DNA of 64,000 bases, from assembly GCA_041744215.1 (NCBI GenBank), contig JBGTLG010000041.1, forward strand, positions 32,001 through 96,000, read 5' to 3'. This document shows, in pieces, positions 1 through 64,000 of this stretch. The stretch comes from Fimbriimonadales bacterium. GTDB lineage: Bacteria; Armatimonadota; Fimbriimonadia; Fimbriimonadales; ATM1. The translations under genes were made by a program, and so were the position numbers. The notes beneath the pieces are model-generated. The model did no database searches and had not been told where the DNA came from. It saw only the letters and a list, made by a program, of their open reading frames with translations. How positions within the stretch are numbered: the first letter of the stretch is position 1; each line of letters opens with the position of its first letter.

Positions 1-633
1 GGCGATGACTGCTGGCATCACAAGCCAAGTGAAGACGACTAAAACGCCGGCCAGTTTGACTGATGAGGCCACGACGAAACCAAGCAAGCCGTAGTAGAGA
101 AAATCGAACGCTACGGCCTTCCAGCCCTGCGGCGCATCGTCAGTCGCCAGCGTGATGCGCGTTGTCCATTTCCAAATCGCAAGCACGGCGATTAAAATGA
201 CTGTGTAGATCTTTGCGGTCGATTCGACCTGCTGGGGGCTCACCAAGAGAATCCTGCCCTCCGAAAGGTTCTTTAGCTCCTCGAGTCCGTGGGGAGTTGC
301 AGTCAACACGATGATCCCCCATGCGCTCGCGGCCACAAAGACGATCCCGATGATGGCCTCGTGCGGAACTCTTGCGATCTTGCGTCGCGTCAGCGAAATG
401 AGAAGTGCTCCGCCGAGAGCGAAGAGGACGGCCGTGCGATGCGCCTCGAACGAGGTGGCTTCGTGTCCCTGCGCCATAGAGAACGCCATCCCGAGGGCAG
501 CGACCTGGGCGATTGCGAGATCAATGAAGATGAGTCCACGCCGCACGATGTGCAGCCCGAAAAGCGCATGAACCGGCGACATCACAAGCGAAGCGAGCGC
601 CGGGAGGCGAAAAAACTCTAAGAAGTCGGACAA
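1..633 (-). CDS. Metal (Zn/Mn) ABC transporter permease, truncated at window edge
   Basis: Manual translation from TTG at 633: MSDFLEFFRLPALASLVMSPVHALFGLHIVRRGLIFIDLAIAQVAALG..., hydrophobic ABC-3/ZnuB-like sequence, open to position 1; directly downstream of the substrate-binding gene. Confidence 0.85.
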   Translation of the reverse strand, partial: MSDFLEFFRLPALASLVMSPVHALFGLHIVRRGLIFIDLAIAQVAALGMAFSMAQGHEATSFEAHRTAVLFALGGALLISLTRRKIARVPHEAIIGIVFVAASAWGIIVLTATPHGLEELKNLSEGRILLVSPQQVESTAKIYTVILIAVLAIWKWTTRITLATDDAPQGWKAVAFDFLYYGLLGFVVASSVKLAGVLVVFTWLVMPAVIA

Positions 634-642
634 GTTGAGTGC

Positions 643-1647
643 CTATCTTAGCGCAGAGGAGACCGAATCTACGATCGTATCGATCAGTTTGAAGTAATCG
701 CTGGCCGCAGCGGTGTGGCCGACGCTGGCCGGAAGTACGAGCACTCTAGCTCCTGACCGCTGGGCGACGGCATTTGCCGCGCCGCGAGAGTAGAACGGCT
801 CTTGCAAGATGGCCTTCACGTCACGCTGCTTGGCGATTTCAACAACCGTAGACAGATGGCCGGGTGTCGGCTCAATGCCAGGTCTCGGCTCCAGTTCTGC
901 GGCAACGGACAACCCAAATCGGTTCGTAAAGTAGATCCAACTCCGGTGATAGGAGATGATGGATTGGCCCGCGAACGGAGCCATCTTCCCGGCCCACCCG
1001 GACAGCTGGCCCGTAGCGCTGTTCTCGCGAAGTTTGGCTTGGAGCTGACCTTGTTGGCTCCAGGCCCAGAGCGTCGATGTGCCGAACCGACCGACAAGGG
1101 CCTCCCCGAACATGGCCTTGTCAAGCTTGTCCAGGAACGCGCGGGCATTCTTCTCATACTCGGTAGCGTTGGCCGGATCAACCTTCGCCAAGGAGCCCCG
1201 GATGTTCCACGCAATCTGTCGGGCATTGTAGGGGTCCAGCCAAATGTGCGGGTTCCCGTGCGGGTGAACATCGCCGTCAGCACGCGAAACTGCCTCGCGT
1301 CGATCGAGGATGAAGCAACCAGCAGATGCGTACAAGTGACCTGGCTGGCCCACGGCAACACGCCGATTACGGCTTCCATCCAGGATTGGCCTTTCGTAAC
1401 CAATCTCAAGTTCGAGCCCGATAGCAATGAAGAGGCCAGCCCCAGCAACCCGGGACATATAGCTCGGCCTCGCCTCGATGAAATGGGGGTCCCGGGCACC
1501 GGTAACAATTGAGCTTACCGATACCCGAGAGCCACCAACCGCCTTAGCGATTGACGCCAAATCCTGCGTCGTAGTAACAACATTGACCGCGCTCCCGCTA
1601 GAGAGCGCGCCTAATGTCAGCAAACTTGCAATACAGGCGATTCGCAT
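643..1647 (-). CDS. Metal ABC transporter substrate-binding protein (ZnuA/TroA family)
   Basis: Signal peptide; DPH, NPHIWLDP and YH..W.YF motifs typical of cluster A-I metal-binding proteins. Confidence 0.9.
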   Translation of the reverse strand: MRIACIASLLTLGALSSGSAVNVVTTTQDLASIAKAVGGSRVSVSSIVTGARDPHFIEARPSYMSRVAGAGLFIAIGLELEIGYERPILDGSRNRRVAVGQPGHLYASAGCFILDRREAVSRADGDVHPHGNPHIWLDPYNARQIAWNIRGSLAKVDPANATEYEKNARAFLDKLDKAMFGEALVGRFGTSTLWAWSQQGQLQAKLRENSATGQLSGWAGKMAPFAGQSIISYHRSWIYFTNRFGLSVAAELEPRPGIEPTPGHLSTVVEIAKQRDVKAILQEPFYSRGAANAVAQRSGARVLVLPASVGHTAAASDYFKLIDTIVDSVSSALR

Positions 1648-1662
1648 TATTGAGTCTTCTCC

Positions 1663-2760
1663 TCAGTACTTGTGTGCAGGATGTGCTCCGATCAAGTACT
1701 GGAACTGAAATGTTAGAACGTTGCGAGGATCGTCGAAGTTACTGGTGATTCGTTGGAACTCCAGCCTGAGGACTTGGAACTCAGTCAGCTTGTAACTGAC
1801 ATTTGCGCCCCAAGCTTGTCTAAGATCAGACGTCCCAGGCATCTCGCTGTAATCGTATCTCGCCGTGATAAAGGTACGCGGCGCGACCTCATACGTGAAA
1901 GCGGCAAATGCTCCGAACGTCGAACTGAAGCCTGCTTCGTTCGAGTTGGCCCAGTAGGCCTCAGTTTCGAGCACCGCTGATCGGCCCTTCTGGCCTGGCT
2001 GCCACTTCATCGTGTAGTCAAGGCCGACCACCGTCGCCCGGTCTTCGTCCCTCGGCCCGAAAAGAAGCGAGCCACCTAGTTGAGCGGACATATCCTCGCT
2101 AAAGTCGAAAAAGGTCCGCAGTCGCGCGATTCCAACCGGCTTGTCGAGAGTTGAGTGGTCGAACAACGGCCCGTCTTCCGCCTGAACCGCCTCGAGAGAG
2201 AGCTCAAGGAACTGCTGCCCTGGGAACAGGTAGGAAACGTGGACGCCTGGTGCCCGGAGCCCGTGCTCGCCAAAGAGGTCTTGGATCACAAACGGGTAGT
2301 CGAGGAAGTTCAATTGATCGATGTGATTCCGCTGCAGCCTTCCCACCGCGCCTGCGAACTTGCCCATTTTGACTTGCCAGCCGCCACCGAGCCTGTTATA
2401 AACCGCGAAGGCCTCCTCGATTTCGATTTCATACTCGGCGTGATCTTCGCCCTTGCCTTTACCCTGCTTCTTATGTCCGTGATCATCGGTATGCTGATGG
2501 ATACCGATGTAGGCTTCGGCCCTGAGGAACGGATCTACGTCGGCAGCGAACCCAAGCTCAAGTTCGTTCAGATTCCAGACCTTCTCTCCATGATTGTCAA
2601 CCAGAATTCCCCTGAAGTCGGTTACCAGGGATATCTGCGGATTGAAGACGTTCTTGGCGGGGGTCGGCGGTTGTTCGTCTTGCAGTGCGAGCGGTGCCGT
2701 CGTGCCTGAGCCAAAGGCTACGGCCGCCGCTGCCGCGATGGATTGAATGGGTACGCCCAT
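1663..2760 (-). CDS. Putative outer-membrane beta-barrel protein with His-rich loop, first gene of the metal-uptake operon
   Basis: Signal peptide, alternating beta-strand pattern, HQHTDDHGHKK insert, C-terminal GAHPAHKY; SD AGGAGG upstream. Confidence 0.65.
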   Translation of the reverse strand: MGVPIQSIAAAAAVAFGSGTTAPLALQDEQPPTPAKNVFNPQISLVTDFRGILVDNHGEKVWNLNELELGFAADVDPFLRAEAYIGIHQHTDDHGHKKQGKGKGEDHAEYEIEIEEAFAVYNRLGGGWQVKMGKFAGAVGRLQRNHIDQLNFLDYPFVIQDLFGEHGLRAPGVHVSYLFPGQQFLELSLEAVQAEDGPLFDHSTLDKPVGIARLRTFFDFSEDMSAQLGGSLLFGPRDEDRATVVGLDYTMKWQPGQKGRSAVLETEAYWANSNEAGFSSTFGAFAAFTYEVAPRTFITARYDYSEMPGTSDLRQAWGANVSYKLTEFQVLRLEFQRITSNFDDPRNVLTFQFQYLIGAHPAHKY

Positions 2761-2787
2761 TTGGTTGATGTCCTCCTATCAGAAATT

Positions 2788-2856
2788 TATTGCAATGCTA
2801 TTGAATTAGCTGGAGGGCAGTATATCCCTACAAAGCCACAATAAGCAAGTTTGCTT
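2788..2856 (-). promoter_or_regulatory. sigma70-like promoter plus candidate metalloregulator operator
   Basis: Minus strand TTGCTT (2848-2843)-N18-TATACT (2824-2819); imperfect AT-rich palindrome TAATTCAATAGCATTGCAATA (2808-2788) between the -10 and the SD; second inverted repeat AAGCAA-GT-TTGCTT over the -35. Confidence 0.5.
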
Positions 2857-2867
2857 CAATAACGCGA

Positions 2868-3899
2868 TTAGCCGGAGATTTCGAAGACCACCTTCCCGGT
2901 CTTACCTTCCGCCATCAGCTCCATCGCGGCGTTGAAATCGCTGTAGGGAAATCGGTGGGTAATCACTGGAAGGATATCCAGCGTTCCCGCGGCAAGCATT
3001 CCGCCCATCTGGTCCCACGTCTCCCAGATCCTCCTCCCGACGATGCACTGGACGTCGAGCCCCTTGAAGATCGCGTCATTCAGGGCGACAGGCATTTTTG
3101 GCTCTGGGAACAGTCCGAGGAGGCTAACTCTGCCGCCTGGTCGAGTCGCCCTTATCGCGAGGTCGAGAGCGCTCGGATGCCCCGACATTTCGAGGGCTCC
3201 GTCAACGCCGCCGGGATAGGCTGCAGACAGAACCGCCTCAGCGTCGTCTTTCGTAGGGTCGATCACGAGATCCGCCCCCATTTTCCTCGCCATCTCCAGT
3301 CGATAATCGCTCACTTCAGTAACTGCCACCGAGTTCGCACCGAGAGCCCTGCAAACACCCACAGCAAACAACCCGATTGGGCCCATTCCTGTGATGAGAA
3401 TGTCTTGGCCAGTGACAGGTCCGGCCATTACAGAGTGCACGGCGTTGCCCAGCGGGTCCTGGACGCATGCGATGTCTAACGGAACTGAATCCGGAACCTT
3501 GCGTGCGTTTTGCCATGGGATTACCGCCCAGGGCGCGAATCCGCCATCGACGTCTACTCCCAAAATCCTTGTGTTTACGCAGACGTGACCTTGCCCGTTC
3601 ATACACTGCTTACACATGCCACAGACGATGTGAGACTCGCTCGCCACTACATCTCCTGGCTGTAGCTCGGTGACATCGTCCGCGACTTCCTCGACGATGC
3701 CGCTAAACTCGTGGCCGATGATTCGCGGCGGAAGGACGCGGGATGCAGCCCAAGTATCCCACGCGAAGATGTGGAGGTCAGTGCCGCAGACGCTGCCATA
3801 CTTCACGCGCATCCTAACATGGCCAGGCTTGAGTAACGGTTCCGGCACTTCGATGAAGTCAGCGCCTGGCTCTGCCCGCACCTTAACTATCGCTTTCAC
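2868..3899 (-). CDS. tdh: L-threonine 3-dehydrogenase
   Basis: Zn-dependent MDR motifs CGTDLHI, GHEFSG, ESHIVCGMCKQC, DPLGNAVH, GMGPIG, LEMSG. Confidence 0.9.
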   Translation of the reverse strand: MKAIVKVRAEPGADFIEVPEPLLKPGHVRMRVKYGSVCGTDLHIFAWDTWAASRVLPPRIIGHEFSGIVEEVADDVTELQPGDVVASESHIVCGMCKQCMNGQGHVCVNTRILGVDVDGGFAPWAVIPWQNARKVPDSVPLDIACVQDPLGNAVHSVMAGPVTGQDILITGMGPIGLFAVGVCRALGANSVAVTEVSDYRLEMARKMGADLVIDPTKDDAEAVLSAAYPGGVDGALEMSGHPSALDLAIRATRPGGRVSLLGLFPEPKMPVALNDAIFKGLDVQCIVGRRIWETWDQMGGMLAAGTLDILPVITHRFPYSDFNAAMELMAEGKTGKVVFEISG

Positions 3900-3900
3900 G

Positions 3901-4569
3901 CTATTTCGCTGCCCAAAGAAGTCCGCGCTTCATGATAGTTCGAACCGGCTCTGCTTCAACAATACTTCGCTGATGACCGAGTGAGCAATAGAAAACCGAT
4001 CCAGCGCCCCATCTCTTCGTCCAGACAACCGGAACGTCGACGGGCCCATTCGGTATGTGAGGGCCGCCAATTCCTTCTGTCGGAAACCTCGTGGTGGCTA
4101 AGACGTTGACGGCGGGATCGACGTGCATGTAGTACTGCTCGCTCTCGACCTCGAAGTCCTCGATGCCTCGCATCACCGGATGGTCGCGATTGACGACGTT
4201 TACTGTGTAACGGACCCCGTCGTTCCCTGGGTGTGCGACCCACTGTCCACCCGTCATGAACTGCCACTCCGTCGATTCCCTGAAACTGTCGCACATTCCA
4301 CCATGACACCCAGCGAGACCTACTCCCGACTCGACTGCCTTAAGCACTGGGCTCAACTGCTCGCCTTCGATCCGTCCCATAGTCCAAACCGGCACGATCA
4401 GATTGGTGGCCGCGAGGCATCCAGCATCTCTGAATGAACCAAGGCTGTCGCTGACCTCAACCTCCCAACCTTCTTCGCACAGAAGGTCTCTGAACAACTG
4501 GGCGACGAGGTCGGGCTGATGGCCATCCCAGCCGCCCCATACGATTAGTGCTCGCTTCGCGTCTGGCAT
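3901..4569 (-). CDS. ThuA-like domain protein
   Basis: ALIVWGGWDGHQP, GGQWVAHPG, SEQYYMH and FYCSLGH motifs. Confidence 0.85.
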   Translation of the reverse strand: MPDAKRALIVWGGWDGHQPDLVAQLFRDLLCEEGWEVEVSDSLGSFRDAGCLAATNLIVPVWTMGRIEGEQLSPVLKAVESGVGLAGCHGGMCDSFRESTEWQFMTGGQWVAHPGNDGVRYTVNVVNRDHPVMRGIEDFEVESEQYYMHVDPAVNVLATTRFPTEGIGGPHIPNGPVDVPVVWTKRWGAGSVFYCSLGHQRSIVEAEPVRTIMKRGLLWAAK

Positions 4570-4590
4570 GGGCGCGCATTGTACCGGCCC

Positions 4591-5832
4591 CTACAGGAGT
4601 GACTTCAATTCGAGCACGTCGAAGGAAGGATTCGAAAGTCTCTCTCGCAGAGCCCCGGCATCCGTTCGCGATTTCACGAGTTCCTCGAAGAGGTCGTTTA
4701 TGGGGTCTTGCTGTTTGTATTCCCTTCTGATGTCGCTACCACCTGCGAATGTTCCGTTTTCAAAGAGAAACAGCTCCGTCAGGACAGGTCCCGTCGGGTC
4801 TCCGAGAACGAACGACTCCTTTGCAAACTCCGGATATCCCCTTTGGATGTAGGAAAGCTCGCCCACGTCGCTAAAGAAATAGGGAACTCCAATGTAATCT
4901 GCGTATTGGCCCGCCATGCACTTGCCAGCGTGCGCTCCGGTCGCCTTGGCGTGGAGATGGTGCTCGGCTTGATAGGTCGAACCCAGAATGTTGTCGTCAA
5001 ACTCGCAGACATCGCCAGCAGCCCAGATTGATGGATCCGCGGTGCGGAGTTTCGAATCGGCACGAACACCTCGTGACCCTATCGGCAGCCCACACTCTTT
5101 CGCAAGTTGCGTGCAAGGATCGTCACCAATGCCGGCAACGACGAAGTCGCACTCGATAACGCTTGCATCGTCGAGAATGACTCGATCGCTCTCGACGGCC
5201 GCGACTTCACGCCCGGTGCGAATCTCGGCACCGAGCGACGCTAACTCTCTTTGGATTGCTGCGGCGGCAGCTTTCGCGGGCACGTGTGGCCACAAGTTTT
5301 GCTGCTTTTCGATAATCGTGACAGAGAGGCCTTTCGCGAGCATCGTCGCGGCAACCTCTGCGCCGATCCAGCCGGCACCTACAATGCAGACTTTCTTTGC
5401 CGAGTTTGACCTTTCGCGAATCGCAACGCCATCTGCAGCGGATCGCAACAGCATGGCGAGTTCGGCGCCAGGGACGGATAGCGAGATGGGCTCCGCGCCG
5501 AGAGCGTACAGCAGCTTTCCGTATGCAATTTGATCGTGACCTTGGGCGGCCATCTTCTTTGATTCACGGTCGATTTTTGTGACACGTGTGTTGAGGATCA
5601 GCTCGATATTGTTTTCGGGATAAAAGGACTCGTCTTTGCTATGCGCGTCGCTCGGGGTCATCGACTCGTTCTTCAGAAAGCCTTTTGAGAATGGAGGCCT
5701 GTCGTAGGGCGGTTCACTGTCGGCACTTACGATCGCAATCGAGCCGGATTTGTCAATCTCGCGTATTGCTGCGGCACAGTACCCACAACACGTTCCGCCC
5801 CCCAGGAGCACGTAGTCAAATTCTCTATTCAT
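4591..5832 (-). CDS. FAD/NAD(P)-dependent oxidoreductase (ferredoxin reductase-like)
   Basis: PYDRPPFSK, GAGWIGAE, IWAAGD and PYFFSD motifs. Confidence 0.85.
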   Translation of the reverse strand: MNREFDYVLLGGGTCCGYCAAAIREIDKSGSIAIVSADSEPPYDRPPFSKGFLKNESMTPSDAHSKDESFYPENNIELILNTRVTKIDRESKKMAAQGHDQIAYGKLLYALGAEPISLSVPGAELAMLLRSAADGVAIRERSNSAKKVCIVGAGWIGAEVAATMLAKGLSVTIIEKQQNLWPHVPAKAAAAAIQRELASLGAEIRTGREVAAVESDRVILDDASVIECDFVVAGIGDDPCTQLAKECGLPIGSRGVRADSKLRTADPSIWAAGDVCEFDDNILGSTYQAEHHLHAKATGAHAGKCMAGQYADYIGVPYFFSDVGELSYIQRGYPEFAKESFVLGDPTGPVLTELFLFENGTFAGGSDIRREYKQQDPINDLFEELVKSRTDAGALRERLSNPSFDVLELKSLL

Positions 5833-5852
5833 TTTTCTTGCATTCTATCGCA

Positions 5853-7004
5853 TCATGCGCTGGCAAGTTTTAGTTCACGATCCAGATCTTCCAGCAAGTC
5901 TCCGACGTTTTCCAAACCGACCGACATCCGCACGAACCACCGATCTCCCCTGTTCGGATCGCAAAGGGGTATTGCCAAACTCTCATGTCCGCCCCAGCTG
6001 ACTCCAATCTGAAACAAGCGAAGACCCTCGCAGAAAGCGTACACCTTTTCCCTAGATTGAAAAGTGGGCTCGAACGAGATCATTCCACTTGTGCCCCTCA
6101 TCTGCTTTTCTACGAGATCGTGTCCTGGATGCGAAGGTAACCCTGCGTAGTAAACATGCGAAACTGCTGCGTGATTATCCAGGAACTCCGCAACACTCTT
6201 CGCGCTTTGCTGAATTCGCTCCATTCGAATCGCGAGCGTTCGAAGCGATCGAATCAGTAGCCAGCTTGCAAACGGATCCGCGTTTCCGCCAAGCAGGGCG
6301 CCCTCGTTTTCGAGCAGTCGGGACATCCTCTCTTCCGACCCGCAAACTGCGCCGAGGACTATATCGCTGTGGCCTCCGAGATACTTTGTCGCGGTGTGAG
6401 CAACAAGGTCGATTCCGAAGTCGGCTGGATTTTGAAAGTAAGGAGAAGCGTTCGAGTTGTCGATGATCGTTGAGATCCCTCGGGACTTCGCGATACTTGC
6501 GATTGCACCGATGTCTTGGATATGAAAGTAAAACGACCCTGGGGACTCAAGATAGATCAACGTCGTGTTTTCTCGTATGGCATCCTCGATAACGTTTGTA
6601 TCTCGACCGTCGACGAAGCTGGTTTCAACCCCGAACCTGGGCATGTATTCGCGCAAGAACTGCAACGTCGGGCCATAGGCAGCGTCCGTGCAAACCACAT
6701 GCGACCCAGCTTTTGTGCACGACATAATCGCTGCCGATATCGCGGCCATTCCGCTTGAGAAGAGTCGACACTTCTCCGTTTTTTCAAGCGCAGCAATCTT
6801 TTTTTCCGCTACGTCCGTAGTCGGGTTGTTGATTCGCGTGTAATCGAAGACCCTCCGATCCTTGGTTCGATCGATGAATGAGTCAGCCGTTTCGAACACA
6901 AAGAGCGAGTTTTGGAAGATAGGAGGCACTACTGCGCCTTCAAAACGATAGTCCTCTCCAAGGTGTTGGCAGATGGTCTCGAAGGACCAGTTTTCATCGT
7001 TCAA
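5853..7004 (-). CDS. PLP-dependent trans-sulfuration enzyme (cystathionine gamma-synthase/lyase family)
   Basis: YTRINNPT, SSGMAAI, TATKYLGGHSD, VSWGGHESL, RMSVGLE. Confidence 0.9.
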   Translation of the reverse strand: MNDENWSFETICQHLGEDYRFEGAVVPPIFQNSLFVFETADSFIDRTKDRRVFDYTRINNPTTDVAEKKIAALEKTEKCRLFSSGMAAISAAIMSCTKAGSHVVCTDAAYGPTLQFLREYMPRFGVETSFVDGRDTNVIEDAIRENTTLIYLESPGSFYFHIQDIGAIASIAKSRGISTIIDNSNASPYFQNPADFGIDLVAHTATKYLGGHSDIVLGAVCGSEERMSRLLENEGALLGGNADPFASWLLIRSLRTLAIRMERIQQSAKSVAEFLDNHAAVSHVYYAGLPSHPGHDLVEKQMRGTSGMISFEPTFQSREKVYAFCEGLRLFQIGVSWGGHESLAIPLCDPNRGDRWFVRMSVGLENVGDLLEDLDRELKLASA

Positions 7005-7900
7005 GAAAGATTCTCCATCATAAAGTCGAAGTTGATTTTTACCATTCCCGGGTCCCAGTCATGACCACCCTGATACTCCACGAGTGTTTTCTTTGAGGGA
7101 ATTGCGTCGTATGCTGCCTTTACGTTTGCAGGCTTGCATGCTGGGTCCTTCACGCCATAGCTTACAAGTGTCGGAACTTTGACGCGAGTGGACTGATTAA
7201 CTGTGTCGAAGTACGCGAGCGTGTAGAGTACACGCTCCATTCCGAGAGGCACGGTTTCTGCAAAGTCTGTCACTTCTTTCAGAGGATATCGATAAATAGG
7301 CTTCGAAAAAGTCTCCTGCATTCCGCAAAGGAACGGCATATCTGCGCAGACTACTTTCACATGAGGAGAATGCGCGCCCGCCCAGATTGCCATTCCTGCT
7401 CCTTGGGACATTCCGCAGACGGCCAATCGATCCTCGTCGGCCTCTAATTGCGAGCGCAGAACGCGCGCCGCTATGAAAACATTCTGCGCCATTCGCTTGA
7501 ACACGCAGGTGTTTGGATCGAGGATTCCGTCCGCGAAGTATCCGCGATGGGGCTGGTAGGTTTCCTGGTGGAAAGCGTCGTGGCCGAAGAAGTTGAACGA
7601 GAGGCTGACGAATCCTTCGCGCGTGGTGTAGCTGTTTGGCAGATTACTCTCGCGGCCATAAGGTGGGACCCAAACGAAGCATCTCGCTTTGCCTAATCGT
7701 TTTTTTGGCAGCGCCAGCCAGCCGCTGAGTCTGCTCCCTTCGATGCTGCGAAACGAGATCAGCTCGATTTCATGCGTTTCGAGAGAGAATTGGGCTTGCT
7801 TTTGCCTTGCGTAGTCAAGTGGTGACACATTCGCCCGATCAAACGCTTCTTTCCAGAATGCGTCGAAATCTTCTGGGATTTCTGGTGCGAAGTTGTTCAC
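7001..7900 (-). CDS. Acetyl xylan esterase / cephalosporin-C deacetylase family (CE7) hydrolase
   Basis: PEDFDAFW N-terminus, GMSQGAG nucleophile motif, D/H triad candidates. Confidence 0.85.
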   Translation of the reverse strand: MNNFAPEIPEDFDAFWKEAFDRANVSPLDYARQKQAQFSLETHEIELISFRSIEGSRLSGWLALPKKRLGKARCFVWVPPYGRESNLPNSYTTREGFVSLSFNFFGHDAFHQETYQPHRGYFADGILDPNTCVFKRMAQNVFIAARVLRSQLEADEDRLAVCGMSQGAGMAIWAGAHSPHVKVVCADMPFLCGMQETFSKPIYRYPLKEVTDFAETVPLGMERVLYTLAYFDTVNQSTRVKVPTLVSYGVKDPACKPANVKAAYDAIPSKKTLVEYQGGHDWDPGMVKINFDFMMENLS

Positions 7901-8136
7901 GCCCCGACCGATCGCTGCAAAGGATCGACGTGCATACCCGTCGTGTGGAGCCAGGCGGTAGCGCGCTGGACCTCTTCGATCGGTCCGTCCAGCAAGATCT
8001 GCATCCAGCCAAAGTCGGTATCGACGTTCGCTTTTAGGATCGTCACTTTGAGGTTGAAGTCGCGGCTAAGCCTCCAGATCCATGGTTCTCCGACCTGATT
8101 CTTGTCGGCAGAAAGGTTCATTACTACTTGGGTCAA
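7897..8136 (-). CDS. NIL domain protein
   Basis: 79 aa; EPWIWRLSRDFNLKVTILKANV...GWMQILLDG pattern; SD GGAGG before TTG. Confidence 0.75.
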   Translation of the reverse strand: MTQVVMNLSADKNQVGEPWIWRLSRDFNLKVTILKANVDTDFGWMQILLDGPIEEVQRATAWLHTTGMHVDPLQRSVGA

Positions 8137-8230
8137 GCGCTATCCTCCGAAGCTGCCGGGCGAAGGGCACCCAGCCTAGTTGCGAGTTTACCGGACTGTG
8201 GAGCAAGAGCCAAACGAACGCACGCGGAGG

Positions 8231-8836
8231 TCAGCGAAGAACGCTGTTTCTTATGACCTTGCCTGCTTGGTCCACTTCATAAACGTAGGGCACGCCGGTG
8301 TCGAGATTGAGCTCTACGACTTGCTCCCTGTTCAGCGATTCGAGGATCATTACGATCGAGCGGTTGCTGTTTCCATGCGCGACGACAAGCGCGTTTTTGC
8401 CTTGAGCTATATCCCCGAGGATGCACCTTTCAAAGAACGGGACCGTGCGTGCGGCGGTGTCTTTTAGGCTTTCACCGTTGGGTGGTGGTACGTCGTAGCT
8501 CCTGCGCCAGATGTGCACCTGCTCGGCGCCATACTTTTGACGCATCGCTTCTTTGTTGAGCCCTTGCAAGTCGCCGTACATTCGCTCGTTAAGCGCGGGA
8601 TCGCGGATGATTGGAATGCTCGAATTCATCTCTTCGAGCATGATGTCGAGCGTCTTTTGCGCGCGCGTCAGGGCGCTGGTGTAGGCGACTTGGAAATCAT
8701 AGTCTTTGAGCAGCCTGCCGGCTTTCCGTGCTTCTCCTTCGCCCTTTTCGCTTAGTGGGACATCCACCCAACCCGTAAACCGGTCTTCGGCGTTCCAAAT
8801 CGACTGGCCGTGGCGGACAAGGACGAGGAGGGGCAT
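8231..8836 (-). CDS. gpmA: 2,3-bisphosphoglycerate-dependent phosphoglycerate mutase
   Basis: LVRHGQS.WN...RFTGWVD, LNERMYGDLQG, WRRSYD, AHGNS. Confidence 0.93.
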   Translation of the reverse strand: MPLLVLVRHGQSIWNAEDRFTGWVDVPLSEKGEGEARKAGRLLKDYDFQVAYTSALTRAQKTLDIMLEEMNSSIPIIRDPALNERMYGDLQGLNKEAMRQKYGAEQVHIWRRSYDVPPPNGESLKDTAARTVPFFERCILGDIAQGKNALVVAHGNSNRSIVMILESLNREQVVELNLDTGVPYVYEVDQAGKVIRNSVLR

Positions 8837-8846
8837 GGCAGTGAGT

Positions 8847-10238
8847 TTACTCGTCGAGCAATCCTCTCGCTTCCTCCAACTGCCTTTTCATCGCCTCCGT
8901 CCCCGGTCCGCCGACGACATCCCTCGACCTGATGCTCCCCGCCGCGTCCACGACTTGCAAAACCGAGTCTGGAATCCCAAGCCCGATCTCCGAAAAACGC
9001 GCTTCGTTCAGATCCATCAAACTCCAACCACGCTTTTCGCATTCGCGCACCAGTTTCCCCGCCAATTCATGCGCTGTGCGAAACGGCATTCCCGACGCGG
9101 CGAGCGCATCGGCGACCGCGGTTGCGGTCGAGAAACTTTGTCCCGCCGTTGCTTTCATTCGATCCGTGTCGAATGTCGCCGTCTCGATCATGCCCGCGCA
9201 CAATGCAAGCGAATCGAGGCATAAGCTCACGGCGTCGAAGAGCGGCGGTTTGTCTTCTTGCTGGTCGCGGTTGTATCCCAACGGAAGCGCTTTCATCATC
9301 GTTTGAAATGCGATCCAATGTCCATAGACCCGCCCGGTTCTTCCACGTATCAGCTCAGCGAAGTCGGGGTTGCGCTTTTGCGGCATGATGCTGCTCCCTG
9401 TCGAGAACGCGTCATCGAGTCGCATAAAGCCGTACTCCGCGCTGCTCCACATCGTGATCTCTTGTGACAGGCGCGAGAGGTGTTGCATGATCATCGCGCA
9501 CGCGTGCAGCGCATCGCCGATGAAGTCGCGGTCACTCGTGGCGTCGAGTGCGTTCTGTGATGGGCGCGCGAATCCTAGATCATTCGCAGTCATCTCTCTG
9601 TCGACAGGAAACGGAGTTCCAGCGAGAGCAGCCGAACCGAGGGGACATTCCTCGCACCCTTTCTCCACAAAGTCCAAACGAAGAACATCTCGCTGCAGCA
9701 TCCAGAAGTGAGCGAGCAGGTGGAAGCCGAATGTGATCGGCTGCGCGCGCTGCATGTGCGTGTATCCAGGCATCGGATCGTGCTGGTGTTTTTCGGCAAG
9801 ATGCAAGACGACAGTTTGTAGCCTCTTGATGTCGCTGCGAAGCTCTTCGCACTTTCTGCGCAGCCAAAGCCGAGACACTGTCGCGATTTGATCATTGCGG
9901 CTTCTTCCCGTGTGCAGTTTCCCCGCGACATCACCGATTCTCTCAAAGAGAATGGACTCGATTGCGCCGTGGATGTCCTCTGCGTCGGGCGGCAGTTCGA
10001 GCGAACCAATCTCCATCTCTGCGCGAATCTTCTCCAGTTCGGAAACGAGCGCATCTGCTTCCGGTACGATCCCCGTCGCGCCGAGCATCCTCGCGTGGGC
10101 GATGGAAACGTCGAGCTCCTCTCGCCAAAGAACTGCGTCGGTCTCGATAGATTGACCGAATCTCCATGCCAGCTTATCCGGCGATTTGTCGAACGCTCCG
10201 CCCCAAGTTTTCTTCATACGTCGTAACGCAGCCTGCAC
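8847..10238 (-). CDS. argH: Argininosuccinate lyase (start may be ATG at 10217)
   Basis: HTGRSRNDQ, PGYTHMQRAQP, GSSIMPQKRNPD. Confidence 0.95.
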   Translation of the reverse strand: MQAALRRMKKTWGGAFDKSPDKLAWRFGQSIETDAVLWREELDVSIAHARMLGATGIVPEADALVSELEKIRAEMEIGSLELPPDAEDIHGAIESILFERIGDVAGKLHTGRSRNDQIATVSRLWLRRKCEELRSDIKRLQTVVLHLAEKHQHDPMPGYTHMQRAQPITFGFHLLAHFWMLQRDVLRLDFVEKGCEECPLGSAALAGTPFPVDREMTANDLGFARPSQNALDATSDRDFIGDALHACAMIMQHLSRLSQEITMWSSAEYGFMRLDDAFSTGSSIMPQKRNPDFAELIRGRTGRVYGHWIAFQTMMKALPLGYNRDQQEDKPPLFDAVSLCLDSLALCAGMIETATFDTDRMKATAGQSFSTATAVADALAASGMPFRTAHELAGKLVRECEKRGWSLMDLNEARFSEIGLGIPDSVLQVVDAAGSIRSRDVVGGPGTEAMKRQLEEARGLLDE

Positions 10239-10307
10239 TCAGAATCTACCTGCTAATCGCCCTTCGCAACCCGGAAACGTGCCGACGATCTCGATTTTTT
10301 CAGGACA

Positions 10308-11495
10308 TCAACTCCCCTTTAACTTCGAATACAGCAGCGACGACATTCCGTGCGTTTGGACCATGCCAGTCATCGCATTTTGATCAAAGGAAGAATCGTC
10401 GAAACTCGCGTCCGCCTCTGAATACAAAGCCCACGGACTCTGCCTTCCGATCACCGTCATAGAGCCCTTGTACAGTTTCACGCGGACGATGCCTTCGACT
10501 CGCGATTGGATTTGCTGAGCGAACGCCATCAGATCTTCAAACAGAGGATCGCCCCAAAGCCCCTTGTAAACCAAATCGGCCCATTCGACATCTACCAGTT
10601 GCTTGAAGCGCCTTTCGTGCGGCGCGCAAACCAGCGATTCCAAAGCCTTGTGCGCCCCAATCAGCAGCACTGCTCCGGGACACTCGTAGTTCTCGCGTAC
10701 CTTCAGGCCGATCATTCGGTCTTCCATCATATCAATGCGACCCACTCCATTCGTACCGGCGATCTTGTTGCATTGCGAAATCAAATCCAAAGCATTCAGC
10801 TTTTTCCCATCGAGTGAAATCGGCTTGCCGCATTGAAAACCTATCTCGACGATTGTGGGTTGATCAGGGGCGCTTTCTGGCGCGAGAGTCCATTGGAAAA
10901 TCTCCTCTGGAGGTTCATGATTCGGGTCTTCGAGCTTTCCGCCCTCGATGCTCCGCCCCCACAGGTTTTCGTCGATCGACCAGATTTTGTTTTTCGATTG
11001 CGCGATCGGAGCGCCAACCTTTTCCGCGTACTCGATCTCTTCGCTTCGCGTCCAGTTTTTTTCACGGACAATCGCACGAATCTGGATGCCGGGCGCAAAC
11101 TGCCTTAGCCCGTATTCGATTCGGAACTGGTCGTTGCCTTTGCCGGTGCATCCATGAACGATGGCGTCGAAAGGCCCGTTTTCCTTCGCTATTCGCGCGG
11201 CCTCGAGTGCGATGAGCGGCCTCGCGATTGCCGTTGAGAGCGGATACCCATAGTAGTCGGCGTTGAATGCGATCGCTGGCATGCAGTAGTCGCTTGCGAA
11301 CGCCGCTTTCGCGTCCACAACGGTGTGCTTCGTTCCCATGAACTCTGCACGCTCAGTGGCCTGATCAATGTCCGCCGACGGCTGACCGACATCCACCGTC
11401 ACCGTATGGACTTCGTCGTAGCCCTCTTCTTTCAGAACCGGAACGCAGACGGTGGTATCGAGTCCACCGCTATAAACAACCAGAGCCTTCTTCAT
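10308..11495 (-). CDS. argG: Argininosuccinate synthase
   Basis: YSGGLDT, HGCTGKGNDQ.R, SIDENLWGRS.EGG. Confidence 0.95.
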   Translation of the reverse strand: MKKALVVYSGGLDTTVCVPVLKEEGYDEVHTVTVDVGQPSADIDQATERAEFMGTKHTVVDAKAAFASDYCMPAIAFNADYYGYPLSTAIARPLIALEAARIAKENGPFDAIVHGCTGKGNDQFRIEYGLRQFAPGIQIRAIVREKNWTRSEEIEYAEKVGAPIAQSKNKIWSIDENLWGRSIEGGKLEDPNHEPPEEIFQWTLAPESAPDQPTIVEIGFQCGKPISLDGKKLNALDLISQCNKIAGTNGVGRIDMMEDRMIGLKVRENYECPGAVLLIGAHKALESLVCAPHERRFKQLVDVEWADLVYKGLWGDPLFEDLMAFAQQIQSRVEGIVRVKLYKGSMTVIGRQSPWALYSEADASFDDSSFDQNAMTGMVQTHGMSSLLYSKLKGS

Positions 11496-12469
11496 TCAAA
11501 AACGCCATCCATGATCAGCTTCATCAGTGATTTTTGCGCATGGAGGCGGTTCTCTGCTTGATCGAATACAACGGATTGCTGGCCGTCGATCACTCCGTCG
11601 GTCACTTCCAGGCCGCGCCGTGCGGGGAGACAGTGGAGGAAGATCGCTTTACTATTCGCCAGAGACATCAACTTTTCATCGACCTGGTACTTTGCGAAGC
11701 GCGCTTTGCGCTCTTCCTCTTCGCTTTCTTGCCCCATGCTCACCCACACGTCGGTGTACACGGCGTCTGCACCGGTGACCGCAACCGTTGGGTCGTAGAC
11801 TTGCGAAACGTTAGCGTACGAGTAGCAGTGATCTGCCGCTTCGTACCCGGGCGGCGTGCAGATCGCAACTTCGTGTCCGAGCATCGCTGCCGTCACAGCG
11901 AAACTGTTTGCGACATTGTTCCCGTCACCGATGTAAACGAGTTTCTTGGGAGCAGTCCCCAGATGTTCTTCAACGGTCAGCAGATCAGCGAGCGCTTGGC
12001 ATGGATGATCAAGGTTGGTGAGCGCATTGATCACTGGGACGGTGGAATGCTTCGCGAGTTCAACCAGCGTCTCGTGGGAATTGAGGCGAGCGACGATCAT
12101 GGCGGACCACCTGCTCAGATTTTGCGCGACATCGGAGATGCTCTCGCGATTCCCCATGTCGATGTCGTTCTTGGTGAGATAGATCGCATGTCCACCGAGC
12201 TCCACCATCGCTGTTTCGAATGTGAAACGGGTGCGAAGCGACTGCTTTTCGAAAATCATCGCCAGGACGCGATTCTCTTGCCGGTGAACTTGCTTTGGCG
12301 CGAAATTGCGGTCGTACTTCAAGACTTTTGCCAGGTCAAGTACGAGACGCACTTGCGAAGGCGACAGGTCAGCGCTGGTTAAGACATGTTTCGGCGCGAT
12401 TTTTGGCAGCTCAACGCTGGCAACCGCAAAGAGCGGCTGTTGCTGCGAATACGATTGGAGTTGGTACAT
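11492..12469 (-). CDS. argF: Ornithine carbamoyltransferase (start set at ATG 12469 after SD AAGGA)
   Basis: FEKQSLRTR, HPCQALAD, GDGNNVA, YTDVWVSMG, HCLP, QAENR. Confidence 0.9.
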   Translation of the reverse strand: MYQLQSYSQQQPLFAVASVELPKIAPKHVLTSADLSPSQVRLVLDLAKVLKYDRNFAPKQVHRQENRVLAMIFEKQSLRTRFTFETAMVELGGHAIYLTKNDIDMGNRESISDVAQNLSRWSAMIVARLNSHETLVELAKHSTVPVINALTNLDHPCQALADLLTVEEHLGTAPKKLVYIGDGNNVANSFAVTAAMLGHEVAICTPPGYEAADHCYSYANVSQVYDPTVAVTGADAVYTDVWVSMGQESEEEERKARFAKYQVDEKLMSLANSKAIFLHCLPARRGLEVTDGVIDGQQSVVFDQAENRLHAQKSLMKLIMDGVFE

Positions 12470-12587
12470 TCTCTGAGTCCTTGCTTTGGGGGAAGCGGCG
12501 CGCGCCAGGCGCAAGACGGCGATTTGTCTTTTGCGGGGTTTCGCGGGATCTCGCGTGGCAGCGGCGACCTTCCTTAGGGCGAAACCC

Positions 12588-12686
12588 CTAAGCTCGGACT
12601 CGTCGGCCTCGGGTGGCCGGACGCGACGGCGCGCCGCGGAATCTTCCGCCGTTAGCGCTAACTAGTCCAAGTCCGGTGTTTGCCAC
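12588..12686 (-). CDS. Putative Arg-rich leader peptide (32 aa) of the argFGH operon
   Basis: GTG...TAG: MANTGLGLVSANGGRFRGAPSRPATRGRRVRA; 7 Arg codons, 4 of them CGA in the last 7 sense codons; begins just after TATAAT at 12706-12701. Confidence 0.6.
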   Translation of the reverse strand: MANTGLGLVSANGGRFRGAPSRPATRGRRVRA

Positions 12687-12700
12687 GAGAATGAAGTGTG

Positions 12701-12706
12701 ATTATA
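12701..12706 (-). promoter_or_regulatory. -10 element (TATAAT) of the arg operon leader
   Basis: Perfect TATAAT (GGGTATAAT) 14 nt upstream of the leader-peptide GTG. Confidence 0.6.
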
Positions 12707-12853
12707 CCCGATTGTCGGTCGAACTGTCGATAGCCTTAGCCATTGGAACGGATGGGGCTGCACTCTTACTGTTCGGCCTTGCGATCCATAGACCTCGCTG
12801 CCGACGCGACCGCACTCGGCGGGGTGCGCGAGGAAGCCCTGGTCTCGGGTCGG

Positions 12854-13159
12854 CTAATGCAGAGCGTCGCACAGGCGTGCGACCTCTTCGATCGACAGCT
12901 CTCCTGAGTCCACGAAAGGTTGGAGCTTTGCGGCGACGTCTGGAAAGGTCGGGGACGAAAATTCGCAAAGCGGGAGGTTCGGCGAATCAAGTTCGACGAG
13001 GGTGACCCGGTAGCCTGACGTTTTGTCCGAAACTTCGCGAACACCGACACCTCTCTCGATTAAGTCGTGGACCGATGTAAACACTCCGGTCACATGGCTC
13101 TTGCCAGCCTCGTCGAACTGTTCTGTAACCCAATAGATTCTTCGAAATCTCATGCTCAT
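12854..13159 (-). CDS. Hypothetical protein (~101 aa)
   Basis: ATGA overlap with the stop of the upstream peptidase; protein-like sequence MSMRFRRIYWVTEQ... Confidence 0.7.
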   Translation of the reverse strand: MSMRFRRIYWVTEQFDEAGKSHVTGVFTSVHDLIERGVGVREVSDKTSGYRVTLVELDSPNLPLCEFSSPTFPDVAAKLQPFVDSGELSIEEVARLCDALH

Positions 13160-15234
13160 TTTCGCTTCCTGACTGTCTTCGTCGATGCCTTTGCAGTGGA
13201 GAGATGCTCCTTCCACCACCTCAGAATCTCATTGAGGCGGTGAATTCGGAGATCCGGGGGGCCACTTCGGCTCATGCCGTGGCTCGTTGAGGAAGGATAT
13301 CTTACGAACCTGGTTTGAACGCCCAGCACCTTGAGCGCCGTGAACACTTGTTCGCCCTGTTCCACATTGCACCTTAGATCGCCCTCGCTGTGAATGACCA
13401 GCGTCGGCGTCTTGCAGTTCCCGATGTACCTGATCGGGCTCGAGTTCCACAAATGTTCAGGCTCGCTCCAAGCGTTGCCCTTCCAATATCGATCTGGCAT
13501 AAATGGGAAGTCGCTATTTAGCGCCATGCTCAGCATATTGCTGACGCATCTGTCAGTTATTGCGCCCGAAAACTCGTTGGTGTGGCCTATCACCCAGTTC
13601 GTCATGAATCCGCCGTAGCTCCCGCCCATCACACCCATGCGCTTTACGTCAACGTATGGGCGTGATTTCATGAATGCTGTGACGCCTTGGATGTCGATCC
13701 AATCGACATTCCCCCAGTCGCCCTTGATCGCATTGCAAAACGCTTCTCCATAACCCTTGCTTCCGCGCGGGTTGCTAAAGAACACCGCGTAGCCAGCTGA
13801 AGCGAGCACCTGGAATTCGTGGAAGTATGGAACGCCGTATTGCGCGTGTGGACCGCCATGAACTTCCAGCACCGCGGGGAGTTTGCCGGTTTTGTGTTTT
13901 GGAGGAAGCATCACCCAAACCTGCACCTTAGTTCCATCGCTCGACGTGATCCAGTGCATTTGCGGTTTGGAAAGCTCCAACTTCGAAAGGGTGTCTTTGT
14001 TTAGTGATGTAAGTTGCTTCACATCCGCTGAAGTCAATGAAATCTTTGCGACACCGATCTCTGATGGCAATAGTGCGTGTCCAGTGGTAACCGCCGCCAG
14101 CTTCCCATCGTCCGAGAGATTGCCGAAGGTGATTTCGGTCGCGCCGCTCGTGAGGAACTTGAGTTTCCCGCCTGTTATGTCGAGCGCTGCAAGATGCACT
14201 TCCCCGTGCCAGCCGATTTGCAATATCAGCCGTTTTGAGTCGGGAGACCAACAATAGTTCGATCCATAGCCCGCATCGCGAGTGTCGCTCAGCGTCCCGA
14301 CAGAAACGCAGTAATCCTCGCTCCCAGTCAAATCTCGCGCGCCGCCTCTTTTCGCGTCAATGACATACATCCTGTCATTGAGCGCGCTCCACAAGTCCTC
14401 CCGTCCTTCTACGCCGCTATAGGCGATCCACTTCCCGTCCGGCGACCACCTTGGATTGCTTTTCCCTCCATCCGGCTGGTTGGCGATCTCCGTGTGTTTT
14501 CCAGTCTTGGCATCAACCCGATACAGCCGCGACCTCCATGGTTTGAACAATGGGTTTCGATCAAGATTTGCGGCGACCACGAGTTCTTTCGAATCTGGAG
14601 ACCAGTCGAATTCAATCCATCCGAGCGGATCCTTGTCGAAGAGCCTCCTGTGCTCACCGCTCTGTGTGTCAACGACGTAAAGATGGTGTCTCTGTGCATT
14701 GAAGTACCCATCGCCGTCGAGCCTGTACCAGTAATCGTCGATCACCCGCGCTGGTGTGCTGAGCCCTTTTTCCTCGCGATCTTTCTTCGCTTTCTCCGTC
14801 CATTCCGGATCCGCTTCGCGAAAGGTGAAGGCTATCATCTTGCCATCCGGCGACCACTTGAACCCTCCAATCGCTCCTTCCGGCAACGACGTTAGCTTCG
14901 CTGCTTCTCCTCCGGACGCCTCAATGCAATAGATTTGCGGGTTTGGTTTTTCACGACCGCTGATCAGAGCAATTCTGCGACCATCATGCGACCATCTTCC
15001 GTGGCCATCTTTGCCTCCTTGCGTGAACGGACGAGGCTCGCCACCGGATACGTCCGCGATCCAGAGATTGGAAACGTAGTCGTTCTTTTCTCCGACGTGC
15101 TTTCTGGTGAAGAGGACTTTGCTGCCGTCGGGAGAGATTTGCGGATCAGAGACGAGCTTGTAAAGGAGTAAGTCTTCGGGGAGGACAGGGCGCTTGCCAG
15201 TTGAACGCTTGGGCGCCGGGGAGGGCTTTTTCAT
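13156..15234 (-). CDS. S9 family serine peptidase with PD40/beta-propeller domain
   Basis: WSPDG repeats, HGGPH, GGSYGG nucleophile, D(LRC) and H catalytic residues; start chosen at MKKPSP. Confidence 0.9.
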   Translation of the reverse strand: MKKPSPAPKRSTGKRPVLPEDLLLYKLVSDPQISPDGSKVLFTRKHVGEKNDYVSNLWIADVSGGEPRPFTQGGKDGHGRWSHDGRRIALISGREKPNPQIYCIEASGGEAAKLTSLPEGAIGGFKWSPDGKMIAFTFREADPEWTEKAKKDREEKGLSTPARVIDDYWYRLDGDGYFNAQRHHLYVVDTQSGEHRRLFDKDPLGWIEFDWSPDSKELVVAANLDRNPLFKPWRSRLYRVDAKTGKHTEIANQPDGGKSNPRWSPDGKWIAYSGVEGREDLWSALNDRMYVIDAKRGGARDLTGSEDYCVSVGTLSDTRDAGYGSNYCWSPDSKRLILQIGWHGEVHLAALDITGGKLKFLTSGATEITFGNLSDDGKLAAVTTGHALLPSEIGVAKISLTSADVKQLTSLNKDTLSKLELSKPQMHWITSSDGTKVQVWVMLPPKHKTGKLPAVLEVHGGPHAQYGVPYFHEFQVLASAGYAVFFSNPRGSKGYGEAFCNAIKGDWGNVDWIDIQGVTAFMKSRPYVDVKRMGVMGGSYGGFMTNWVIGHTNEFSGAITDRCVSNMLSMALNSDFPFMPDRYWKGNAWSEPEHLWNSSPIRYIGNCKTPTLVIHSEGDLRCNVEQGEQVFTALKVLGVQTRFVRYPSSTSHGMSRSGPPDLRIHRLNEILRWWKEHLSTAKASTKTVRKRK

Positions 15235-15290
15235 CGACTGCTGTTTTACCCGCGCAGCAGCGTCCACTTGATCGAACGTAGGGGTACATC

Positions 15291-15737
15291 CTACGTCGGA
15301 AGGTAAGGGAAGAAAGTGCGATCCAGGCCGCCAAGCACCACTCGCCACTCGCCGTCGATTCGTCTCAGCGGCACACTGACAACTTCCCCCTCTCGTCCTT
15401 GGAAGTCGCGGAACACCAGCAGGACGATCTTCACAACTTGCTCGTCATCACTCACACGTTCCGTGCCCATGAACTGCCACAAGAAGACGAAGTTCTTGGC
15501 ACCTCGGTTGACACAGAAGTCCCATTGGTCTCGCAGCGGAGGGTCGGGGTTTTCAAGGTAGCTCAGTTCTGCAAGGCGATCCACGTCTTTCGTCGCAAGG
15601 GCCTCCATGAACTCCTGCGCGGCGCCTGCAGCAGTTTGGGTGCTTGAGAACAGCAAAAACACGACGGCTAGCAATCCAAGAACGCCAGTTACGACGATGA
15701 TGTTGACGCTGGATCCACCCTGCTGAAATTTGCTCAT
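15291..15737 (-). CDS. Hypothetical membrane-anchored protein
   Basis: N-terminal hydrophobic segment; NTF2-like 'FMEAL...D...GEWRV' pattern. Confidence 0.6.
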   Translation of the reverse strand: MSKFQQGGSSVNIIVVTGVLGLLAVVFLLFSSTQTAAGAAQEFMEALATKDVDRLAELSYLENPDPPLRDQWDFCVNRGAKNFVFLWQFMGTERVSDDEQVVKIVLLVFRDFQGREGEVVSVPLRRIDGEWRVVLGGLDRTFFPYLPT

Positions 15738-15747
15738 TTTCGACATC

Positions 15748-16152
15748 CTAAACTGGCCATCCGCGAAGCCGCGCGCTGCCAACTACATCTACGTACCACC
15801 GGCGACCGACCTTACCCAACGCCCACAGCGTTCGGTCAACTCGATTTGGGGGGAACCGCACGTCCACCACAGCAATTCGCCGATCTCCCTCGCCCAGGAT
15901 CTCGACCACCTCGTAGACCCCTCGGGCACGCAAGTTGAGAAAGACCTCGGCCGCGAGTTGGTCGAGGACTGGCCCAGCCTCGTTTGCCCCTGCCTCGATC
16001 GCCTTCGCGTGATCACCTTTCGCTACGGCCAGAACGAACCTCCGCAATGCCCCCTCGGGCCCGTTGAACTGATTCCGCGAGAAGACCGCGATCGTCATCG
16101 TTGCGAGGACGACGGAGGTGAGGATTCCAGTGATCGTGGTTGAGCCACGCAT
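15748..16152 (-). CDS. Hypothetical exported protein
   Basis: N-terminal hydrophobic segment; 'PEGALRRFVLAV..GD...RWYV', similar in style to the neighbouring gene. Confidence 0.6.
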   Translation of the reverse strand: MRGSTTITGILTSVVLATMTIAVFSRNQFNGPEGALRRFVLAVAKGDHAKAIEAGANEAGPVLDQLAAEVFLNLRARGVYEVVEILGEGDRRIAVVDVRFPPNRVDRTLWALGKVGRRWYVDVVGSARLRGWPV

Positions 16153-16314
16153 GAGGTTGGTGGAGGATACCAGAGGGGTTTATAGGATGGCTCCCAACTG
16201 ATTTTGAATCGTTTTTTCCAGATGCGGGGTATAAAGTTGACGCGCCGCTTGGAATCCAAGGGGCAGCTAACTCCCGGCGACCAGCCGGAGACCATCAGGA
16301 ACGGAGGTGTATCT

Positions 16315-16440
16315 ATGAAACGAATCTTGGCTATTTTTGCGACGATCGCCATCCTTGGTGCCTTTGCGGCCGGTTGCGGCGGCGATGACACCGGCGGAGA
16401 GAATGCGACTCCGCCGCCCGCACAAGGTGGGACCGAGTAA
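16315..16440 (+). CDS. Very small lipoprotein (41 aa)
   Basis: SD GGAGGT; MKRILAIFATIAILGAFAAG-C lipobox followed by a 21-aa mature peptide. Confidence 0.8.
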   Translation: MKRILAIFATIAILGAFAAGCGGDDTGGENATPPPAQGGTE

Positions 16441-16446
16441 GCCTCG

Positions 16447-17115
16447 CTACGAAAGCGATTCGTCTGAGCGCCCGTCGGGTTTCCCGGTGGGCGCTCTGTG
16501 ATTTAACAGCAACGCTTGAGAGGCCGTTCGGGCAGGGACGAAGTCTGGATTGTCACGGACGTACGATTCCAGGCAGGATCCTATCGCCAAGGCCGCCGAA
16601 ACCGCAACGTTTAAGGAAGTGACCATCCCGTACATGGGTATCGCGACGGTCTCATCGCATCTGGCTACGAGCTCCGGCTCTAAACCCTCTAATTCGCGGC
16701 CTAAAACGAGGGCAGCGGGATGCCCCCATTCCATGCCTGGCAGGGGTGTCGCACCTGGTACGAGCGTCAATCCGTAAATGCGGTAGCCGTCCGACCTGGC
16801 GTTATCGATGGCATCCTCCGCAGGTAGCCATTCGACAGGAACCCACTCAATGGCTGCAAAGCAGCCTGAAAAGTCGCGCTCCTTTCGCGGCAATGGGGTG
16901 AAGGAAACGGACTCAACCCGATACGCATCGGCAATCCGAAGAATGTTTCCATGATTTATTCCCTTGTCCAAACCTGAGCAGATGATCCTGATGGGGGCAC
17001 GCGGCAACTCTGTGAATCGAGCCCGTAATCCGGGGTCATCCGCCTCGCGGGAAGCCACCTTGACCACTTCCTCCAGCCTCTTGATCGCCGCCTTCTGGCG
17101 CTTGCTATCGCCCAT
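16447..17115 (-). CDS. TrmH/SpoU family RNA methyltransferase
   Basis: N.GNILRIA, LVLGRELEGL, IPMYGMVTSLNVAVS SPOUT motifs. Confidence 0.88.
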   Translation of the reverse strand: MGDSKRQKAAIKRLEEVVKVASREADDPGLRARFTELPRAPIRIICSGLDKGINHGNILRIADAYRVESVSFTPLPRKERDFSGCFAAIEWVPVEWLPAEDAIDNARSDGYRIYGLTLVPGATPLPGMEWGHPAALVLGRELEGLEPELVARCDETVAIPMYGMVTSLNVAVSAALAIGSCLESYVRDNPDFVPARTASQALLLNHRAPTGKPDGRSDESLS

Positions 17116-17189
17116 ATGAGGATTCTACGGCTGAAACGAGGTGCGAGTGGGATTCGTAAACGTCATGTACAATTGGAGCGGAAAAATCT

Positions 17190-17750
17190 ATGGGTACTGG
17201 TCTAGTCATTTTCATTGTTGCAGTAGTGCTGCTGCTCGTCGTGGTGGTGGTCCTTTACAACGGCCTGGTCGGCGCGCGACAGCAGGTCAACAACGCCTGG
17301 AGTCAGATCGACGTGCAGTTGCGGCGGCGCTACGATCTGATTCCCAACCTCGTCGAGACCGTGAAGGGCTACATGAAGTTTGAGCAGGAGACGCTCGAAA
17401 AGGTCATGATGGCGCGTTCGGCAGCCATGGACGCCCAGGGCGTTCGCCAGCAAGCGTCGGCGGAGTCGGCTCTAACGAAGGCGCTGGGCGGGCTGTACGC
17501 CGTTGCGGAGAACTATCCTGATCTGAAGGCGAGCGAGAACATGCAGACGCTCCAGGAGGAACTCAGCACGACTGAGAACAAGATCGCCTATGCGCGGCAG
17601 TTCTATAACGACTCCGTGATGAGCTACAACACCAAGCGAGAGACTTTCCCCTCGAACATCATCGCTCAGATGTTCAACTTCAAGTCACGGGATATGTTCG
17701 AGATTGACCTTCCGGAAGCGAGAGAGCCGGTTAAGGTCGAGTTCACGTAG
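17190..17750 (+). CDS. lemA: LemA family protein
   Basis: TM anchor, [33 protein letters not shown]. Confidence 0.93.
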
Positions 17751-17758
17751 GCACCTAG

Positions 17759-18739
17759 GTGCGTAAAAGCTTCTGGGACGAAATCGCCTCCAATACTCGC
17801 GCCACGTTCATCTTGGTGCTGTTGATGGAGGCGATCCTGTTTGGGGTCGGGGCCGGCATCACCTATTTCGTGGATCCCCAGTTTTGGTGGCTGGGCGGCA
17901 CAGGTGCAGTTGTCGTCGGGCTGATCTACGTTGCTCTGCTTCCGAAGAATGGCGCTTCGATGCTCCTGAAGATGATGGGGGCGCGCGAAGCGAGTGAGCA
18001 GGAGAACCGAGTTCTGCTCAACGTCGCCCACGAGATGAGCATCGCCGCAGGCATTCCCATGCCCGCAGTTTATGTCATCGAAGACGGTTCTCCAAACGCG
18101 TTCGCTACGGGCTGGCACCCCCGCGAAGGCGTCGTTTGCTTCACAACCGGGATCATTCAGAAGCTGAATCGCGACGAGCTACAGGGTGTGATGGCACACG
18201 AGATCGCCCATATCCGGAACCACGACACCAAGTTGATGATGACGCTTGCGCTGACGGTCGGCCTCATTACGCTCTTGAGCGATACGTTCACTCGCGGGAT
18301 GTTCCACTCGGGAAGGCGTGGCCGGAGCCGCGATAGTGGGGGAAACTCGATTCTCGCCGTGTTCATCATTTTGTTCGTGATCCTCGCACCTTTCTTCGCT
18401 TTGCTGGTAAAGATGGCGGTAAGCCGAAAGCGTGAGTTTCTCGCAGATGCGAGCGCGGCACAGCTGACGAGGTATCCAGATGGGTTGGCGGACGCCCTCG
18501 AGAAGATCTCCGGAGACCCCGACGTGCTGGAAGCAGCCAATCGGGCGACCATGCACCTTTTCATCGTCAACCCCCTTCACCGGGAGTCGGGCTTGGAGGC
18601 CACGAACGTTTTTGGCACACACCCGCCAACCGGCGAGCGAGTTCGAAGACTGAGGTCAATGGGCTTCGTGGGGCACAGAAAGTCGGATCGGCCTGAGATT
18701 CCGCCCATGCCTGAAATCCCCCTTCAGAAGCGAGATTAG
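17759..18739 (+). CDS. htpX: HtpX-like M48 zinc metalloprotease
   Basis: PNAFATG, HEIAH, SRKREFLAD, THPP..ER; common lemA-htpX pairing. Confidence 0.88.
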   Translation: MRKSFWDEIASNTRATFILVLLMEAILFGVGAGITYFVDPQFWWLGGTGAVVVGLIYVALLPKNGASMLLKMMGAREASEQENRVLLNVAHEMSIAAGIPMPAVYVIEDGSPNAFATGWHPREGVVCFTTGIIQKLNRDELQGVMAHEIAHIRNHDTKLMMTLALTVGLITLLSDTFTRGMFHSGRRGRSRDSGGNSILAVFIILFVILAPFFALLVKMAVSRKREFLADASAAQLTRYPDGLADALEKISGDPDVLEAANRATMHLFIVNPLHRESGLEATNVFGTHPPTGERVRRLRSMGFVGHRKSDRPEIPPMPEIPLQKRD

Positions 18740-18771
18740 GACTGGGACCGGTGGTAGTCTCTCGATTGTTC

Positions 18772-18865
18772 GGGGCCGGCTGGGGGCTGGTGTCTCCTCT
18801 GGTCTTCAAAACCAGTGCGGCGTCGCAAGGCGCTGGGTGGGTTCGATTCCCACACGGTCCCGCCA
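18772..18865 (+). tRNA. selC: tRNA-Sec (anticodon TCA)
   Basis: Extended acceptor stem, 6-bp D-stem with 4-nt loop TGGT, anticodon loop CTTCAAA (TCA at 18806-18808), long variable arm, T-arm GTGGG-TTCGATT-CCCAC, G discriminator and encoded CCA. Confidence 0.95.
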
Positions 18866-18976
18866 TGTTCTTTTGGGTGAGTGTGCGAAGGAGCTTCTCT
18901 CGGAAGAAGGTCCTTGTGGCACACAGGCGCGTATCGGCACGAACCAGGAATAATTACTGGGATTTGCCACGAGGAC

Positions 18977-19003
18977 TAAGGAAAGCCAAGAGTTGACCGA
19001 GAA
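18977..19003 (+). promoter_or_regulatory. sigma28 (FliA)-like promoter
   Basis: TAAG-N15-ACCGAGAA versus consensus TAAA-N15-GCCGATAA, upstream of the flgM-like gene. Confidence 0.55.
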
Positions 19004-19028
19004 TCAGATCAGAGGCAATAGGCCTCTT

Positions 19029-19099
19029 GACAGAAAAGGGCAATCCCCCGTGCGGGGAGCGCAAAGCCACGGGCCGTGAGGCAAGCCGGGTTGCCTGTC
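19029..19099 (+). ncRNA. c-di-GMP-I (GEMM) riboswitch, compact variant
   Basis: P1 GACAG/CTGTC; GGGCAA...P2...GCGCAAAGCC.CGGG..P3..GCCGGGTTGCC follows the class I consensus; G at the Vc2 G20-equivalent position. Confidence 0.8.
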
Positions 19100-19143
19100 T
19101 CGAAGTCAGGCTCGTCCAGGAGCCAAAGGATGGAAAGACAGAC

Positions 19144-19422
19144 ATGAAAGTATCGATGGAACAGGTTCGCAAGGTCGTCGAGCAGTCGAAGCTACAGCCT
19201 AGCGACCTGAAGACCGAGACCCTTTTCGACAAGGACCTGACGGCGTCGGCAGACGCAAAGCTGATCCGGCAGGTAGTCGATGAGGTTATGCAGATGCCTG
19301 AGGTCCGCGCCGAATTGGTAGCGGAGCTCAAAGCCAAAATCGAGCTGGGCGAATACAGCCCCAGTTCTGAAGACATCGTCGAAGCGATGGTTCGGCGAGC
19401 GATCGCCGACCGAATCCGCTAA
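19144..19422 (+). CDS. flgM: FlgM-like anti-sigma28 factor
   Basis: 92 aa; C-terminal VRAELVAELKAKIELGEY..SSEDIVEAM matches the FlgM C-terminal motif. Confidence 0.75.
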   Translation: MKVSMEQVRKVVEQSKLQPSDLKTETLFDKDLTASADAKLIRQVVDEVMQMPEVRAELVAELKAKIELGEYSPSSEDIVEAMVRRAIADRIR

Positions 19423-19515
19423 GCCTACTACCGGACAAGCGCGAATTTTCGAGGGCAACAGCCAGCTGGCTGTTGCCCTCGATTCCTTTGGTTTGATTCT
19501 CGGTAGACTTGACCT

Positions 19516-20625
19516 ATGAGAAAACTAATCGCGTTCCTGTTGGTGGCGGCGATTTCGTGCTGCTCCTTCGCAGCAGATTTGGGTGTCGGCGACAAAGCTC
19601 CTCCGTTGAAAATTGCCGAGTGGGTCAAAGGTGAGCCTGTCAACACCCTCGAGAAGGGGCGCGTATACGTTGTCGAGTTTTGGGCGTCCTGGTGTGGTCC
19701 TTGCGTCGAAGGGATCCCACATTTGACAGAACTCGCGAAAAAGTACGCTGAGAGCGTTACGATCGTTGGCGTCAACATCTGGGAAGACCCTGAGGCGACA
19801 GACACTTCTTACTTTTCGACCGTCAAGTCGTTTGTCTCGAGGATGGGTGAGAAAATGGACTACGTCATCGGCATCGATGGGCCGAATGGCGATATGGCAA
19901 AAACTTGGATGCAGGCAGCGGGGCAAAATGGCATCCCAGCCGCCTTCGTCGTCAATGGCGATGGGTTAATCGTTTGGATTGGGCATCCAATGAATCTTGA
20001 TGGTGTGTTGGAAAAAGTTGTTGCCGGGTCGTGGGATTTGGAGACTGCGAAACAGCACGCGAAAAGCGAGCAAGAGGCTAACGAACTTCTCGGCAAGCTG
20101 TATCAGGAGATGCAGGATGTTGTCGAAGATGAAGTCAAGTCCCTCGAGTTTGCCGACAAGCTTGAAAAATTGATTGAGGAAAAGCCCAGCTTGTTAAGAC
20201 ACCTTGCTGGCTTGAAGTTTGGGAGCTTGGTGGCGAAGCATCCTGAAAAGGCCATGGAAGCCGCTCGCGCGTTCTTTAAGGGCGAACTGCGCGATGACGT
20301 TGACTTCCTCATGACGGTGTCAATGGGAATTCTTGAGCGCGAAGATCCAAAGATGGACTACGTTCTTGCCCTTGAGATGGCTCGCAAATTCGTTGACTCG
20401 GTTGGCGTAGACAGTCCGTTTTCGCTCGATGTTTTGGCTATGGCTCATTATCGAAATGGAAACTATGTTGAAGCGATTTTGATTGGGGAGAAGTCTGTCG
20501 CGCTGATTGATGCTGATATTCAAGCTGCGGTCGATTCTGGAAAGGAAGTTCCAAGAGGTTTTATACAGGTTCGCCAGTTTTTGTCTGATCGCGTGGAGAT
20601 GTATAAGAAGCGGGGCAAGGGCTAG
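19516..20625 (+). CDS. TlpA/ResA-like thiol-disulfide oxidoreductase with helical (TPR-like) C-terminal extension
   Basis: Signal peptide, VVEFWASWCGPC, GIPAAFVV. Confidence 0.85.
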   Translation: MRKLIAFLLVAAISCCSFAADLGVGDKAPPLKIAEWVKGEPVNTLEKGRVYVVEFWASWCGPCVEGIPHLTELAKKYAESVTIVGVNIWEDPEATDTSYFSTVKSFVSRMGEKMDYVIGIDGPNGDMAKTWMQAAGQNGIPAAFVVNGDGLIVWIGHPMNLDGVLEKVVAGSWDLETAKQHAKSEQEANELLGKLYQEMQDVVEDEVKSLEFADKLEKLIEEKPSLLRHLAGLKFGSLVAKHPEKAMEAARAFFKGELRDDVDFLMTVSMGILEREDPKMDYVLALEMARKFVDSVGVDSPFSLDVLAMAHYRNGNYVEAILIGEKSVALIDADIQAAVDSGKEVPRGFIQVRQFLSDRVEMYKKRGKG

Positions 20626-20799
20626 CACCTTCGTTTCAGGCCGCGTTCCAAGCTTGGGAATTGGGCAACGGCTGTAGGCCGACTACGGTCAGATTCTCCG
20701 CGCCGTCACGGCTCTCTGGCGAGGCATTCGCGCCGTGGATCCTTTGAAACTTCATTCCAGACCTGTAGCCACGCACGCGATCCTCCGAAAATCGAGTAT

Positions 20800-20821
20800 A
20801 TAGTAGACGTATATCTACTAT
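20800..20821 (+). promoter_or_regulatory. Palindromic operator, candidate SOS/LexA-type box
   Basis: ATAGTAGA-CGTATA-TCTACTAT (perfect 8-bp arms) overlapping a TATAGT -10-like element, immediately before SD GAGGAGG of imuB. Confidence 0.6.
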
Positions 20822-20836
20822 TCGAGGAGGATGCCG

Positions 20837-22045
20837 ATGGGCGCTGTGGCTTTTGTGGCGTTCGATGGCTTCTATGTAGCCGCCTATTCGAGGTCGCACC
20901 CCGAGGCCGGAAAGTCAATCGTGGTGCTAAAGGACCGGAGAGTCATCGACGCTTCGGCTGATACGCGGCGCCTGGGTGTCGGACCTGGGATGACAGCAGC
21001 CGAGGCCAAATACACAGCACGTGGCTTTGAGACTGCCCCGATCTTTGTCGAATATCGCAACGAAGACTTTTTGCCGTTCTCCGAGAGCTATTTGAAAGTC
21101 TGCGCAGAATACGCGTCGGCCGTCGAGCCAGTAGCGGAACATTGCGCTTTCTTGGACCTCGGGTTGCTTGCTGGAGCGCGCGAGGTTGCTTATGCGCTGG
21201 CGGCTGATTTGTATCACGCAGTAAAGGTGTGCGCCCGTATCGGGATCGCGGAATGCAAACTGGTCGCAAAGATTGCTGCGGAGCGCGCCGTGGGCGACGT
21301 AGAAATCGTTGCTGCACGGGGAGATGAGGCATACATTGCTCCCCTTCCAATCGAATCGCTTTGGCGTGTCGATCGCAACTGCCTATTGCGACTACGAAAT
21401 CTTGGGTATCGAACTGTCGGGGAGGTGGCAGCTTTTGATGCTGCACTTCTGCGAAAGCATTTTGGAGACGAAGGCTTTCGTATCTCACAACTTGCGAAAG
21501 GGATCGACAGATCTCGGATTGAGAGCATCTATCCGCCCGATGACATCCGTGCGCAGTTTCACTTTCCGCAACCCGCCAGACTGTCGAGCGAGATTGAACC
21601 TTCGATATTCGATCTTGCGCGCACACTATCGGAGGAACTATCAGCGCGATCGCGCATGGCGAGCATCATTGAACTCGCTGCTACATTTGAAGATAGCTCT
21701 ATGCGCTTGACGTGCAGAGAATTTGCAAAGCCCATGCATACCTACGGCGCACTGCTAACTGGATTGCGTTTAACATTGCGGAACATAAACATTGATGAAG
21801 AATTGGCTTCTCTGTCGGTGAAGCTGAATAAGGTCGTCGCACTCGACACACGGCAAATCTCGATGCCAGGGACCTCAGCTGATGCCGGCAGCAAGGACTT
21901 GATTCTAGAATCAGCAGAACGTACGGCAAAACAACTGCAAGAAACGTTTGGTGAGGAGTCTGTGTTGCGTGCAAGCAACCGATTTGTTGAGCGAAGAGAC
22001 TTGCTCTTGCGCGCGTGGAAGGAGGCAACATCTTGGAGCGATTGA
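20837..22045 (+). CDS. imuB: ImuB-like catalytically inactive Y-family polymerase
   Basis: DinB-like sequence with the catalytic D (HVDMD becomes FVAFD) and the SIDE motif (becomes AEHC) lost; upstream of dnaE2; start chosen 6 nt after the SD. Confidence 0.75.
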   Translation: MGAVAFVAFDGFYVAAYSRSHPEAGKSIVVLKDRRVIDASADTRRLGVGPGMTAAEAKYTARGFETAPIFVEYRNEDFLPFSESYLKVCAEYASAVEPVAEHCAFLDLGLLAGAREVAYALAADLYHAVKVCARIGIAECKLVAKIAAERAVGDVEIVAARGDEAYIAPLPIESLWRVDRNCLLRLRNLGYRTVGEVAAFDAALLRKHFGDEGFRISQLAKGIDRSRIESIYPPDDIRAQFHFPQPARLSSEIEPSIFDLARTLSEELSARSRMASIIELAATFEDSSMRLTCREFAKPMHTYGALLTGLRLTLRNINIDEELASLSVKLNKVVALDTRQISMPGTSADAGSKDLILESAERTAKQLQETFGEESVLRASNRFVERRDLLLRAWKEATSWSD

Positions 22046-25000
22046 TTGCAAGATGGCGAGAGACTGGCAGGTGGTGGGAGGGAGAGCCTGAGCGCGAGTT
22101 CGCTCGTTTTCTCGATAATGATAACATCGTCCGCGAGTCTGTCCGCGAGCACACTTGTGTCATTCAACCAAAAAGACTAATGGTTAAAGAGGATGTGACA
22201 TTTGAAGTTGCCCGCACTGTCGACTACGAAGTGATAAAACGCGAAACTCGTGATTCGCGATTAGAATTGGAAAGAATCAATACCCTAAAAGCTTTGCCAG
22301 GTTCATCGAGTTATGTTCCACTGCATTGCGTTTCGGCTTACTCATTTGGCAGGAGCTCGCTTACTCCTGAGCGCATCGTGGCGAAAGCATACTTAGGCGG
22401 CATGCAATCCGTTGCGATGGCAGACCGTTTTTCGCTTTCAGGATCACACGCTTTCTGCAGCGCTGCGCGCGACATAGGAATCAAACCAATCATAGGGGCG
22501 AGCATTGAAATGGAGAGCGGAGGCGAGCTGGTTTTGCTTGCTATGAGCGCAGATGGCTATATCAATCTGTCTCGCTTGATCACTCGATGTCATCTCGATG
22601 AGCCGCGCCAGCACCCACTTTGCAACTGGGATCGACTGGCGGAGTATTCAGATGGTTTAGTTTGCCTGACAGGCGGGCATTACGGGCCCATAAATATTGC
22701 CCTTATCGGCAGGCAGCGACCAGCCGCACGCGATGCAATCCTACGCTTAAGAAAGATTTTTGGCACTGAAAGGCTTTATGTCGAAATTGAACGGTCTATG
22801 GCGCATTGGGAGCTGTCAGTCAACATCGCACTACTCGAGATAGCCAGCGACTTTGGCCTGCGCGCTATTGCCGGAGGAACGATCGCACACGAGCATAAGG
22901 ACACTTTCGCAGCACAAGATGCTCTCCTTTGCGCAGAGACACTCTGCACCGTTGAGGAAATCATTGGTCGAAAGCCACAGCGCCACGCAGACCAACCACC
23001 TATCAAGCCTCTCCCACTGCGTTGGATGAACGCCGAAAGACGGTTTCGCGATGGCAAAGAGTTTGAAGCGCTATTTCGAGATCACCCTGAATTGATCACA
23101 AACGCCAAGCAGATTGCCAGCGATGCGCCAGATTGGCCGCTACCAAATAGGCCGCCGTTTCCAAGCTTCGAAGACGCACCTGAATGCATTTTACGCAATG
23201 TTGTTTATGACGGCGCGGCACGAAGGTACTTTCACATGACTCCAAAGGTCCGCAAGCGGATTGACATGGAGTTGAAACGAATATGCGATTTGGGCTTTGC
23301 TAGCCATTTCCTAGCAATGTGGGAAGCCTGCAGATGGGCGAAGAGCCGTAGCATTTTGTATAGTGCACGAGGCTCGGTAGTCGATAGTGCAGCAGCATAT
23401 TGCCTTGGGCTGTCGCGCATTGATGCAATTGAGCACGACTTGCACTTCGACCGCTTTTTACCTGGGGACGGAAGCAAGCGACCGGACATTGACATTGATT
23501 TTGAAGCCAGTCGGCGAAATGACGTGCGTGAGTTTTTTGTGCGTCGCTACGGTCGCGAGCATGTGGCCGGCGTAGCAGCGATAGCAACGTATCAGGGCCG
23601 CGGAATCGTGCGTATGATTGGCAAGGCGATGATGCTTCCAGAAAGCGTCATCGATCTTCTTGCTAAGAGAATGCACGGTTCAGTTACAGGTAGGAATATC
23701 GAAGCTGCGCTGCTGACACGACCAGAACTAAGAGACAGTGGCATTCCGAAAGAGCGTTTTCTTCTGCTCTTTGAAATCGCGAGGCAGGTCGATGGTTTGC
23801 CAAGAGGAATCGCCGCGCACTCGTCTGGATTGGTTCTATCGTCCGTTCCCATTTGCGATACTGTTCCGGTCATGAATTCTGCACTCGGAGACGCGCCTAT
23901 CATACAATGGGACAAGTACTCTTCGAAGCACTACTTCGACAAGTTCGATATCTTGTGTCTAAGGGGGCAAGATGTTCTTGCTGGAACGCAGCAGCGAGTA
24001 CGCCTTAACTCCGGAGCCGACCTAAACGTTGAGCGCATACCATTAGATGACGAGATGACGTTCGAAGCTTTTCGCCAAGGCAATCTCATCGGAATTCCCC
24101 AAAGCGCGTCACCTGCCATGCGTCAAGCTCACATGCGATTGCGCACGCGCAATCTGCACGATGCGAGTTTAGTGCAGGCTGGGATTCGCCCAGGAGTAGG
24201 CGGAGCAGTGAAGATCAATGCGCTGATTCGCAGACGCAGAGGATTGGAGAATTACGCATATCCTCATCCTTTATTGGAAGAAATACTTGGGATGAGCTAT
24301 GGGATTATAGTGTTTCAGGAGCAAGTTGACCAGTTATTACAGGGATTCGCGGGATACACGTCAGGTGAGGCGGAGGAGATACGTGAGAAGATCCATAAGC
24401 TTCGCGCGAACGATTGGGGAGACACAATTCACGATGTTCTCATTGAAAGAATTCTCAGTCGTGGATTCTCCAACGAAGTCGCGGAGCACGTTTTTGATTT
24501 AGTCTCAGGTTTTCGCGGCTATGGCTTTGCGCAAGGACACGCACTATCGTTTGCGGAGATATCAATTCGTTGCACTTATCTACAAAACAACTACCCGTCT
24601 GAATACTTTGCCTCGTTGCTAACTTCTCAGCCAGCAGGATACTACGGACCAGGAACGATCGCCAATGAAGCACGCATTCGTGGCGTAAGAATATTGCCGA
24701 TCGATATCAATAGCAGTGATGAGATCTTTACTGCCAGCGACCGTGCAATACGCGTGGGACTGATGCAACTGCACGGCCTTTCCGCTCCAACAGCCCAGCG
24801 CATCGCAGGCAATCGCCCCTATCGATCGATCTTTGATTTTTGTGCGCGCGCCAAACCGAATGCTGAAGAACTTGAGTTTCTGATATTGTCTGGAGCTTTC
24901 GATACCCTGCACTCGAATCGCCGTGCGCTTTTATGGGTACTTCCTGAAGCGATCAAACTTGCACATGTTTCGACACCTGGCAATGTGCTCTTCGAGGATG

Positions 25001-25500
25001 AGCCAGTGGGCGTTGTTCCAGAAAATATATCCGACTTTTCGGCTTATGAAAAAGCCGTACTTGAGCGGGCAATGCTCGGCATGGACATTAAAGAGCACCT
25101 CATGTCATTCGAGCGCGATCGCATCAGAGGGAAAGGCGGTATCACTTGTGCTGACGCTGCCGTTCTTATGCCAGGAAAGAAAGTTGTCGTTTGCGGGCTG
25201 GCCATGCGGCTTAGATTTCCACCAACGGCGTCTGGACGGCGTGTCGTGTTTTTCGATTTAGAAGATGAAACCTCGCTGTTGAACGTTACATGCTTTGATG
25301 AAACTTATCAGCGCGACGGCCACGCAATCATATGCTCCCCATTTGTTACCCTGATCGGAACTAGTCAAGAACGTGACGGGCACCCCGCATTCTTAGCGCA
25401 CCGTGTTTTCCCTTATCGACTTAGCGCAGAGGCAGCCACCTTCGCCCAAGAGAGGCGGGCTGTGCATGCCGAAGATTTCATCATCAGAAAGGGGAGGTAG
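22033..25500 (+). CDS. dnaE2: Error-prone DNA polymerase III alpha subunit (DnaE2) with N-terminal extension
   Basis: PHP domain (LHCVSAYSF), ARGS, RPDIDIDF, YGFAQGHA, SQPAGYY, OB fold; TTG start after SD AAGGAGG, overlapping the end of imuB. Confidence 0.88.
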   Translation: MERLIARWRETGRWWEGEPEREFARFLDNDNIVRESVREHTCVIQPKRLMVKEDVTFEVARTVDYEVIKRETRDSRLELERINTLKALPGSSSYVPLHCVSAYSFGRSSLTPERIVAKAYLGGMQSVAMADRFSLSGSHAFCSAARDIGIKPIIGASIEMESGGELVLLAMSADGYINLSRLITRCHLDEPRQHPLCNWDRLAEYSDGLVCLTGGHYGPINIALIGRQRPAARDAILRLRKIFGTERLYVEIERSMAHWELSVNIALLEIASDFGLRAIAGGTIAHEHKDTFAAQDALLCAETLCTVEEIIGRKPQRHADQPPIKPLPLRWMNAERRFRDGKEFEALFRDHPELITNAKQIASDAPDWPLPNRPPFPSFEDAPECILRNVVYDGAARRYFHMTPKVRKRIDMELKRICDLGFASHFLAMWEACRWAKSRSILYSARGSVVDSAAAYCLGLSRIDAIEHDLHFDRFLPGDGSKRPDIDIDFEASRRNDVREFFVRRYGREHVAGVAAIATYQGRGIVRMIGKAMMLPESVIDLLAKRMHGSVTGRNIEAALLTRPELRDSGIPKERFLLLFEIARQVDGLPRGIAAHSSGLVLSSVPICDTVPVMNSALGDAPIIQWDKYSSKHYFDKFDILCLRGQDVLAGTQQRVRLNSGADLNVERIPLDDEMTFEAFRQGNLIGIPQSASPAMRQAHMRLRTRNLHDASLVQAGIRPGVGGAVKINALIRRRRGLENYAYPHPLLEEILGMSYGIIVFQEQVDQLLQGFAGYTSGEAEEIREKIHKLRANDWGDTIHDVLIERILSRGFSNEVAEHVFDLVSGFRGYGFAQGHALSFAEISIRCTYLQNNYPSEYFASLLTSQPAGYYGPGTIANEARIRGVRILPIDINSSDEIFTASDRAIRVGLMQLHGLSAPTAQRIAGNRPYRSIFDFCARAKPNAEELEFLILSGAFDTLHSNRRALLWVLPEAIKLAHVSTPGNVLFEDEPVGVVPENISDFSAYEKAVLERAMLGMDIKEHLMSFERDRIRGKGGITCADAAVLMPGKKVVVCGLAMRLRFPPTASGRRVVFFDLEDETSLLNVTCFDETYQRDGHAIICSPFVTLIGTSQERDGHPAFLAHRVFPYRLSAEAATFAQERRAVHAEDFIIRKGR

Positions 25501-25509
25501 AATGCCATA

Positions 25510-26001
25510 GTGGCCCACGCGGTCGCGCGCAACATGACAACAGAAGCCCCAAAGCAGATGGTCCACTACCTAACCGTTCAAGACATCCTCTGGATCAACC
25601 AAGAGGTGACCAATGAGGCCCAGCCTTTTAAGTACGCACAATTGGAAGAGGGCACCAACTTTCAGTATGGGTACGGAAAGAGCGAAAACGTACTCGCACA
25701 GGCAGGACAATTCATTCAGGGCTTCATAAGGCTTCGACCGTTCAAGGCAGGCAACCGCGCAACGGCGTTTATCGCGGTCCTCGCGTTCCTTAAGATCAAC
25801 GGTTACGACATCACATTGCCGCCGAGCGATGCAACCCAGTGGGTGATGAATGTTGCGGACAAAAAGCAGGCTGGGAACGACGCAATCGCGCAAGTCGCTC
25901 AACGATCAGAAAAGCCAATCGAGATTAGTCCGACAGTGCGCACAGTTGTCAAGGAGCTAACCGAAGAATACGCGGACACCGTCGAAGCGTTGAGAGATTA
26001 A
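25510..26001 (+). CDS. Fic/Doc family protein with degenerate motif
   Basis: YLTVQDIL.IN N-terminus; RPFKAGNRATA in place of HPF.DGN.R. Confidence 0.7.
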   Translation: MAHAVARNMTTEAPKQMVHYLTVQDILWINQEVTNEAQPFKYAQLEEGTNFQYGYGKSENVLAQAGQFIQGFIRLRPFKAGNRATAFIAVLAFLKINGYDITLPPSDATQWVMNVADKKQAGNDAIAQVAQRSEKPIEISPTVRTVVKELTEEYADTVEALRD

Positions 26002-27275
26002 CTCTTCTTAGGACTGTACAACGGCCGCGCGAATCGACCTTTCCCTTTGGTCAGGTTGGTCAGCGCGCTACCGTCGCGTTGGACGGACCATACATCGCCT
26101 TCTCTCACGAAAACAAGCGACGAGCTGTCTGGCGACCAACTTGGTTCGAATGCTTCACCTGGCGCGATCGGACGCATCTCTCCGCCGCTCAATGGAGCAA
26201 TCATGAGACCCGCGCCCACCAGTTTCTCCTCTCGCCGCGAGAAAGCCGATACGATTAGATCCGCGCCGTCTGGCGAGATCGAGGGGAAGAGAAGCGCTTC
26301 CGTGCCGTCGATTGACTGAAACATCAACGCCGGCGGGCTGTTCGAACCGATCTCATAAAGAAAAAGAGCATTGACAAACGGTCGCCGAATCGCTCCGTCA
26401 GGATTTTTCATGTCGTCGGGAACAGCATCCAAGTTTGGCCATCGAAAGTCACGGACAGAGACCACTGCGACCGACTCCGTGGGGTGCATCGCGATCTCGA
26501 CATCTGCGCCCATCAGCGGTATGCGTGGCATCGCTTCCTGTTGCGATTCCGGTTTCAGGTTTTGGAGGACAAGGGCGCGTCCTCGTGGCGTATTGTAGAT
26601 GCCCATGAAGTGACTGCCATCGCGAGTCACGTATCCCTTTTCAAACGCGTCTCCCTCAAGCGCGCCGCTGACCTGCTGCCATGCCTGTTCCATCATGTGG
26701 GTCGCTTCATCGTGTCGATGTCCGTGTTCGTCGGTAGGTACGACTTCTTCGTCTGTGCGCTTGATTCCTGGTTCCTCTTTCGGGGGGTACACGGTCGATA
26801 TCTTAAGGGTCTGATAATCAAGCCGGAGCACGGATCCCCTACTCGTGAACACTATCGCGTTGCCCGAAAGTGCAAACCATGGAGCCCCCCGAGACGCCCC
26901 TGCGAGTGTCAGCTGAAAGGGGACGTTGTCTCGATCAGGAATCCAGTCGAAGAGTTGGTAGGAGCCGTCCGCCGAACGATTGCTCACGAAGATCACGCGC
27001 TGGCCGTCGGCAGACCATATCTGCTCACGATCGTCAAACTCCCCATCATCTCCGTCTGGCTCTCGAATCGTGCCGTCCGGCGAGATCGCCACTACTCGCG
27101 AAGTCCCATCGTCGTTGAGCGCAAGAGCGGCGATGAGGTTCGTGGTTTTCGGCGCAGGGATGATCACCCAAAGCCGTCCAGCGGGACGGTTGCGCATCCA
27201 AACGACCAACGAAACGACACCGATTACAACGAGAACCAGGATGCTGAACCCGACGAGTCTTCTTCTGCTTTGCAT
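25998..27275 (-). CDS. TolB-like/PD40 beta-propeller protein with N-terminal TM anchor
   Basis: WSADG, ISPDG and WSPDS repeats; start at MQSRRRLVG inferred. Confidence 0.75.
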   Translation of the reverse strand: MQSRRRLVGFSILVLVVIGVVSLVVWMRNRPAGRLWVIIPAPKTTNLIAALALNDDGTSRVVAISPDGTIREPDGDDGEFDDREQIWSADGQRVIFVSNRSADGSYQLFDWIPDRDNVPFQLTLAGASRGAPWFALSGNAIVFTSRGSVLRLDYQTLKISTVYPPKEEPGIKRTDEEVVPTDEHGHRHDEATHMMEQAWQQVSGALEGDAFEKGYVTRDGSHFMGIYNTPRGRALVLQNLKPESQQEAMPRIPLMGADVEIAMHPTESVAVVSVRDFRWPNLDAVPDDMKNPDGAIRRPFVNALFLYEIGSNSPPALMFQSIDGTEALLFPSISPDGADLIVSAFSRREEKLVGAGLMIAPLSGGEMRPIAPGEAFEPSWSPDSSSLVFVREGDVWSVQRDGSALTNLTKGKGRFARPLYSPKKS

Positions 27276-27337
27276 GGCTTGCCTTTGAGTTGCATACGTT
27301 ACCCGCGACGGTTCTGCGCCGCCGGTAGACTCTCGGC

Positions 27338-28609
27338 ATGAGCTTGTTCGAAACCGAGCCCTCCGCGGACAAGATGCCGCTTGCAGCTCGAATGCGGCCG
27401 GAGTCACTGAGCGACTTCGTTGGCCAACAGCATCTGCTAGGGGTGGACTCCCCAATCAGGCAAGCACTAGAGCGGGGAGCACTGGGGTCTGTCATCCTTT
27501 GGGGTCCGGCAGGGTCGGGCAAGACAACTCTTGCGCGGCTTATCGCGCAACAGGGACAAGCCCACCTCGAAGCGTTGAGCGCAGTAACTGCAGGTGTCGG
27601 TGAGATTCGCAAGGTTGCCGACGCGGCAAAGCATCGCAGCAAATCAACGATCCTGTTCTTGGACGAGATACACCACTTTACGCGTACCCAGCAAGACTTT
27701 CTGCTTGGATTAGTAGAAGAAGGCCGGCTGACACTGATAGGAGCGACAACGGAGAACCCCACATTCAGCTTGGCGACGCCCCTTCTTTCCCGGTGTCGAG
27801 TGCTGGTTCTAAAGCCTCTAGCGGATGGAGAGATCGGTGCGATCACCCAGCGAGGTGCGCGAGAACTCGGCGTCGAGATAACTGCTGAGGCCCTGTCTAC
27901 AGTCGCCCGATTCGCAAACGGTGACGCCCGCGTCGCGCTCAATGCCGTCGAGTTCGGGGCTCAACTCGCACACCCATCGAGTGAGATTGGCATTGAGCAT
28001 GTGTCTCAGGCGCTGAATCGACCGCTGGTCCGATACGATCAAAAGGGCGGTCAGCACTACGACGTGATCTCGGCGTTCATAAAATCAGTGCGCGGAAGCG
28101 ATGTTGATGCTGCCCTGCATTACCTAGCGCGCATGATCAGGGCGGGAGAAGATCCACGGTTCATCGCCCGACGGCTCGTGATCCTGGCCAGCGAGGACAT
28201 CGGCAATGCCGCGCCGATGGGTTTACTGATCGCGATGTCTGCATTCCACGCTGTTGAGCGAATTGGGATGCCCGAGTCGCGGATAGTGCTGGCTCAGGCG
28301 ACGATCTTCTTGGCCGCTTCGCCTAAGTCGAACAGCGCCTACCTGGCGATCGACAAAGCGCTCGCAGACCTGGATCGAGTTCCGGCGCCGCGCATACCGG
28401 ACTACTTACGTGATGCCAATACAAAGCGGCACGACGTGGTCGTCGATGAAACGGGCTACCTCTACCCCCACGACTCGGGTGGCTGGGCTCGGCAGGAGTA
28501 CCTCTCTTCGGGTCATGGCCTGCTGCTACCGTACTATGTCCCGCTATCGACCGGATTCGAATCGAAACTCGGGTCATTCTTGGAATCACTCGACGAGACA
28601 CAAAGCTAA
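27338..28609 (+). CDS. rarA: Replication-associated recombination protein A (MgsA/RarA AAA+ ATPase)
   Basis: PLAARMRP, GPAGSGKTT, DEIH, GATTENP, SAFIKSVRGSD, ASEDIG.A, SPKSN, YLYPHD. Confidence 0.93.
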   Translation: MSLFETEPSADKMPLAARMRPESLSDFVGQQHLLGVDSPIRQALERGALGSVILWGPAGSGKTTLARLIAQQGQAHLEALSAVTAGVGEIRKVADAAKHRSKSTILFLDEIHHFTRTQQDFLLGLVEEGRLTLIGATTENPTFSLATPLLSRCRVLVLKPLADGEIGAITQRGARELGVEITAEALSTVARFANGDARVALNAVEFGAQLAHPSSEIGIEHVSQALNRPLVRYDQKGGQHYDVISAFIKSVRGSDVDAALHYLARMIRAGEDPRFIARRLVILASEDIGNAAPMGLLIAMSAFHAVERIGMPESRIVLAQATIFLAASPKSNSAYLAIDKALADLDRVPAPRIPDYLRDANTKRHDVVVDETGYLYPHDSGGWARQEYLSSGHGLLLPYYVPLSTGFESKLGSFLESLDETQS

Positions 28610-28952
28610 TAGAGGCCTCAACCTAGACGGACTTCGATTCCGCCGAAGCGGTCTCAAGTTCCGTTCGTTCCGGTTAGACCGGTAAGAATCTCTCAACGCG
28701 AACCTCCGAGTTGCCTCGGGTGCTTGCGGCTTTGACGAGAGATGCTCAACTCTTTCGAGCAACGTCCCAGGCAGAAGCCTCTAGTAGAGACTGCCGCCAG
28801 CTGCCTTCGAAATTGGGCGAACCCTCTTTCCCTGGCTTCGATCCGACTTGCGTCGGAGAATCGGTCATCGCGTGCTGACTCGGTTGCCCGAGTCTGCGGC
28901 TTCAACGTGATTCCGACTCTTGCGAGCCTTCGATGGTCCGGCGGAAGCCTCT
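28610..28952 (-). ncRNA. Unidentified structured ncRNA made of two tandem homologous domains
   Basis: Eight hairpins: five GNRA-capped (GCAA x4, GAAA), two UUCG-capped, one UCUAA-capped; each ~170-nt domain closed by a long-range stem; shared linker motifs and compensatory changes between the domains; candidate -10 element at 28965-28958. Confidence 0.8.
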
Positions 28953-29030
28953 GACGGAAGTTATAACACAGAAATCGGCGAATTGTGCGATTTTTGACAA
29001 GAAAAACGGTGTATTTTCACTCTTGGAAGA

Positions 29031-29061
29031 CTTCCCACAAGTTATGCACATCTTATCAACA
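29031..29061 (+). promoter_or_regulatory. Three head-to-tail DnaA-box-like 9-mers
   Basis: CTTCCCACA (29031), TTATGCACA (29042), TTATCAACA (29053) with 2-bp spacers, versus consensus TTWTNCACA. Confidence 0.55.
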
Positions 29062-29091
29062 CTCTTTGAGCTTGGGTGCCAGTTAGTGAGG

Positions 29092-30765
29092 TCAGTCGGC
29101 TGGGTTGTGCCGGATGTACAGCGACTCCGCAATTTTTGCAACGATGTAGACCACCACGACATTGGCGGCGACTGCAAACATCGCAATGAAAGGCGGCCAG
29201 GCACCCAGGAACAACAGTGGAATCACGCCTAGCATAGCTGGAGTCAGTGCCAGAACCGAGCCGAGCATCTGGATAAGCGCACGAAAGCTCCGCTGGGTCG
29301 GATCGTCCATGTCCGGAAAGAGCAGCAGGACGGCAAGTTGAACAGCGGTCACGACGACCGCAATCGATGGGAGTCCAATCGCGCCAGCGAGAGCAAACTC
29401 GTAGGCTGATGGCCTTGCAAGAAGCAGCGTGAGCGCGGCTAAGAGAGAGATGAGTATGGGAACTAGGCTATGCGCGATGATTTCGATAAGGCAGATTGAA
29501 AGAGGTGAGAACGGCAGCGGCTTCTGCAAGTCGACCCTCCTCAGCATCTCAAGAAAGCCCGATTGACCAATACCAAGAGCGAACGAGCCTATCAGCAGGG
29601 CCTGGAGAGGCAGGACGACTCCGACGAAACGATCGCTCGCGTCCAGAACTGCGAGCAATGATATGCCGCATGTCATTACAACGAAGAGGATCGTAAACGA
29701 AACCTGTGTGCGCATCACAAAGAGCGTTTCCCGCCACAGCATTGCGAACGGGCCCACGACCTTCGACTCCTGCAGGAAGCGGAGTCTTCGAACTTTGAGC
29801 CGCCCTTCTCTCGCCGCCTGAACAAAAGCCAGCCCGAGGTCGCCAGACCTTTGAACCTCCTGCCTGCCAAGACTCGCGGCGCTATGGCGCGCTGCCATGT
29901 CGTACAGGTGATCCGCCTGCTTGAGAGCGATTCCAATCAGAGTGACAGATCCTATCAGTAGGAAGCCTGCGCCTACAAGTCCCGACGTCCAATTCGCGTA
30001 GATTGGCATGAGGGCGAACTCAGCTGCGGCCGCGGCCGGGTACAGGATCAATCGGGTGGCGTCGCTCGAAGCAAGTTCTACCAGGAACTTAACCGTATCC
30101 TCCTGCCGAAATGCAGCAACGATCACGGCACCAAAAGCGAGTCCAAACGCGACAAGCACCGACAAGGTCGCTTTGCGTGCCAATCGTGCGGCGGATGAAT
30201 CGCGATTGATGAACATACCCAACGCATAACTTAGCGCAACACCAAACAACGAGACCAGCAGAAACGCTCCTATCATTGTCTTTCCGACCATGGGAGCGTG
30301 GGCGGGATCTGGCAGGTTCTCGAAGAGAAGACTGATTCCTTCGGCGCTTCTTCGGCCGCCGAAGATAAGAATGATGACCGGAACGAAGAGTGTGACCATG
30401 TAGTCGATGACAAATCGATGAGCCATGACGAGACGCGGAGAGATTGGTGTAGGAAACAGTACGTCTGAGTCAGCTTGCCGATAGGTTCCAGGCGGACGGA
30501 ACACGCCAAGGATGCGAAAAACAAGGACGAGCGCAAAAACAAGCAAAAACAGCGCAAAGACGAATTCGATCCCAGGAAGGGACAACTTCGGCATCCCGTT
30601 CGGGATCGGCTGGGGGCGCCGACCCTCGAACAGATTGCCGACGAACATCATAAACCACCAACCGATGATGAGAACTGCGCCGATCAACCGTGTTGGCGAG
30701 CGCAGCGCTCGCCTGAACGAGTTGATGACTGTTCGGGCTGTTAAGTGAACAAGCGGTTGCATCAA
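29092..30765 (-). CDS. Putative ABC exporter permease
   Basis: Many TM segments; overlaps the stop of the ABC ATPase gene. Confidence 0.75.
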   Translation of the reverse strand: MMQPLVHLTARTVINSFRRALRSPTRLIGAVLIIGWWFMMFVGNLFEGRRPQPIPNGMPKLSLPGIEFVFALFLLVFALVLVFRILGVFRPPGTYRQADSDVLFPTPISPRLVMAHRFVIDYMVTLFVPVIILIFGGRRSAEGISLLFENLPDPAHAPMVGKTMIGAFLLVSLFGVALSYALGMFINRDSSAARLARKATLSVLVAFGLAFGAVIVAAFRQEDTVKFLVELASSDATRLILYPAAAAAEFALMPIYANWTSGLVGAGFLLIGSVTLIGIALKQADHLYDMAARHSAASLGRQEVQRSGDLGLAFVQAAREGRLKVRRLRFLQESKVVGPFAMLWRETLFVMRTQVSFTILFVVMTCGISLLAVLDASDRFVGVVLPLQALLIGSFALGIGQSGFLEMLRRVDLQKPLPFSPLSICLIEIIAHSLVPILISLLAALTLLLARPSAYEFALAGAIGLPSIAVVVTAVQLAVLLLFPDMDDPTQRSFRALIQMLGSVLALTPAMLGVIPLLFLGAWPPFIAMFAVAANVVVVYIVAKIAESLYIRHNPAD

Positions 30766-31505
30766 GATTCTGACGCCGCGACTTCAGGCTCCTCCGTGAG
30801 CTTGAGAAACACTTGCTCGAGAGTCGCTCCATCCATGTTCGCACTTTCGCGCAATTGTGTTATCGTTCCTTCGGCCACGACATGCCCGCGCGAGAGAATC
30901 ACGACACGGTCACAGAACTTTTCGGCGGTATCCAGGAGGTGGGTGCTGATCAGAATCGCCGCCCCATCGTCGCGTGCTCGGGATAGCTCCTGTTTGAATT
31001 CATGTGCTCCCCGTGGGTCAATCCCGATGAGCGGCTCGTCCAAGAGCAAAACGTTTGCACGATGCACCAACGCACACGCAACCGCAAGCTTCTGCTTCAT
31101 TCCCTTGCTTAGCGTGGCAACAAACTGGTCCCGCTTTTCATAGAGATCGTATCGCTTCAGCAGTTCGTTCCCGAGTCGGTCGTACTCGTCTAAGGAGTCA
31201 AAGCACATTGCTATGAAGCGCAAGTGCTCGCGGACGGTAAGCAGCTCATACAGCGAAGGAACTTCTGGCACAAAGGCGAGTCCCGATTTTGCCTGGGCTT
31301 GGTCGAGCAGCAGGTCATGGCCGTTGATGAGAATGGCCCCTCCTGTAGGGCGCAGGATTCCCGCAATACATCGCATCGCAGTCGTTTTGCCTGCACCGTT
31401 TGGGCCAAGGAGTCCTACAATTTCCCCAGGTCGTGCTTCAAACGAGATCCCGGAGACTGCGCGGAAGCCGCGATAGTCTTTGACCAATCCGATGACTTCA
31501 AGCAT
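30762..31505 (-). CDS. ABC transporter ATP-binding protein
   Basis: GPNGAGKTT, LSKGMKQK, LLLDEP, STH. Confidence 0.93.
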   Translation of the reverse strand: MLEVIGLVKDYRGFRAVSGISFEARPGEIVGLLGPNGAGKTTAMRCIAGILRPTGGAILINGHDLLLDQAQAKSGLAFVPEVPSLYELLTVREHLRFIAMCFDSLDEYDRLGNELLKRYDLYEKRDQFVATLSKGMKQKLAVACALVHRANVLLLDEPLIGIDPRGAHEFKQELSRARDDGAAILISTHLLDTAEKFCDRVVILSRGHVVAEGTITQLRESANMDGATLEQVFLKLTEEPEVAASES

Positions 31506-31546
31506 TGCCGTCCATATTACCGACGCCGTGGTATTGGCGTTTCGAG

Positions 31547-32533
31547 TCAGGGTGCTTCTGGAACTCCACTTTCGGCGGAACGATAGAGGACATCCATTAA
31601 GATCGCGAGGCGCTCGCCCAACTCGACGCCAGCAATCGGTTGCTCGCTCCCTATAATGCTCCTAAAAAAGTTTTCGTCGGGAGTTCGACGCGTCGACGAT
31701 TCGAATTCTTCGACATTGTTGGTGCCTCTTCGATACACCCGCATCCAAGACCCGCCCCAGCCATCTAACTCGATCCGCCCGTGCCCAAAGAACAGCACCA
31801 GACCCGCGCCATCGCAAGCGCTGTCTCCCGCAATCAGGACGTTCGCCAGGACGCCGCCCTCGAATCGGACCGTCGACGCCCCGTTAATCTCAACTTCGCA
31901 ACCACGTCCGTCAGTGCAAGCGTACGCCGACTCGACATTCTGCTCAACGCAGAACGCTATTGAAGCAAACAGATGCGCGCCACTATCAAGCATTTGACCG
32001 CCGCCGGATAACTCACGTTGCTGACGCCACGTACCTACAGTCAACCGCTGCCAGTCTTGTGATAGCCAACCACTGATCGTTTGGAGTTCCCCAAGTTCAC
32101 CAGACCTGACGATCTCCCTGGCTCGCTGCAGCACGTCGGTGCAGGGGGTGTTGTAACCCACAACGAACACCAGCCCAGAGTCTCTAACCTTCGCGGACAG
32201 CGCGCGCGCCTCGGCGGAACCAACAACCATCGGTTTCTCCATGAGCACGTGACGCCCCTCTTCAAGAGCTTGCATCCCCTGATTGAAATGAAGACTATGC
32301 GGCGTACAGATGACGACAGCGTCGCATTCGCAGCCACCATAAAGCGCGTTCGTCGAATCGAACAAGTGAGGAGCATCGACATCGCTAAAGTGCTCTCGGG
32401 CAAAGTTCTCCATTCGGGAGGCATCCACATCAACAAGTCCAACCACCTCGCAGCCGACGACTTCCTTGAGACGACGCGCATGAACGCCAGCAAAGCCACC
32501 GCAGCCGATCAACGCTACACGAACCGAGTTCAT
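31547..32533 (-). CDS. Gfo/Idh/MocA family oxidoreductase
   Basis: VALIGCGG, ICTPHSLH, HVLMEKPM, GGGQMLDSGAH; start at MNSVRV inferred. Confidence 0.88.
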   Translation of the reverse strand: MNSVRVALIGCGGFAGVHARRLKEVVGCEVVGLVDVDASRMENFAREHFSDVDAPHLFDSTNALYGGCECDAVVICTPHSLHFNQGMQALEEGRHVLMEKPMVVGSAEARALSAKVRDSGLVFVVGYNTPCTDVLQRAREIVRSGELGELQTISGWLSQDWQRLTVGTWRQQRELSGGGQMLDSGAHLFASIAFCVEQNVESAYACTDGRGCEVEINGASTVRFEGGVLANVLIAGDSACDGAGLVLFFGHGRIELDGWGGSWMRVYRRGTNNVEEFESSTRRTPDENFFRSIIGSEQPIAGVELGERLAILMDVLYRSAESGVPEAP

Positions 32534-32543
32534 AACGAAGACT

Positions 32544-33626
32544 TTACCGCCCAAACACAACACGACCGAGGCGCGCGACATACATCAATTCGACGAGTGC
32601 CCAGGAAATCATCACCGTAAGGCCCCAGAGCCACAGATAAGGTAACGGCGTGTAGTTGAAGACCTTAATGAAGCTTGTTGCCGTGAGGAAAACGATGACT
32701 GCGGGATGAATCACAAACACGCCAAGTGATCGGTTGCCAATCGAAGCAATGATGCGCGATGTTCTATCCCATGTTGCGACCCACTTTGCGAAGCCAAGCA
32801 TAAGGAATGACATCGAAGTCGCATATGTGACCAGTGCCAAGTTGAAGAGCCGGGACTCAGCAGCCCCGCCCCCGGCTAGCCAGATCTCCATAGAAACATA
32901 TGCAAGCACTCCGACAAGAGCCAGCGCTCCAAAGGTCCACTTCGATCGGCTCCACATCTGCTCCCAATCATTCCATCTGACTCCAAGATAGGCACCCATT
33001 AGGACTGGCGGCAGGTACCACAAGACCGATGAGGCCGGGTAAGGCAAGAAGCCGGTGTGGCTGTCATTCAGAAATGCCACAAGAAAATTTGCGTAAAACA
33101 CGACGATCTGTGCCACGAACGCCAGCACTACGAATCGACGAAATGGCTGCTGCCTCCAGCGAATGATCGACAGAAGCAGAGGGAGGAGGATCGACACCTG
33201 AATGAGAACTGAGAAGAAGTACAGGTGGTACTCTGCCTTTCCCCATAGCAAGTAAACAGCCCAGTTCTCGGCGACTGGCGGACGATCCGGAAGGAACGCG
33301 TATCGAAACCAGATATAGAATGCGCTCCAGAGAATGTACGGCCAAACCGTTCTTGCAACTCTACGCAGATAGAATTGGGACCAGTTTGGCGTCTCCAATT
33401 TGGCCAAACTGCGAACGAGCAGCAGCGCACTAATCATCAAAAAGACTGGCACAGCGAAGTGCAGTACCTTTTGCAGGATAAACAAACCCCACCACTCTGC
33501 TGACCCGCGAATTGCGAACCTGCTCAATGAAAACCCGAGAGCATGATGTGCGACCACCTCGAGAATCGATAACCCCTTGACGATGTCGAACGCGGCATCG
33601 CGAGTTGACGTCGGCGGCAAACTCAT
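32544..33626 (-). CDS. Acyltransferase family 3 membrane protein
   Basis: FDIVKGLSIL.VVAHH, FAVPVFLMIS, YHLYF; multiple TM segments. Confidence 0.85.
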   Translation of the reverse strand: MSLPPTSTRDAAFDIVKGLSILEVVAHHALGFSLSRFAIRGSAEWWGLFILQKVLHFAVPVFLMISALLLVRSLAKLETPNWSQFYLRRVARTVWPYILWSAFYIWFRYAFLPDRPPVAENWAVYLLWGKAEYHLYFFSVLIQVSILLPLLLSIIRWRQQPFRRFVVLAFVAQIVVFYANFLVAFLNDSHTGFLPYPASSVLWYLPPVLMGAYLGVRWNDWEQMWSRSKWTFGALALVGVLAYVSMEIWLAGGGAAESRLFNLALVTYATSMSFLMLGFAKWVATWDRTSRIIASIGNRSLGVFVIHPAVIVFLTATSFIKVFNYTPLPYLWLWGLTVMISWALVELMYVARLGRVVFGR

Positions 33627-33631
33627 CTGAT

Positions 33632-34255
33632 TTAGCCCTCGGTTCCGTAAAGGCGGTCACCGAAATCGCCAAGCCCTGGCAAGATGTACTTCAGAGCATT
33701 CAGTTCGCGGTCGAGAGCTGCAAAGTATACGTGGACGTCTGGATGTTCCCTGCTGATCCGATCCATGCCTTCCGGCGCAGCGACTACGCTAAGAAGCTTT
33801 ATGTTCTCTGCTCCAGCGGCTTTCACGAGATCGCAAGCCTGCGAAGCAGTGCCGCCGGTTGCGAGCATCGGGTCTAACAGCAGCGTAAGACTGGCTGACA
33901 GCTTTGGGAGCTTGCAATAGTAGCTGGTGGCAATTGCCGTAGATTCGTCGCGAACTAATCCAATGTATCCCACGGAGACATTCTGGAAAAGCTCGGTTAT
34001 CGGCGATAGCATTCCGAGTCCCGCACGGAGAATCGGAACCGCAGCAATGCCCTGCGATAGCCTCTCAGCCTGCGCGGATTCGAGCGGCGTCTCGACGGTG
34101 TAGGAATTCGTCTTTAGGCCTCGGGTCGCCTCGATTGCGAGGACGGTCGTCAGTCTCCGGGCGAGATCGCGAAACTCAGCAGGAAGTGTGCGCTTGTCTC
34201 TAAGTTTCCCGACAACCTCTAGCGCAAGCGGATGATCGATCAAGTGAAATGGCAT
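33632..34255 (-). CDS. upp: Uracil phosphoribosyltransferase
   Basis: PILRAGLGM, LDPMLATGGT, YILPGLGDFGDRLYGT; start at MPFHLIDHP. Confidence 0.95.
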   Translation of the reverse strand: MPFHLIDHPLALEVVGKLRDKRTLPAEFRDLARRLTTVLAIEATRGLKTNSYTVETPLESAQAERLSQGIAAVPILRAGLGMLSPITELFQNVSVGYIGLVRDESTAIATSYYCKLPKLSASLTLLLDPMLATGGTASQACDLVKAAGAENIKLLSVVAAPEGMDRISREHPDVHVYFAALDRELNALKYILPGLGDFGDRLYGTEG

Positions 34256-34256
34256 A

Positions 34257-36275
34257 TCACTTCCACTCTTTGACCAGGAACGGCATGTACACCCCGCCAA
34301 CGACCGATCGCGCTTGGAAGCCGACTTGCCGCGCGTCCTTCGTTGAAAACCAATCTGTAAGCGGGACACGATTGGGAGTCTCACTTACAAATTGGTAAAT
34401 GGGCCGCATAAAGAAGTCGAAGTCCTCCTTGTTTTGCGACAAACACGCAGTCCAAACTGACCAATCAAGCTTTGCATAGTCCGCTCGATTGTCAAGGGGT
34501 AGGCCGTACTTCGCCATCCTCGTCTTGTAGTACTCCACTTCCTTCTTGAACACACTCTCTGGGAACAAGCCAAGGGCAAGCACCTTATCCCAAATCAGAT
34601 TGTACTTTTGGCTCCACGTTCCAGGTTTATCATACGTCAGGCGGAAGTGGTCGCCGTCGTCGGCCATCTTTGTCCACTCTTGCGCCATGCGCTTTGCTTC
34701 TCTTTTGTATGTTTCCGCCTGTTCTTTCCTTCCGCGCTTGTCGCAATGCTTTGCATAAGCACCCAGCGCGACGATCGCTTTAGCCGCGAGATTGACATTT
34801 CGCGCAAGGTGTCCGGCAAAGTCGTCTGTACACAGTTGGTTACCTGGATCGAGTCCGTGCTCGAGCAGATAGTTCGCCCACTGATCGAGCTTCGTCCAGT
34901 AGGCTCCATCGAACGGCGCGTGGTCTTTAAGGATATCCATAGCGGCAACCATGATGAGCATATTGCCGCATCCCTCGACAGGCATCTGGTTCTCTTCACT
35001 TCGCTCTCCGCCGCCATACACTTGCCCGTTTGCTCTAGGGTATGTGCCGAGGTCGTGTGGCGCGAATGCGAATGTCCACTTCTGCGACATCGCATAGTCT
35101 AAAACTGGTCGGAGTTGCGCCTCCAGGAGCGTGACATCGAAATGTAGAAAGAACGGAGATGCGGGATAGGTTACGTCAACGGTTCCTATGCAGCCATTGC
35201 TGAAGTTTTCTTTGCTGAACATCAGCACGTCCCCGTTGAAGTCTTTCACAAGTTTGTGCGCTGCGAGGGTTTGTCGGTAGACCAAGGCGCACAGCGCTGC
35301 GTACTCGTCACCTCCGATAGACGTCGCCTTTGACATGAGCTCATCTTCGAAAGCCCTAACACGCTCGTAATGGGAGTTCTCACTTGAGTTGAGTCTCTTA
35401 GCAGGATCCAATAGCATCTCGCTTAGATCGCGGGAGACCGTTCGCCAAAGGGCAGGAAGCGCCCGATAGAAATACTCGATCGAAAAGTGGTCGTCATATC
35501 CAACTCGAATCTGAGCCCGAGGATTGTCAGGATGAAGAACGGTGGCGAACGCCGCGACGGGCCAGCGGTCGGATGCGGCACGAGGCATATCGAAGTCATC
35601 TCTGCGGGGTAGCGTGCCGGCCTCGACGAACTCTCGTCTTACGACATCAGCTGTTCCAAACGTTGCACTGTAGTCGCGATGTCCAATCAATATGAGTTTG
35701 CCCCAGTCAATCCTGAGGTTGTCGCCGCTTTTCTTCAGCACATTCTGCTCTTGGGACATGAAGTAAAGCACCTGATGCTCGCCTTGATCGGACTTTCCCC
35801 ACATGACAGACTGCCGGCTGGAATCGACGGCCGCTTCAGCGCTCATGTCAAAGTGAACTGCGACTTCCTGGCTGCCCTCACGCAGTTGCTGAGCTTCGAT
35901 GGTTATCAGGCTTACTGGGAATGAGATCGACCAGTGTCGATCCGTGATGATTGGGGAAAGAAACTCGATGATCAGACGAACATCGTCTTGTTCAAATGTA
36001 TAGATCGTTCGCGTCGGAAGCACTTGAAGCCCGACCTGATTCATCGCTTGTATATCTCGCAAACCAGGCCCCATCCAACGATAAGCACGGTCCCCGATAC
36101 GAATCATTCCGCACATTCCATTGATCGCTCCCGTCCAGTGACGCGGCCAGTCGTCCGTGAGCTTGTTTGTGAATGACCAGATTGAGAAGTAGGGGTCATG
36201 AGTTATAAGGGGCACCGCCGGTGGGCGTAGGATAGGCTGCTGCATGGCATTGAGGGCGAGCATTTCCAGGATCAC
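34257..36275 (-). CDS. Glutaminase GtaA / DUF4965-like secreted protein (start approximate)
   Basis: RPPAVPLITHDPYFSIWS, KENFSNGCIGTVDV.YP, PHDLGTYP, MPVE, TDDFAG, WSQKYNL.WD, FQARSVVGG. Confidence 0.8.
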   Translation of the reverse strand: MILEMLALNAMQQPILRPPAVPLITHDPYFSIWSFTNKLTDDWPRHWTGAINGMCGMIRIGDRAYRWMGPGLRDIQAMNQVGLQVLPTRTIYTFEQDDVRLIIEFLSPIITDRHWSISFPVSLITIEAQQLREGSQEVAVHFDMSAEAAVDSSRQSVMWGKSDQGEHQVLYFMSQEQNVLKKSGDNLRIDWGKLILIGHRDYSATFGTADVVRREFVEAGTLPRRDDFDMPRAASDRWPVAAFATVLHPDNPRAQIRVGYDDHFSIEYFYRALPALWRTVSRDLSEMLLDPAKRLNSSENSHYERVRAFEDELMSKATSIGGDEYAALCALVYRQTLAAHKLVKDFNGDVLMFSKENFSNGCIGTVDVTYPASPFFLHFDVTLLEAQLRPVLDYAMSQKWTFAFAPHDLGTYPRANGQVYGGGERSEENQMPVEGCGNMLIMVAAMDILKDHAPFDGAYWTKLDQWANYLLEHGLDPGNQLCTDDFAGHLARNVNLAAKAIVALGAYAKHCDKRGRKEQAETYKREAKRMAQEWTKMADDGDHFRLTYDKPGTWSQKYNLIWDKVLALGLFPESVFKKEVEYYKTRMAKYGLPLDNRADYAKLDWSVWTACLSQNKEDFDFFMRPIYQFVSETPNRVPLTDWFSTKDARQVGFQARSVVGGVYMPFLVKEWK

Positions 36276-36311
36276 TGCGTAAGCTTCGACGTCCGCTGGT
36301 AACATCCCTCC

Positions 36312-38861
36312 ATGCCTGACAAGCGCCTGGTCATCATCGATGGATACAGCCTGCTGTTTCGCGCATTTTACGGAACTCGATTTCTGAGCACAACCGACGG
36401 TAGGCCAACGAATGCGCTGTTCGGCCTCGTCAGCATGCTCTATACTCTGCTCGAACGGGACAAGCCCGATTCCATTGTCGTCGCGCTTGACGCTCCTGGC
36501 AAGACCTTTCGCGATGCGCGGTACGCCGAGTACAAGGGCACTCGAAAAGAGACGCCTGACGAACTGAAATCACAGTTTCCATTAGCGAGGGAATTGCTGG
36601 CTGGGCTCGGCATCCCGATGCTCGAAGTTACTGGATACGAAGCGGATGACATCGTTGGGACGCTTGCCAAAGATGCAGAGCAAAGGGGCTACAGCACCAT
36701 CATTGTTACAGGGGATACTGATCAGCTTCAGCTTGTCGACGAGCACGTAACGGTTATGACAACGAGGCAAGGTGTCACTGACGTTGTGTACTACGACCCG
36801 GAGGCAGTTCGTGCAAGGTACGGCTTCGGACCCGAATTCGTTGCCGACTACAAGGCACTGGTCGGCGATACAAGTGACAATATTCCTGGCGTACCCGGAA
36901 TTGGCGATAAAAGCGCGACGAAGCTCATTCAGGAATTCGGAGACGTCGAAGCAATCATTGCAAACATCGACGAGGTCGATGAGAAGTTTAGAAAAAAGCT
37001 TCAACCCCACCTTGAACAGTTAGTGATGTCGAAATGGTTGGCGACGATTATCCGTGATGCACCAGTCGAATTCGATTACGAGCCATTTCGTATCAACAAG
37101 CAGGAGTTTGAAGCTGCGCAACGCATGCTCGAAAGTTTGGAGTTTAGAAATCACCTTAGGAAGCTGCCTCAGATTCTAGGCCCCTACATGGAGGAGGAGC
37201 AGAAGGGACTCTTCAGCGCGGATCTCGAAGTCATCGAGGAACGACCACCCATCTCTGCGTCGAGCGCTTCGTTTAGTGAGGTCGAGAAGTGGAGGGAAGG
37301 TCGCGTCGCCGGGCTTCACATTGGGGCAAACGCGGCCGCCATCGCGATAGATCGCGAGGCGAAGGAGATTTCTCTTGACACAGCCGACCGCTTGATAGCA
37401 GAGTCAGTGTCGACCCTTGCAATCCATAACGCGAAGCCTCACCTTCGACGCCTCGCTGTGTTTGAGGCGCCAGCATTCGACCCGATGCTCGCAGCGTATG
37501 TACTCCAACCAGGCCGCAGCAACTACCTCATTGAAGACATTGCTCAGGGCTTTCTCGAGGAAGGAACTCCCCAGTCCACTGCTGAGAAGGCATCGGCAGT
37601 CCATCGCCTGATCGAACCGCTCTCAAGCCGCCTGAAGCTCGACGAGCAATGGGAAATCTACGAAGACATCGAAGTCGCACTCGAACCAATACTTGCTCGA
37701 ATGGAGCACCTAGGCATCGCAGTAGATCGCGAAATGCTTGAGGATTTCAGTAAATCGCTGGCATCTTCAATCGCACTTATTGAGAAGGAGATTTTTCAGA
37801 TGGCGGGTGAGGAGTTTACGATCGGCTCTCCACAGCAGTTAGGCCGCATTCTGTTTGAAAAGTTGGGTATCCCGGTAGTGAGGAAAACAAAGACCGGTTA
37901 TGCGACCGGAGCCGAGATCTTGCAGCTACTGGGTCCGGCGTTTCCGATCGCGAAGGAAGTGCTCAGCTGGCGCGAGCTGACGAAGCTCAAGAGTACATAC
38001 GCTGATGCTTTACCAAAGATGATCTCGAGTGACGGACGGATTCACACGACGTTCGCTCAGACAGTCGCTGCAACTGGCCGCCTAAGCAGCGTTGATCCAA
38101 ACCTGCAAAACATTCCGATTCGAACCGAGTTGGGCAAACAGATTCGAAAAGCGTTCATTCCAGCACCAGGATTTCAGCTTGCATCTTTGGACTACTCGCA
38201 AATTGAGTTGCGACTCCTTGCCCACGAATGCAAGGAAGAAGCATTGGTACATGCATTCCTCAATCACCAGGACGTTCACGCGGCAACAGCAGCGACGATG
38301 TGGCAGACAAAGGTTGATGACGTCACGCCGCAGCAGCGGCGTTATGCAAAGATGCTTAACTACGCCGTTCCTTATGGCGTTACGGACTTCGGCCTGGCGA
38401 ACCAACTTGGCGGTGAGTTCACAGTAGAGCAAACGAAGGAAATGATCAAAACCTATTTTAAGAGGTTTCCAAAGATCAGAGGTTACATCGACAAAACTCT
38501 CGAAGCTGCGCGTGCTAGAGGATTTACGACGACGATTTTGGGAAGGCGTAGATACTTCCCCGATATTCACGCCGGAAATCGCGCAGCAAGGCAGTACGCT
38601 GAGAGGCAGGCGATCAACGCTCCTTTGCAAGGAGGTTCTGCTGACCTAATCAAGGTGGCGATGATCAGGATCCAACCGATGCTAAGCGATAAACGATCTC
38701 GGATGGTTTTGCAGGTTCATGACGAGCTTGTTTTTGAAATAGCGAACGGCGAAGAGGCGCTTCTTGATCCGATCCGTGCAGCTATGGAGGCAGCAATTGC
38801 GTTGGATGTTCCCATCGACGTCGATATGAGCATTGGGTCCAATTGGCTAGAGGCCAAGTGA
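36312..38861 (+). CDS. polA: DNA polymerase I
   Basis: 5'-3' exonuclease (IDGYSLLFRAF, YEADD, GDTSDNIPGVPGIG); polymerase motifs TGRLSS.DPNLQNIP, DYSQIELR, QVHDEL. Confidence 0.96.
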   Translation: MPDKRLVIIDGYSLLFRAFYGTRFLSTTDGRPTNALFGLVSMLYTLLERDKPDSIVVALDAPGKTFRDARYAEYKGTRKETPDELKSQFPLARELLAGLGIPMLEVTGYEADDIVGTLAKDAEQRGYSTIIVTGDTDQLQLVDEHVTVMTTRQGVTDVVYYDPEAVRARYGFGPEFVADYKALVGDTSDNIPGVPGIGDKSATKLIQEFGDVEAIIANIDEVDEKFRKKLQPHLEQLVMSKWLATIIRDAPVEFDYEPFRINKQEFEAAQRMLESLEFRNHLRKLPQILGPYMEEEQKGLFSADLEVIEERPPISASSASFSEVEKWREGRVAGLHIGANAAAIAIDREAKEISLDTADRLIAESVSTLAIHNAKPHLRRLAVFEAPAFDPMLAAYVLQPGRSNYLIEDIAQGFLEEGTPQSTAEKASAVHRLIEPLSSRLKLDEQWEIYEDIEVALEPILARMEHLGIAVDREMLEDFSKSLASSIALIEKEIFQMAGEEFTIGSPQQLGRILFEKLGIPVVRKTKTGYATGAEILQLLGPAFPIAKEVLSWRELTKLKSTYADALPKMISSDGRIHTTFAQTVAATGRLSSVDPNLQNIPIRTELGKQIRKAFIPAPGFQLASLDYSQIELRLLAHECKEEALVHAFLNHQDVHAATAATMWQTKVDDVTPQQRRYAKMLNYAVPYGVTDFGLANQLGGEFTVEQTKEMIKTYFKRFPKIRGYIDKTLEAARARGFTTTILGRRRYFPDIHAGNRAARQYAERQAINAPLQGGSADLIKVAMIRIQPMLSDKRSRMVLQVHDELVFEIANGEEALLDPIRAAMEAAIALDVPIDVDMSIGSNWLEAK

Positions 38862-38863
38862 CC

Positions 38864-40015
38864 TCAGCAAAACCTCGACCTCGCCCACATTCTCGCATCT
38901 GCGTCAGCTTGAAGAATAGCCTCGAGAGATACTTCGGCCTCCGGCAGAGCATCGAACGAGTCTTTGCATAGGTCTTGAATTCGAAGGAACGGAATCTCGT
39001 CACGTAGAAAGGCGTTTGCGGCCTCTTCGTTGACACCATTCAGAAATGTTGGCGCAATCCCACCCAGATTGAAGGCTTTACGGGCGAGGTCTGGGCATAT
39101 GAAGACACGTTCGTCGTACTCCTCAAATGTCAGCGAAGGAGTCATCAACGGGTCCCAAGGATTGGATGGTCCAGAATGCGCATGCGATCCAAACAACGCA
39201 TACTGAATCGGCAGCTTCATGTCGGGATGCCCCATTTGTGCAAGTGAGCTCCCGTCGCGAAACTTTACTATCGAATGAATGACACTCTGAGGATGAACGA
39301 CTACATCCACGCGATCGGGAGGCAGATCGTAAAGCCAACAAGCTTCGATAATCTCAAGCCCTTTATTCATTAGGGTTGCCGAGTCGATCGTGATCTTCCC
39401 GCCCATGTTCCACGTCGGATGTTTGAGCGCCTGTTCTCGAGAGGCATCACGCAGTTGATCATACGACCATCCCCGAAACGGCCCCCCTGACGCCGTCAAA
39501 ATGATTCGATCAACTTCCTCCATGCCCGGATATTCTTTGTTTGCTCCACGAAGACATTGCAAGACTGCCGAGTGCTCGGAGTCGATCGGCATGATGGTGA
39601 CGCCTGCGCTTTTCGCCGCAGGCATGACGATCGATCCACCGGCGACTAATACTTCTTTCGATGCTAACGCGATCTCTTTCTTCGCCGAAATCGCTGCAAG
39701 GGTCGGCTCAAGACCTATCATCCCGCTTACAGCCACCACGACTATGTCGACACCTGGATCGGAGGCAATACCAACCAACCCCTCCATTCCCGTGGGTACT
39801 GGTCGCGACAGGGCCTTAGAAAGCTGCTCGGCTGCGGCAATGTCATACATCGCCAAGCGAGAAACCTTGAACTCGTGCGCCAGAGCGGCGACTCGGGAGT
39901 GATCCGTCTTAGCGGCAAGCGCAACAATGCTGACTTCCGAGGGGTGACGGCGAATCACGTTGATAGTCTGCTCGCCAATGCTGCCCGTACAGCCAAGTAT
40001 CGCGATGCGCTTCAC
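38864..40015 (-). CDS. dxr: 1-deoxy-D-xylulose 5-phosphate reductoisomerase
   Basis: LGCTGSIG, PIDSEH, LTASGGPF, HPTWNMGGKITIDSATLMNKGLE. Confidence 0.95.
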   Translation of the reverse strand: MKRIAILGCTGSIGEQTINVIRRHPSEVSIVALAAKTDHSRVAALAHEFKVSRLAMYDIAAAEQLSKALSRPVPTGMEGLVGIASDPGVDIVVVAVSGMIGLEPTLAAISAKKEIALASKEVLVAGGSIVMPAAKSAGVTIMPIDSEHSAVLQCLRGANKEYPGMEEVDRIILTASGGPFRGWSYDQLRDASREQALKHPTWNMGGKITIDSATLMNKGLEIIEACWLYDLPPDRVDVVVHPQSVIHSIVKFRDGSSLAQMGHPDMKLPIQYALFGSHAHSGPSNPWDPLMTPSLTFEEYDERVFICPDLARKAFNLGGIAPTFLNGVNEEAANAFLRDEIPFLRIQDLCKDSFDALPEAEVSLEAILQADADARMWARSRFC

Positions 40016-40019
40016 GAAC

Positions 40020-41156
40020 CTATTCTACGTCCTCTAGCAATGCAGCTGCAATTTTCGCGGTTCTTGTTATCGCATCTCTGGGACCTAACATACGTCTAAT
40101 CTCTTGAAAGTCGTTGAGTTGTTGAGCTCTGACGTCTTCGTTGAATAACACTTCGTATGCGGCGTTGTAAACAGCGTCCGGCGTCACATTCCACATTAGC
40201 AACTCAGTGACAACCTTCTTCTGCATTATTATTGAGGGCATCGCCACGAATTCGAATCTCGGCCTTCGGATGCGTACCTCGGTCTCCAGCAGCTTAGACC
40301 CGCGATAAACAACGACCATCGGGCAGTCGCAGACCGCGCATTCTAGCGCTGCCGTTCCTGAGCAAACTATTGCGGCGGCAGCACGCTTCAGCGTGTGGGG
40401 GGCGGGTTCAGCAGATAGCTCAACCGGCACTCGCGAATGAGCGGACCACATCCGCGATACCTTCTCGGGGTCAGCAGTGGGTGCAACTACGATGGTCGCT
40501 GGAAGAGCCGAGTTTCCAAGTCTCTCAACTGCCTGCGCAATAACTGGGAGATTGAATTCGATCTCATGCAGCCGGCTACCAGGAAGTATCGCGATCCCAG
40601 AGCGGTCCGCTTCCTCAAACTGGTCGCATATCTGCACAATCGGATGACCTACCCATTCCGAGACGCCGCCCATAGAGAGCAGCATCTCATTCGACCATTT
40701 GAACGGAGTCGCTATTCGATCGGCAATCTTTGGTAGATCCACTCCTTGCTTCTGCCTTCTCCAAGAGCCGGGTGGCATAAAGTACAGCGTCTTGGATCCG
40801 ATGCGCTTTGCAATTCGGGACAACCGAATGTTGACGTATCCGAAATCAATCGCTATCACAAGCCTTGGCTTTTGGTGTCGCAACCACCGTGTCACTTTGC
40901 GCATATCCCGGTAGACCCTTGGCACGACTAGCAATGAATGAAAGATTCCGATGGCTCCCCAACTGCTTGAGTCTGCGATGATCTCCGCGCCAGCGCTCCG
41001 CAGTTTTGAGGCGCCAATCGCGTGAAACTCGGCATCCACCCCTAATTGCCTCATTTCGTTTATCAGCGCAGCCCCGACAGCATCGCCGCTCGCCTCACCG
41101 GCCGACAAAAGAACCCGTGGCTTACCGCTGGTCTTGGCGTCCAAATCGGCCACCAC
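40020..41156 (-). CDS. lpxB: Lipid A disaccharide synthase
   Basis: AGEASGD, VGHP, LPGSR.HE, SGTA.LE; operon context. Confidence 0.88.
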   Translation of the reverse strand: MVADLDAKTSGKPRVLLSAGEASGDAVGAALINEMRQLGVDAEFHAIGASKLRSAGAEIIADSSSWGAIGIFHSLLVVPRVYRDMRKVTRWLRHQKPRLVIAIDFGYVNIRLSRIAKRIGSKTLYFMPPGSWRRQKQGVDLPKIADRIATPFKWSNEMLLSMGGVSEWVGHPIVQICDQFEEADRSGIAILPGSRLHEIEFNLPVIAQAVERLGNSALPATIVVAPTADPEKVSRMWSAHSRVPVELSAEPAPHTLKRAAAAIVCSGTAALECAVCDCPMVVVYRGSKLLETEVRIRRPRFEFVAMPSIIMQKKVVTELLMWNVTPDAVYNAAYEVLFNEDVRAQQLNDFQEIRRMLGPRDAITRTAKIAAALLEDVE

Positions 41157-41910
41157 CTACGTTTTGCAAGAAGTTGAGCAGGTACTCCACTTCCGGCGTA
41201 ATCTCAACCTCTCGCCGCACCGCCTCAATAGCCCGGGTCATACCCATCTCGGATCGAAAGAGAAGCTTGCACGCCTTGTGGAGCGCGAGCCGGACGGTCT
41301 GTTCAACGCCCATCCTTCGCAAGCCCACTGAGTTGATGTCGTAGACGCGCTGATCTCGCCCTTCTGTCAGCATAAATGGTGGAACATCCCTTGACACTCC
41401 AGACATGCCGCCGACCATCGCGTACTTACCGATCCGAACAAACTGATGAACGCCCGTCATGCCGCCGATGTTGACGCCTTCTTCGACTGTAACGTGTCCG
41501 CTGATTCCCACGTTATTGGCCATTGTAATGTTGTCATGCAAAACAACGTTGTGCCCTAAATGACAGAACGCCATGAGAAAATTGTTGTTGCCGACAACCG
41601 TTTTGTTTCCTTCGCCCGTGGCTCGGTGGACGGTAACGAACTCACGAAAGACGTTGTCGTTCCCGATCTCAAGAAACGTTGGCTCGCCAGAGTACTTTCT
41701 GTCTTGCGGATCACCACCGAGAACGGCGCCGTGCCCCACCACGTTGCGTGCTCCGATCTTCGTCGAGTGCCGAACAATGGCATGCGCCTCAATGATGGAG
41801 TCGTCGCCTATCTGGGCACCGGCTTCGATGACTGTAAACGGCCCTACGATAACACCGTTGCCAAGTGCTGCAGACGGGTCAACTATTGCGGTCGGGTGAA
41901 CCTCTGTCAA
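41122..41910 (-). CDS. lpxA: UDP-N-acetylglucosamine acyltransferase
   Basis: VHPTAIVD, hexapeptide repeats, REFVTVHR.T, VHQFVRIG; TTG start overlaps the fabZ stop. Confidence 0.93.
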   Translation of the reverse strand: MTEVHPTAIVDPSAALGNGVIVGPFTVIEAGAQIGDDSIIEAHAIVRHSTKIGARNVVGHGAVLGGDPQDRKYSGEPTFLEIGNDNVFREFVTVHRATGEGNKTVVGNNNFLMAFCHLGHNVVLHDNITMANNVGISGHVTVEEGVNIGGMTGVHQFVRIGKYAMVGGMSGVSRDVPPFMLTEGRDQRVYDINSVGLRRMGVEQTVRLALHKACKLLFRSEMGMTRAIEAVRREVEITPEVEYLLNFLQNVGGGRFGRQDQR

Positions 41911-42344
41911 AGCTTTGTTCCATTCGCCAGCACTTTGAAAGCCATCTCGGCTTCGCACACAAGTTCACCATCCACCGTCGCGCGTGCCTTGATTGAGCCA
42001 ACACTGTTTCTGAACCACTGAAGTTCGGCAACGGTTTCCAAACGATCCCCCGGCACCACAGGTCGTCTAAACTTCACTTTGTCCAATCCAGCGATCAACG
42101 GCGTAAACCCCTCATATCGCGGGTCGGCAAGCATCATAACAGCACTGACCTGCGCCATAGACTCAAGAATCAGCACGCCTGGCATGATGGGCATGTTAGG
42201 ATAGTGGCCTTGAAAGAATTGTTCATTGTAAGTCACGTTTTTGTACCCACGAACACTCTTGCCAACCTCGATCTCTTCAATTCGATCAACCAACAGCATC
42301 GGGTAGCGATGCGGCAATAGAGATTGGAGTGATTTGATGTCCAT
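41907..42344 (-). CDS. fabZ: 3-hydroxyacyl-ACP dehydratase
   Basis: LPHRYPMLLVDR, FFQGHYP..PIMPGVLILE. Confidence 0.95.
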   Translation of the reverse strand: MDIKSLQSLLPHRYPMLLVDRIEEIEVGKSVRGYKNVTYNEQFFQGHYPNMPIMPGVLILESMAQVSAVMMLADPRYEGFTPLIAGLDKVKFRRPVVPGDRLETVAELQWFRNSVGSIKARATVDGELVCEAEMAFKVLANGTKL

Positions 42345-42347
42345 AGT

Positions 42348-43160
42348 TTAGTCCTCCCAATCACACAACTCTTGAAGTCGTTCGGCCGCACGAAGATTTA
42401 GCTTGTGACCTGACCGCTCCGCCGCGACATTTAGAAATCGAGGCGGGATCCCTGCAAGGTATAAGTCGCCAATGCAATCCAGCAATTTGTGACGAGCAGG
42501 TTCGTCGGGAAACCGAGCGGTTGTGCGATATTCGCTAGAACCGAGCACCAACGTATTAGATTCGTTGCCGCCCCTTCCTAGGCCCATCGACTGAATCACA
42601 GCGATCTCTTCTTCAAAAACAAATGTTTTGGCTGGTGCAATCTCCGACAAGTAGCGTTCCTTATTGATCTCAATCTCAAACTCGACTTTTCCTGGCCACC
42701 GCTCGCCCGAATCAAACTCGTACCGCCACCAACCCTCGCCAACAGATATGCTCATCCGCTGGTCGTCCTCCTGCATGTTGATGCGCCCAAACAAACCCGC
42801 GGCGTACTTCATCCCCAACGACTCAAAACCAGCATCCATTAACCCCTTGGCGAACTCAACTGACGAACCATCGAGAATGGGGATCTCATTGCCCTCGACT
42901 TCGATCTCGGCATCCGTAACTTCAAGTGCTGCCATCGCGCTCATCAGGTGCTCGATAGTGCTAACGGTGCCGAGTCTCGTGCACCGACTTGAATCGGTGA
43001 CGTTCTCTGGCACGGCCTCATACCTCTTGCCACTGTGCAGGAAGGCCAAGTCGCGATCACCACTCCTGACGATGGCCCTACAGCTCTCGCCTGAGTGAAT
43101 TCCTATTCCCTCGAAGACCACATCACGCGCAACTGTCTGCCTGGCGAATTCGATCTTCAC
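42348..43160 (-). CDS. lpxC: UDP-3-O-acyl-N-acetylglucosamine deacetylase
   Basis: GIGIHSG, TIEHLMSA, EIPILDGS, HKLLD.IGD, SGH. Confidence 0.92.
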   Translation of the reverse strand: MKIEFARQTVARDVVFEGIGIHSGESCRAIVRSGDRDLAFLHSGKRYEAVPENVTDSSRCTRLGTVSTIEHLMSAMAALEVTDAEIEVEGNEIPILDGSSVEFAKGLMDAGFESLGMKYAAGLFGRINMQEDDQRMSISVGEGWWRYEFDSGERWPGKVEFEIEINKERYLSEIAPAKTFVFEEEIAVIQSMGLGRGGNESNTLVLGSSEYRTTARFPDEPARHKLLDCIGDLYLAGIPPRFLNVAAERSGHKLNLRAAERLQELCDWED

Positions 43161-44200
43161 TGTTGCTTTCCTCTCAGTTCGGCGATCTCTCTCTCGAGCC
43201 GGCGAATCCGGTCAACAATCTCGGGAAGCTTTGCACCCAACAAAAAAGCGCGCATTGCTCCGCGCGCCTCCTGTGCTGGCGTGCCCCAGTACTCGCCAGG
43301 TTCTTGAATGTTCTGCGCTACGCCGGATCTCGGCCCGAGGACGACGTCGTCTGTCACGCTGGTGTGGTCACTAATCGCCGCTGCGCCGCCCATCGTAACA
43401 CGGGCACCGATGTGAGCGCTTCCGCCGATCCCACATTGTCCGGCTATCACGGTGTCGGAGCCAATCTGAACGTTGTGGGCGACCTGAACTAGATTATCAA
43501 TTTTGGTGCCACTACCGATGCTTGTCTCGCCAGCCGTTCCCCGGTCAACAGCTGTCAAAGCGCCGATTTCACAATCGTCGCCGATTCTGACTCCACCGAC
43601 CTGGGGCACCTTCCGGTGGCGCACGCCATCCCAGAAGTATCCAAATCCATCCGCTCCCAAAGTCGCACCGGAATGGACGATTGACCTGTCACCGATCCAC
43701 ACATCGCGATAGAGCACTACATGCGGGTACAGCTTTGCGCCGCTACCCAATCGGCAGTTCTCGCCGACGTAGCAAAAGGGATAGACACGAACATCTGGGC
43801 CGACGTGAACACCCCCCTCGATGACGGTAAACGGCCCAATTCGTGCAGACCTGTCGATTGAGGCTGCCGGGTCAACCACTGCTGTCGAGTGTATGCCTTC
43901 GCTTAAGGGCAACTCATTCCAGGCGATCGCGAGCAGTCGCCCAAAAGCTTCGCGAGGCGAGCGACAGCGGATGTGGGGTTTTGTGCAGTCTGCCTCGCCC
44001 AATGCGACGATGACCGCGGCAACGCTCGAAGCTTCGGCGGCTGCCATGTACTGAGCAGATTCTGCGAACGTGATGCCGGTCGGGTCATCGTAGCCCGCTG
44101 GGACGGGGCGGCCGATCCTAAGCTCCGATGGACCATGGAGTTCACCACCGACGATTTCGGCGATGTCGGATAGTGTCCAAGTTAGGGATTCCTGAGCCAA
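43157..44200 (-). CDS. lpxD: UDP-3-O-(3-hydroxyacyl)glucosamine N-acyltransferase
   Basis: GADGFGY, KVPQVGGV, KIDNLVQVAHNV; hexapeptide repeats. Confidence 0.93.
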   Translation of the reverse strand: MAQESLTWTLSDIAEIVGGELHGPSELRIGRPVPAGYDDPTGITFAESAQYMAAAEASSVAAVIVALGEADCTKPHIRCRSPREAFGRLLAIAWNELPLSEGIHSTAVVDPAASIDRSARIGPFTVIEGGVHVGPDVRVYPFCYVGENCRLGSGAKLYPHVVLYRDVWIGDRSIVHSGATLGADGFGYFWDGVRHRKVPQVGGVRIGDDCEIGALTAVDRGTAGETSIGSGTKIDNLVQVAHNVQIGSDTVIAGQCGIGGSAHIGARVTMGGAAAISDHTSVTDDVVLGPRSGVAQNIQEPGEYWGTPAQEARGAMRAFLLGAKLPEIVDRIRRLEREIAELRGKQQ

Positions 44201-45171
44201 GAAGTGAACTCCGCTGTCTTGTCCGGCCCGAAGTGGGGTCCAGCGGCCAGTTTGTACCCGCGAACCCGAAGAAAAATGTCGAGTTTTGCTGCCAAAACGC
44301 CATTTCTTTGCTCATCACGAATGAAAGTTTGTGATTCGGCCATGCTGGCATCGACCGCTTCAACATGCAGTTCTTCCGGCGGCTGCGGCTCCAGGCTCAG
44401 TCGATTTGAGTCAAGAAGCGGGGGGAGGGCAGCCCTATTGGTCTCTCGGAGTCGATCTCGAACCATCTCGGCCGCACGCGAATCGGCGCGGCTTAGGATC
44501 GCACGGACCTCCGACTCGATGCGCACCCCTTCGCCCAGGTTCAATTCGCGAACCTGCGCAAGAATTGCTTCGATCCGCCGGTCAGTCTCAGCTTCGTCCT
44601 CGCGAATCTTAGCGTGGAGTTCACGTCCCTCGGAGCTCCATTCGCGGAGTAAGCGCGACCTTGACAACTCTTCTTCCGAGTACCCTCTAACAGTCGGCCA
44701 CCCCACCAGTAGCGCAGCTCGAACTATCATTCGCGCGCGATTTGGAGTTCGGTCGCGGACGACCTGCGAGATCTGCTCCATTGCGGCGTCCGCGCGAGCG
44801 CGTATGGCACCCGATAACGATCTCCGAATGGAGTTCACTTCCGCCTCCGCTTCGACGAGGACAACGCGCCGGTAGTTTTCTTCCAATTCGTTTTGAAGTT
44901 CGAGAAACTCCCGCTCCATGAGTGCTAGCGCTCCTTCTCTCCTCCCTTCTGCCGACTCCTTACCGCGCATGCTGGGCGCTACGCCTGGAATGCCGAAACT
45001 CTGGGGGCCAGTTCGATAGTCCTTGCTCGGAACACGAGAAAAGAAGCCGGGCAACTCCACATCGGACGGCACCCGGCTCAAATCAACCCAAACAACTGGT
45101 TCGCGTTTTGCGCAGCCCGAGCAAATCGCAAGGGTGCTAAGGGCTATCGGTATCCATTTGCTTGATCGCAT
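44182..45171 (-). CDS. Hypothetical coiled-coil lipoprotein, possible divergent Skp/OmpH paralog
   Basis: Lipobox CSG-C; VVWVDLSRV near the N-terminus and GYKL...DKTAEF at the C-terminus echo the OmpH termini. Confidence 0.55.
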   Translation of the reverse strand: MRSSKWIPIALSTLAICSGCAKREPVVWVDLSRVPSDVELPGFFSRVPSKDYRTGPQSFGIPGVAPSMRGKESAEGRREGALALMEREFLELQNELEENYRRVVLVEAEAEVNSIRRSLSGAIRARADAAMEQISQVVRDRTPNRARMIVRAALLVGWPTVRGYSEEELSRSRLLREWSSEGRELHAKIREDEAETDRRIEAILAQVRELNLGEGVRIESEVRAILSRADSRAAEMVRDRLRETNRAALPPLLDSNRLSLEPQPPEELHVEAVDASMAESQTFIRDEQRNGVLAAKLDIFLRVRGYKLAAGPHFGPDKTAEFTSWLRNP

Positions 45172-45769
45172 CCTGTGTGATGTCGTTTGCCGAGTAAACG
45201 GCGACGCTCGCCTCGAAAACGAGCGTGAATCCGCCACGTTGCGCTACTTTTTGGGACGCAACTCGCGCCTTTTCTATGACTTCCTGCTGAGACTGTTGAG
45301 CCAGTTGACCCATTTCGCCGCCAAAGTCTTGGTTCCAGTCGCGCGCCATCTCGAGAGCTTCATTCGCCATAGCAGAAAGCTCGTTGGCTCGCTGAAGCTG
45401 TGCTGGCTGAGGGTTCGTTAGCCGCATTAACGTTTCCAATTCGTTCTTCTGACTACGAATTGTGTCCTGTAAACGCTTGAGGTCATCCTGTTGTGCGGCT
45501 GTCGGACTTGCAATCAGCATGAGGTCCTTCAATTGTGATCCTTGTGCCCGCGACAAGACTCGGTTTTCCGATACGAACTGCAGCAGCGCGGTCATCTTGT
45601 TGCGTCGTCCGTCAAACTCTGCTCGCTTCCGCATACCCAGCTTGGAATCCTCAGCGACTTTGCCAAGGTCCACTACTCCGAACTTCATAGTATTGCCCTG
45701 GAACGCGGCTAGCGCTACAAACGCAATCGCAATCCCTATGATAGTCACGATAACTCGGTTTGGTTTCAT
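45137..45769 (-). CDS. skp: Skp/OmpH periplasmic chaperone
   Basis: Signal peptide, FGVVDLGKV, coiled coil, GFTLVF....DITQDAI; lies between bamA and lpxD. Confidence 0.8.
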   Translation of the reverse strand: MKPNRVIVTIIGIAIAFVALAAFQGNTMKFGVVDLGKVAEDSKLGMRKRAEFDGRRNKMTALLQFVSENRVLSRAQGSQLKDLMLIASPTAAQQDDLKRLQDTIRSQKNELETLMRLTNPQPAQLQRANELSAMANEALEMARDWNQDFGGEMGQLAQQSQQEVIEKARVASQKVAQRGGFTLVFEASVAVYSANDITQDAIKQMDTDSP

Positions 45770-45806
45770 ACGTTGTGCTCCTTAGATTGTAGATCGAGCT
45801 TTTGGC

Positions 45807-47591
45807 TCAGAAAGACCCACCGATTAGGAAGTGCGTCTTGGCTTTTCCTTCCTTGTTGATTCCGACATCCAGACGAATTGGCCCGAAAGGTGTTTTGAAA
45901 TTGACTCCAATGCCATAGCCCAAATTCATGTTGAGCTTGTTGCTCTGCGTGAAAGTGCGAATCCCCGGGTACCCGCTCCAGGCGCCTCCCCAATCCACGA
46001 ACCCAATCACATTAAATGCCTTTTGGATTGGATGACGATACTCAAGTTGGAACAAGAGCGCGTGTTTACCCCAGAATCGATCCTCGTCGTAACCGCGAAC
46101 TCCGCCCGATCCACCCACAAAGTATTGCTCGAAGAAGGGGGGCTCACCGACAATCGTCGCTGCAAAGGCCCGAAATGCTAAGACCTTCCGAGGTTCATCA
46201 AATTCTTCAATCGTTCGTGGTTTTTCGCTGCTTGAATAGACACGATAGTCAATCGATGTTCGCAGATACAATCGCTGGCCAAGACTATCGAATCCTACGT
46301 TCTGCCCGCCAACGCTCGTGATGTTGCTGAAGTTAGGCTCAACAGATACTCGTAACCAGTCCCCACGAGCTGGGTCCTGGTTGAAGTCTCGACGATTGCG
46401 CGTGATCCCAAGATTCAAACCTGCTGTAAATCCATCTTGAAACACAAACTCTTCGCCGGGATCGACGACAAAGTCGCGAGTGTTGATGTGCTGTGCCTCA
46501 AAACCGTAGAAGTATCGAGTGATCCGGTCTGCAACGCTTGAAAACATCAAGTTGCCACCAGTCATCCGTTGGGAGAACCTGCCTAATGGCCCGCCCTCGG
46601 ATCCAAAGAGTGAACTGCCAAACACAAGTGTCTCGCGAGAGAATATGCTCGCGTTTAGGGATGTTCGCTTCCGATCAACAAATGGGTCGCCGTAGTCGAG
46701 AGTGATGCTTGTGCCCAATCCTTGTGCAGACTGCAGAAGATTTACGCCGACCGATTTACCCGTCCCATTGAAGTTGCTGTCGTTTAGCGTGAACAGGCCC
46801 GCAAGGCGGTTCTTCGGGTCAAGTTGTAGACCCACGTTGAAGCTGCCTGTCCTTGTTTCTTTTAGATCAATCTTGACGACTACCTTCCCGAGCGAGTCTT
46901 CTGAGTCGATTACGTCTGGTCGAATCTCCTCAAACCACCGCGTGTCTGCGAGTCGCTTGAGGTCTTCTTGTAACTGTGTGAAGTTGAGGATCTGATTTTC
47001 TTCAGTGTCTATCGCTCGGCGAACGACTCCTGGCCGGGTTCTCGTCAGTCCCGTGATCTCGACTCTCTCGATGCTGGCCTCAGTCACCGTAACCTTGAGG
47101 ATTGAAGGATCTTCCATCAACGGCTCGTATTCAGTAACCCGGGCGAAGTAGCCCTGCCTTCGGTACAACTCGGAAACGCCGCGAGCATCCTGCTCAAGCA
47201 CGTTCGGATTGAAAACCTGTCCCACCCTGTTCCTTAGGGCGCCTGTGATCATCTCTGTGGGAACGACAGTATTCCCTTCGACTCGAATCGCGGTGATCAC
47301 CTCCCATTCAACTACTTCGACAACGACTCTCCAACGTCCATTGTCCAGAAGTTGACCATAAACCTTGACATCCTGAAACTGATTTGTGTTCTCAAGAGCT
47401 TGCTTGTCGCGAGCTAGCTGCGTGGGTTGATAAACTTGTCCCACCTTGCTCCCAATGATGTTGACTATCAGCGCTTCGGATACGGCCTTGTTGCCGCGCA
47501 CGACAACCTCACCAATCAGTTCGTTGCCCTGGCTGATCGCTGGGGTAGTGGCAGAAAGCAAAATGAAGAGGCAAATGAGTGGTCTGGTCAA
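45807..47591 (-). CDS. bamA: BamA/Omp85 outer-membrane assembly factor
   Basis: POTRA repeats (VRGNK, VEGNT, ITGLTRT), VRGY motif, TPFGPIRLD, C-terminal F. Confidence 0.88.
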   Translation of the reverse strand: MTRPLICLFILLSATTPAISQGNELIGEVVVRGNKAVSEALIVNIIGSKVGQVYQPTQLARDKQALENTNQFQDVKVYGQLLDNGRWRVVVEVVEWEVITAIRVEGNTVVPTEMITGALRNRVGQVFNPNVLEQDARGVSELYRRQGYFARVTEYEPLMEDPSILKVTVTEASIERVEITGLTRTRPGVVRRAIDTEENQILNFTQLQEDLKRLADTRWFEEIRPDVIDSEDSLGKVVVKIDLKETRTGSFNVGLQLDPKNRLAGLFTLNDSNFNGTGKSVGVNLLQSAQGLGTSITLDYGDPFVDRKRTSLNASIFSRETLVFGSSLFGSEGGPLGRFSQRMTGGNLMFSSVADRITRYFYGFEAQHINTRDFVVDPGEEFVFQDGFTAGLNLGITRNRRDFNQDPARGDWLRVSVEPNFSNITSVGGQNVGFDSLGQRLYLRTSIDYRVYSSSEKPRTIEEFDEPRKVLAFRAFAATIVGEPPFFEQYFVGGSGGVRGYDEDRFWGKHALLFQLEYRHPIQKAFNVIGFVDWGGAWSGYPGIRTFTQSNKLNMNLGYGIGVNFKTPFGPIRLDVGINKEGKAKTHFLIGGSF

Positions 47592-47607
47592 CGGTTCCTC
47601 CGAAGCG

Positions 47608-48144
47608 TCATGTTTTCAAATATGGAGCAAGGCGCTGGCGCAGCTGCTGGCGCGCACGCGCCAGGCGACTACGAACCGCCTCAACGGTGATATCCATCGA
47701 TTGGGCGATTTCTTCATAGGATAGCCCCTCGATGTCGCGCAATACTACGCACTCGCGGTAGCCGAGGGGCAAACTTTCGATCGCCTCGGTCAAATGAGTC
47801 CTCAATTCCGAGATCTCGGCCGACCTCTCTGGATCTGCCGTTCGATCTGGCAAGTCCATCGTTTCCTCGCCGTCCCCAGACTCGAGGGGTTGTTCGCGAT
47901 CGCGCCTTCGCCCGACCTTGGCGAGACGATCCTTGTTCAAGTTGATTAGAATTCGGTACAGCCATGTGTAAGCTTGCGACTCTTTCCTAAACTTTCCCCA
48001 GGCACGGAACGCCCGCAGGAACGTATCTTGGACGAGTTCTGCCGCCTCATCTGGGTTCGATGTCAGGCGCAAAGCGACGCCATAAAGCCGCCGCTCGAAG
48101 AGGGAGACAAGTTTCTCAAATTCCCTCTCGTGGCTGCCTAGCAT
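47608..48144 (-). CDS. ECF-type RNA polymerase sigma factor
   Basis: AAELVQDTFLRAF, TWLYRI, LRDIEGLSYEEIA, VRSRLARAR; SD AAGGAGG before ATG 48144. Confidence 0.9.
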   Translation of the reverse strand: MLGSHEREFEKLVSLFERRLYGVALRLTSNPDEAAELVQDTFLRAFRAWGKFRKESQAYTWLYRILINLNKDRLAKVGRRRDREQPLESGDGEETMDLPDRTADPERSAEISELRTHLTEAIESLPLGYRECVVLRDIEGLSYEEIAQSMDITVEAVRSRLARARQQLRQRLAPYLKT

Positions 48145-48211
48145 GGTCGCCTCCTTGCGTCCTGGTGCGTTAGACCTTGCTCCATTGGATTCGTTTCGCG
48201 AGACCGGGACC

Positions 48212-51200
48212 TTAGAACCGACCGGAGTATCCGAGAGAGGCCCTCCAGAGTCCTTCTCCATCTATGCCGAAAGCCAGGTTTAGACGATTCAGAAGCGAAC
48301 CGCGCAGGGGTGGACGATAGATTATCTGAATCAATTCGATTGCACGAGTCCTCGGAGATTCGTCAATTGGCCGACGGTATTCCAGCGTGAAACCATTTCC
48401 GATCGACTTGCCAAGCGTGACAACTCCGCTTGCTCCCTGGCTGAAATCGATGAACACGTAATCCAATCCGAAGGATCGCTCGATGCCCTGCGTCAGCGGC
48501 GCGAGAATGTTCGGAGCTGCCAGGCTCAGAATATCCCTCAACTGCGCTTCAAAGTTCCCCGAGATCGCCCCGCCGATCGATTCGAATAGTTGTCGCTGGC
48601 CGAGAATCGCGAAGATCTGATCGCGTGACAGGTCGGGGGGGTCTGAATTGGCTTCGATTCGCAACTCGTCCCGTGAAAGAACATCACCTGAAACGTTTAG
48701 GTTAATCGTGTATCTTTGAATATTAAGGCCATTGAAAGCGGTTGCCCTGGTGGTCGCGTCAAAATCAACCTGGAGCGTTGGCAATGTCTGACCGGTGAAG
48801 TCGGCACCATACTTGAAATGCGCGACCCCACCCTGCTCGATGCCTATGCGATGCGTAGGCAAAGAGATCGCGCCAGACTGAATCGTGAACAGCATATCAG
48901 CCAGCGGATTCGAAAGGCTGCCCAATAGAAAACCGGTCGCATCAACTTCGGCACGCAACACACCGCTCCGAAATGATCCGTTGTTTATTCGAATCGCGCG
49001 AATTGCGAAGTTGGGATCGATTGGCAACACACCGGTGCCTTCACCCGAAGGCACATCACCATCTAAAACAAGCGAGGCATTGTCGATTGAGATAACCGCG
49101 TGGTCGCTTCCAATTGTTGGCGTTAGCAATGACCCCGAAACATTAACCCCTGTTGTCGAGACTACCGCGCGCAACACATTGCCATCACCGAATCGTTGAG
49201 AGATCGGTAGTGCCGTAAGATTCAACTCTGTTTCCGACGTGAACGCATCCGCGATCACGTCGTATCCGCCCCTAACGAAAAACTCGCCACCATTGACCGT
49301 TGAGCCGCTCACGTCGAGACCTATGATATGGCCAGACTGCAATCGCAGTTCAGCGCTTGGAACGACTAGAACAGTGTCCATGCCGTTAAACTTGAGTCGC
49401 TCCGCGTTAGCCGAGAGAGTGCCATCTACACGCCACTCGGCTTTAGTCCCTGACACAGTCAGGGATCCGCCGGTAAACGTGCCACGCGTCTCCTCCGTAT
49501 CGAGTCCCCCGAAAAAGCGGGAAAGCGCGTTCAGGTCACGGGACGGAACATCGATGAGAGCGAAGATGGACTCCCCATCGGGGACCTCAAATGGATACCG
49601 GAAGGGAACTCGTGCTTCGATCAACCTTGCCTCGAGCCCCCTCACTCCAAGCTGGCCGCCGTCGGCGACGATTTCCCCATCCGAAATCGATATGCGATCA
49701 ATAGCGAAAGCGTCAACGGAGTACTGATCAAAGGCCAAGTCACGGCCATTCACCGATGCGATGATGTCTGGCGAACTGGTCTTGCCGAACACCAGAAACG
49801 GAACCTGTACCACGCCACGAATACCTGCTAGCTCGGGCCAAAGATTCGGGAGCCAATCAAGATCAATTCTTGAAAACTCCCCGTCGAGCTGTAGGTCGCC
49901 CAATTCTTCAATGAAGTTGTCACGGTCTTTGTTCAGCGCAAACCGAACGGGACCTCCTTCGAGAGATGCACGCTCGATGGTCCACTTTCCGTCCTGCCGA
50001 TCTGCGCTCACATCTAAAACTCCGAGATCGAGAGATCGAAACTTGATGTCCGAAACAGTCAGTGCAATCGCGGTTCGCCACTCTTCGAGCGTTCCACCAA
50101 AGTGTGCGATGGCAGTAACTGACGCTTCCGTTTCCGCGATCATCTCCCTCAGGGCTGGCGGGGCGAGGTCCAGCAGTTCGTCGCTAAAAGCTCGGTACAA
50201 CGGAACGGTCGAAAAGCGGAGCATTGAAATCGATCCCGAAATGTCCTTTGTCGACCAATCCACTGACGCATCTTCTGCAACAATGAATCCGTCAAGACTG
50301 CCAATCGCGCCATTGACAAGTATCCGAGTGTCTTCCAGTGTCACTTCTAAGTCGCCAGAACCGACAGGAACGCCGTCAAGCTCGATATCTTCAGCACGAA
50401 TTGAGACTTGCCCACTCGTCGGCACAGCGTCCAAAAATGTCAGCGCACCGGTGAGGTCGATCGTCCCGGTCATCGATGTGTTGGGGCCGATGTAAGAACG
50501 CAGGCTCTCTGCAGGCAGATTTGCACCCGAAAACGCGATCACACTTTCGCCGTGCAACGCCACCGTTCCCGATGCGCTGAACTTTCCGTCCCCGACCATA
50601 GCTGTGAGTTCCTCCAGATGAACTGCGCCGGCTCGCCATTCGAAACGCGCACCAAGCGAGTTGGCGGTAATGAGGTCAATGAGCGCATTGGTTGCGCTCA
50701 GCTCGGCGCGGACGATTGGATCACCCAGCGTGCCGGATGCGGACCAACTTCCGGATGCGAGGCCATAGATCCGTGAATTCGGAAAGTAGTAAAGCACGGA
50801 TGCGTCGTTGACAAGCCCTCTTCCCGATAGCAGGCCCCCAGAAACTAAGCTCAACTCAATCTCTCCGGTCAACTGGCCGACCCCCGCACGTATGTCGATG
50901 CCTCTAGCAAACAACGTGTCGTCAGCTACCCGCAATGAGGCGGCAGAAAACGGGAGCGAATATCCATTGATGAAAGCATCGTAGACTTCGGCGTCAGCCT
51001 CAGCGATTGGTTTTTGGAGACTGCCTTTGATTGACCCTTGTGCAAAGACTGTGCCTGATGCAGGCGAGGATGGGAACAGGCCAAGCGAAACCGAAAAGGC
51101 CTCGAACTTAAAGTCAAGAGATTCGTCGTGAAGTCCGAAGAAGCCACTCGCGCGAACTGAGCCGCTGGGTCCTGCCAGCTCAACTATCTTGAAATCAAAT

Positions 51201-52693
51201 CGTCCGTCCGAAAAAGCCGCGCGCGAACGGACGTCGACAGTCTCAACAACAGATTCTTGGTCGTCTTCCAATAGTAAGTCGGCGGTCCCTTCAAGATTCA
51301 CGGTCGCACTGACATCAGCGAGGGGGCCTTCTATCAGTGCGTTGACGTTCACCCTGCCGCCAAGTACGTACACTCGCGGCAAGTTTGGTACGCGGTCAAG
51401 GCTAATCCCTGATGCGGAAAGAGAGCCGCGAATCGTCGGCTCCTCAGTCAGTACAAGCGCGAAGTCTCCAGTTGCAGCCGAGCCGTACAAGTTGCCAGTT
51501 GTATTTGTAAACAACAGTGTAGTTCCATCTGTGACGAAGTTTGACGCCACATCGCTCGCTGTGTAATCTGAAAGAGATACGGACGCTGCGACCAGGTTGC
51601 CAGCGACGGCTACCCGGCGGCCGTACTCGACGTCGCCTTCGAATCGCGCCCGCGAAAACCGCAAGTCAGCCGGAAGCATCGGCTCGCTAACTAGCCTTCG
51701 GACCGCTGCGTCCGAGTCCGCCCACGCGCTGCCAGACAATCGAATAGCGAATCCATCGGCCCAGCCAATACTGCCCGTCGCGTTCGCCATTGCGCCCGTT
51801 GCGACCGCTTCGAAGTCACCCGACATCCCGCGCTCAGTCGCATAACCGTCAAACCTCGCGCGATGCACCGACCGTCCAAACAACACGAGGGAGCTTGCGG
51901 TGGCAACGCCGCGGGCATCCAGGCGCACTTGCTCGTCGAAGGCTATGTTGACAACGCCACTGAATTGACCGGAAACAATGCTCCAATCCTTGAGCCACTC
52001 GCTCTCGCGAAACTCTGGAGATGCATCCAGATAACGGCGCACTCTGCCTAACTGGAAGCTTGGCGTATCAATCGTCGCATCTTTAAGCACTCCGTCCAGA
52101 TACGATGCACTTGCGACGAGCCGCCCCGCATCCTCGATGAACCCGCTCAAGTAAAGAGTCCAGTTCTCACCGACGCCTTCTACGCGAATCTTCTCAAAGT
52201 CGCCAACCCAATCGCCTACAGGGCCTACTGAGCGATCGGAAAGATAAACGCGAGTCTTTGAAACGTTGACGACAAACGGAAGCGCCTCGACTTCTTCGTC
52301 TGGGGGAGTTGGGAGCAGCCGCTCGAAACTCCACAGCCCGCCCTCGTCTCTCGACAGCCGCACTTCTCCACCTTCAGCATCAACGTGAACGACCTTGCCA
52401 ATCCAGGGCAGAGGCGGGATAACTCTTATCCTCTCTGCAGCAAGTATCCGCTTCCCTTCAGGGTCAAACGCCTCAACACCCTCTGCAGAGATCCAAGTAA
52501 GTGTGTCGCCAACTTCAACGTGACGGGCGAGGATTGTGACCGTACCGCCGCTGGCCTCGTAGGTTAATCTGACGTTGCGATAAGGTCCTTGGAGCGCGTC
52601 GATATACCGGTTAATGTACGCCGCAGCCCATATCGACAGCGCGAGCGTTGGAAGGGTGAACGCGATGGCGAAGATCTCTCGAGATACCCGAAT
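48212..52693 (-). CDS. tamB: TamB/AsmA-like translocation and assembly module protein (probable ATT start)
   Basis: ~1490 aa beta-rich protein with a TamB-like C-terminus (ANSDPPDLSRDQIFAIL); the frame stays open 110 codons upstream of the listed GTG and includes an N-terminal TM segment. Confidence 0.75.
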   Translation of the reverse strand: MRVSREIFAIAFTLPTLALSIWAAAYINRYIDALQGPYRNVRLTYEASGGTVTILARHVEVGDTLTWISAEGVEAFDPEGKRILAAERIRVIPPLPWIGKVVHVDAEGGEVRLSRDEGGLWSFERLLPTPPDEEVEALPFVVNVSKTRVYLSDRSVGPVGDWVGDFEKIRVEGVGENWTLYLSGFIEDAGRLVASASYLDGVLKDATIDTPSFQLGRVRRYLDASPEFRESEWLKDWSIVSGQFSGVVNIAFDEQVRLDARGVATASSLVLFGRSVHRARFDGYATERGMSGDFEAVATGAMANATGSIGWADGFAIRLSGSAWADSDAAVRRLVSEPMLPADLRFSRARFEGDVEYGRRVAVAGNLVAASVSLSDYTASDVASNFVTDGTTLLFTNTTGNLYGSAATGDFALVLTEEPTIRGSLSASGISLDRVPNLPRVYVLGGRVNVNALIEGPLADVSATVNLEGTADLLLEDDQESVVETVDVRSRAAFSDGRFDFKIVELAGPSGSVRASGFFGLHDESLDFKFEAFSVSLGLFPSSPASGTVFAQGSIKGSLQKPIAEADAEVYDAFINGYSLPFSAASLRVADDTLFARGIDIRAGVGQLTGEIELSLVSGGLLSGRGLVNDASVLYYFPNSRIYGLASGSWSASGTLGDPIVRAELSATNALIDLITANSLGARFEWRAGAVHLEELTAMVGDGKFSASGTVALHGESVIAFSGANLPAESLRSYIGPNTSMTGTIDLTGALTFLDAVPTSGQVSIRAEDIELDGVPVGSGDLEVTLEDTRILVNGAIGSLDGFIVAEDASVDWSTKDISGSISMLRFSTVPLYRAFSDELLDLAPPALREMIAETEASVTAIAHFGGTLEEWRTAIALTVSDIKFRSLDLGVLDVSADRQDGKWTIERASLEGGPVRFALNKDRDNFIEELGDLQLDGEFSRIDLDWLPNLWPELAGIRGVVQVPFLVFGKTSSPDIIASVNGRDLAFDQYSVDAFAIDRISISDGEIVADGGQLGVRGLEARLIEARVPFRYPFEVPDGESIFALIDVPSRDLNALSRFFGGLDTEETRGTFTGGSLTVSGTKAEWRVDGTLSANAERLKFNGMDTVLVVPSAELRLQSGHIIGLDVSGSTVNGGEFFVRGGYDVIADAFTSETELNLTALPISQRFGDGNVLRAVVSTTGVNVSGSLLTPTIGSDHAVISIDNASLVLDGDVPSGEGTGVLPIDPNFAIRAIRINNGSFRSGVLRAEVDATGFLLGSLSNPLADMLFTIQSGAISLPTHRIGIEQGGVAHFKYGADFTGQTLPTLQVDFDATTRATAFNGLNIQRYTINLNVSGDVLSRDELRIEANSDPPDLSRDQIFAILGQRQLFESIGGAISGNFEAQLRDILSLAAPNILAPLTQGIERSFGLDYVFIDFSQGASGVVTLGKSIGNGFTLEYRRPIDESPRTRAIELIQIIYRPPLRGSLLNRLNLAFGIDGEGLWRASLGYSGRF

Positions 52694-52697
52694 GGTG

Positions 52698-53582
52698 TCA
52701 GCCTCCTGCGGCGGCGAGCCGCTCGGCCATCACTTTCTTGCTGAACTCAATTGCGTTGTACGAACTTCGAACGAAGGGACCGCTCGCAACGAACGCAAAT
52801 CCCATATCTTCGCCAAGCTTTTGGTAGTGCTCAAACTTTGACGGGTGTACGAATGTGTTTACAGGCAAATGGCGCATGGTCGGGCGCAGATACTGTCCGA
52901 TTGTGACTGCGTCGACGTCTACAGCGCGCAAGTCCTTCAGCGCTTGAACAACCTCTTCTTCCGTTTCGCCCAACCCGAGCATGATGCCTGACTTAGTGTA
53001 AATCGAAGCATCAAGTTCTTTCACCATCCTCAGCACCTGAAGTGAGCGGTCATACTTTGCTTGCGGCCTTACTATCGTGGAGAGCCTGCGGACTGTTTCG
53101 AGATTGTGATTAAAGATTTCGGGCTTCGCGTCCGTCACGATCTTGATACACCACCGCTTCGCTTTGAAGTCCGGTGTGAGCACTTCGACAATCGCGTGCG
53201 GTTGGGCTTTGTGAAGTGCTCGAATCGTCTCAGCGAACTGACCGGCTCCCTCGTCCGCTAGGTCGTCCCTGGCAACACTCGTCACAACGACGTGCTTCAA
53301 CCCCAACTCCGCCGAAACCTCTGCCACATTCTGTGGCTCGTATGCATCCACCTCAAGCGGCTTGCCGACCTTAATCGCACAAAAGCCACAGGCCCGTGTA
53401 CAGGTATCGCCCAAAATCATGAACGTTGCGGTCTTCTTCGACCAGCACTCGGGAAGGTTCGGACAGCGGGCACTTTCGCAGACCGTGTGGAGGCGGGCTT
53501 TCCGCATCATTTCCCGGACCTCGTTGATCGTGTCAGGGCGGGGAAGCCGGATGGTCAGCCATTCTGGCAGACGTTGAACCAT
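52698..53582 (-). CDS. lipA: Lipoyl synthase
   Basis: CESARCPNLPEC, CTRACGFC, TSVARDDL, FNHNLETV, GQYLRP, VRSSY. Confidence 0.96.
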   Translation of the reverse strand: MVQRLPEWLTIRLPRPDTINEVREMMRKARLHTVCESARCPNLPECWSKKTATFMILGDTCTRACGFCAIKVGKPLEVDAYEPQNVAEVSAELGLKHVVVTSVARDDLADEGAGQFAETIRALHKAQPHAIVEVLTPDFKAKRWCIKIVTDAKPEIFNHNLETVRRLSTIVRPQAKYDRSLQVLRMVKELDASIYTKSGIMLGLGETEEEVVQALKDLRAVDVDAVTIGQYLRPTMRHLPVNTFVHPSKFEHYQKLGEDMGFAFVASGPFVRSSYNAIEFSKKVMAERLAAAGG

Positions 53583-53626
53583 TTGAACTCCAGATTATAG
53601 CGTACAGGGGCGTATAATCCGCCGTT

Positions 53627-53785
53627 GTGACCGCCCGAAAGAGACCTCGCCAGCCGTTTCCTTGGGGGCTTTGGGTGCTCGCTATCCTCACGTTTGCGGC
53701 GGCATACCTATTCTTTGGGCTTCCTCACCAGCTTGGCAAAAGAGAGATGAAAACAGAGTTTTTCCAATCGGAGCCCAGACGTTGA
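53627..53785 (+). CDS. Small single-pass membrane protein (52 aa), below the ORF-track cutoff
   Basis: GTG 8 nt after TATAAT; MTARKRPRQPFPWGLWVLAILTFAAAYLFFGLPHQLGKREMKTEFFQSEPRR; stop overlaps the ychF start (TTGA). Confidence 0.65.
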   Translation: MTARKRPRQPFPWGLWVLAILTFAAAYLFFGLPHQLGKREMKTEFFQSEPRR

Positions 53786-54816
53786 AGGCTGGGCTTATCG
53801 GCTACCCTTTCGCAGGCAAGACGACCTTGTTCGAGGCCGTTGCGATGAACAATCGAAGCGGAGATCTTGCGTCGGTCGCAGTGCCAGACCCACGCCTCGA
53901 CGCAATCTGCTCCGTTATTCAACCTAAGAAGAGAACACCGACTACCCTCGAACTAATGGACAACGCTGCCCGTATGCCAGAACCCGGCCGCGGAAAACCC
54001 GCGGACTTTGCCGCTGCCGCACGTCGGGTGGATGTGCTGATTCATGTGGTGCGAGAGTTTGATTCAACGTCGGTTCCTTTCCACGGGGAGCCAAATCCAA
54101 TTCGTGATCAGTCGGCTGTCGAAACTGAACTCATACTCGCGGACCTGCAGTTAGTAGAGAACCGCCTTGACAAGCTCGCAAAGTCACACGATGCACGCAA
54201 GCCTGGCTCTCAAGATTACTTGGAGAAAGTGCTCTTTGAACGAATCAAGCCCGAACTTGAAAGCGGAACGAGGCTGAGAGATCTTGAGTTTCCCGAAGAT
54301 GAGAATGAGATTCTCAGCAAATATCAGATGCTCTCGCTCAAGCCGATGGTTGTAGCAATCAACTGCGCAGAGACGTCGATAGGCGACGACTCAAAGCTTG
54401 AAGCGACGTGCAAGGATCCAGTCTTCCGAATATGCGCAGAGGTGGAAAGAGAGATTGCCAAGATGGAATCGGCCGATCGGGATGTTTTCCTCCAAGACCT
54501 CGGAATCTCAAAACCAGCAAGTGAAAGCCTGATCCGTGCGGTTTACGACGCTCTGGGCTTGATAACCTTTTTCACTGCGGGACAAAACGAAACCAAAGCA
54601 TGGCCTCTTCGAAGAGGAGCCTCCGCGGTAAAGGCGGCCGGGGTAGTTCACACTGACATCGCGCGCGGCTTCATCCGTGCGGAGGTGGTTCACTACGCCG
54701 ACTTCGAGGCTAAGGGTAGCGTCAAAGCCTGTTACGACGATGGCATGATGAAACTCGAAGGGAAGGACTACGTCGTGCAAGACGGAGACATCATCAACAT
54801 TAGGAACAAGTCATAA
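53782..54816 (+). CDS. ychF: Obg-family ATPase YchF
   Basis: GLIGYPFAGKTTLF, VAVPDPRL, ELILADL, LITFFTAG, HTDIARGFIRAEV, EGKDYVVQDGD; TTG start at 53782. Confidence 0.9.
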   Translation: MKAGLIGYPFAGKTTLFEAVAMNNRSGDLASVAVPDPRLDAICSVIQPKKRTPTTLELMDNAARMPEPGRGKPADFAAAARRVDVLIHVVREFDSTSVPFHGEPNPIRDQSAVETELILADLQLVENRLDKLAKSHDARKPGSQDYLEKVLFERIKPELESGTRLRDLEFPEDENEILSKYQMLSLKPMVVAINCAETSIGDDSKLEATCKDPVFRICAEVEREIAKMESADRDVFLQDLGISKPASESLIRAVYDALGLITFFTAGQNETKAWPLRRGASAVKAAGVVHTDIARGFIRAEVVHYADFEAKGSVKACYDDGMMKLEGKDYVVQDGDIINIRNKS

Positions 54817-54818
54817 AG

Positions 54819-55655
54819 ATGATGTCGGATTGGAGAGCGATCGTCCCAGCCACAGAAGGAGCACTCAGGTTCGGCCTGTTAGGCGACCCTGTTGAGGGAA
54901 CAATCTATCCGACGATGGTCTCGGCTGCTCTGAAAGAGATGGGATTGCGCGGCGAGTATCACACCATCCAAGTGCCCAGCGCGGAGTTTGAAGAAGCAGT
55001 TCACCACCTCGCCACTGTGGGATTTCTCGGAGTTAACGTCACCCTACCGCATAAAGCCCGCGCCGCCCGGATCGCAGAGCGGTACTACGAAGTTAAGCAC
55101 AACGTTGGCGTTGCAAACGCGCTCAAACTGAAAGATGGCATTTGGGGAATGAACACCGAAGTCCCTGCGTTTGTTGCCCCGATTAAACACCTCGAACCAA
55201 GCGTTGCACTGGTTCTCGGCAGTGGGCCAGCAGCGAGAACTGCAATCACAGCGCTCCTCATAGAAGGATGGAGAGTTAAAGTCTGGAACAAGAACGCGAT
55301 GAAATCACGGCTACTGCGCTCGGTCCTGCAGCGGATGGGTGATACCGAACTCATTGCGTATGCGAACCCCGCCGGATGTTCGCTAATTGTAAATGCAACG
55401 AGAGCAGGGATGAAGCCAGGCGAACAGCCCAACATCGAGTGGAAGAATGTGCGGCGAGGCGCGGTTGCATACGACTTCGTTTTTCGTCGGGTCGCAACTG
55501 AGTTTCTTCGCTCGGCGGCGTCCCGCGGACTCCAGACGATCGATGGGCGCGAGATGGCCGTTGAAAAGGCTGCTCTCGCACTTGAGTGGTGGTTGGAGCA
55601 GACGGTGCCGCGACAACCGATGCGCAATGCTGTCGGGCTGGCAGTTAAGCCTTGA
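54819..55655 (+). CDS. Shikimate dehydrogenase family protein (divergent)
   Basis: [41 protein letters not shown]. Confidence 0.75.
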
Positions 55656-56670
55656 ACAGATCGCTTTGGCTACGGTCGTATGTTATTCCAAGAGCCTTGT
55701 AGGCCAATTCGGCAGCCATTCGTCCCCGAGGAGTGCGTTGCAGGAATCCTTGCTGGATCAGATACGGCTCGTACATTTCCTCAATAGTTCCAGAGTCTTC
55801 AGAGACGCTTGCAGCGATAGTTTCGACTCCAACCGGACCTCCGCCAAAACGTTGAACGATACATGCGAGGATCATCCGATCAATACGATCAAGACCGTAG
55901 TCATCAATCTCGAGTTGTTCGAGCGCGAATCGAGCGACATCGATGTCAATAGCCGTCTTGCCGAGATGGGACATAAAGTCGCGGGTCCGGCGCAACAATC
56001 TGTTTGCAATTCGCGGCGTGCCTCGACTCCTCCGACCGACCTCAGATTCCGCTTGGTCGTCGATTGCGCAATCTAAGAGTGTCGCTGACCTGCGCAGAAT
56101 CATCCTTAGCGCATCGGTCGAGTAAAACTCGAAGTCATGCACGATCCCGAACCGATCGCGCAATGGTCCTGTCAAGAGTCCAGCCCGAGTTGTGGCTCCG
56201 ACGATTGTAAAGCGAGGCAAATCCAGTCGGATGCTGCGTGCGCCAGGACCCTTCCCGATGATGATGTCAATCTTGAAATCCTCCATCGCCGGATACAGTA
56301 TCTCTTCAACTACACGTCCGAGTCGGTGAATCTCGTCGATGAACAGGACTGAGCCCTCTTGCATGTTTGTGAGAATTGCAGCGAGGTCGCCAGGCCGTTC
56401 GATCGCCGGACCGCTCGTGACTCTGATCGGAGCATCCAACTCGTTCGCGATAATGTTCGCAAGTGTCGTCTTCCCCAATCCTGGCGCGCCTTTCAAGAGA
56501 ACATGATCCAATACGTCTCCTCGTGACTTTGCCGCGTTTATGAAGATGGAAAGGTTGGCCTTGATTTTCTCCTGGCCGATGAATTGATCGAGACGACGAG
56601 GCCGAAGCGTTACGTCGAAGTTGGCATCTTCCTCCGCTTGAACAGCGCTGACAAGTCGATCTTCGCTCAT
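55645..56670 (-). CDS. ruvB: Holliday junction branch migration helicase RuvB
   Basis: [56 protein letters not shown]. Confidence 0.96.
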
Positions 56671-57260
56671 GAACTCTTCCCAGCGAATTTTAGCGCACGC
56701 GACACCAGTTCGGCTGTATCGTCAGTATCTTTCAATTCGCCCGCCTGCTTGGCTGCCCTCTCTGCTTCGGAGCGCTTCAGCCCGAGTGAAACCAGCGCCT
56801 CGACGACGTCGTCGAGAGGTGACGCCGCACCCACGCCAATTCGTCCGAGAACCGATTCTTCGCGAACCTTGTCAGATAGCTCCACGCAGATTCTCTGCGC
56901 TAGCTTCGCGCCGATTCCTGGCGCACGCACAAGCGGTTTGTAGTCACCGGAGAAGACTGCGCCAATGACACCTTCTTCGCCCACTGCGCCTATCAATGAG
57001 AGCGCAAGTCTCGGGCCGAGCCCGTTCACTGTCGTCAACAAGTCGAAGAGACGCCTCTCGTGTGTTGAGCCAAAGCCAAAAAGCGAGATTTCGTTCTCGC
57101 GTACAATCTGGCGAGTGTGCAGTTCGACGCGAGACCCTGACTTGGGCAGGGCTGAATGAAATCTCTCCGTGACGAAAACTTGGTACCCCACTCCACCAAC
57201 AGTAACGACTACGTAGCCCGGTCCGATTTCCGCGAGTTCGCCTTGAAGCCTCGCGATCAC
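56667..57260 (-). CDS. ruvA: Holliday junction branch migration protein RuvA
   Basis: [37 protein letters not shown]. Confidence 0.95.
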
Positions 57261-58438
57261 GAGCCTACGCCCCTCGTCAGGTTTTCTCTCGGGCGGGTCA
57301 ACTCGTAGCCGCCCTCCACGAGATGGAATCGATAGACCTGACTGTTATAGGGGCTCACGGAATCATCGCCAAGTTCCCTGAGGTCGGCTGGCAGTTGGCT
57401 CAGGTGGGACAAGCGGATTGCGAGCTCGATCATTCGAATACCCTCCTCGCGCAACGCGCCGATTTCAGAAGCTTGGTTAGAGTACGGGTTGATCGGTGCG
57501 AAATAGAGGCTTGCGACCGGATGAGCGACGACGTCGATGGTCGGCCATAAGATTGGCTCGGAAACTTGTTTATTGAAGTTCTCTAGCATCGAGACCGCGA
57601 TGCCCACAGCCATCTTCGCTTCGTCAACGATCACAGCAGCGGGGATAGAGTCGGTCTTTTGCGAGTGCTTCTCCGTGAAACTCACGAGCGACTCGCCGAT
57701 CTCTGGTGGAATCGGCTTCCGGGCTCCGGCCTCTCGCACCGTGCGAAGAACGCTCTCAAGCGGGACCGCAGGTCCATCTGGCTGCAAGCTCCCGACCCAC
57801 GCCTGCAACCGTGCAATCTCTGCGTTCCTCGCGACAGTTCCGATGCCTGTGCGCGCGGCGAACGGCGCGAGTGACTGGCGCAACGCTTCGTTCATCGATT
57901 GGTCGATTTGTTTCGACGTAGTGCGGATGGCCATTGTCAAGTAATCCGCCACGGTCCCAGCAGTGATCCCGCCCGCCACGGACTCGGCCGCAACGTAGTC
58001 ACCGTAGCTTAAGGCAGATCGAAGCACGTTAGCGGCCCGCGCTGGATCGCTGCGGTCAATCGCATCGGCCAACTCCACCGCGAACACTGGAGCAAGAGCC
58101 GCGACCTCTTCAGTCCGGTTTGGCGCGCCGAGCGCCAGTGGCGGAGGAGGCGGCGTCCCGTCAAACTTCCCGAAAAACCGCAGCGCCTCGACAGCCTTCG
58201 CGGTCGCGAGCAGGTATCGCTCTCGGTCGCTTCGGGTGACCCCTGGCTTGAGCGGAGCTTCTGGGATCCCGGCTACCTGGAGCGACTGCAATGCTGCGGC
58301 GATAGCGTCTTGCGGGCCAGCCGGCGCAGGGGCGGCCGCGGGCGGGGCGCCCATTGTACGGTCAGTCCGTTGCGCAGTGTCATTGCAGCCAGGGATGGCT
58401 GCGACGATGAGCACGAGAGTGGCGAGGCGGAGATTCAC
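57257..58438 (-). CDS. Hypothetical lipoprotein
   Basis: GTG start gives MNLRLATLVLIVAAIPG-C lipobox and a Pro/Ala linker; stop overlaps the ruvA start. Confidence 0.6.
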   Translation of the reverse strand: MNLRLATLVLIVAAIPGCNDTAQRTDRTMGAPPAAAPAPAGPQDAIAAALQSLQVAGIPEAPLKPGVTRSDRERYLLATAKAVEALRFFGKFDGTPPPPPLALGAPNRTEEVAALAPVFAVELADAIDRSDPARAANVLRSALSYGDYVAAESVAGGITAGTVADYLTMAIRTTSKQIDQSMNEALRQSLAPFAARTGIGTVARNAEIARLQAWVGSLQPDGPAVPLESVLRTVREAGARKPIPPEIGESLVSFTEKHSQKTDSIPAAVIVDEAKMAVGIAVSMLENFNKQVSEPILWPTIDVVAHPVASLYFAPINPYSNQASEIGALREEGIRMIELAIRLSHLSQLPADLRELGDDSVSPYNSQVYRFHLVEGGYELTRPRENLTRGVGS

Positions 58439-58502
58439 GGTCTTCAGAACTTCGACCGTACCCCAGACGCAACCGTTTCGGACTTCGGCGTAAACTCCAG
58501 AC

Positions 58503-59603
58503 GTGGCCACGAAACGCACGGACGACCAGGATCTAACTGTGATCAAGGCGGCCGAAGACCATGTCATGCAGGAAGTGCGCCCCCGAGCCAACGCCATCGA
58601 TCAGAACCTTGACGAGCTGCGAGCTGCCCTCGACGGCCTCGCAGCCAAGGGCTACCTAGGGCTTCGGGTCCCGTCAAACTTCGGTGGCCACGGAGTGCCG
58701 GATGTCGGATTCCGGAGGTTTCAGGAGGCCTTAGCGCGATGTTCAGGCGCCCTTGCGTTTCTGCAGACCCAGCATCAAAGCGCCTGCGCATTCGTCGCAA
58801 CAAGCGCAAACACGGAGGCGCACAAGGCCTTTCTGCCCGGATTCGCATCCGGCAAGATGCGTTGCGGAATCGCCTTCTCCCAGCTTCGGCGTCCGGGCCG
58901 TCCGATGATGACTGCGCAACCAACCAAGGGAGGCTATCTGTTTAGTGGAACCGCGCCGTGGATTACCGGGTGGGACATCTTCGATCACTGCGTTTTCGCA
59001 GGGACCATTGAGAGTGGCGAATCCGTGTGGGGAGTAGGCGAGCTTCGGGAAAGTCGCTCGCTGCGGCCAAGTCCGGTTATGCGGTTGGCTGCGCTAGAAG
59101 TCTGCCAAACCGTCTCCGCTGAACTGATCGACTACTTTGTGCCGAGTGAAGCGATTATTCACACTCGACCTGCTGACTGGATCACCAACAACGATAGCCT
59201 CAATCTTGCGCTGCAAAGTCCGTTTGCTCTGGGCTGTGCTGGCGCGGGAATCGACGTTCTCAGAAATGTGTTCGAAAAGAAGCCGTTAGATGATGTTCTG
59301 ACCACCTCAGCCCTGCTGGATTCAGAACTGGCATCCTGCCGGGAAAACGCCTACGCCGCGATGGATGACAAGGGCAACTTTGAGAAGAGCCTCCAAGCGA
59401 GAGCATGGGCGATCGAATTGGCGGGCAGGTGCGCACATGCGGCCGTTGTAGCCTCTTCAGGACGGGGAAACTCCATGGAAAGCGACGCGCAGCGCGTTTA
59501 TCGTGAGGCGCTGGTCTTCAGCGTCTCCGCCCAGACCCCGGCCATCCTTGGGGCCACGCTACGTCGCTTCACGCGCGAGAAGATTACAGTTGCTCGTAAG
59601 TAG
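58503..59603 (+). CDS. Acyl-CoA dehydrogenase family protein
   Basis: GYLGLRVPSNFGG, G.APWITGW, C-terminal AQRVYREA. Confidence 0.82.
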   Translation: MATKRTDDQDLTVIKAAEDHVMQEVRPRANAIDQNLDELRAALDGLAAKGYLGLRVPSNFGGHGVPDVGFRRFQEALARCSGALAFLQTQHQSACAFVATSANTEAHKAFLPGFASGKMRCGIAFSQLRRPGRPMMTAQPTKGGYLFSGTAPWITGWDIFDHCVFAGTIESGESVWGVGELRESRSLRPSPVMRLAALEVCQTVSAELIDYFVPSEAIIHTRPADWITNNDSLNLALQSPFALGCAGAGIDVLRNVFEKKPLDDVLTTSALLDSELASCRENAYAAMDDKGNFEKSLQARAWAIELAGRCAHAAVVASSGRGNSMESDAQRVYREALVFSVSAQTPAILGATLRRFTREKITVARK

Positions 59604-59856
59604 GCTTGATGAGCCAAGCCTTTGGAATCGGCTTGAGGCCAGCGACGACCAAGTTAAACTCTGGGCTCTTCATGACCTTGGTCGACACGGTCAACCTGAC
59701 TTTTCCGTTTGGTGTCTGAATCGTTACGTTTTGGAGGTTTGGGTACTGAATGCGGTTCTTTCGAGGCGCGCGAAACTTCCACTGGCCTGAGTGCCGGTGT
59801 CGGATGTGTCGGGCTTTGAGACCCTTCTTGCCGCTAACTTGACAGATTTTTGCCAT
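59584..59856 (-). CDS. rpmB: 50S ribosomal protein L28
   Basis: MAKICQVSGK...NRIQYPNLQ...VRLTVSTKVMKS. Confidence 0.88.
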   Translation of the reverse strand: MAKICQVSGKKGLKARHIRHRHSGQWKFRAPRKNRIQYPNLQNVTIQTPNGKVRLTVSTKVMKSPEFNLVVAGLKPIPKAWLIKPTYEQL

Positions 59857-59939
59857 GGGAATGCCTCTGCGCCGGATGGGACGCTGAGGCGAAAGATACC
59901 CCACTCAAGGGGCTCATCGCAAGGCGGTAACATTCGGTA

Positions 59940-61688
59940 GTGCCTTCCAAGGTCGCATTGTTGGACCCTCACACGATCAACCAGATCGCCGCTGGCGAGG
60001 TCGTCGAGCGCCCAGCGAGCGTGGTGAAGGAGCTACTTGAGAACGCCATCGATGCAGGCGCGAGCAGAATCGAGATTTCGGTAAGCGGCGCGGGACGCGA
60101 CCGAATAAAAGTTTCAGACAACGGCGCTGGCATGTCCCCGGAGGACGTCGAACTGTCGCTCCAGCGACACGCGACCAGCAAGATTCGAGCAGCCGGGGAT
60201 TTGTTGCGCGTGGTATCACTCGGCTTTCGCGGTGAGGCTATCCCCAGCATCGCAAGCGTCTCAAAAACCACGATCGCGTCAGCGGAGGAAGACGGTGCAC
60301 GAACGCGCATCGAAGTCGATTACGGCGCGGTTGTCCGGAAAGACACAGTAGCTGGCCCGAAGGGAACCGATGTCACCGTCGAAAATCTCTTCGAAAACAC
60401 CCCTGCTCGGCTAAAGTTTCTTCGCACGGACACTACCGAGTCGGCCGCCATCGTTGACCTCGTCGGAAAGTACGCGCTGGCGTATCCCCACGTCTCTTTC
60501 ATTTTGCGTGTGGGCGATAACGTAACGGTTCAAACAACGGGTTCCGGTGACTTGCTGGATGTCTTGCAACACGTCTGGAGCGCCGATCTGGCGCGCGCGC
60601 TCGCAGAAGTCGACACAGTCGTTGGCGGGATTCGGGTTCAGGGTTTCGTCAGCCCGCCGCATGTCAACAAGCCCACGAGGTCGCACCAGATTCTTTACGT
60701 GAACGGACGGCCCGTTAGGTCGAAGACGCTCTACGCTGCATTGGACGCGGCCTATCGATCGATCACGCCGGAGAGACGCTATCCTGCTGCTGTGCTCTCG
60801 ATCTCGATCGACCCCGCAGACGTCGACATAAACGTTAGCCCAACAAAATCCGAAGTTAAGTTTCACCGCGAAGGCGCAGTCTTCGATGCAATCAGGCTCG
60901 CCATAAAGTCGGGACTGATGGAACATGGGCTCATGCCGGCAGTCGCCGCAACCGTAGCAGGATCGGGCGTCTCAGCAGCAGACGTCCTCGGCCTCGTGTC
61001 ACTGGGCTCCGTGGCCGCAACTGCGGGCTCTGGCGCGGAGCCTCTCGCACACCTCTTTCGCGAGCCATTTGAGCCATCTGAGAGGGCGCGCTATCCGTTC
61101 CTTGACCTGCTCGAGGACTTTCGGGTGTTGGGGCAGGCGATCGATACCTTCATCGTCGCATCCACACGCAGGGGCATAGCAATCATCGACCAGCATGTAG
61201 CGCACGAGCGCGTGCTCTACGAATACCTATGTGGCCTCAAGTCGGGGACGCCCATCGAGGAGCAGCCGCTTCTGACGCCGACTACTATCGAGTTGGATCG
61301 CAGCCTCGCGATGCAGTTTGCCGACCATCTTGACGACCTCGCTGCGATTGGCTTTCGTGTTGAGCCCTTTGGAGGAAACGACTTCCTCGTCCGTTCGATT
61401 CCTGGCGCATTGTCGAGCAAGGACTTCATGAGGGTTCTTCGAGACATTGCCGAGGAACTTGCATCATCCGGTGGGAGGCTTCGACCGAGTGACGCCCGAG
61501 AGAAGATATGGATCACAAGTGCATGCCGCATGGCCGTGAAAGCGGGCGACCCGCTGAGTCTCGCAGAAATGGAGAAGCTAGTTGCAGACCTTGCTGAGAC
61601 CGAGAACCCTTACCTCTGCCCGCACGGTCGCCCAATAACAATCACCCTCGGATTCGATGAGCTGATGCGCAGGTTCAAGCGGACGTGA
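59940..61688 (+). CDS. mutL: DNA mismatch repair protein MutL
   Basis: NQIAAGEVVERP, HATSKI, GFRGEA, DQHVAHER, SACR, CPHGRP. Confidence 0.96.
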   Translation: MPSKVALLDPHTINQIAAGEVVERPASVVKELLENAIDAGASRIEISVSGAGRDRIKVSDNGAGMSPEDVELSLQRHATSKIRAAGDLLRVVSLGFRGEAIPSIASVSKTTIASAEEDGARTRIEVDYGAVVRKDTVAGPKGTDVTVENLFENTPARLKFLRTDTTESAAIVDLVGKYALAYPHVSFILRVGDNVTVQTTGSGDLLDVLQHVWSADLARALAEVDTVVGGIRVQGFVSPPHVNKPTRSHQILYVNGRPVRSKTLYAALDAAYRSITPERRYPAAVLSISIDPADVDINVSPTKSEVKFHREGAVFDAIRLAIKSGLMEHGLMPAVAATVAGSGVSAADVLGLVSLGSVAATAGSGAEPLAHLFREPFEPSERARYPFLDLLEDFRVLGQAIDTFIVASTRRGIAIIDQHVAHERVLYEYLCGLKSGTPIEEQPLLTPTTIELDRSLAMQFADHLDDLAAIGFRVEPFGGNDFLVRSIPGALSSKDFMRVLRDIAEELASSGGRLRPSDAREKIWITSACRMAVKAGDPLSLAEMEKLVADLAETENPYLCPHGRPITITLGFDELMRRFKRT

Positions 61689-62170
61689 GGATCCTGGGTA
61701 TTGACCCGGGCTTTGGAAGACTCGGATACGGTGTTATTGATAAAGTCGGGATGGAGCCTCAGGTTGTCGCCTATGGCGTGATCTCGACGAAACCCTCGGC
61801 CAGCATGCCCGAGCGGCTTGGCCAAATCTACCTCGAGGTAGGCGAAATCATCGAAAAGCACGCGCCGGACTGCGTTGCCAGCGAGAGGCAGATCTTCTCC
61901 GCCAACAAAACCACGGCTCTCGATGTCGCGAAATCGCTTGGCGTGGTGATGCTCCTGACAGCGCATCGCGACCTCCAGTGGTCGGATTACACGCCCGCAG
62001 AGGTCAAGATGGCTGTGACCGGAAACGGATCAGCAGACAAGAGTCAGGTGGAGTTCATGGTGGGTCGGCTGCTCAATCTCGAGGGCGTAAAGCTGGTCGA
62101 CGATGCCGCAGACGCGCTCGCGATCGCGCTGTGCCATGAGCAGCACGAAAGGATTCGCTCCAAAGGATAG
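61685..62170 (+). CDS. ruvC: Crossover junction endodeoxyribonuclease RuvC
   Basis: ILGIDPG, YTP.EVK.AVTG.G.ADK.QV, DDAADALAIA. Confidence 0.95.
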   Translation: MRILGIDPGFGRLGYGVIDKVGMEPQVVAYGVISTKPSASMPERLGQIYLEVGEIIEKHAPDCVASERQIFSANKTTALDVAKSLGVVMLLTAHRDLQWSDYTPAEVKMAVTGNGSADKSQVEFMVGRLLNLEGVKLVDDAADALAIALCHEQHERIRSKG

Positions 62171-62229
62171 CGCGGGGTATTCTTCCGTGCGGCCAGGAGA
62201 GCCGATTTCACCAAATGTTGGATTCATGG

Positions 62230-64000
62230 ATGAGCACCGATCGAGTCGCCGTTTTAGGCGCAGGCACGATGGGTAGCGGCATTGCAGCCCATTTAGCAAA
62301 CCTCGGTTTCGATGTGCTCCTTTTTGATCTCACGAAGGAGTCGGTCCATGCCGCATTCGATCGCGCCCAGTCTTCAAAACCGCCCCCTTTTTACGATCAC
62401 AATGCGGTGACGCGAGTTACGCTTTGCTCGATCGAGGAGGATCTTCACAGGATTGAAGAAGTCAATTGGGTGTGCGAGGCAATCGTCGAAAAAATGGATT
62501 TGAAGCGAGATCTCTACGCTCGTATCGAGCCCCATCTGAGATCCGATGCGATGATATCAACCAACACAAGCGGTTTGGAGATTAAGCTACTTGCCGAAGG
62601 GATGAGCGAGTCGTTTCGCAAACGCTTTATCGGCACTCACTTTTTCAATCCACCTCGATACCTGAAGCTGATTGAGCTGATCCCGACCGCAGACACAGAT
62701 AGATCGACCGTCGACGCGTACACGCTTTTTCTCGAAGATCGAGTTGGCAGGCGCGTCGTCGTTGCAAAAGATACGCCAGGGTTCATTGCAAACCGCTACG
62801 GCATGTGGTGCCTTTTTCAAGCGATTCACACCTGCGAAAAACTTCGCTTCTCTGTGGAAGCAGTCGATGCCATGACCGGCCCTTTCCTTGGTCGACCTAA
62901 AACTGCAACGTTCCGTCTGGCAGACCTGATTGGCCTCGACATCATGGAGGACATTGCGCAAAACATCCAAGCACGTTGTCATTCAGACGCGGCGACGAAC
63001 GTACTCGATCTGCCCCAGTCTGTTGCATCGCTCATTGAGGCGGGTCGAATTGGGTCAAAGTCTGGACGAGGGTTTTATGAGCGAGCAGGCAAAGAGTTCC
63101 TTGTCTACGACTTTGCCGATGGTGGATACCGCCAGCCTGAGGTTGCCTCATTTCCCACGATTGAAGAGCTTGCCCGAAAGCCGATCGGCGAAAGACTCAG
63201 AATTGCACTGACTCGAAGGGACGAGGTAGGTGAGTTTATGAGGGCGCATCTGTCGCCGATTTTGGAGTACGCAGCCACGATTGGATCGGAAGTTTCGTTC
63301 AACGTATCCGACTTTGACAGAGTGATGAAATGGGGATTCGGTTGGGAAGCCGGACCATTCGAACTTATCGATAGAATCGGCTACGAGGTGTTGGAAGGAT
63401 TCTGGTCCGCATCGCCTCTCAAGAAAAAGTCTCCCTTTTATCTGGATGGCGCACCTCTGTCCTTCCCGGATCAGCGCCACTTGCCGATCAAAGAGAATCC
63501 TGCGTTCGCAAGTGTTGCTGCGTTTCCAGCTGTCGATACTCACGACGAATGGATCGTCCGCGAAGACGGAGAAGGCGGTTTCATTTTCGAGTTTCGTACG
63601 AAGCTAAACGCTCTCAATTCTAAACTCATTTCAGCACTGACTGGGCTGTTGCGCCAGAACTCTGGAGTGCGAATCACACTTACAAATGAGGGACGCGCGT
63701 TTTCTGCGGGTTTTGACTTGACGACATTGTTGCGAGCAACAGAAGAGGGGCGTCTTTCTGAAGTTGAATCTTGGCTGCGCGATCTTCAGGAGTGCTGCCT
63801 TCTGCTTCGCGAACATAGCACCGTTGCCGGTGTGCATGGTTTCACTCTTGGCGGCGGGATGGAGATCGCGATGCACTGCCAAAAAATTGTCGCAGACCCT
63901 GAAGCGATTCTCGGGTTGCCTGAGTCGTTGGTCGGCCTTGTGCCAGCCGGCGGAGGCACTGCTCTAATGCGACACCGATCCCAAGGTGACGCAAAGCTAA
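62230..64000 (+). CDS. 3-hydroxyacyl-CoA dehydrogenase / enoyl-CoA hydratase fusion, truncated at window edge
   Basis: Manual translation: MSTDRVAVLGAGTMGSGIA, EAIVE, STNTSG, GTHFFNPPRY, KDTPGFIANR, then crotonase-like FSAGFDL and LGGGME. Confidence 0.88.
   Translation, partial: MSTDRVAVLGAGTMGSGIAAHLANLGFDVLLFDLTKESVHAAFDRAQSSKPPPFYDHNAVTRVTLCSIEEDLHRIEEVNWVCEAIVEKMDLKRDLYARIEPHLRSDAMISTNTSGLEIKLLAEGMSESFRKRFIGTHFFNPPRYLKLIELIPTADTDRSTVDAYTLFLEDRVGRRVVVAKDTPGFIANRYGMWCLFQAIHTCEKLRFSVEAVDAMTGPFLGRPKTATFRLADLIGLDIMEDIAQNIQARCHSDAATNVLDLPQSVASLIEAGRIGSKSGRGFYERAGKEFLVYDFADGGYRQPEVASFPTIEELARKPIGERLRIALTRRDEVGEFMRAHLSPILEYAATIGSEVSFNVSDFDRVMKWGFGWEAGPFELIDRIGYEVLEGFWSASPLKKKSPFYLDGAPLSFPDQRHLPIKENPAFASVAAFPAVDTHDEWIVREDGEGGFIFEFRTKLNALNSKLISALTGLLRQNSGVRITLTNEGRAFSAGFDLTTLLRATEEGRLSEVESWLRDLQECCLLLREHSTVAGVHGFTLGGGMEIAMHCQKIVADPEAILGLPESLVGLVPAGGGTALMRHRSQGDAKL

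Follow-up and report, generated by a model that had tools for sequence, protein, structure and literature searches.

A predicted structured RNA of two tandem, paralogous five-way-junction domains, without a match among known RNA families, between rarA and an ABC exporter operon of Fimbriimonadales

What occupies the gap between two converging genes of a Fimbriimonadales bacterium, an RNA gene, a part of a neighboring mRNA, or something other than RNA, is the question raised by an element of ~345 nt located on the minus strand (28610-28952) of the window, that is, the whole 64-kb stretch of DNA analyzed here. The element consists of two tandem units of ~170 nt each, and the genes around it are the following:

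27338..28609, plus strand: rarA/MgsA-type AAA+ ATPase gene (Pfam MgsA_C 2e-56, AAA_assoc_2, AAA)
29092..30765, minus strand: ABC_export-family permease gene (Pfam ABC_export 6.5e-34, ABC_tran 2.4e-31)
30762-31505, minus strand: ABC exporter ATPase gene, in the same two-gene operon as the permease

The permease gene is the last one of the ABC exporter operon and lies upstream of, and co-oriented with, the element, with a spacer of 139 nt between the permease and unit 1. On the other side, the 3' end of unit 2 abuts the convergent rarA stop codon, one base away in the window, as the preliminary description of this locus, made from the sequence alone, had noted and as the extent of the rarA ORF (27338-28609, plus strand) bears out. 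The next minus-strand feature after unit 2 is the antisense of rarA.

The two units have the same architecture, with four arms arranged around a long closing stem:

28786..28952, minus strand: unit 1, 167 nt, five-way junction
28952-28946/28792-28786, minus strand: unit 1 P1, 7 bp
28944-28938/28800-28794, minus strand: unit 1 P2
28928-28915, minus strand: unit 1 Pa hairpin, GCAA loop
28914-28857, minus strand: unit 1 Pb long arm, GCAA loop
28856-28843, minus strand: unit 1 Pc hairpin, GCAA loop
28836-28803, minus strand: unit 1 Pd arm, UUCG loop
28784..28785, minus strand: 2-nt linker between the units, AC (AA in the homologous locus L005, described below)
28610..28783, minus strand: unit 2, 174 nt, architecture as in unit 1 (MFE fold)
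28783-28774/28619-28610, minus strand: unit 2 P1
28772-28767/28626-28621, minus strand: unit 2 P2
28760-28749, minus strand: unit 2 Pa, GAAA loop
28748-28683, minus strand: unit 2 Pb arm, GCAA loop
28682-28670, minus strand: unit 2 Pc hairpin, 5-nt loop
28664-28627, minus strand: unit 2 Pd arm, UUCG loop

At the 5' end, both units read AGAGGCUUC(C/U)GCC, and long stems close each of them; the closing stem P1/P2, of 14-17 bp, encloses Pa, Pb with its conserved internal loops, Pc, and Pd. The order of the motifs is common to both units as well: GCUC-GNRA-GAGU is followed by the CGUYRAAGCCGCA...CGCGWUGA..GAUUCU arm, then by a CCG..CGG hairpin, and finally by the UUCG-capped arm. The GCAA-capped hairpin inside the second of these elements differs in its stem between the units. 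All these units, closing stems, and motifs had been listed in the preliminary description, and each was found at the coordinates given there. As seen in the conservation line and the per-helix table, the 5' strand of P1, Pa, and the internal loops of Pb are near-invariant between the paralogs, and P2, Pc, and Pd drift with compensation.

Every one of the 53 pairs in the hand-set structure is a standard pair in unit 1 of the window. When the element is folded at full length, each unit forms a closed domain of its own in the MFE structure; the 343 nt reach -158.8 kcal/mol, compared to -124.5 +/- 6.4 kcal/mol for shuffled sequences (z -5.35), and none of the 100 shuffles folds as well. The core pattern occurs twice in the window, against 0.02 occurrences expected, and none of 100 shuffles attains two. 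A search for pseudoknots and contacts between the units yielded only 4-bp candidates, mostly between segments that are invariant or already paired; it revealed no conserved complementarity, either from loop to loop or from one unit to the other. Judged by eye, neither the Pb loops nor the UCGAAG junctions fit the consensus of a K-turn, a T-loop, or a tetraloop receptor.

The two units are paralogs. A covariance model built from the copies of unit 1 only (R1) finds unit 2 both in the window, at 28782-28611 (48.0 bits, E 3e-10), and in L005 (42.8 bits, E 5e-9). Unit 1 of the window scores 207.3 bits with R1 and 170.3 bits with a model of all four units (R2), and unit 2 of the window scores 165.2 bits with R2. 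No further copies were detected in the 64-kb window; a putative third, diverged unit at 12554-12687 (minus strand) fell from 16.6 bits with R1 to 11.4 bits with R2 (E 0.3), folded with a z of only -1.5, and was rejected as a relative.

Outside the window, genome contigs were scanned with a pattern of 21 specified bases, which is strict, so that homologs with a single change in the pattern are missed. Among the 14 loci returned, the sole real homolog, L005, comes from a Fimbriimonadales MAG in which this locus is the only one in the pattern scan; the other 13 were attributed to chance, being without blastn similarity, a model hit at the pattern site, or a capped hairpin between the halves. L005 shares both the tandem layout and the neighbors, in matching order, with the rarA ORF at 2290-3573 (minus strand) and the ABC permease ORF at 133-1800; there, the last 3 nt of unit 2 are shared with the rarA stop. 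The shared order with rarA and the ABC exporter may equal general synteny, and the two cannot be told apart because only three closely related lineages are known. Plasmids and phages gave no match (blastn 'distant'). The known distribution is, accordingly, a lower bound, comprising three closely related Fimbriimonadales-like lineages, the third of which is seen via pseudo-ORFs.

The element is conserved far above its surroundings. Between the window and L005, 300 of the 343 columns are identical (87.5%; 92.8% in unit 1 and 82.8% in unit 2), compared to 78 of 140 (56%) in the upstream spacer, 67% of the nucleotides in the rarA coding sequence, and 61% in that of ABC_export; the flanking proteins are 76.8% and 64.0% identical, and the two genomes, which carry the element at matching positions, are 67% identical overall. 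For covariation, four sequences (two genomes with two paralogs each) were aligned by a model that carries our own structure, so the counts are biased towards that structure: of the 208 cells of the 53 pairs, 96.2% are paired, against 32-42% when the partners are slid, and 18 of the 53 pairs are changed on both sides, against 0-4 with slid partners. These values of pairing and covariation were reached by none of 500 shuffles. From a sequence-only alignment, RNAalifold failed to retrieve P1 and placed another helix at the 5' end.

The orthologs reveal purifying selection on the pairs: five pairs are compensatory overall and only two are broken, compared to about 13 breaks expected. In unit 1, 11 substitutions touch five pairs and break none (null mean 2.2). 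In unit 2, 25 substitutions touch 14 pairs, with four double-compensatory and six single, pair-keeping changes; two of the pairs formed in the window are lost in L005 (null mean 11.3), and none of 2000 trials gave so few. The strand is the minus one, given that the wobble cells include 21 G.U and only 3 A.C, and the GNRA and UUCG loops read correctly on this strand only. The two homologous, covarying minus-strand domains postulated in the preliminary description are, hence, supported by the detection of unit 2 with the unit 1 model, the 18 covarying pairs, the wobble count, and the retention of pairs between orthologs. That description had also proposed a covariance model and a search of related genomes; the pattern scan of genome contigs yielded the L005 homolog with its tandem layout and its mostly kept or compensated pairs.

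The same data bear on the possibility that the element is not an RNA gene at all, which we consider scarcely credible. A REP/MITE-like DNA repeat with terminal inverted repeats is suggested by the location in an intergenic gap and by the inverted repeats that bound the units (UAGAGGC...GCCUCUA); however, the preliminary description had singled out dispersal across the genome as a mark of such a repeat, and there are only two adjacent units in the 64-kb window, a single locus in the L005 pattern scan, and no plasmid or phage match. Moreover, the element occupies the same position in two genomes that are only 67% identical and is conserved above the flanking genes. A small protein-coding gene is suggested by L005, in which one frame is open across the entire element (a 175-aa ORF); such ORFs are annotated as hypothetical proteins by gene callers. 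Nevertheless, the window copy contains two to four stops in every frame, a 1-nt indel inside unit 1 shifts the frame between the orthologs, and the pseudo-proteins contain no Pfam domain. Both variants are at odds with the changes themselves, which compensate one another inside internal hairpins and are strand-specific. With the single locus, the compensatory changes, the stops, and the indel, the reading as a DNA repeat or a coding gene is effectively refuted.

The preliminary description had further suggested that the element lacked a known relative. Rfam 15, with 4227 covariance models, was searched at the gathering threshold and then at E<=10 with lax filters, and at E<=10 no family matches the element, either in the window or in L005. 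At the gathering threshold, the whole window contains only a tRNA-Sec and a c-di-GMP-I riboswitch, both away from the element. Two marginal hits were dismissed as chance: sot0042 in 28500-29150 of the window at E<=10 (9.8 bits against 88, on the other strand and outside the element) and sn3071 in L005 1800-2450 (16.8 bits against 40). The literature, including two preprints on the mapping of intergenic elements, yielded nothing on this one, although the supplements of those preprints may list clusters.

Several known systems are similar in part. Glycine aptamers are ~100-nt three-way junctions. Like the tandem-aptamer riboswitches of the glycine type, the element consists of two homologous domains arranged head to tail, each with its own P1, a conserved core, and covarying outer stems; in contrast, its domains are ~170-nt five-way junctions, none of the riboswitch families in Rfam, glycine included, matches it at E<=10, and there is neither a co-oriented downstream gene nor a clearly recognizable expression platform such as a terminator/antiterminator or a Shine-Dalgarno-sequestering helix. 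Tandem riboswitches are the subject of a review (PMC9481103). The lysine riboswitch (L-box), likewise organized around a five-way junction, is one domain of comparable size, and the 5' end of the L-box is similar to AGAGGC. However, Rfam gives no match between the two (E<=10), the element lies outside any 5' UTR, its long and short arms follow one another in a different order, and the other core motifs of the L-box were not seen in it. Generally, the element does not lie in the 5' UTR of a co-oriented, ligand-matched gene, the location that defines a cis-acting riboswitch leader. There is no conserved co-oriented ORF downstream: the 92-aa antisense ORFs that follow unit 2 in the window and in L005 have no mutual blastp similarity, in agreement with the earlier remark that no co-oriented gene follows directly. 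With OLE, GOLLD, ROOL, and raiA, which we take to be among the Rfam families, the element shares an intergenic location, a presumably stand-alone nature, and an unusually complex, strongly covarying fold that spans several hundred nucleotides; it differs in having no Rfam match at E<=10, in being smaller than most of these RNAs, in the internal tandem duplication, and in being known so far from three close Fimbriimonadales-like lineages only.

Does the element have a transcription start of its own? Two promoter-like boxes precede unit 1:

28984..28989, minus strand: -35-like box CGCACA (TGCACA in L005), 18 nt upstream of the -10-like box
28960..28965, minus strand: -10-like box TATAAC, with TG one base 5' of the box, 7 nt before the first P1 base

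The -35-like box is part of a block, GCACA.TT.GCC, that aligns within the otherwise 56% identical spacer, and in L005 TATAAC is unchanged and lies equally far, 7 nt, from AGAGG. The high-identity island starts exactly at the TATAAC box (the blastn match begins at window 28965), which fits a separate transcription start. The extended -10-like element of the preliminary description, TGTGTTATAACTT, is indeed present at 28970-28958 and includes the TATAAC box, but a scan for sigma-70-type promoters, in which T is required at the last -10 position, calls no site in 28300-29300. Nor was an intrinsic terminator called in this interval. Such sites occur at the chance level across 20 kb of this genome (24 terminator-like sites found against 19.2 +/- 4.4), so that the absence of a called promoter or terminator says little. 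A start at about 28952, as suggested earlier, fits the retention of TATAAC 7 nt upstream in both genomes and the conserved -35-like box, and we interpret the two boxes as a putative promoter.

Transcription may, alternatively, read through from the ABC exporter operon into the element, which would then be the tail of the permease mRNA, providing protection from exonucleases, termination, or an excised 3'-UTR-derived RNA. We consider such a 3'-UTR element unlikely. The orientation, shared with the ABC_tran and ABC_export genes, and the 139-nt distance, found in both genomes, are compatible with it, as is the lack of any terminator-like site between the permease stop and unit 1. However, high identity begins only at the TATAAC box, after a spacer of 56% identity, as expected of a separate start, and the element is better conserved than the permease gene itself (87.5% against 61% of nucleotides). 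Furthermore, two five-way junctions with near-invariant internal loops would seem unneeded for a simple stabilizer or terminator.

The most likely interpretation, which we hold with moderate confidence from comparison of sequences, is that the element gives rise to a structured ncRNA, transcribed on its own and restricted to this lineage, whose two paralogous domains each form a five-way junction and which would act in trans as a binding or scaffold RNA. The putative gene, of ~345 nt on the minus strand, would probably start near 28952, downstream of CGCACA-N18-TATAAC. The two domains would have arisen by tandem duplication, with each folding independently into a five-way junction, and the near-invariant P1 5' strand, Pa, and Pb internal loops would form the working surface. 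With two near-identical surfaces, a single transcript would bind its partner twice, either as a dimeric protein or as two ligand molecules, and the RNA would presumably function as a stand-alone two-site binding RNA or scaffold rather than as the leader of a downstream gene.

Bacteria have few complex RNA folds that extend over several hundred nucleotides and are under strong selection, and riboswitches, OLE, ROOL/GOLLD, and raiA have led to new biochemistry or new structures; the phylum Armatimonadota has been little studied for RNA. The element is new in the sense that it has no relative among the known RNA families, it is conserved above the adjacent protein genes, and its internal duplication keeps one core twice. 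If transcribed, it would be compact enough to lend itself to probing, cryo-EM or crystallography, and pull-downs, and its paralogous domains would supply built-in comparative data. Tentatively, we suggest that it could be the founding member of a new class of large bacterial ncRNAs, an intramolecular pseudo-dimer in which the two Pa/Pb cores either act together as a cooperative sensor with two sites, possibly one that gates antisense transcription into rarA, or constitute a new fold with a catalytic or protein-organizing role; in both cases, the fold and recognition logic would be unlike those of any solved or catalogued RNA.

Control of an antisense RNA has a precedent in aspocR of Listeria, which, according to PMC4179725, is terminated early by a B12 riboswitch. 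In aspocR/Rli39 of Listeria monocytogenes, as in the case of the element with its promoter-like boxes, a structured element that has its own promoter sits where a gene of the other strand ends, so that read-through would yield an antisense RNA; the sensor in Listeria is, however, a known cobalamin riboswitch with a terminator, whereas the fold of the element belongs to no known class and no terminator was detected. Judged by sequence, the aspocR-type arrangement is present here, in that conserved promoter-like boxes precede the element, which runs antisense to rarA and borders the 3' end of that gene. By analogy, the element could be a riboswitch-like tandem sensor: with P1/P2 of unit 2 closed and followed by the U-rich stretch, transcription would stop at the rarA stop codon, and with the stem open, it would continue antisense into rarA and lower rarA expression.

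We regard this scheme as rather improbable, even though the build is aptamer-like, in that a long stem closes off a junction and the outer arms covary around a core that is near-invariant, and the element, preceded by promoter-like boxes, is convergent and antisense to rarA, 1 nt from its stop in the window and with a 3-nt overlap in L005. The 12 nt located 3' of unit 2 contain 7 U in the window and in L005, despite the difference between the sequences. In four of four units, the invariant P1 5' strand could instead pair with GAAGCCGC, which is invariant as well, and this alternative helix is the MFE structure of the first 59 nt, but it does not surpass what shuffled sequences give (z -0.3 to -1.2), and its formation within the full unit would cost 15-26 kcal/mol; both substitutions in this segment in unit 2 of L005 are neutral for P1 and bring the alternative helix one gain and one loss. 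Besides, no known aptamer class is matched, unit 2 is not followed by a canonical terminator, just two genomes, which are syntenic, show the element next to rarA, and there appears to be no metabolic logic in coupling a small ligand to a replication-fork AAA+ ATPase.

A tandem RNA that processes itself or is processed appears very unlikely; in this reading, a ribozyme, or a host RNase recognizing the 7-bp P1, would cut the 2-nt linker and release two separately acting RNAs of ~170 nt. Such processing would be in line with the closure of each unit by its own P1, with the mere 2 nt between them, and with the 7 bp of P1 in unit 1; against it, no self-cleaving ribozyme family (hammerhead, twister, pistol, hatchet, HDV-like, glmS) has a match in Rfam at E<=10, and no cleavage-site motif was identified.

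Additional variation comes from the pseudo-ORFs. Relatives of the 175-aa ORF of L005 are found only in near-identical genomes. A protein homolog search with the antisense ORF of the window gave no candidate, and one with P0007 as the query returned only P0007 itself; P0008 (1611 aa), retrieved by HMMER with E 9e-4 through six short stretches, was treated as a chance match. As deduced from amino acid differences, the variants P0001-P0006 imply GCAA->GAAA or GCAA->GUAA replacements in three loops and, in the stems, U.G->C-G or U-A->U.G changes. Deduced in the same manner, P0007 implies C101->U together with G106->A, which converts the closing pair of Pc from C-G to U-A.

The element, 343 nt on the minus strand of the window, consists of two units, U1 and U2, arranged head-to-tail with a 2-nt linker, and lies between an ABC exporter gene and the convergent rarA gene, the stop of which is one base from the end of U2:

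28952-28786, minus strand: U1, 167 nt
28783-28610, minus strand: U2, 174 nt
28933-28928, 28841-28836, 28810-28805 and 28637-28632, minus strand: UCGAAG hexamers
27338-28609, plus strand: rarA/MgsA AAA+ ATPase gene, convergent with the element
29092-30765, minus strand: ABC_export-family permease gene, stop facing the element
30762-31505: gene of the ABC_tran ATPase partner of this permease

The fold of both units is a five-way junction, in which the closing stem (P1+P2) encloses four arms. This stem comprises 14 pairs in U1, 16 in U2 of the window, and 17 in U2 of L005, a related Fimbriimonadales MAG locus that carries an ortholog of the element. Pa is a short hairpin (GCUC-GNRA-GAGY); Pb, the long arm, has four helical segments, a GCAA cap, a conserved 3-nt bulge (NCG) and a conserved AGC bulge; Pc is another short hairpin; and Pd is an arm capped by UUCG, with two internal loops. 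Every motif listed in the preliminary description was located at 28952-28610 on the minus strand. Between the paralogs, the 5′ strand of P1 (AGAGGC), Pa, and both strands of Pb except for the distal stem are near-invariant; in P2, the distal stem of Pb, Pc and Pd, pairing is kept despite sequence differences. Four copies of the hexamer UCGAAG are present on the RNA strand, all of them in junction strands and immediately 5′ of helices. From the window-wide density (114 matches), which is exceeded ~13-fold, 0.31 copies would be expected; three of these four sites are conserved in L005, exactly or as CGAAG.

The core pattern, AAGCCGCA-N(12-42)-CGCGNTGA, has two matches in the 64-kb window, spaced 170 nt, compared to 0.02 expected, and two matches were reached in none of 100 shuffles. 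The folding energy of the 343 nt is -158.8 kcal/mol, compared to -124.5 ± 6.4 kcal/mol in dinucleotide shuffles (z = -5.35), none of which (0/100) folds as well; in the predicted fold, U1 and U2 are separate closed domains. A covariance model built from the two U1 orthologs only, with a hand-set structure, detected U2 at 48.0 bits (E = 3e-10) in the window and at 42.8 bits (E = 5e-9) in L005, bearing out the earlier claim of two tandem homologous domains. Thus, the core pattern, the fold and the matches of the U1-only model show that U1 and U2 have a common sequence and architecture.

A single exact-pattern scan with 21 specified bases across 185,579 species-representative genomes yielded 14 loci, where, by our own estimate, ~8 chance matches were expected. 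The sole genuine relative among these is L005 (record JAHCHL010000004.1), which contains two pattern matches 169 nt apart, is 88.2% identical to the window element across 357 nt (blastn), and has the same gene order, that is, ABC_export, the element and convergent rarA. The remaining 13 loci were rejected, being devoid of blastn similarity, of a match at the site to the U1-only model or to a four-unit model (U1 and U2 of the window and L005), and of a capped hairpin between the pattern halves. Because only one locus from its record matched, the element appears to be single-locus in the L005 genome.

In L005, one frame is open through the element (175 aa; L005 1839-2366, plus strand), and a search of protein collections with this translation retrieved pseudo-proteins, products of gene calling across this element in further assemblies, namely, a cluster of six near-identical ones (P0001-P0006; JGI/IMG and Logan; contigs up to 186 kb) and a more distant one of 63 aa (P0007; Logan; present on 6 contigs). 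With nucleotide changes deduced from amino acid differences, protein to DNA, rather than read, P0001-P0006 imply three changes at position 2 of GNRA loops (GCAA to GAAA in Pa, and GUAA in place of GCAA in both Pb and Pc) and stem changes that fit the pairing (U.G to C-G twice, U-A to U.G once); P0007 demands the U1 changes C101U and G106A, by which U-A replaces C-G as the closing pair of Pc. Judging from these pseudo-proteins, not from read DNA, the element would occur in no fewer than three lineages, which are closely related. The window antisense ORF and P0007, used as protein queries, retrieved no further relatives; the known distribution, coming from one exact-pattern genome scan plus protein collections, is a lower bound. 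Public protein collections list translations of the element from related assemblies as 'hypothetical proteins', annotation artefacts that can be used to locate more copies.

On a global alignment of the window with L005, identity is 87.5% in the element (300 of 343 columns; 92.8% in U1 and 82.8% in U2), 56% in the upstream spacer (78 of 140), 67% in the rarA coding sequence and 61% in that of the permease; the island of identity runs from a TATAAC box (window 28965) to the final base of U2. Over 4.2 kb, the DNA is 67.4% identical, and the RarA and permease proteins are 76.8% and 64.0% identical, respectively, which makes the source organism of the window a relative of the Fimbriimonadales (Armatimonadota). 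In a model-guided alignment of the four units (two genomes × two paralogs; 53 pairs), which is fitted to the hand-set structure and favours it, standard pairs occupy 96.2% of the 208 cells, and 32-42% after a shift of the 3′ partners by 1-3 columns; both sides changed in 18 pairs, and in 0-4 after such shifts; none of 500 column shuffles matches any of the five observed covariation measures. Because this fit favours the hand-set structure, we added a comparison of orthologs only, aligned without structure. Of the 11 substitutions between the U1 orthologs, 6 fall in paired columns and touch 5 pairs (1 double-compensatory, 4 wobble-type and 0 broken); random placement breaks 2.2 pairs on average, with zero breaks in 1.4% of the trials. 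The 25 substitutions between the U2 orthologs include 18 in paired columns, touching 14 pairs (4 double-compensatory, 6 with pairing-preserving single changes, 3 paired in one genome only and 1 unpaired in both); 2 pairs of the window U2 are lost in L005 compared to 11.3 expected, with 0/2000 trials as low. The covariation between domains that had been claimed initially is thus seen in the four-unit alignment, and the orthologs-only comparison also shows compensation.

The structure cells contain 21 G.U pairs (C.A mismatches if read from the plus strand) compared to 3 A.C, and the GNRA and UUCG loops are legible as such on the minus strand only; therefore, the RNA strand is the minus strand. 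Every frame of the window copy contains 2-4 stops, and a 1-nt indel within U1 separates the orthologs, so the element is not protein-coding. Neither covariance model found further copies in the 64-kb window, and plasmid and phage collections gave no match to the element, so that, within this scope, it is neither a dispersed repeat nor a mobile one, and the REP/MITE-like dispersal that the preliminary description had set as contrary evidence was not observed there. The chance that the element is a DNA repeat or a coding gene appears negligible. The two-domain fold is conserved and strand-specific and is subject to purifying selection, and we are highly confident that the element is a real structured RNA gene.

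A consensus scan of 28300-29300 detected no sigma-70-type promoter and no intrinsic terminator; this absence is uninformative because the frequency of such sites across 20 kb of this genome does not exceed that in shuffles (9 promoters compared to 9.5 ± 3.4, and 24 terminators compared to 19.2 ± 4.4). In the window and L005 alike, a TATAAC box precedes the first base of P1 by 7 nt, and CGCACA (window) or TGCACA (L005) lies 18 nt further upstream, in a spacer with 56% identity otherwise. These boxes lead us to infer that the element has a separate promoter, with transcription starting at or beside 28952. In both genomes, 7 U are found in the 12 nt after U2, despite differing sequences, and the closing stem of U2 may end transcription. 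The element probably has its own start, and its separate transcription is somewhat favoured. There is no conserved gene downstream of the element. That the element forms a structured 3′ end of the ABC exporter mRNA seems unlikely. A riboswitch-like sensor deciding whether transcription continues into rarA as antisense RNA would have a precedent in aspocR of Listeria, described as an antisense RNA under B12 control (PMC4179725); we consider such a sensor rather improbable. The separately closed units might also yield two unit RNAs via processing or self-cleavage, to which we give little chance.

Two invariant segments, the P1 5′ strand (AGAGGCUUC.GCC) and CG.U.GAAGCCGC of Pb, are complementary to each other, and RNAalifold, applied to a sequence-only alignment, picked the resulting helix in place of P1. 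When the first 59 nt are folded, this helix is the lowest-energy structure in all four units. It is no better than in shuffles (z = -0.3 to -1.2), and within the whole unit it carries a penalty of 15-26 kcal/mol. The helix may be an intermediate of folding, act as a switch, or be coincidental.

The conserved, structured, two-domain minus-strand RNA of the preliminary description stands, and the interpretation given there holds up in part. The working surface would consist of the near-invariant P1 5′ strand, Pa and the Pb loops; because this surface occurs twice, the RNA would act in trans and engage two copies of the same partner. This two-site trans-acting reading is tentative; the combined statement of a structured RNA gene, separately transcribed and two-site trans-acting, we hold to be about evenly balanced.

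The proposed novelty was upheld in Rfam 15 (4227 families), which did not match the element at E ≤ 10 in either the window or L005. Full-text literature searches uncovered no description of the element, and neither did term look-ups in 2026 preprints mapping intergenic elements at scale, their supplementary cluster lists aside. A new RNA family without known relatives is credible.

At gathering thresholds, Rfam identified only two RNAs in the window, both away from the element: tRNA-Sec (selenocysteine tRNA; 18772-18861, plus strand; 78.4 bits) and, ~170 nt downstream, a c-di-GMP-I riboswitch aptamer (19029-19098, plus strand; 37.3 bits, gathering threshold 35). A few hundred bases downstream of the aptamer, 19451-19480 (both strands) is a perfect 30-nt loopless palindrome (GAGGGCAACAGCCAG/CUGGCUGUUGCCCUC), with an 18.7-bit stem-only match to the RNA model. 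An intergenic leader (12515-12705, minus strand) with a UUCG-capped arm follows a GGGTATAAT box and precedes an aspartate/ornithine carbamoyltransferase gene (11492-12514; Pfam OTCace). Its matches to the U1-only and four-unit models are weak (16.6 and 11.4 bits), its fold z is -1.5, and Rfam is empty at E ≤ 10; it is probably unrelated to the element and could be a leader in its own right. A PD40/beta-propeller ORF (25998-27455, minus strand) overlaps the start of the divergent rarA by 118 nt, its TTG start probably being over-extended. Within 22015-26001 (plus strand), 10 nt separate a dnaE-type DNA polymerase III alpha gene (1161 aa) from the small Fic/DOC-domain ORF (163 aa) downstream of it, which has a weak Pfam match (25.5 bits compared to a cut-off of 24).

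Follow-up and report, generated by a model that had tools for sequence, protein, structure and literature searches.

Comparison of a Fimbriimonadales genome with its relatives points to what is very probably a real RNA gene between rarA and an ABC exporter permease gene, and showed that its unit is a conserved, covarying module, predicted to fold independently and present in one to four copies. The gene is probably under the control of DnaA, and we tentatively favour, with slightly less than an even chance, a stand-alone RNA that would titrate a protein via an invariant loop, extra units adding sites. The RNA was confined to one Fimbriimonadales family, was not found in the sampled genomes outside it, and apparently represents an undescribed class of narrow range.

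Position and Parts of the Locus

The window analyzed here is a stretch of 64,000 nt (contig JBGTLG010000041.1, positions 32,001 to 96,000, of GenBank assembly GCA_041744215.1). A first-pass annotation had placed two tandem units with long closing stems on its minus strand, and this layout was recovered with unit 1 (U1) at 28952-28786 and unit 2 (U2) at 28782-28611, a total of 342 bases (28952-28611). Both units open with AGAGGCU and each is closed by a long stem; the linker between them has 3 nt, no own promoter was seen for U2, and, as annotated, the end of U2 adjoins the rarA stop. The features of the locus are as follows.

27338..28609, plus strand: rarA/mgsA, replication-associated AAA+ ATPase (Pfam MgsA_C, 2e-56), convergent neighbour
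28596..28610, minus strand: T-rich tail (8 T in 15), possible transcript end, overlapping the rarA stop
28611..28782, minus strand: U2, 172 nt, fold z -4.7, architecture as U1
28725..28732, minus strand: invariant AAGCCGCA element of U2, from the arm alignment
28786..28952, minus strand: U1, 167 nt, fold z -4.3, closing stem P1 with P2-P5 inside
28895..28902, minus strand: invariant AAGCCGCA element of U1, from the arm alignment, proposed binding site
28927-28916 and 28760-28749, minus strand: GCUC-GNRA-GAGU hairpins
28960..28970, minus strand: extended -10 element TGTGTTATAAC (TGTG-n-TATAAC), predicted start at 28952, the first closing-stem base
29031..29061, minus strand: three DnaA-box-like 9-mers, head-to-tail with an 11-bp period, array upstream of the start
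29092..30765, minus strand: ABC exporter permease gene (Pfam ABC_export), upstream, a neighbour not kept beyond the genus

Within U1 the closing stem P1 encloses a GCAA hairpin (P2), a long arm carrying the invariant loop and a GCAA cap (P3), a second GCAA hairpin (P4) and a UUCG-capped arm (P5). The GCUC-GNRA-GAGU hairpins, the AAGCCGCA elements and the UUCG-capped arms were present in both units as annotated, and the extended -10 element lies at 28970-28960 as described. The hairpin loops had been said to read GNRA or UUCG on the minus strand; the third hairpin of U2 has a CUA/UCUAA loop instead of a tetraloop. The AWCGAA sequence and the precise letters of the final arm, given as common elements, occur in U1 and U2 and are not kept across the family.

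Elsewhere in the window, all on the plus strand, are a selenocysteine tRNA gene (18772-18865), a c-di-GMP-I riboswitch match (19029-19098; 37.3 bits, barely above the gathering score), and ImuB-like (IMS) and DnaE2-like polymerase genes (20831-25500), which together make up a cassette for error-prone repair at a distance of 3 kb from rarA and are followed by a short gene with a Fic/DOC domain (25510-26001).

Distribution, Copy Number and Genomic Context

Homologues were identified by DNA search, rarA synteny and a covariance model. The search of related genomes that had been suggested as a check returned homologues in 17 of the 20 genomes of the family, with 32 units at 18 loci; these loci come from 17 related genomes of nine genera and are not independent. 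One unit was present in eight genomes (G003, G005-G008, G009, G012, G014), two in seven (G000, G016, G017, G001, G002, G015, and G004 at two loci) and four in two (G018, G019). No unit was found in G010, G011 and G013 (73, 94, and 65% complete); G011 is an unpublished genome on which its unit-negative status, the count of 6S-positive genomes (8/20) and the positive control of the 6S model all depend. Since genomes carry one, two or four units, the unit is the module of the gene and not half of an obligate two-domain fold. The earlier idea of a function needing two domains was not supported: in 8 of the 17 genomes a lone unit has a promoter of its own, another two genomes carry four units, and no pairing between units is predicted (summed inter-unit pairing probability of U1 and U2, 0.0008).

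Outside the family the whole-unit model (R1) had no match in the other families of the order (131 genomes), and the core-arm model (R3; 69 positions, noise floor 16-24 bits) gave only noise-level matches in the 151-genome samples of order and phylum. Of the best other R3 matches 41 were inspected; all lacked both a DnaA box and a closing stem that convinced, and most of them, including the top two (29.6 and 27.3 bits), lay in long open frames. One core-model match without the invariant motif, at 1501-1570 of locus L292 (G342), is an intergenic-looking stem-loop with a strong internal palindrome. A further 88 loci, mostly around rarA of other taxa, yielded no convincing match; the model search outside Armatimonadota covered rarA-adjacent loci. 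Run over 401 genomes of the phylum, a loose three-motif pattern did not exceed its reversed control in number of matches and was discarded. With a strict pattern there was a single match in metagenome contigs, a chance one within a coding region, and none in viral contigs, an absence that says little because the pattern demands a P2 loop which only some units have.

The genome under study has a single locus, which speaks against the dispersed REP/MITE-like repeat that had been named as a refuting possibility, and only G004 has a second one. The RNA gene converges on the 3' end of rarA in 11 of the 17 genomes, lies 1.5 kb upstream of rarA in three and is located elsewhere in the rest. Upstream neighbours varied, and most loci were without a co-oriented protein gene downstream. 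This context (convergent rarA or varied neighbours), together with the lack of any match to an Rfam aptamer, agrees with the earlier judgement that the RNA is not a 5' riboswitch. The proposed Rfam comparison gave nothing at gathering score in the region, with one chance match upstream (E 8.4), and the RNA is, as had been held, neither RNase P nor tmRNA, whose genes were found elsewhere (310.7 and 179.7 bits, respectively); the same genome has a partial SRP-like match on another contig. In G004 the two copies (L023, L090), each of two units and with its promoter, are almost identical and lie far apart; the one linked to rarA is divergent from the RNase P RNA gene. A tRNA gene follows the single long unit of G006-G008 (L098-L100) on the same strand after about 60 bases or less.

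Fold and Conservation of the Unit

The minus strand of region 28605-28960 had a fold z-score of -6.31, with none of 100 shuffles equally stable; for the plus strand the values were -1.73 and 6 of 100. Fold z-scores of 22 units ranged from -2.3 to -10.2. That U1 and U2 are homologous, as claimed from the outset, was confirmed by 62% identity and a global alignment score of 115 vs 42 +/- 9 for shuffles (maximum 66, n=200). The closing stem has about 14-20 pairs and ends in GAGGC/GCCUC or in a compensated variant, including GAAGGC/GCCUUC, GAGGUC/GACCUC, and GGGGUU/AACCUC. In the predicted folds P2, P3, P4 and P5 are arranged around one junction, or a four-way junction is nested on a three-way junction. 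In one genus insertions in P2 lengthen the unit to 240-260 nt.

An alignment of 11 units had 89.5% of its cells paired vs 76.8% in shuffles, and double changes in 25 of 35 pairs vs 12.1 in shuffles, a count reached by none of 500 shuffles. The alignment was made from sequence only, and the significance of its covariation is overstated because the counted structure was derived from those same, related, sequences. In the terminal hairpin of P3 all six pairs covary across 19 units. The earlier suggestion of a stand-alone structured non-coding RNA was supported, and homologues with covariation were found. A small protein was rejected as the product of the locus: the open frames differ between G000 and G016, and the length of unit 1 differs by one base.

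The core of the invariant element, AGCCGC, does not vary in the 19-unit arm alignment, in which the facing strand varies, and it is present in 30 of the 32 units, in two of these at a non-equivalent place in truncated fourth units. No conserved pairing partner was found for it within the unit; two GC pairs proposed for it hold in only 59% of the cells of the 19-unit arm alignment, and in several units folding programs pair part of it locally. About eight nucleotides are invariant outside the closing stem, all on one strand, and the junction nucleotides are not conserved. Among the 121 predicted hairpin loops of the 32 units, 75 on the sense strand were GNRA (55), UNCG (14) or CUUG (6), as against none of 121 on the antisense strand.

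Similarity between units of the same array is only 55-67%, and four-unit arrays have shortened second or fourth units. The unit tree, which omits 10 of the 32 units as truncated or near-duplicate, was mostly poorly resolved, and only the pair in G015 hints at a duplication of its own (support 87/75).

Promoter and DnaA-Box Array

In 17 of the 18 loci the closing stem is preceded at 11-13 nt by a hexamer, TAnnnT or TATAAC, which often has a TG extension. In 16 of the loci the last stem is followed by a T-rich tail that counts at least 6 T among its first 15 nt. With this hexamer before the first stem, the tail after the last and linkers of only 3-5 bases between units, we infer that each array is one transcript driven by one sigma-70-type promoter. 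A generic promoter and terminator scan at the locus found neither element.

The strongest functional clue lies at 29061-29031, outside the coordinates of the first-pass annotation. The consensus of the DnaA box is TTWTNCACA, and the middle one of the three 9-mers upstream of the start (29061-29053, 29050-29042, and 29039-29031) matches it exactly. An exact box occurs within 200 bp in 16 of the 18 loci, in a single orientation and at -87 to -123 from the start, accompanied by weaker neighbours head-to-tail at 11-12 bp; the RNA loci of G001 and G018 have one-mismatch boxes only. The genome under study (2.68 Mb) contains 69 exact boxes, or 0.005 per 200 bp. As controls, boxes were found in 4 of 238 AT-rich windows, in none of 14 6S promoters and at neither the RNase P nor the tmRNA promoter.

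When this genome was scanned for triple arrays, with a weight matrix built on 37 sites that include the three of the RNA locus itself, the RNA promoter ranked first (32.3) and the promoter upstream of nrdR and of the large reductase-like gene after it (nrdJ) second (22.6), followed by an overlap of the first, a 23S rRNA site, and one other, with the cluster before recF in sixth place. For the nrdR array, G000 and G016 have a clear version, G019 a degenerate one and G002, G006 and G009 none (exact in two of six family genomes); an nrdR promoter with 9-mers at an 11-12-bp period is also found in G209. Tandem boxes were present in one of five genomes from the largest sister family, G209, with two instances in all, one of them before nrdR; at its locus L329 tandem boxes precede a cytosine DNA methyltransferase-like gene. 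The same 9-mers form origin-like clusters in G423 (with TAC repeats, before carB) and G418 (before recF), which identifies the 9-mer as the DnaA box of the order and puts the likely origin of the genome under study before recF. The densest box cluster of that genome, a likely origin, is at C41:177950-178150, before a recF-like gene and far from dnaA. The dnaA gene was present in all five genomes searched; in the genome under study it is on another contig (C40) and has no box cluster. At C41:170644-171706 (minus strand) there is a gene whose P-loop resembles DnaA/Hda-type ATPases, with DnaA-box-like sites upstream near 171973.

A published form of the DnaA-box consensus is TTATCCACA, and E. coli nrdAB is under DnaA control via boxes in its promoter (PMC8203912). 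Like the promoter of nrdAB and that of nrdR-nrdJ here, the RNA promoter has several boxes upstream, the difference being that the controlled gene is an RNA; the main text of PMC8203912 does not contain the terms 'non-coding' or 'small RNA'. On this pattern DnaA control of the RNA is probable, although an 11-bp direct repeat could serve another regulator. A gene placed behind binding sites of the replication initiator suggests an RNA level that would follow the cell cycle.

Alternative Explanations

The unit RNA could be imagined as a diverged 6S-like RNA polymerase decoy, that is, a 6S duplicate left at rarA and amplified where the canonical 6S was lost. It shares with 6S a stand-alone gene of 150-200 nt with a terminal closing stem, a sigma-70-type promoter, rarA as a neighbour and possible tandem copies: 6S adjoins rarA in lactic acid bacteria and B. 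subtilis (PMC8414754) and lies directly upstream of it, co-oriented, in the sister-family genomes G417, G419 and G430, and tandem co-transcribed 6S genes (the ssrSAB operon) are known in the B. cereus group (PMC7726162). An order-level 6S model found 6S in 8 of the 20 family genomes and left it undetected in all 10 genomes of seven genera, among them the nine genomes with multi-unit arrays; G008 gave a weak match of 22.9 bits. The genome under study has no room for 6S at its site between a PilZ-like gene and pyrG, and a weak 6S-like match in it was rejected, since it falls within a long open frame on the other strand. Where present, the 6S of the family is short (~150-158 nt) and no longer at the rarA site. 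Against a decoy, five genomes (G005, G006, G007, G009, G014) have both a canonical 6S and the unit; RF00013 did not match at the locus; the order-level model (R2), run with filters off, gave its control 6S 124 bits, with no unit rising above noise, and the unit model in turn does not match 6S genes. Units are without the conserved GAGCCGA template helix and the open central bubble and have four arms instead of a rod, and the 6S promoters are free of DnaA boxes (0/14), unlike that of the unit RNA. Neither 6S nor the unit RNA was detected in the largest sister family (40 of 40 genomes), from which it follows that loss of 6S needs no substitute, and the rarA tree does not settle how many independent events lie behind the pattern. 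The unit RNA is not a member of the 6S family, and we regard such a decoy, working in the way of 6S, as unlikely.

Assembly of RNA alone, in the manner of OLE, ROOL and GOLLD, would have units dock via tetraloops and two- and four-unit genes represent covalently linked oligomers. Large bacterial RNAs do form homo-oligomers by A-minor and kissing contacts (PMC12286853), and the many GNRA loops and the copy numbers of one, two and four fit; the low similarity within arrays (55-67%) and the shortened second and fourth units do not, no conserved self-complementary loop was seen, and the word 'tandem' is absent from the main text of PMC12286853. This arrangement is unlikely. The Rfam models of OLE, ROOL, GOLLD and raiA did not match; with these RNAs and the raiA motif the unit RNA shares an intricate, tetraloop-rich make-up, a presumably independent transcription and a biochemical role that is not known, and it differs in its smaller module, repeated within the gene, and its restriction to one family. 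Quite improbable is a small-molecule-binding or catalytic RNA, for instance a sink for nucleotides in step with replication: an invariant internal loop amid complex junctions would resemble aptamers or ribozymes, and the kind of promoter is shared with ribonucleotide reductase, but the few invariant nucleotides are on one strand amid unconserved junctions, neither an expression platform nor a downstream gene is present, and Rfam riboswitches and ribozymes gave no match at E up to 10. The two-site ligand binder and the ribozyme-like fold suggested in the first-pass annotation likewise gained no support here. A cis element, either a replication origin or a terminator or antisense control of rarA, would account for DnaA boxes adjoining an AT-rich stretch and for a last stem that in several genomes abuts the rarA stop or runs into it. 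It is nevertheless very improbable, since the genome has its densest cluster of boxes 117 kb off, before recF, where the origin-like cluster of G418 is also found, the RNA locus has neither unwinding repeats nor room for them, G004 has two copies, and 7 of the 18 loci are not convergent on rarA; in G019 the GC skew was a noisy signal with no readable switch. The RNA locus is not the origin.

That the invariant loop might pair with helix 45, at the 3' end of 16S rRNA, and the RNA so act on 30S maturation or storage, was noticed after the fact. The sole site that could pair with the 7-mer is the helix-45 strand beside the anti-Shine-Dalgarno sequence, in four of four family 16S genes, yet the match needs a G-U pair, as the family 16S reads GUGUGGCU, and about 0.4 such sites per 16S would be expected by chance, as estimated from the size of the pattern. 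The helix-45 strand is moreover paired in the mature 30S subunit, and we consider this pairing highly improbable. No conserved site for the loop was found in RNase P, tmRNA, SRP or dnaA 5' regions.

Proposed Function and Significance

For the favoured reading, a DnaA-regulated RNA that titrates a protein, the following course of events is suggested. The module, as the comparison of genomes shows, is a multi-branched fold of 160-260 nt whose closing stem begins at the predicted start site. DnaA, judged from the box pattern, probably binds the array some 90-120 bp before the start, as it would at the nrdR-nrdJ promoter, and the amount of RNA would then track the state of DnaA and the replication cycle. 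In each module an internal loop, held by a hairpin with a tetraloop cap, would present the invariant AAGCCGCA on one of its strands as a putative site for one protein partner, leaving the facing strand and the helices free to vary. The RNA may titrate or scaffold this partner, for which a factor linked to replication or growth state is the most plausible candidate; with tandem modules each transcript would offer more sites, as in sponge RNAs. The sponge RNAs CsrB and RsmZ titrate protein with repeated short GGA hairpins on one transcript; the proposed working, with repeated binding modules that titrate a protein, would be common to both, and the difference lies in a multi-junction unit of 170 nt with an AGCCGC internal loop in place of short GGA hairpins.

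The literature covered, which comprised sources other than subscription journals and supplementary motif tables, contained no structured RNA of Armatimonadota and no DnaA-controlled non-coding RNA, and a term search of the main text of PMC11109978 was without match; the supplementary motif tables of discovery papers or motif sets outside Rfam could contain the unit RNA. The reach of the finding is limited to one family, known from metagenome-assembled genomes. Large intricate bacterial RNAs are few and most are without a function, and this one offers two rare handles, namely a regulator that can be read from the promoter (DnaA) and natural versions with one, two and four units, which set the minimal module and leave a single invariant loop as the target for mutation. 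It is possible, though doubtful, that the RNA represents a new regulatory class in replication control, in which DnaA would switch on or off a modular RNA whose one to four domains each capture a factor; this factor may belong to replication, the cell cycle or transcription, with feedback on DnaA or, in lineages without 6S, a replacement of 6S as possible outcomes. If DnaA control is true, the regulon of the replication initiator in this family would include a non-coding RNA.
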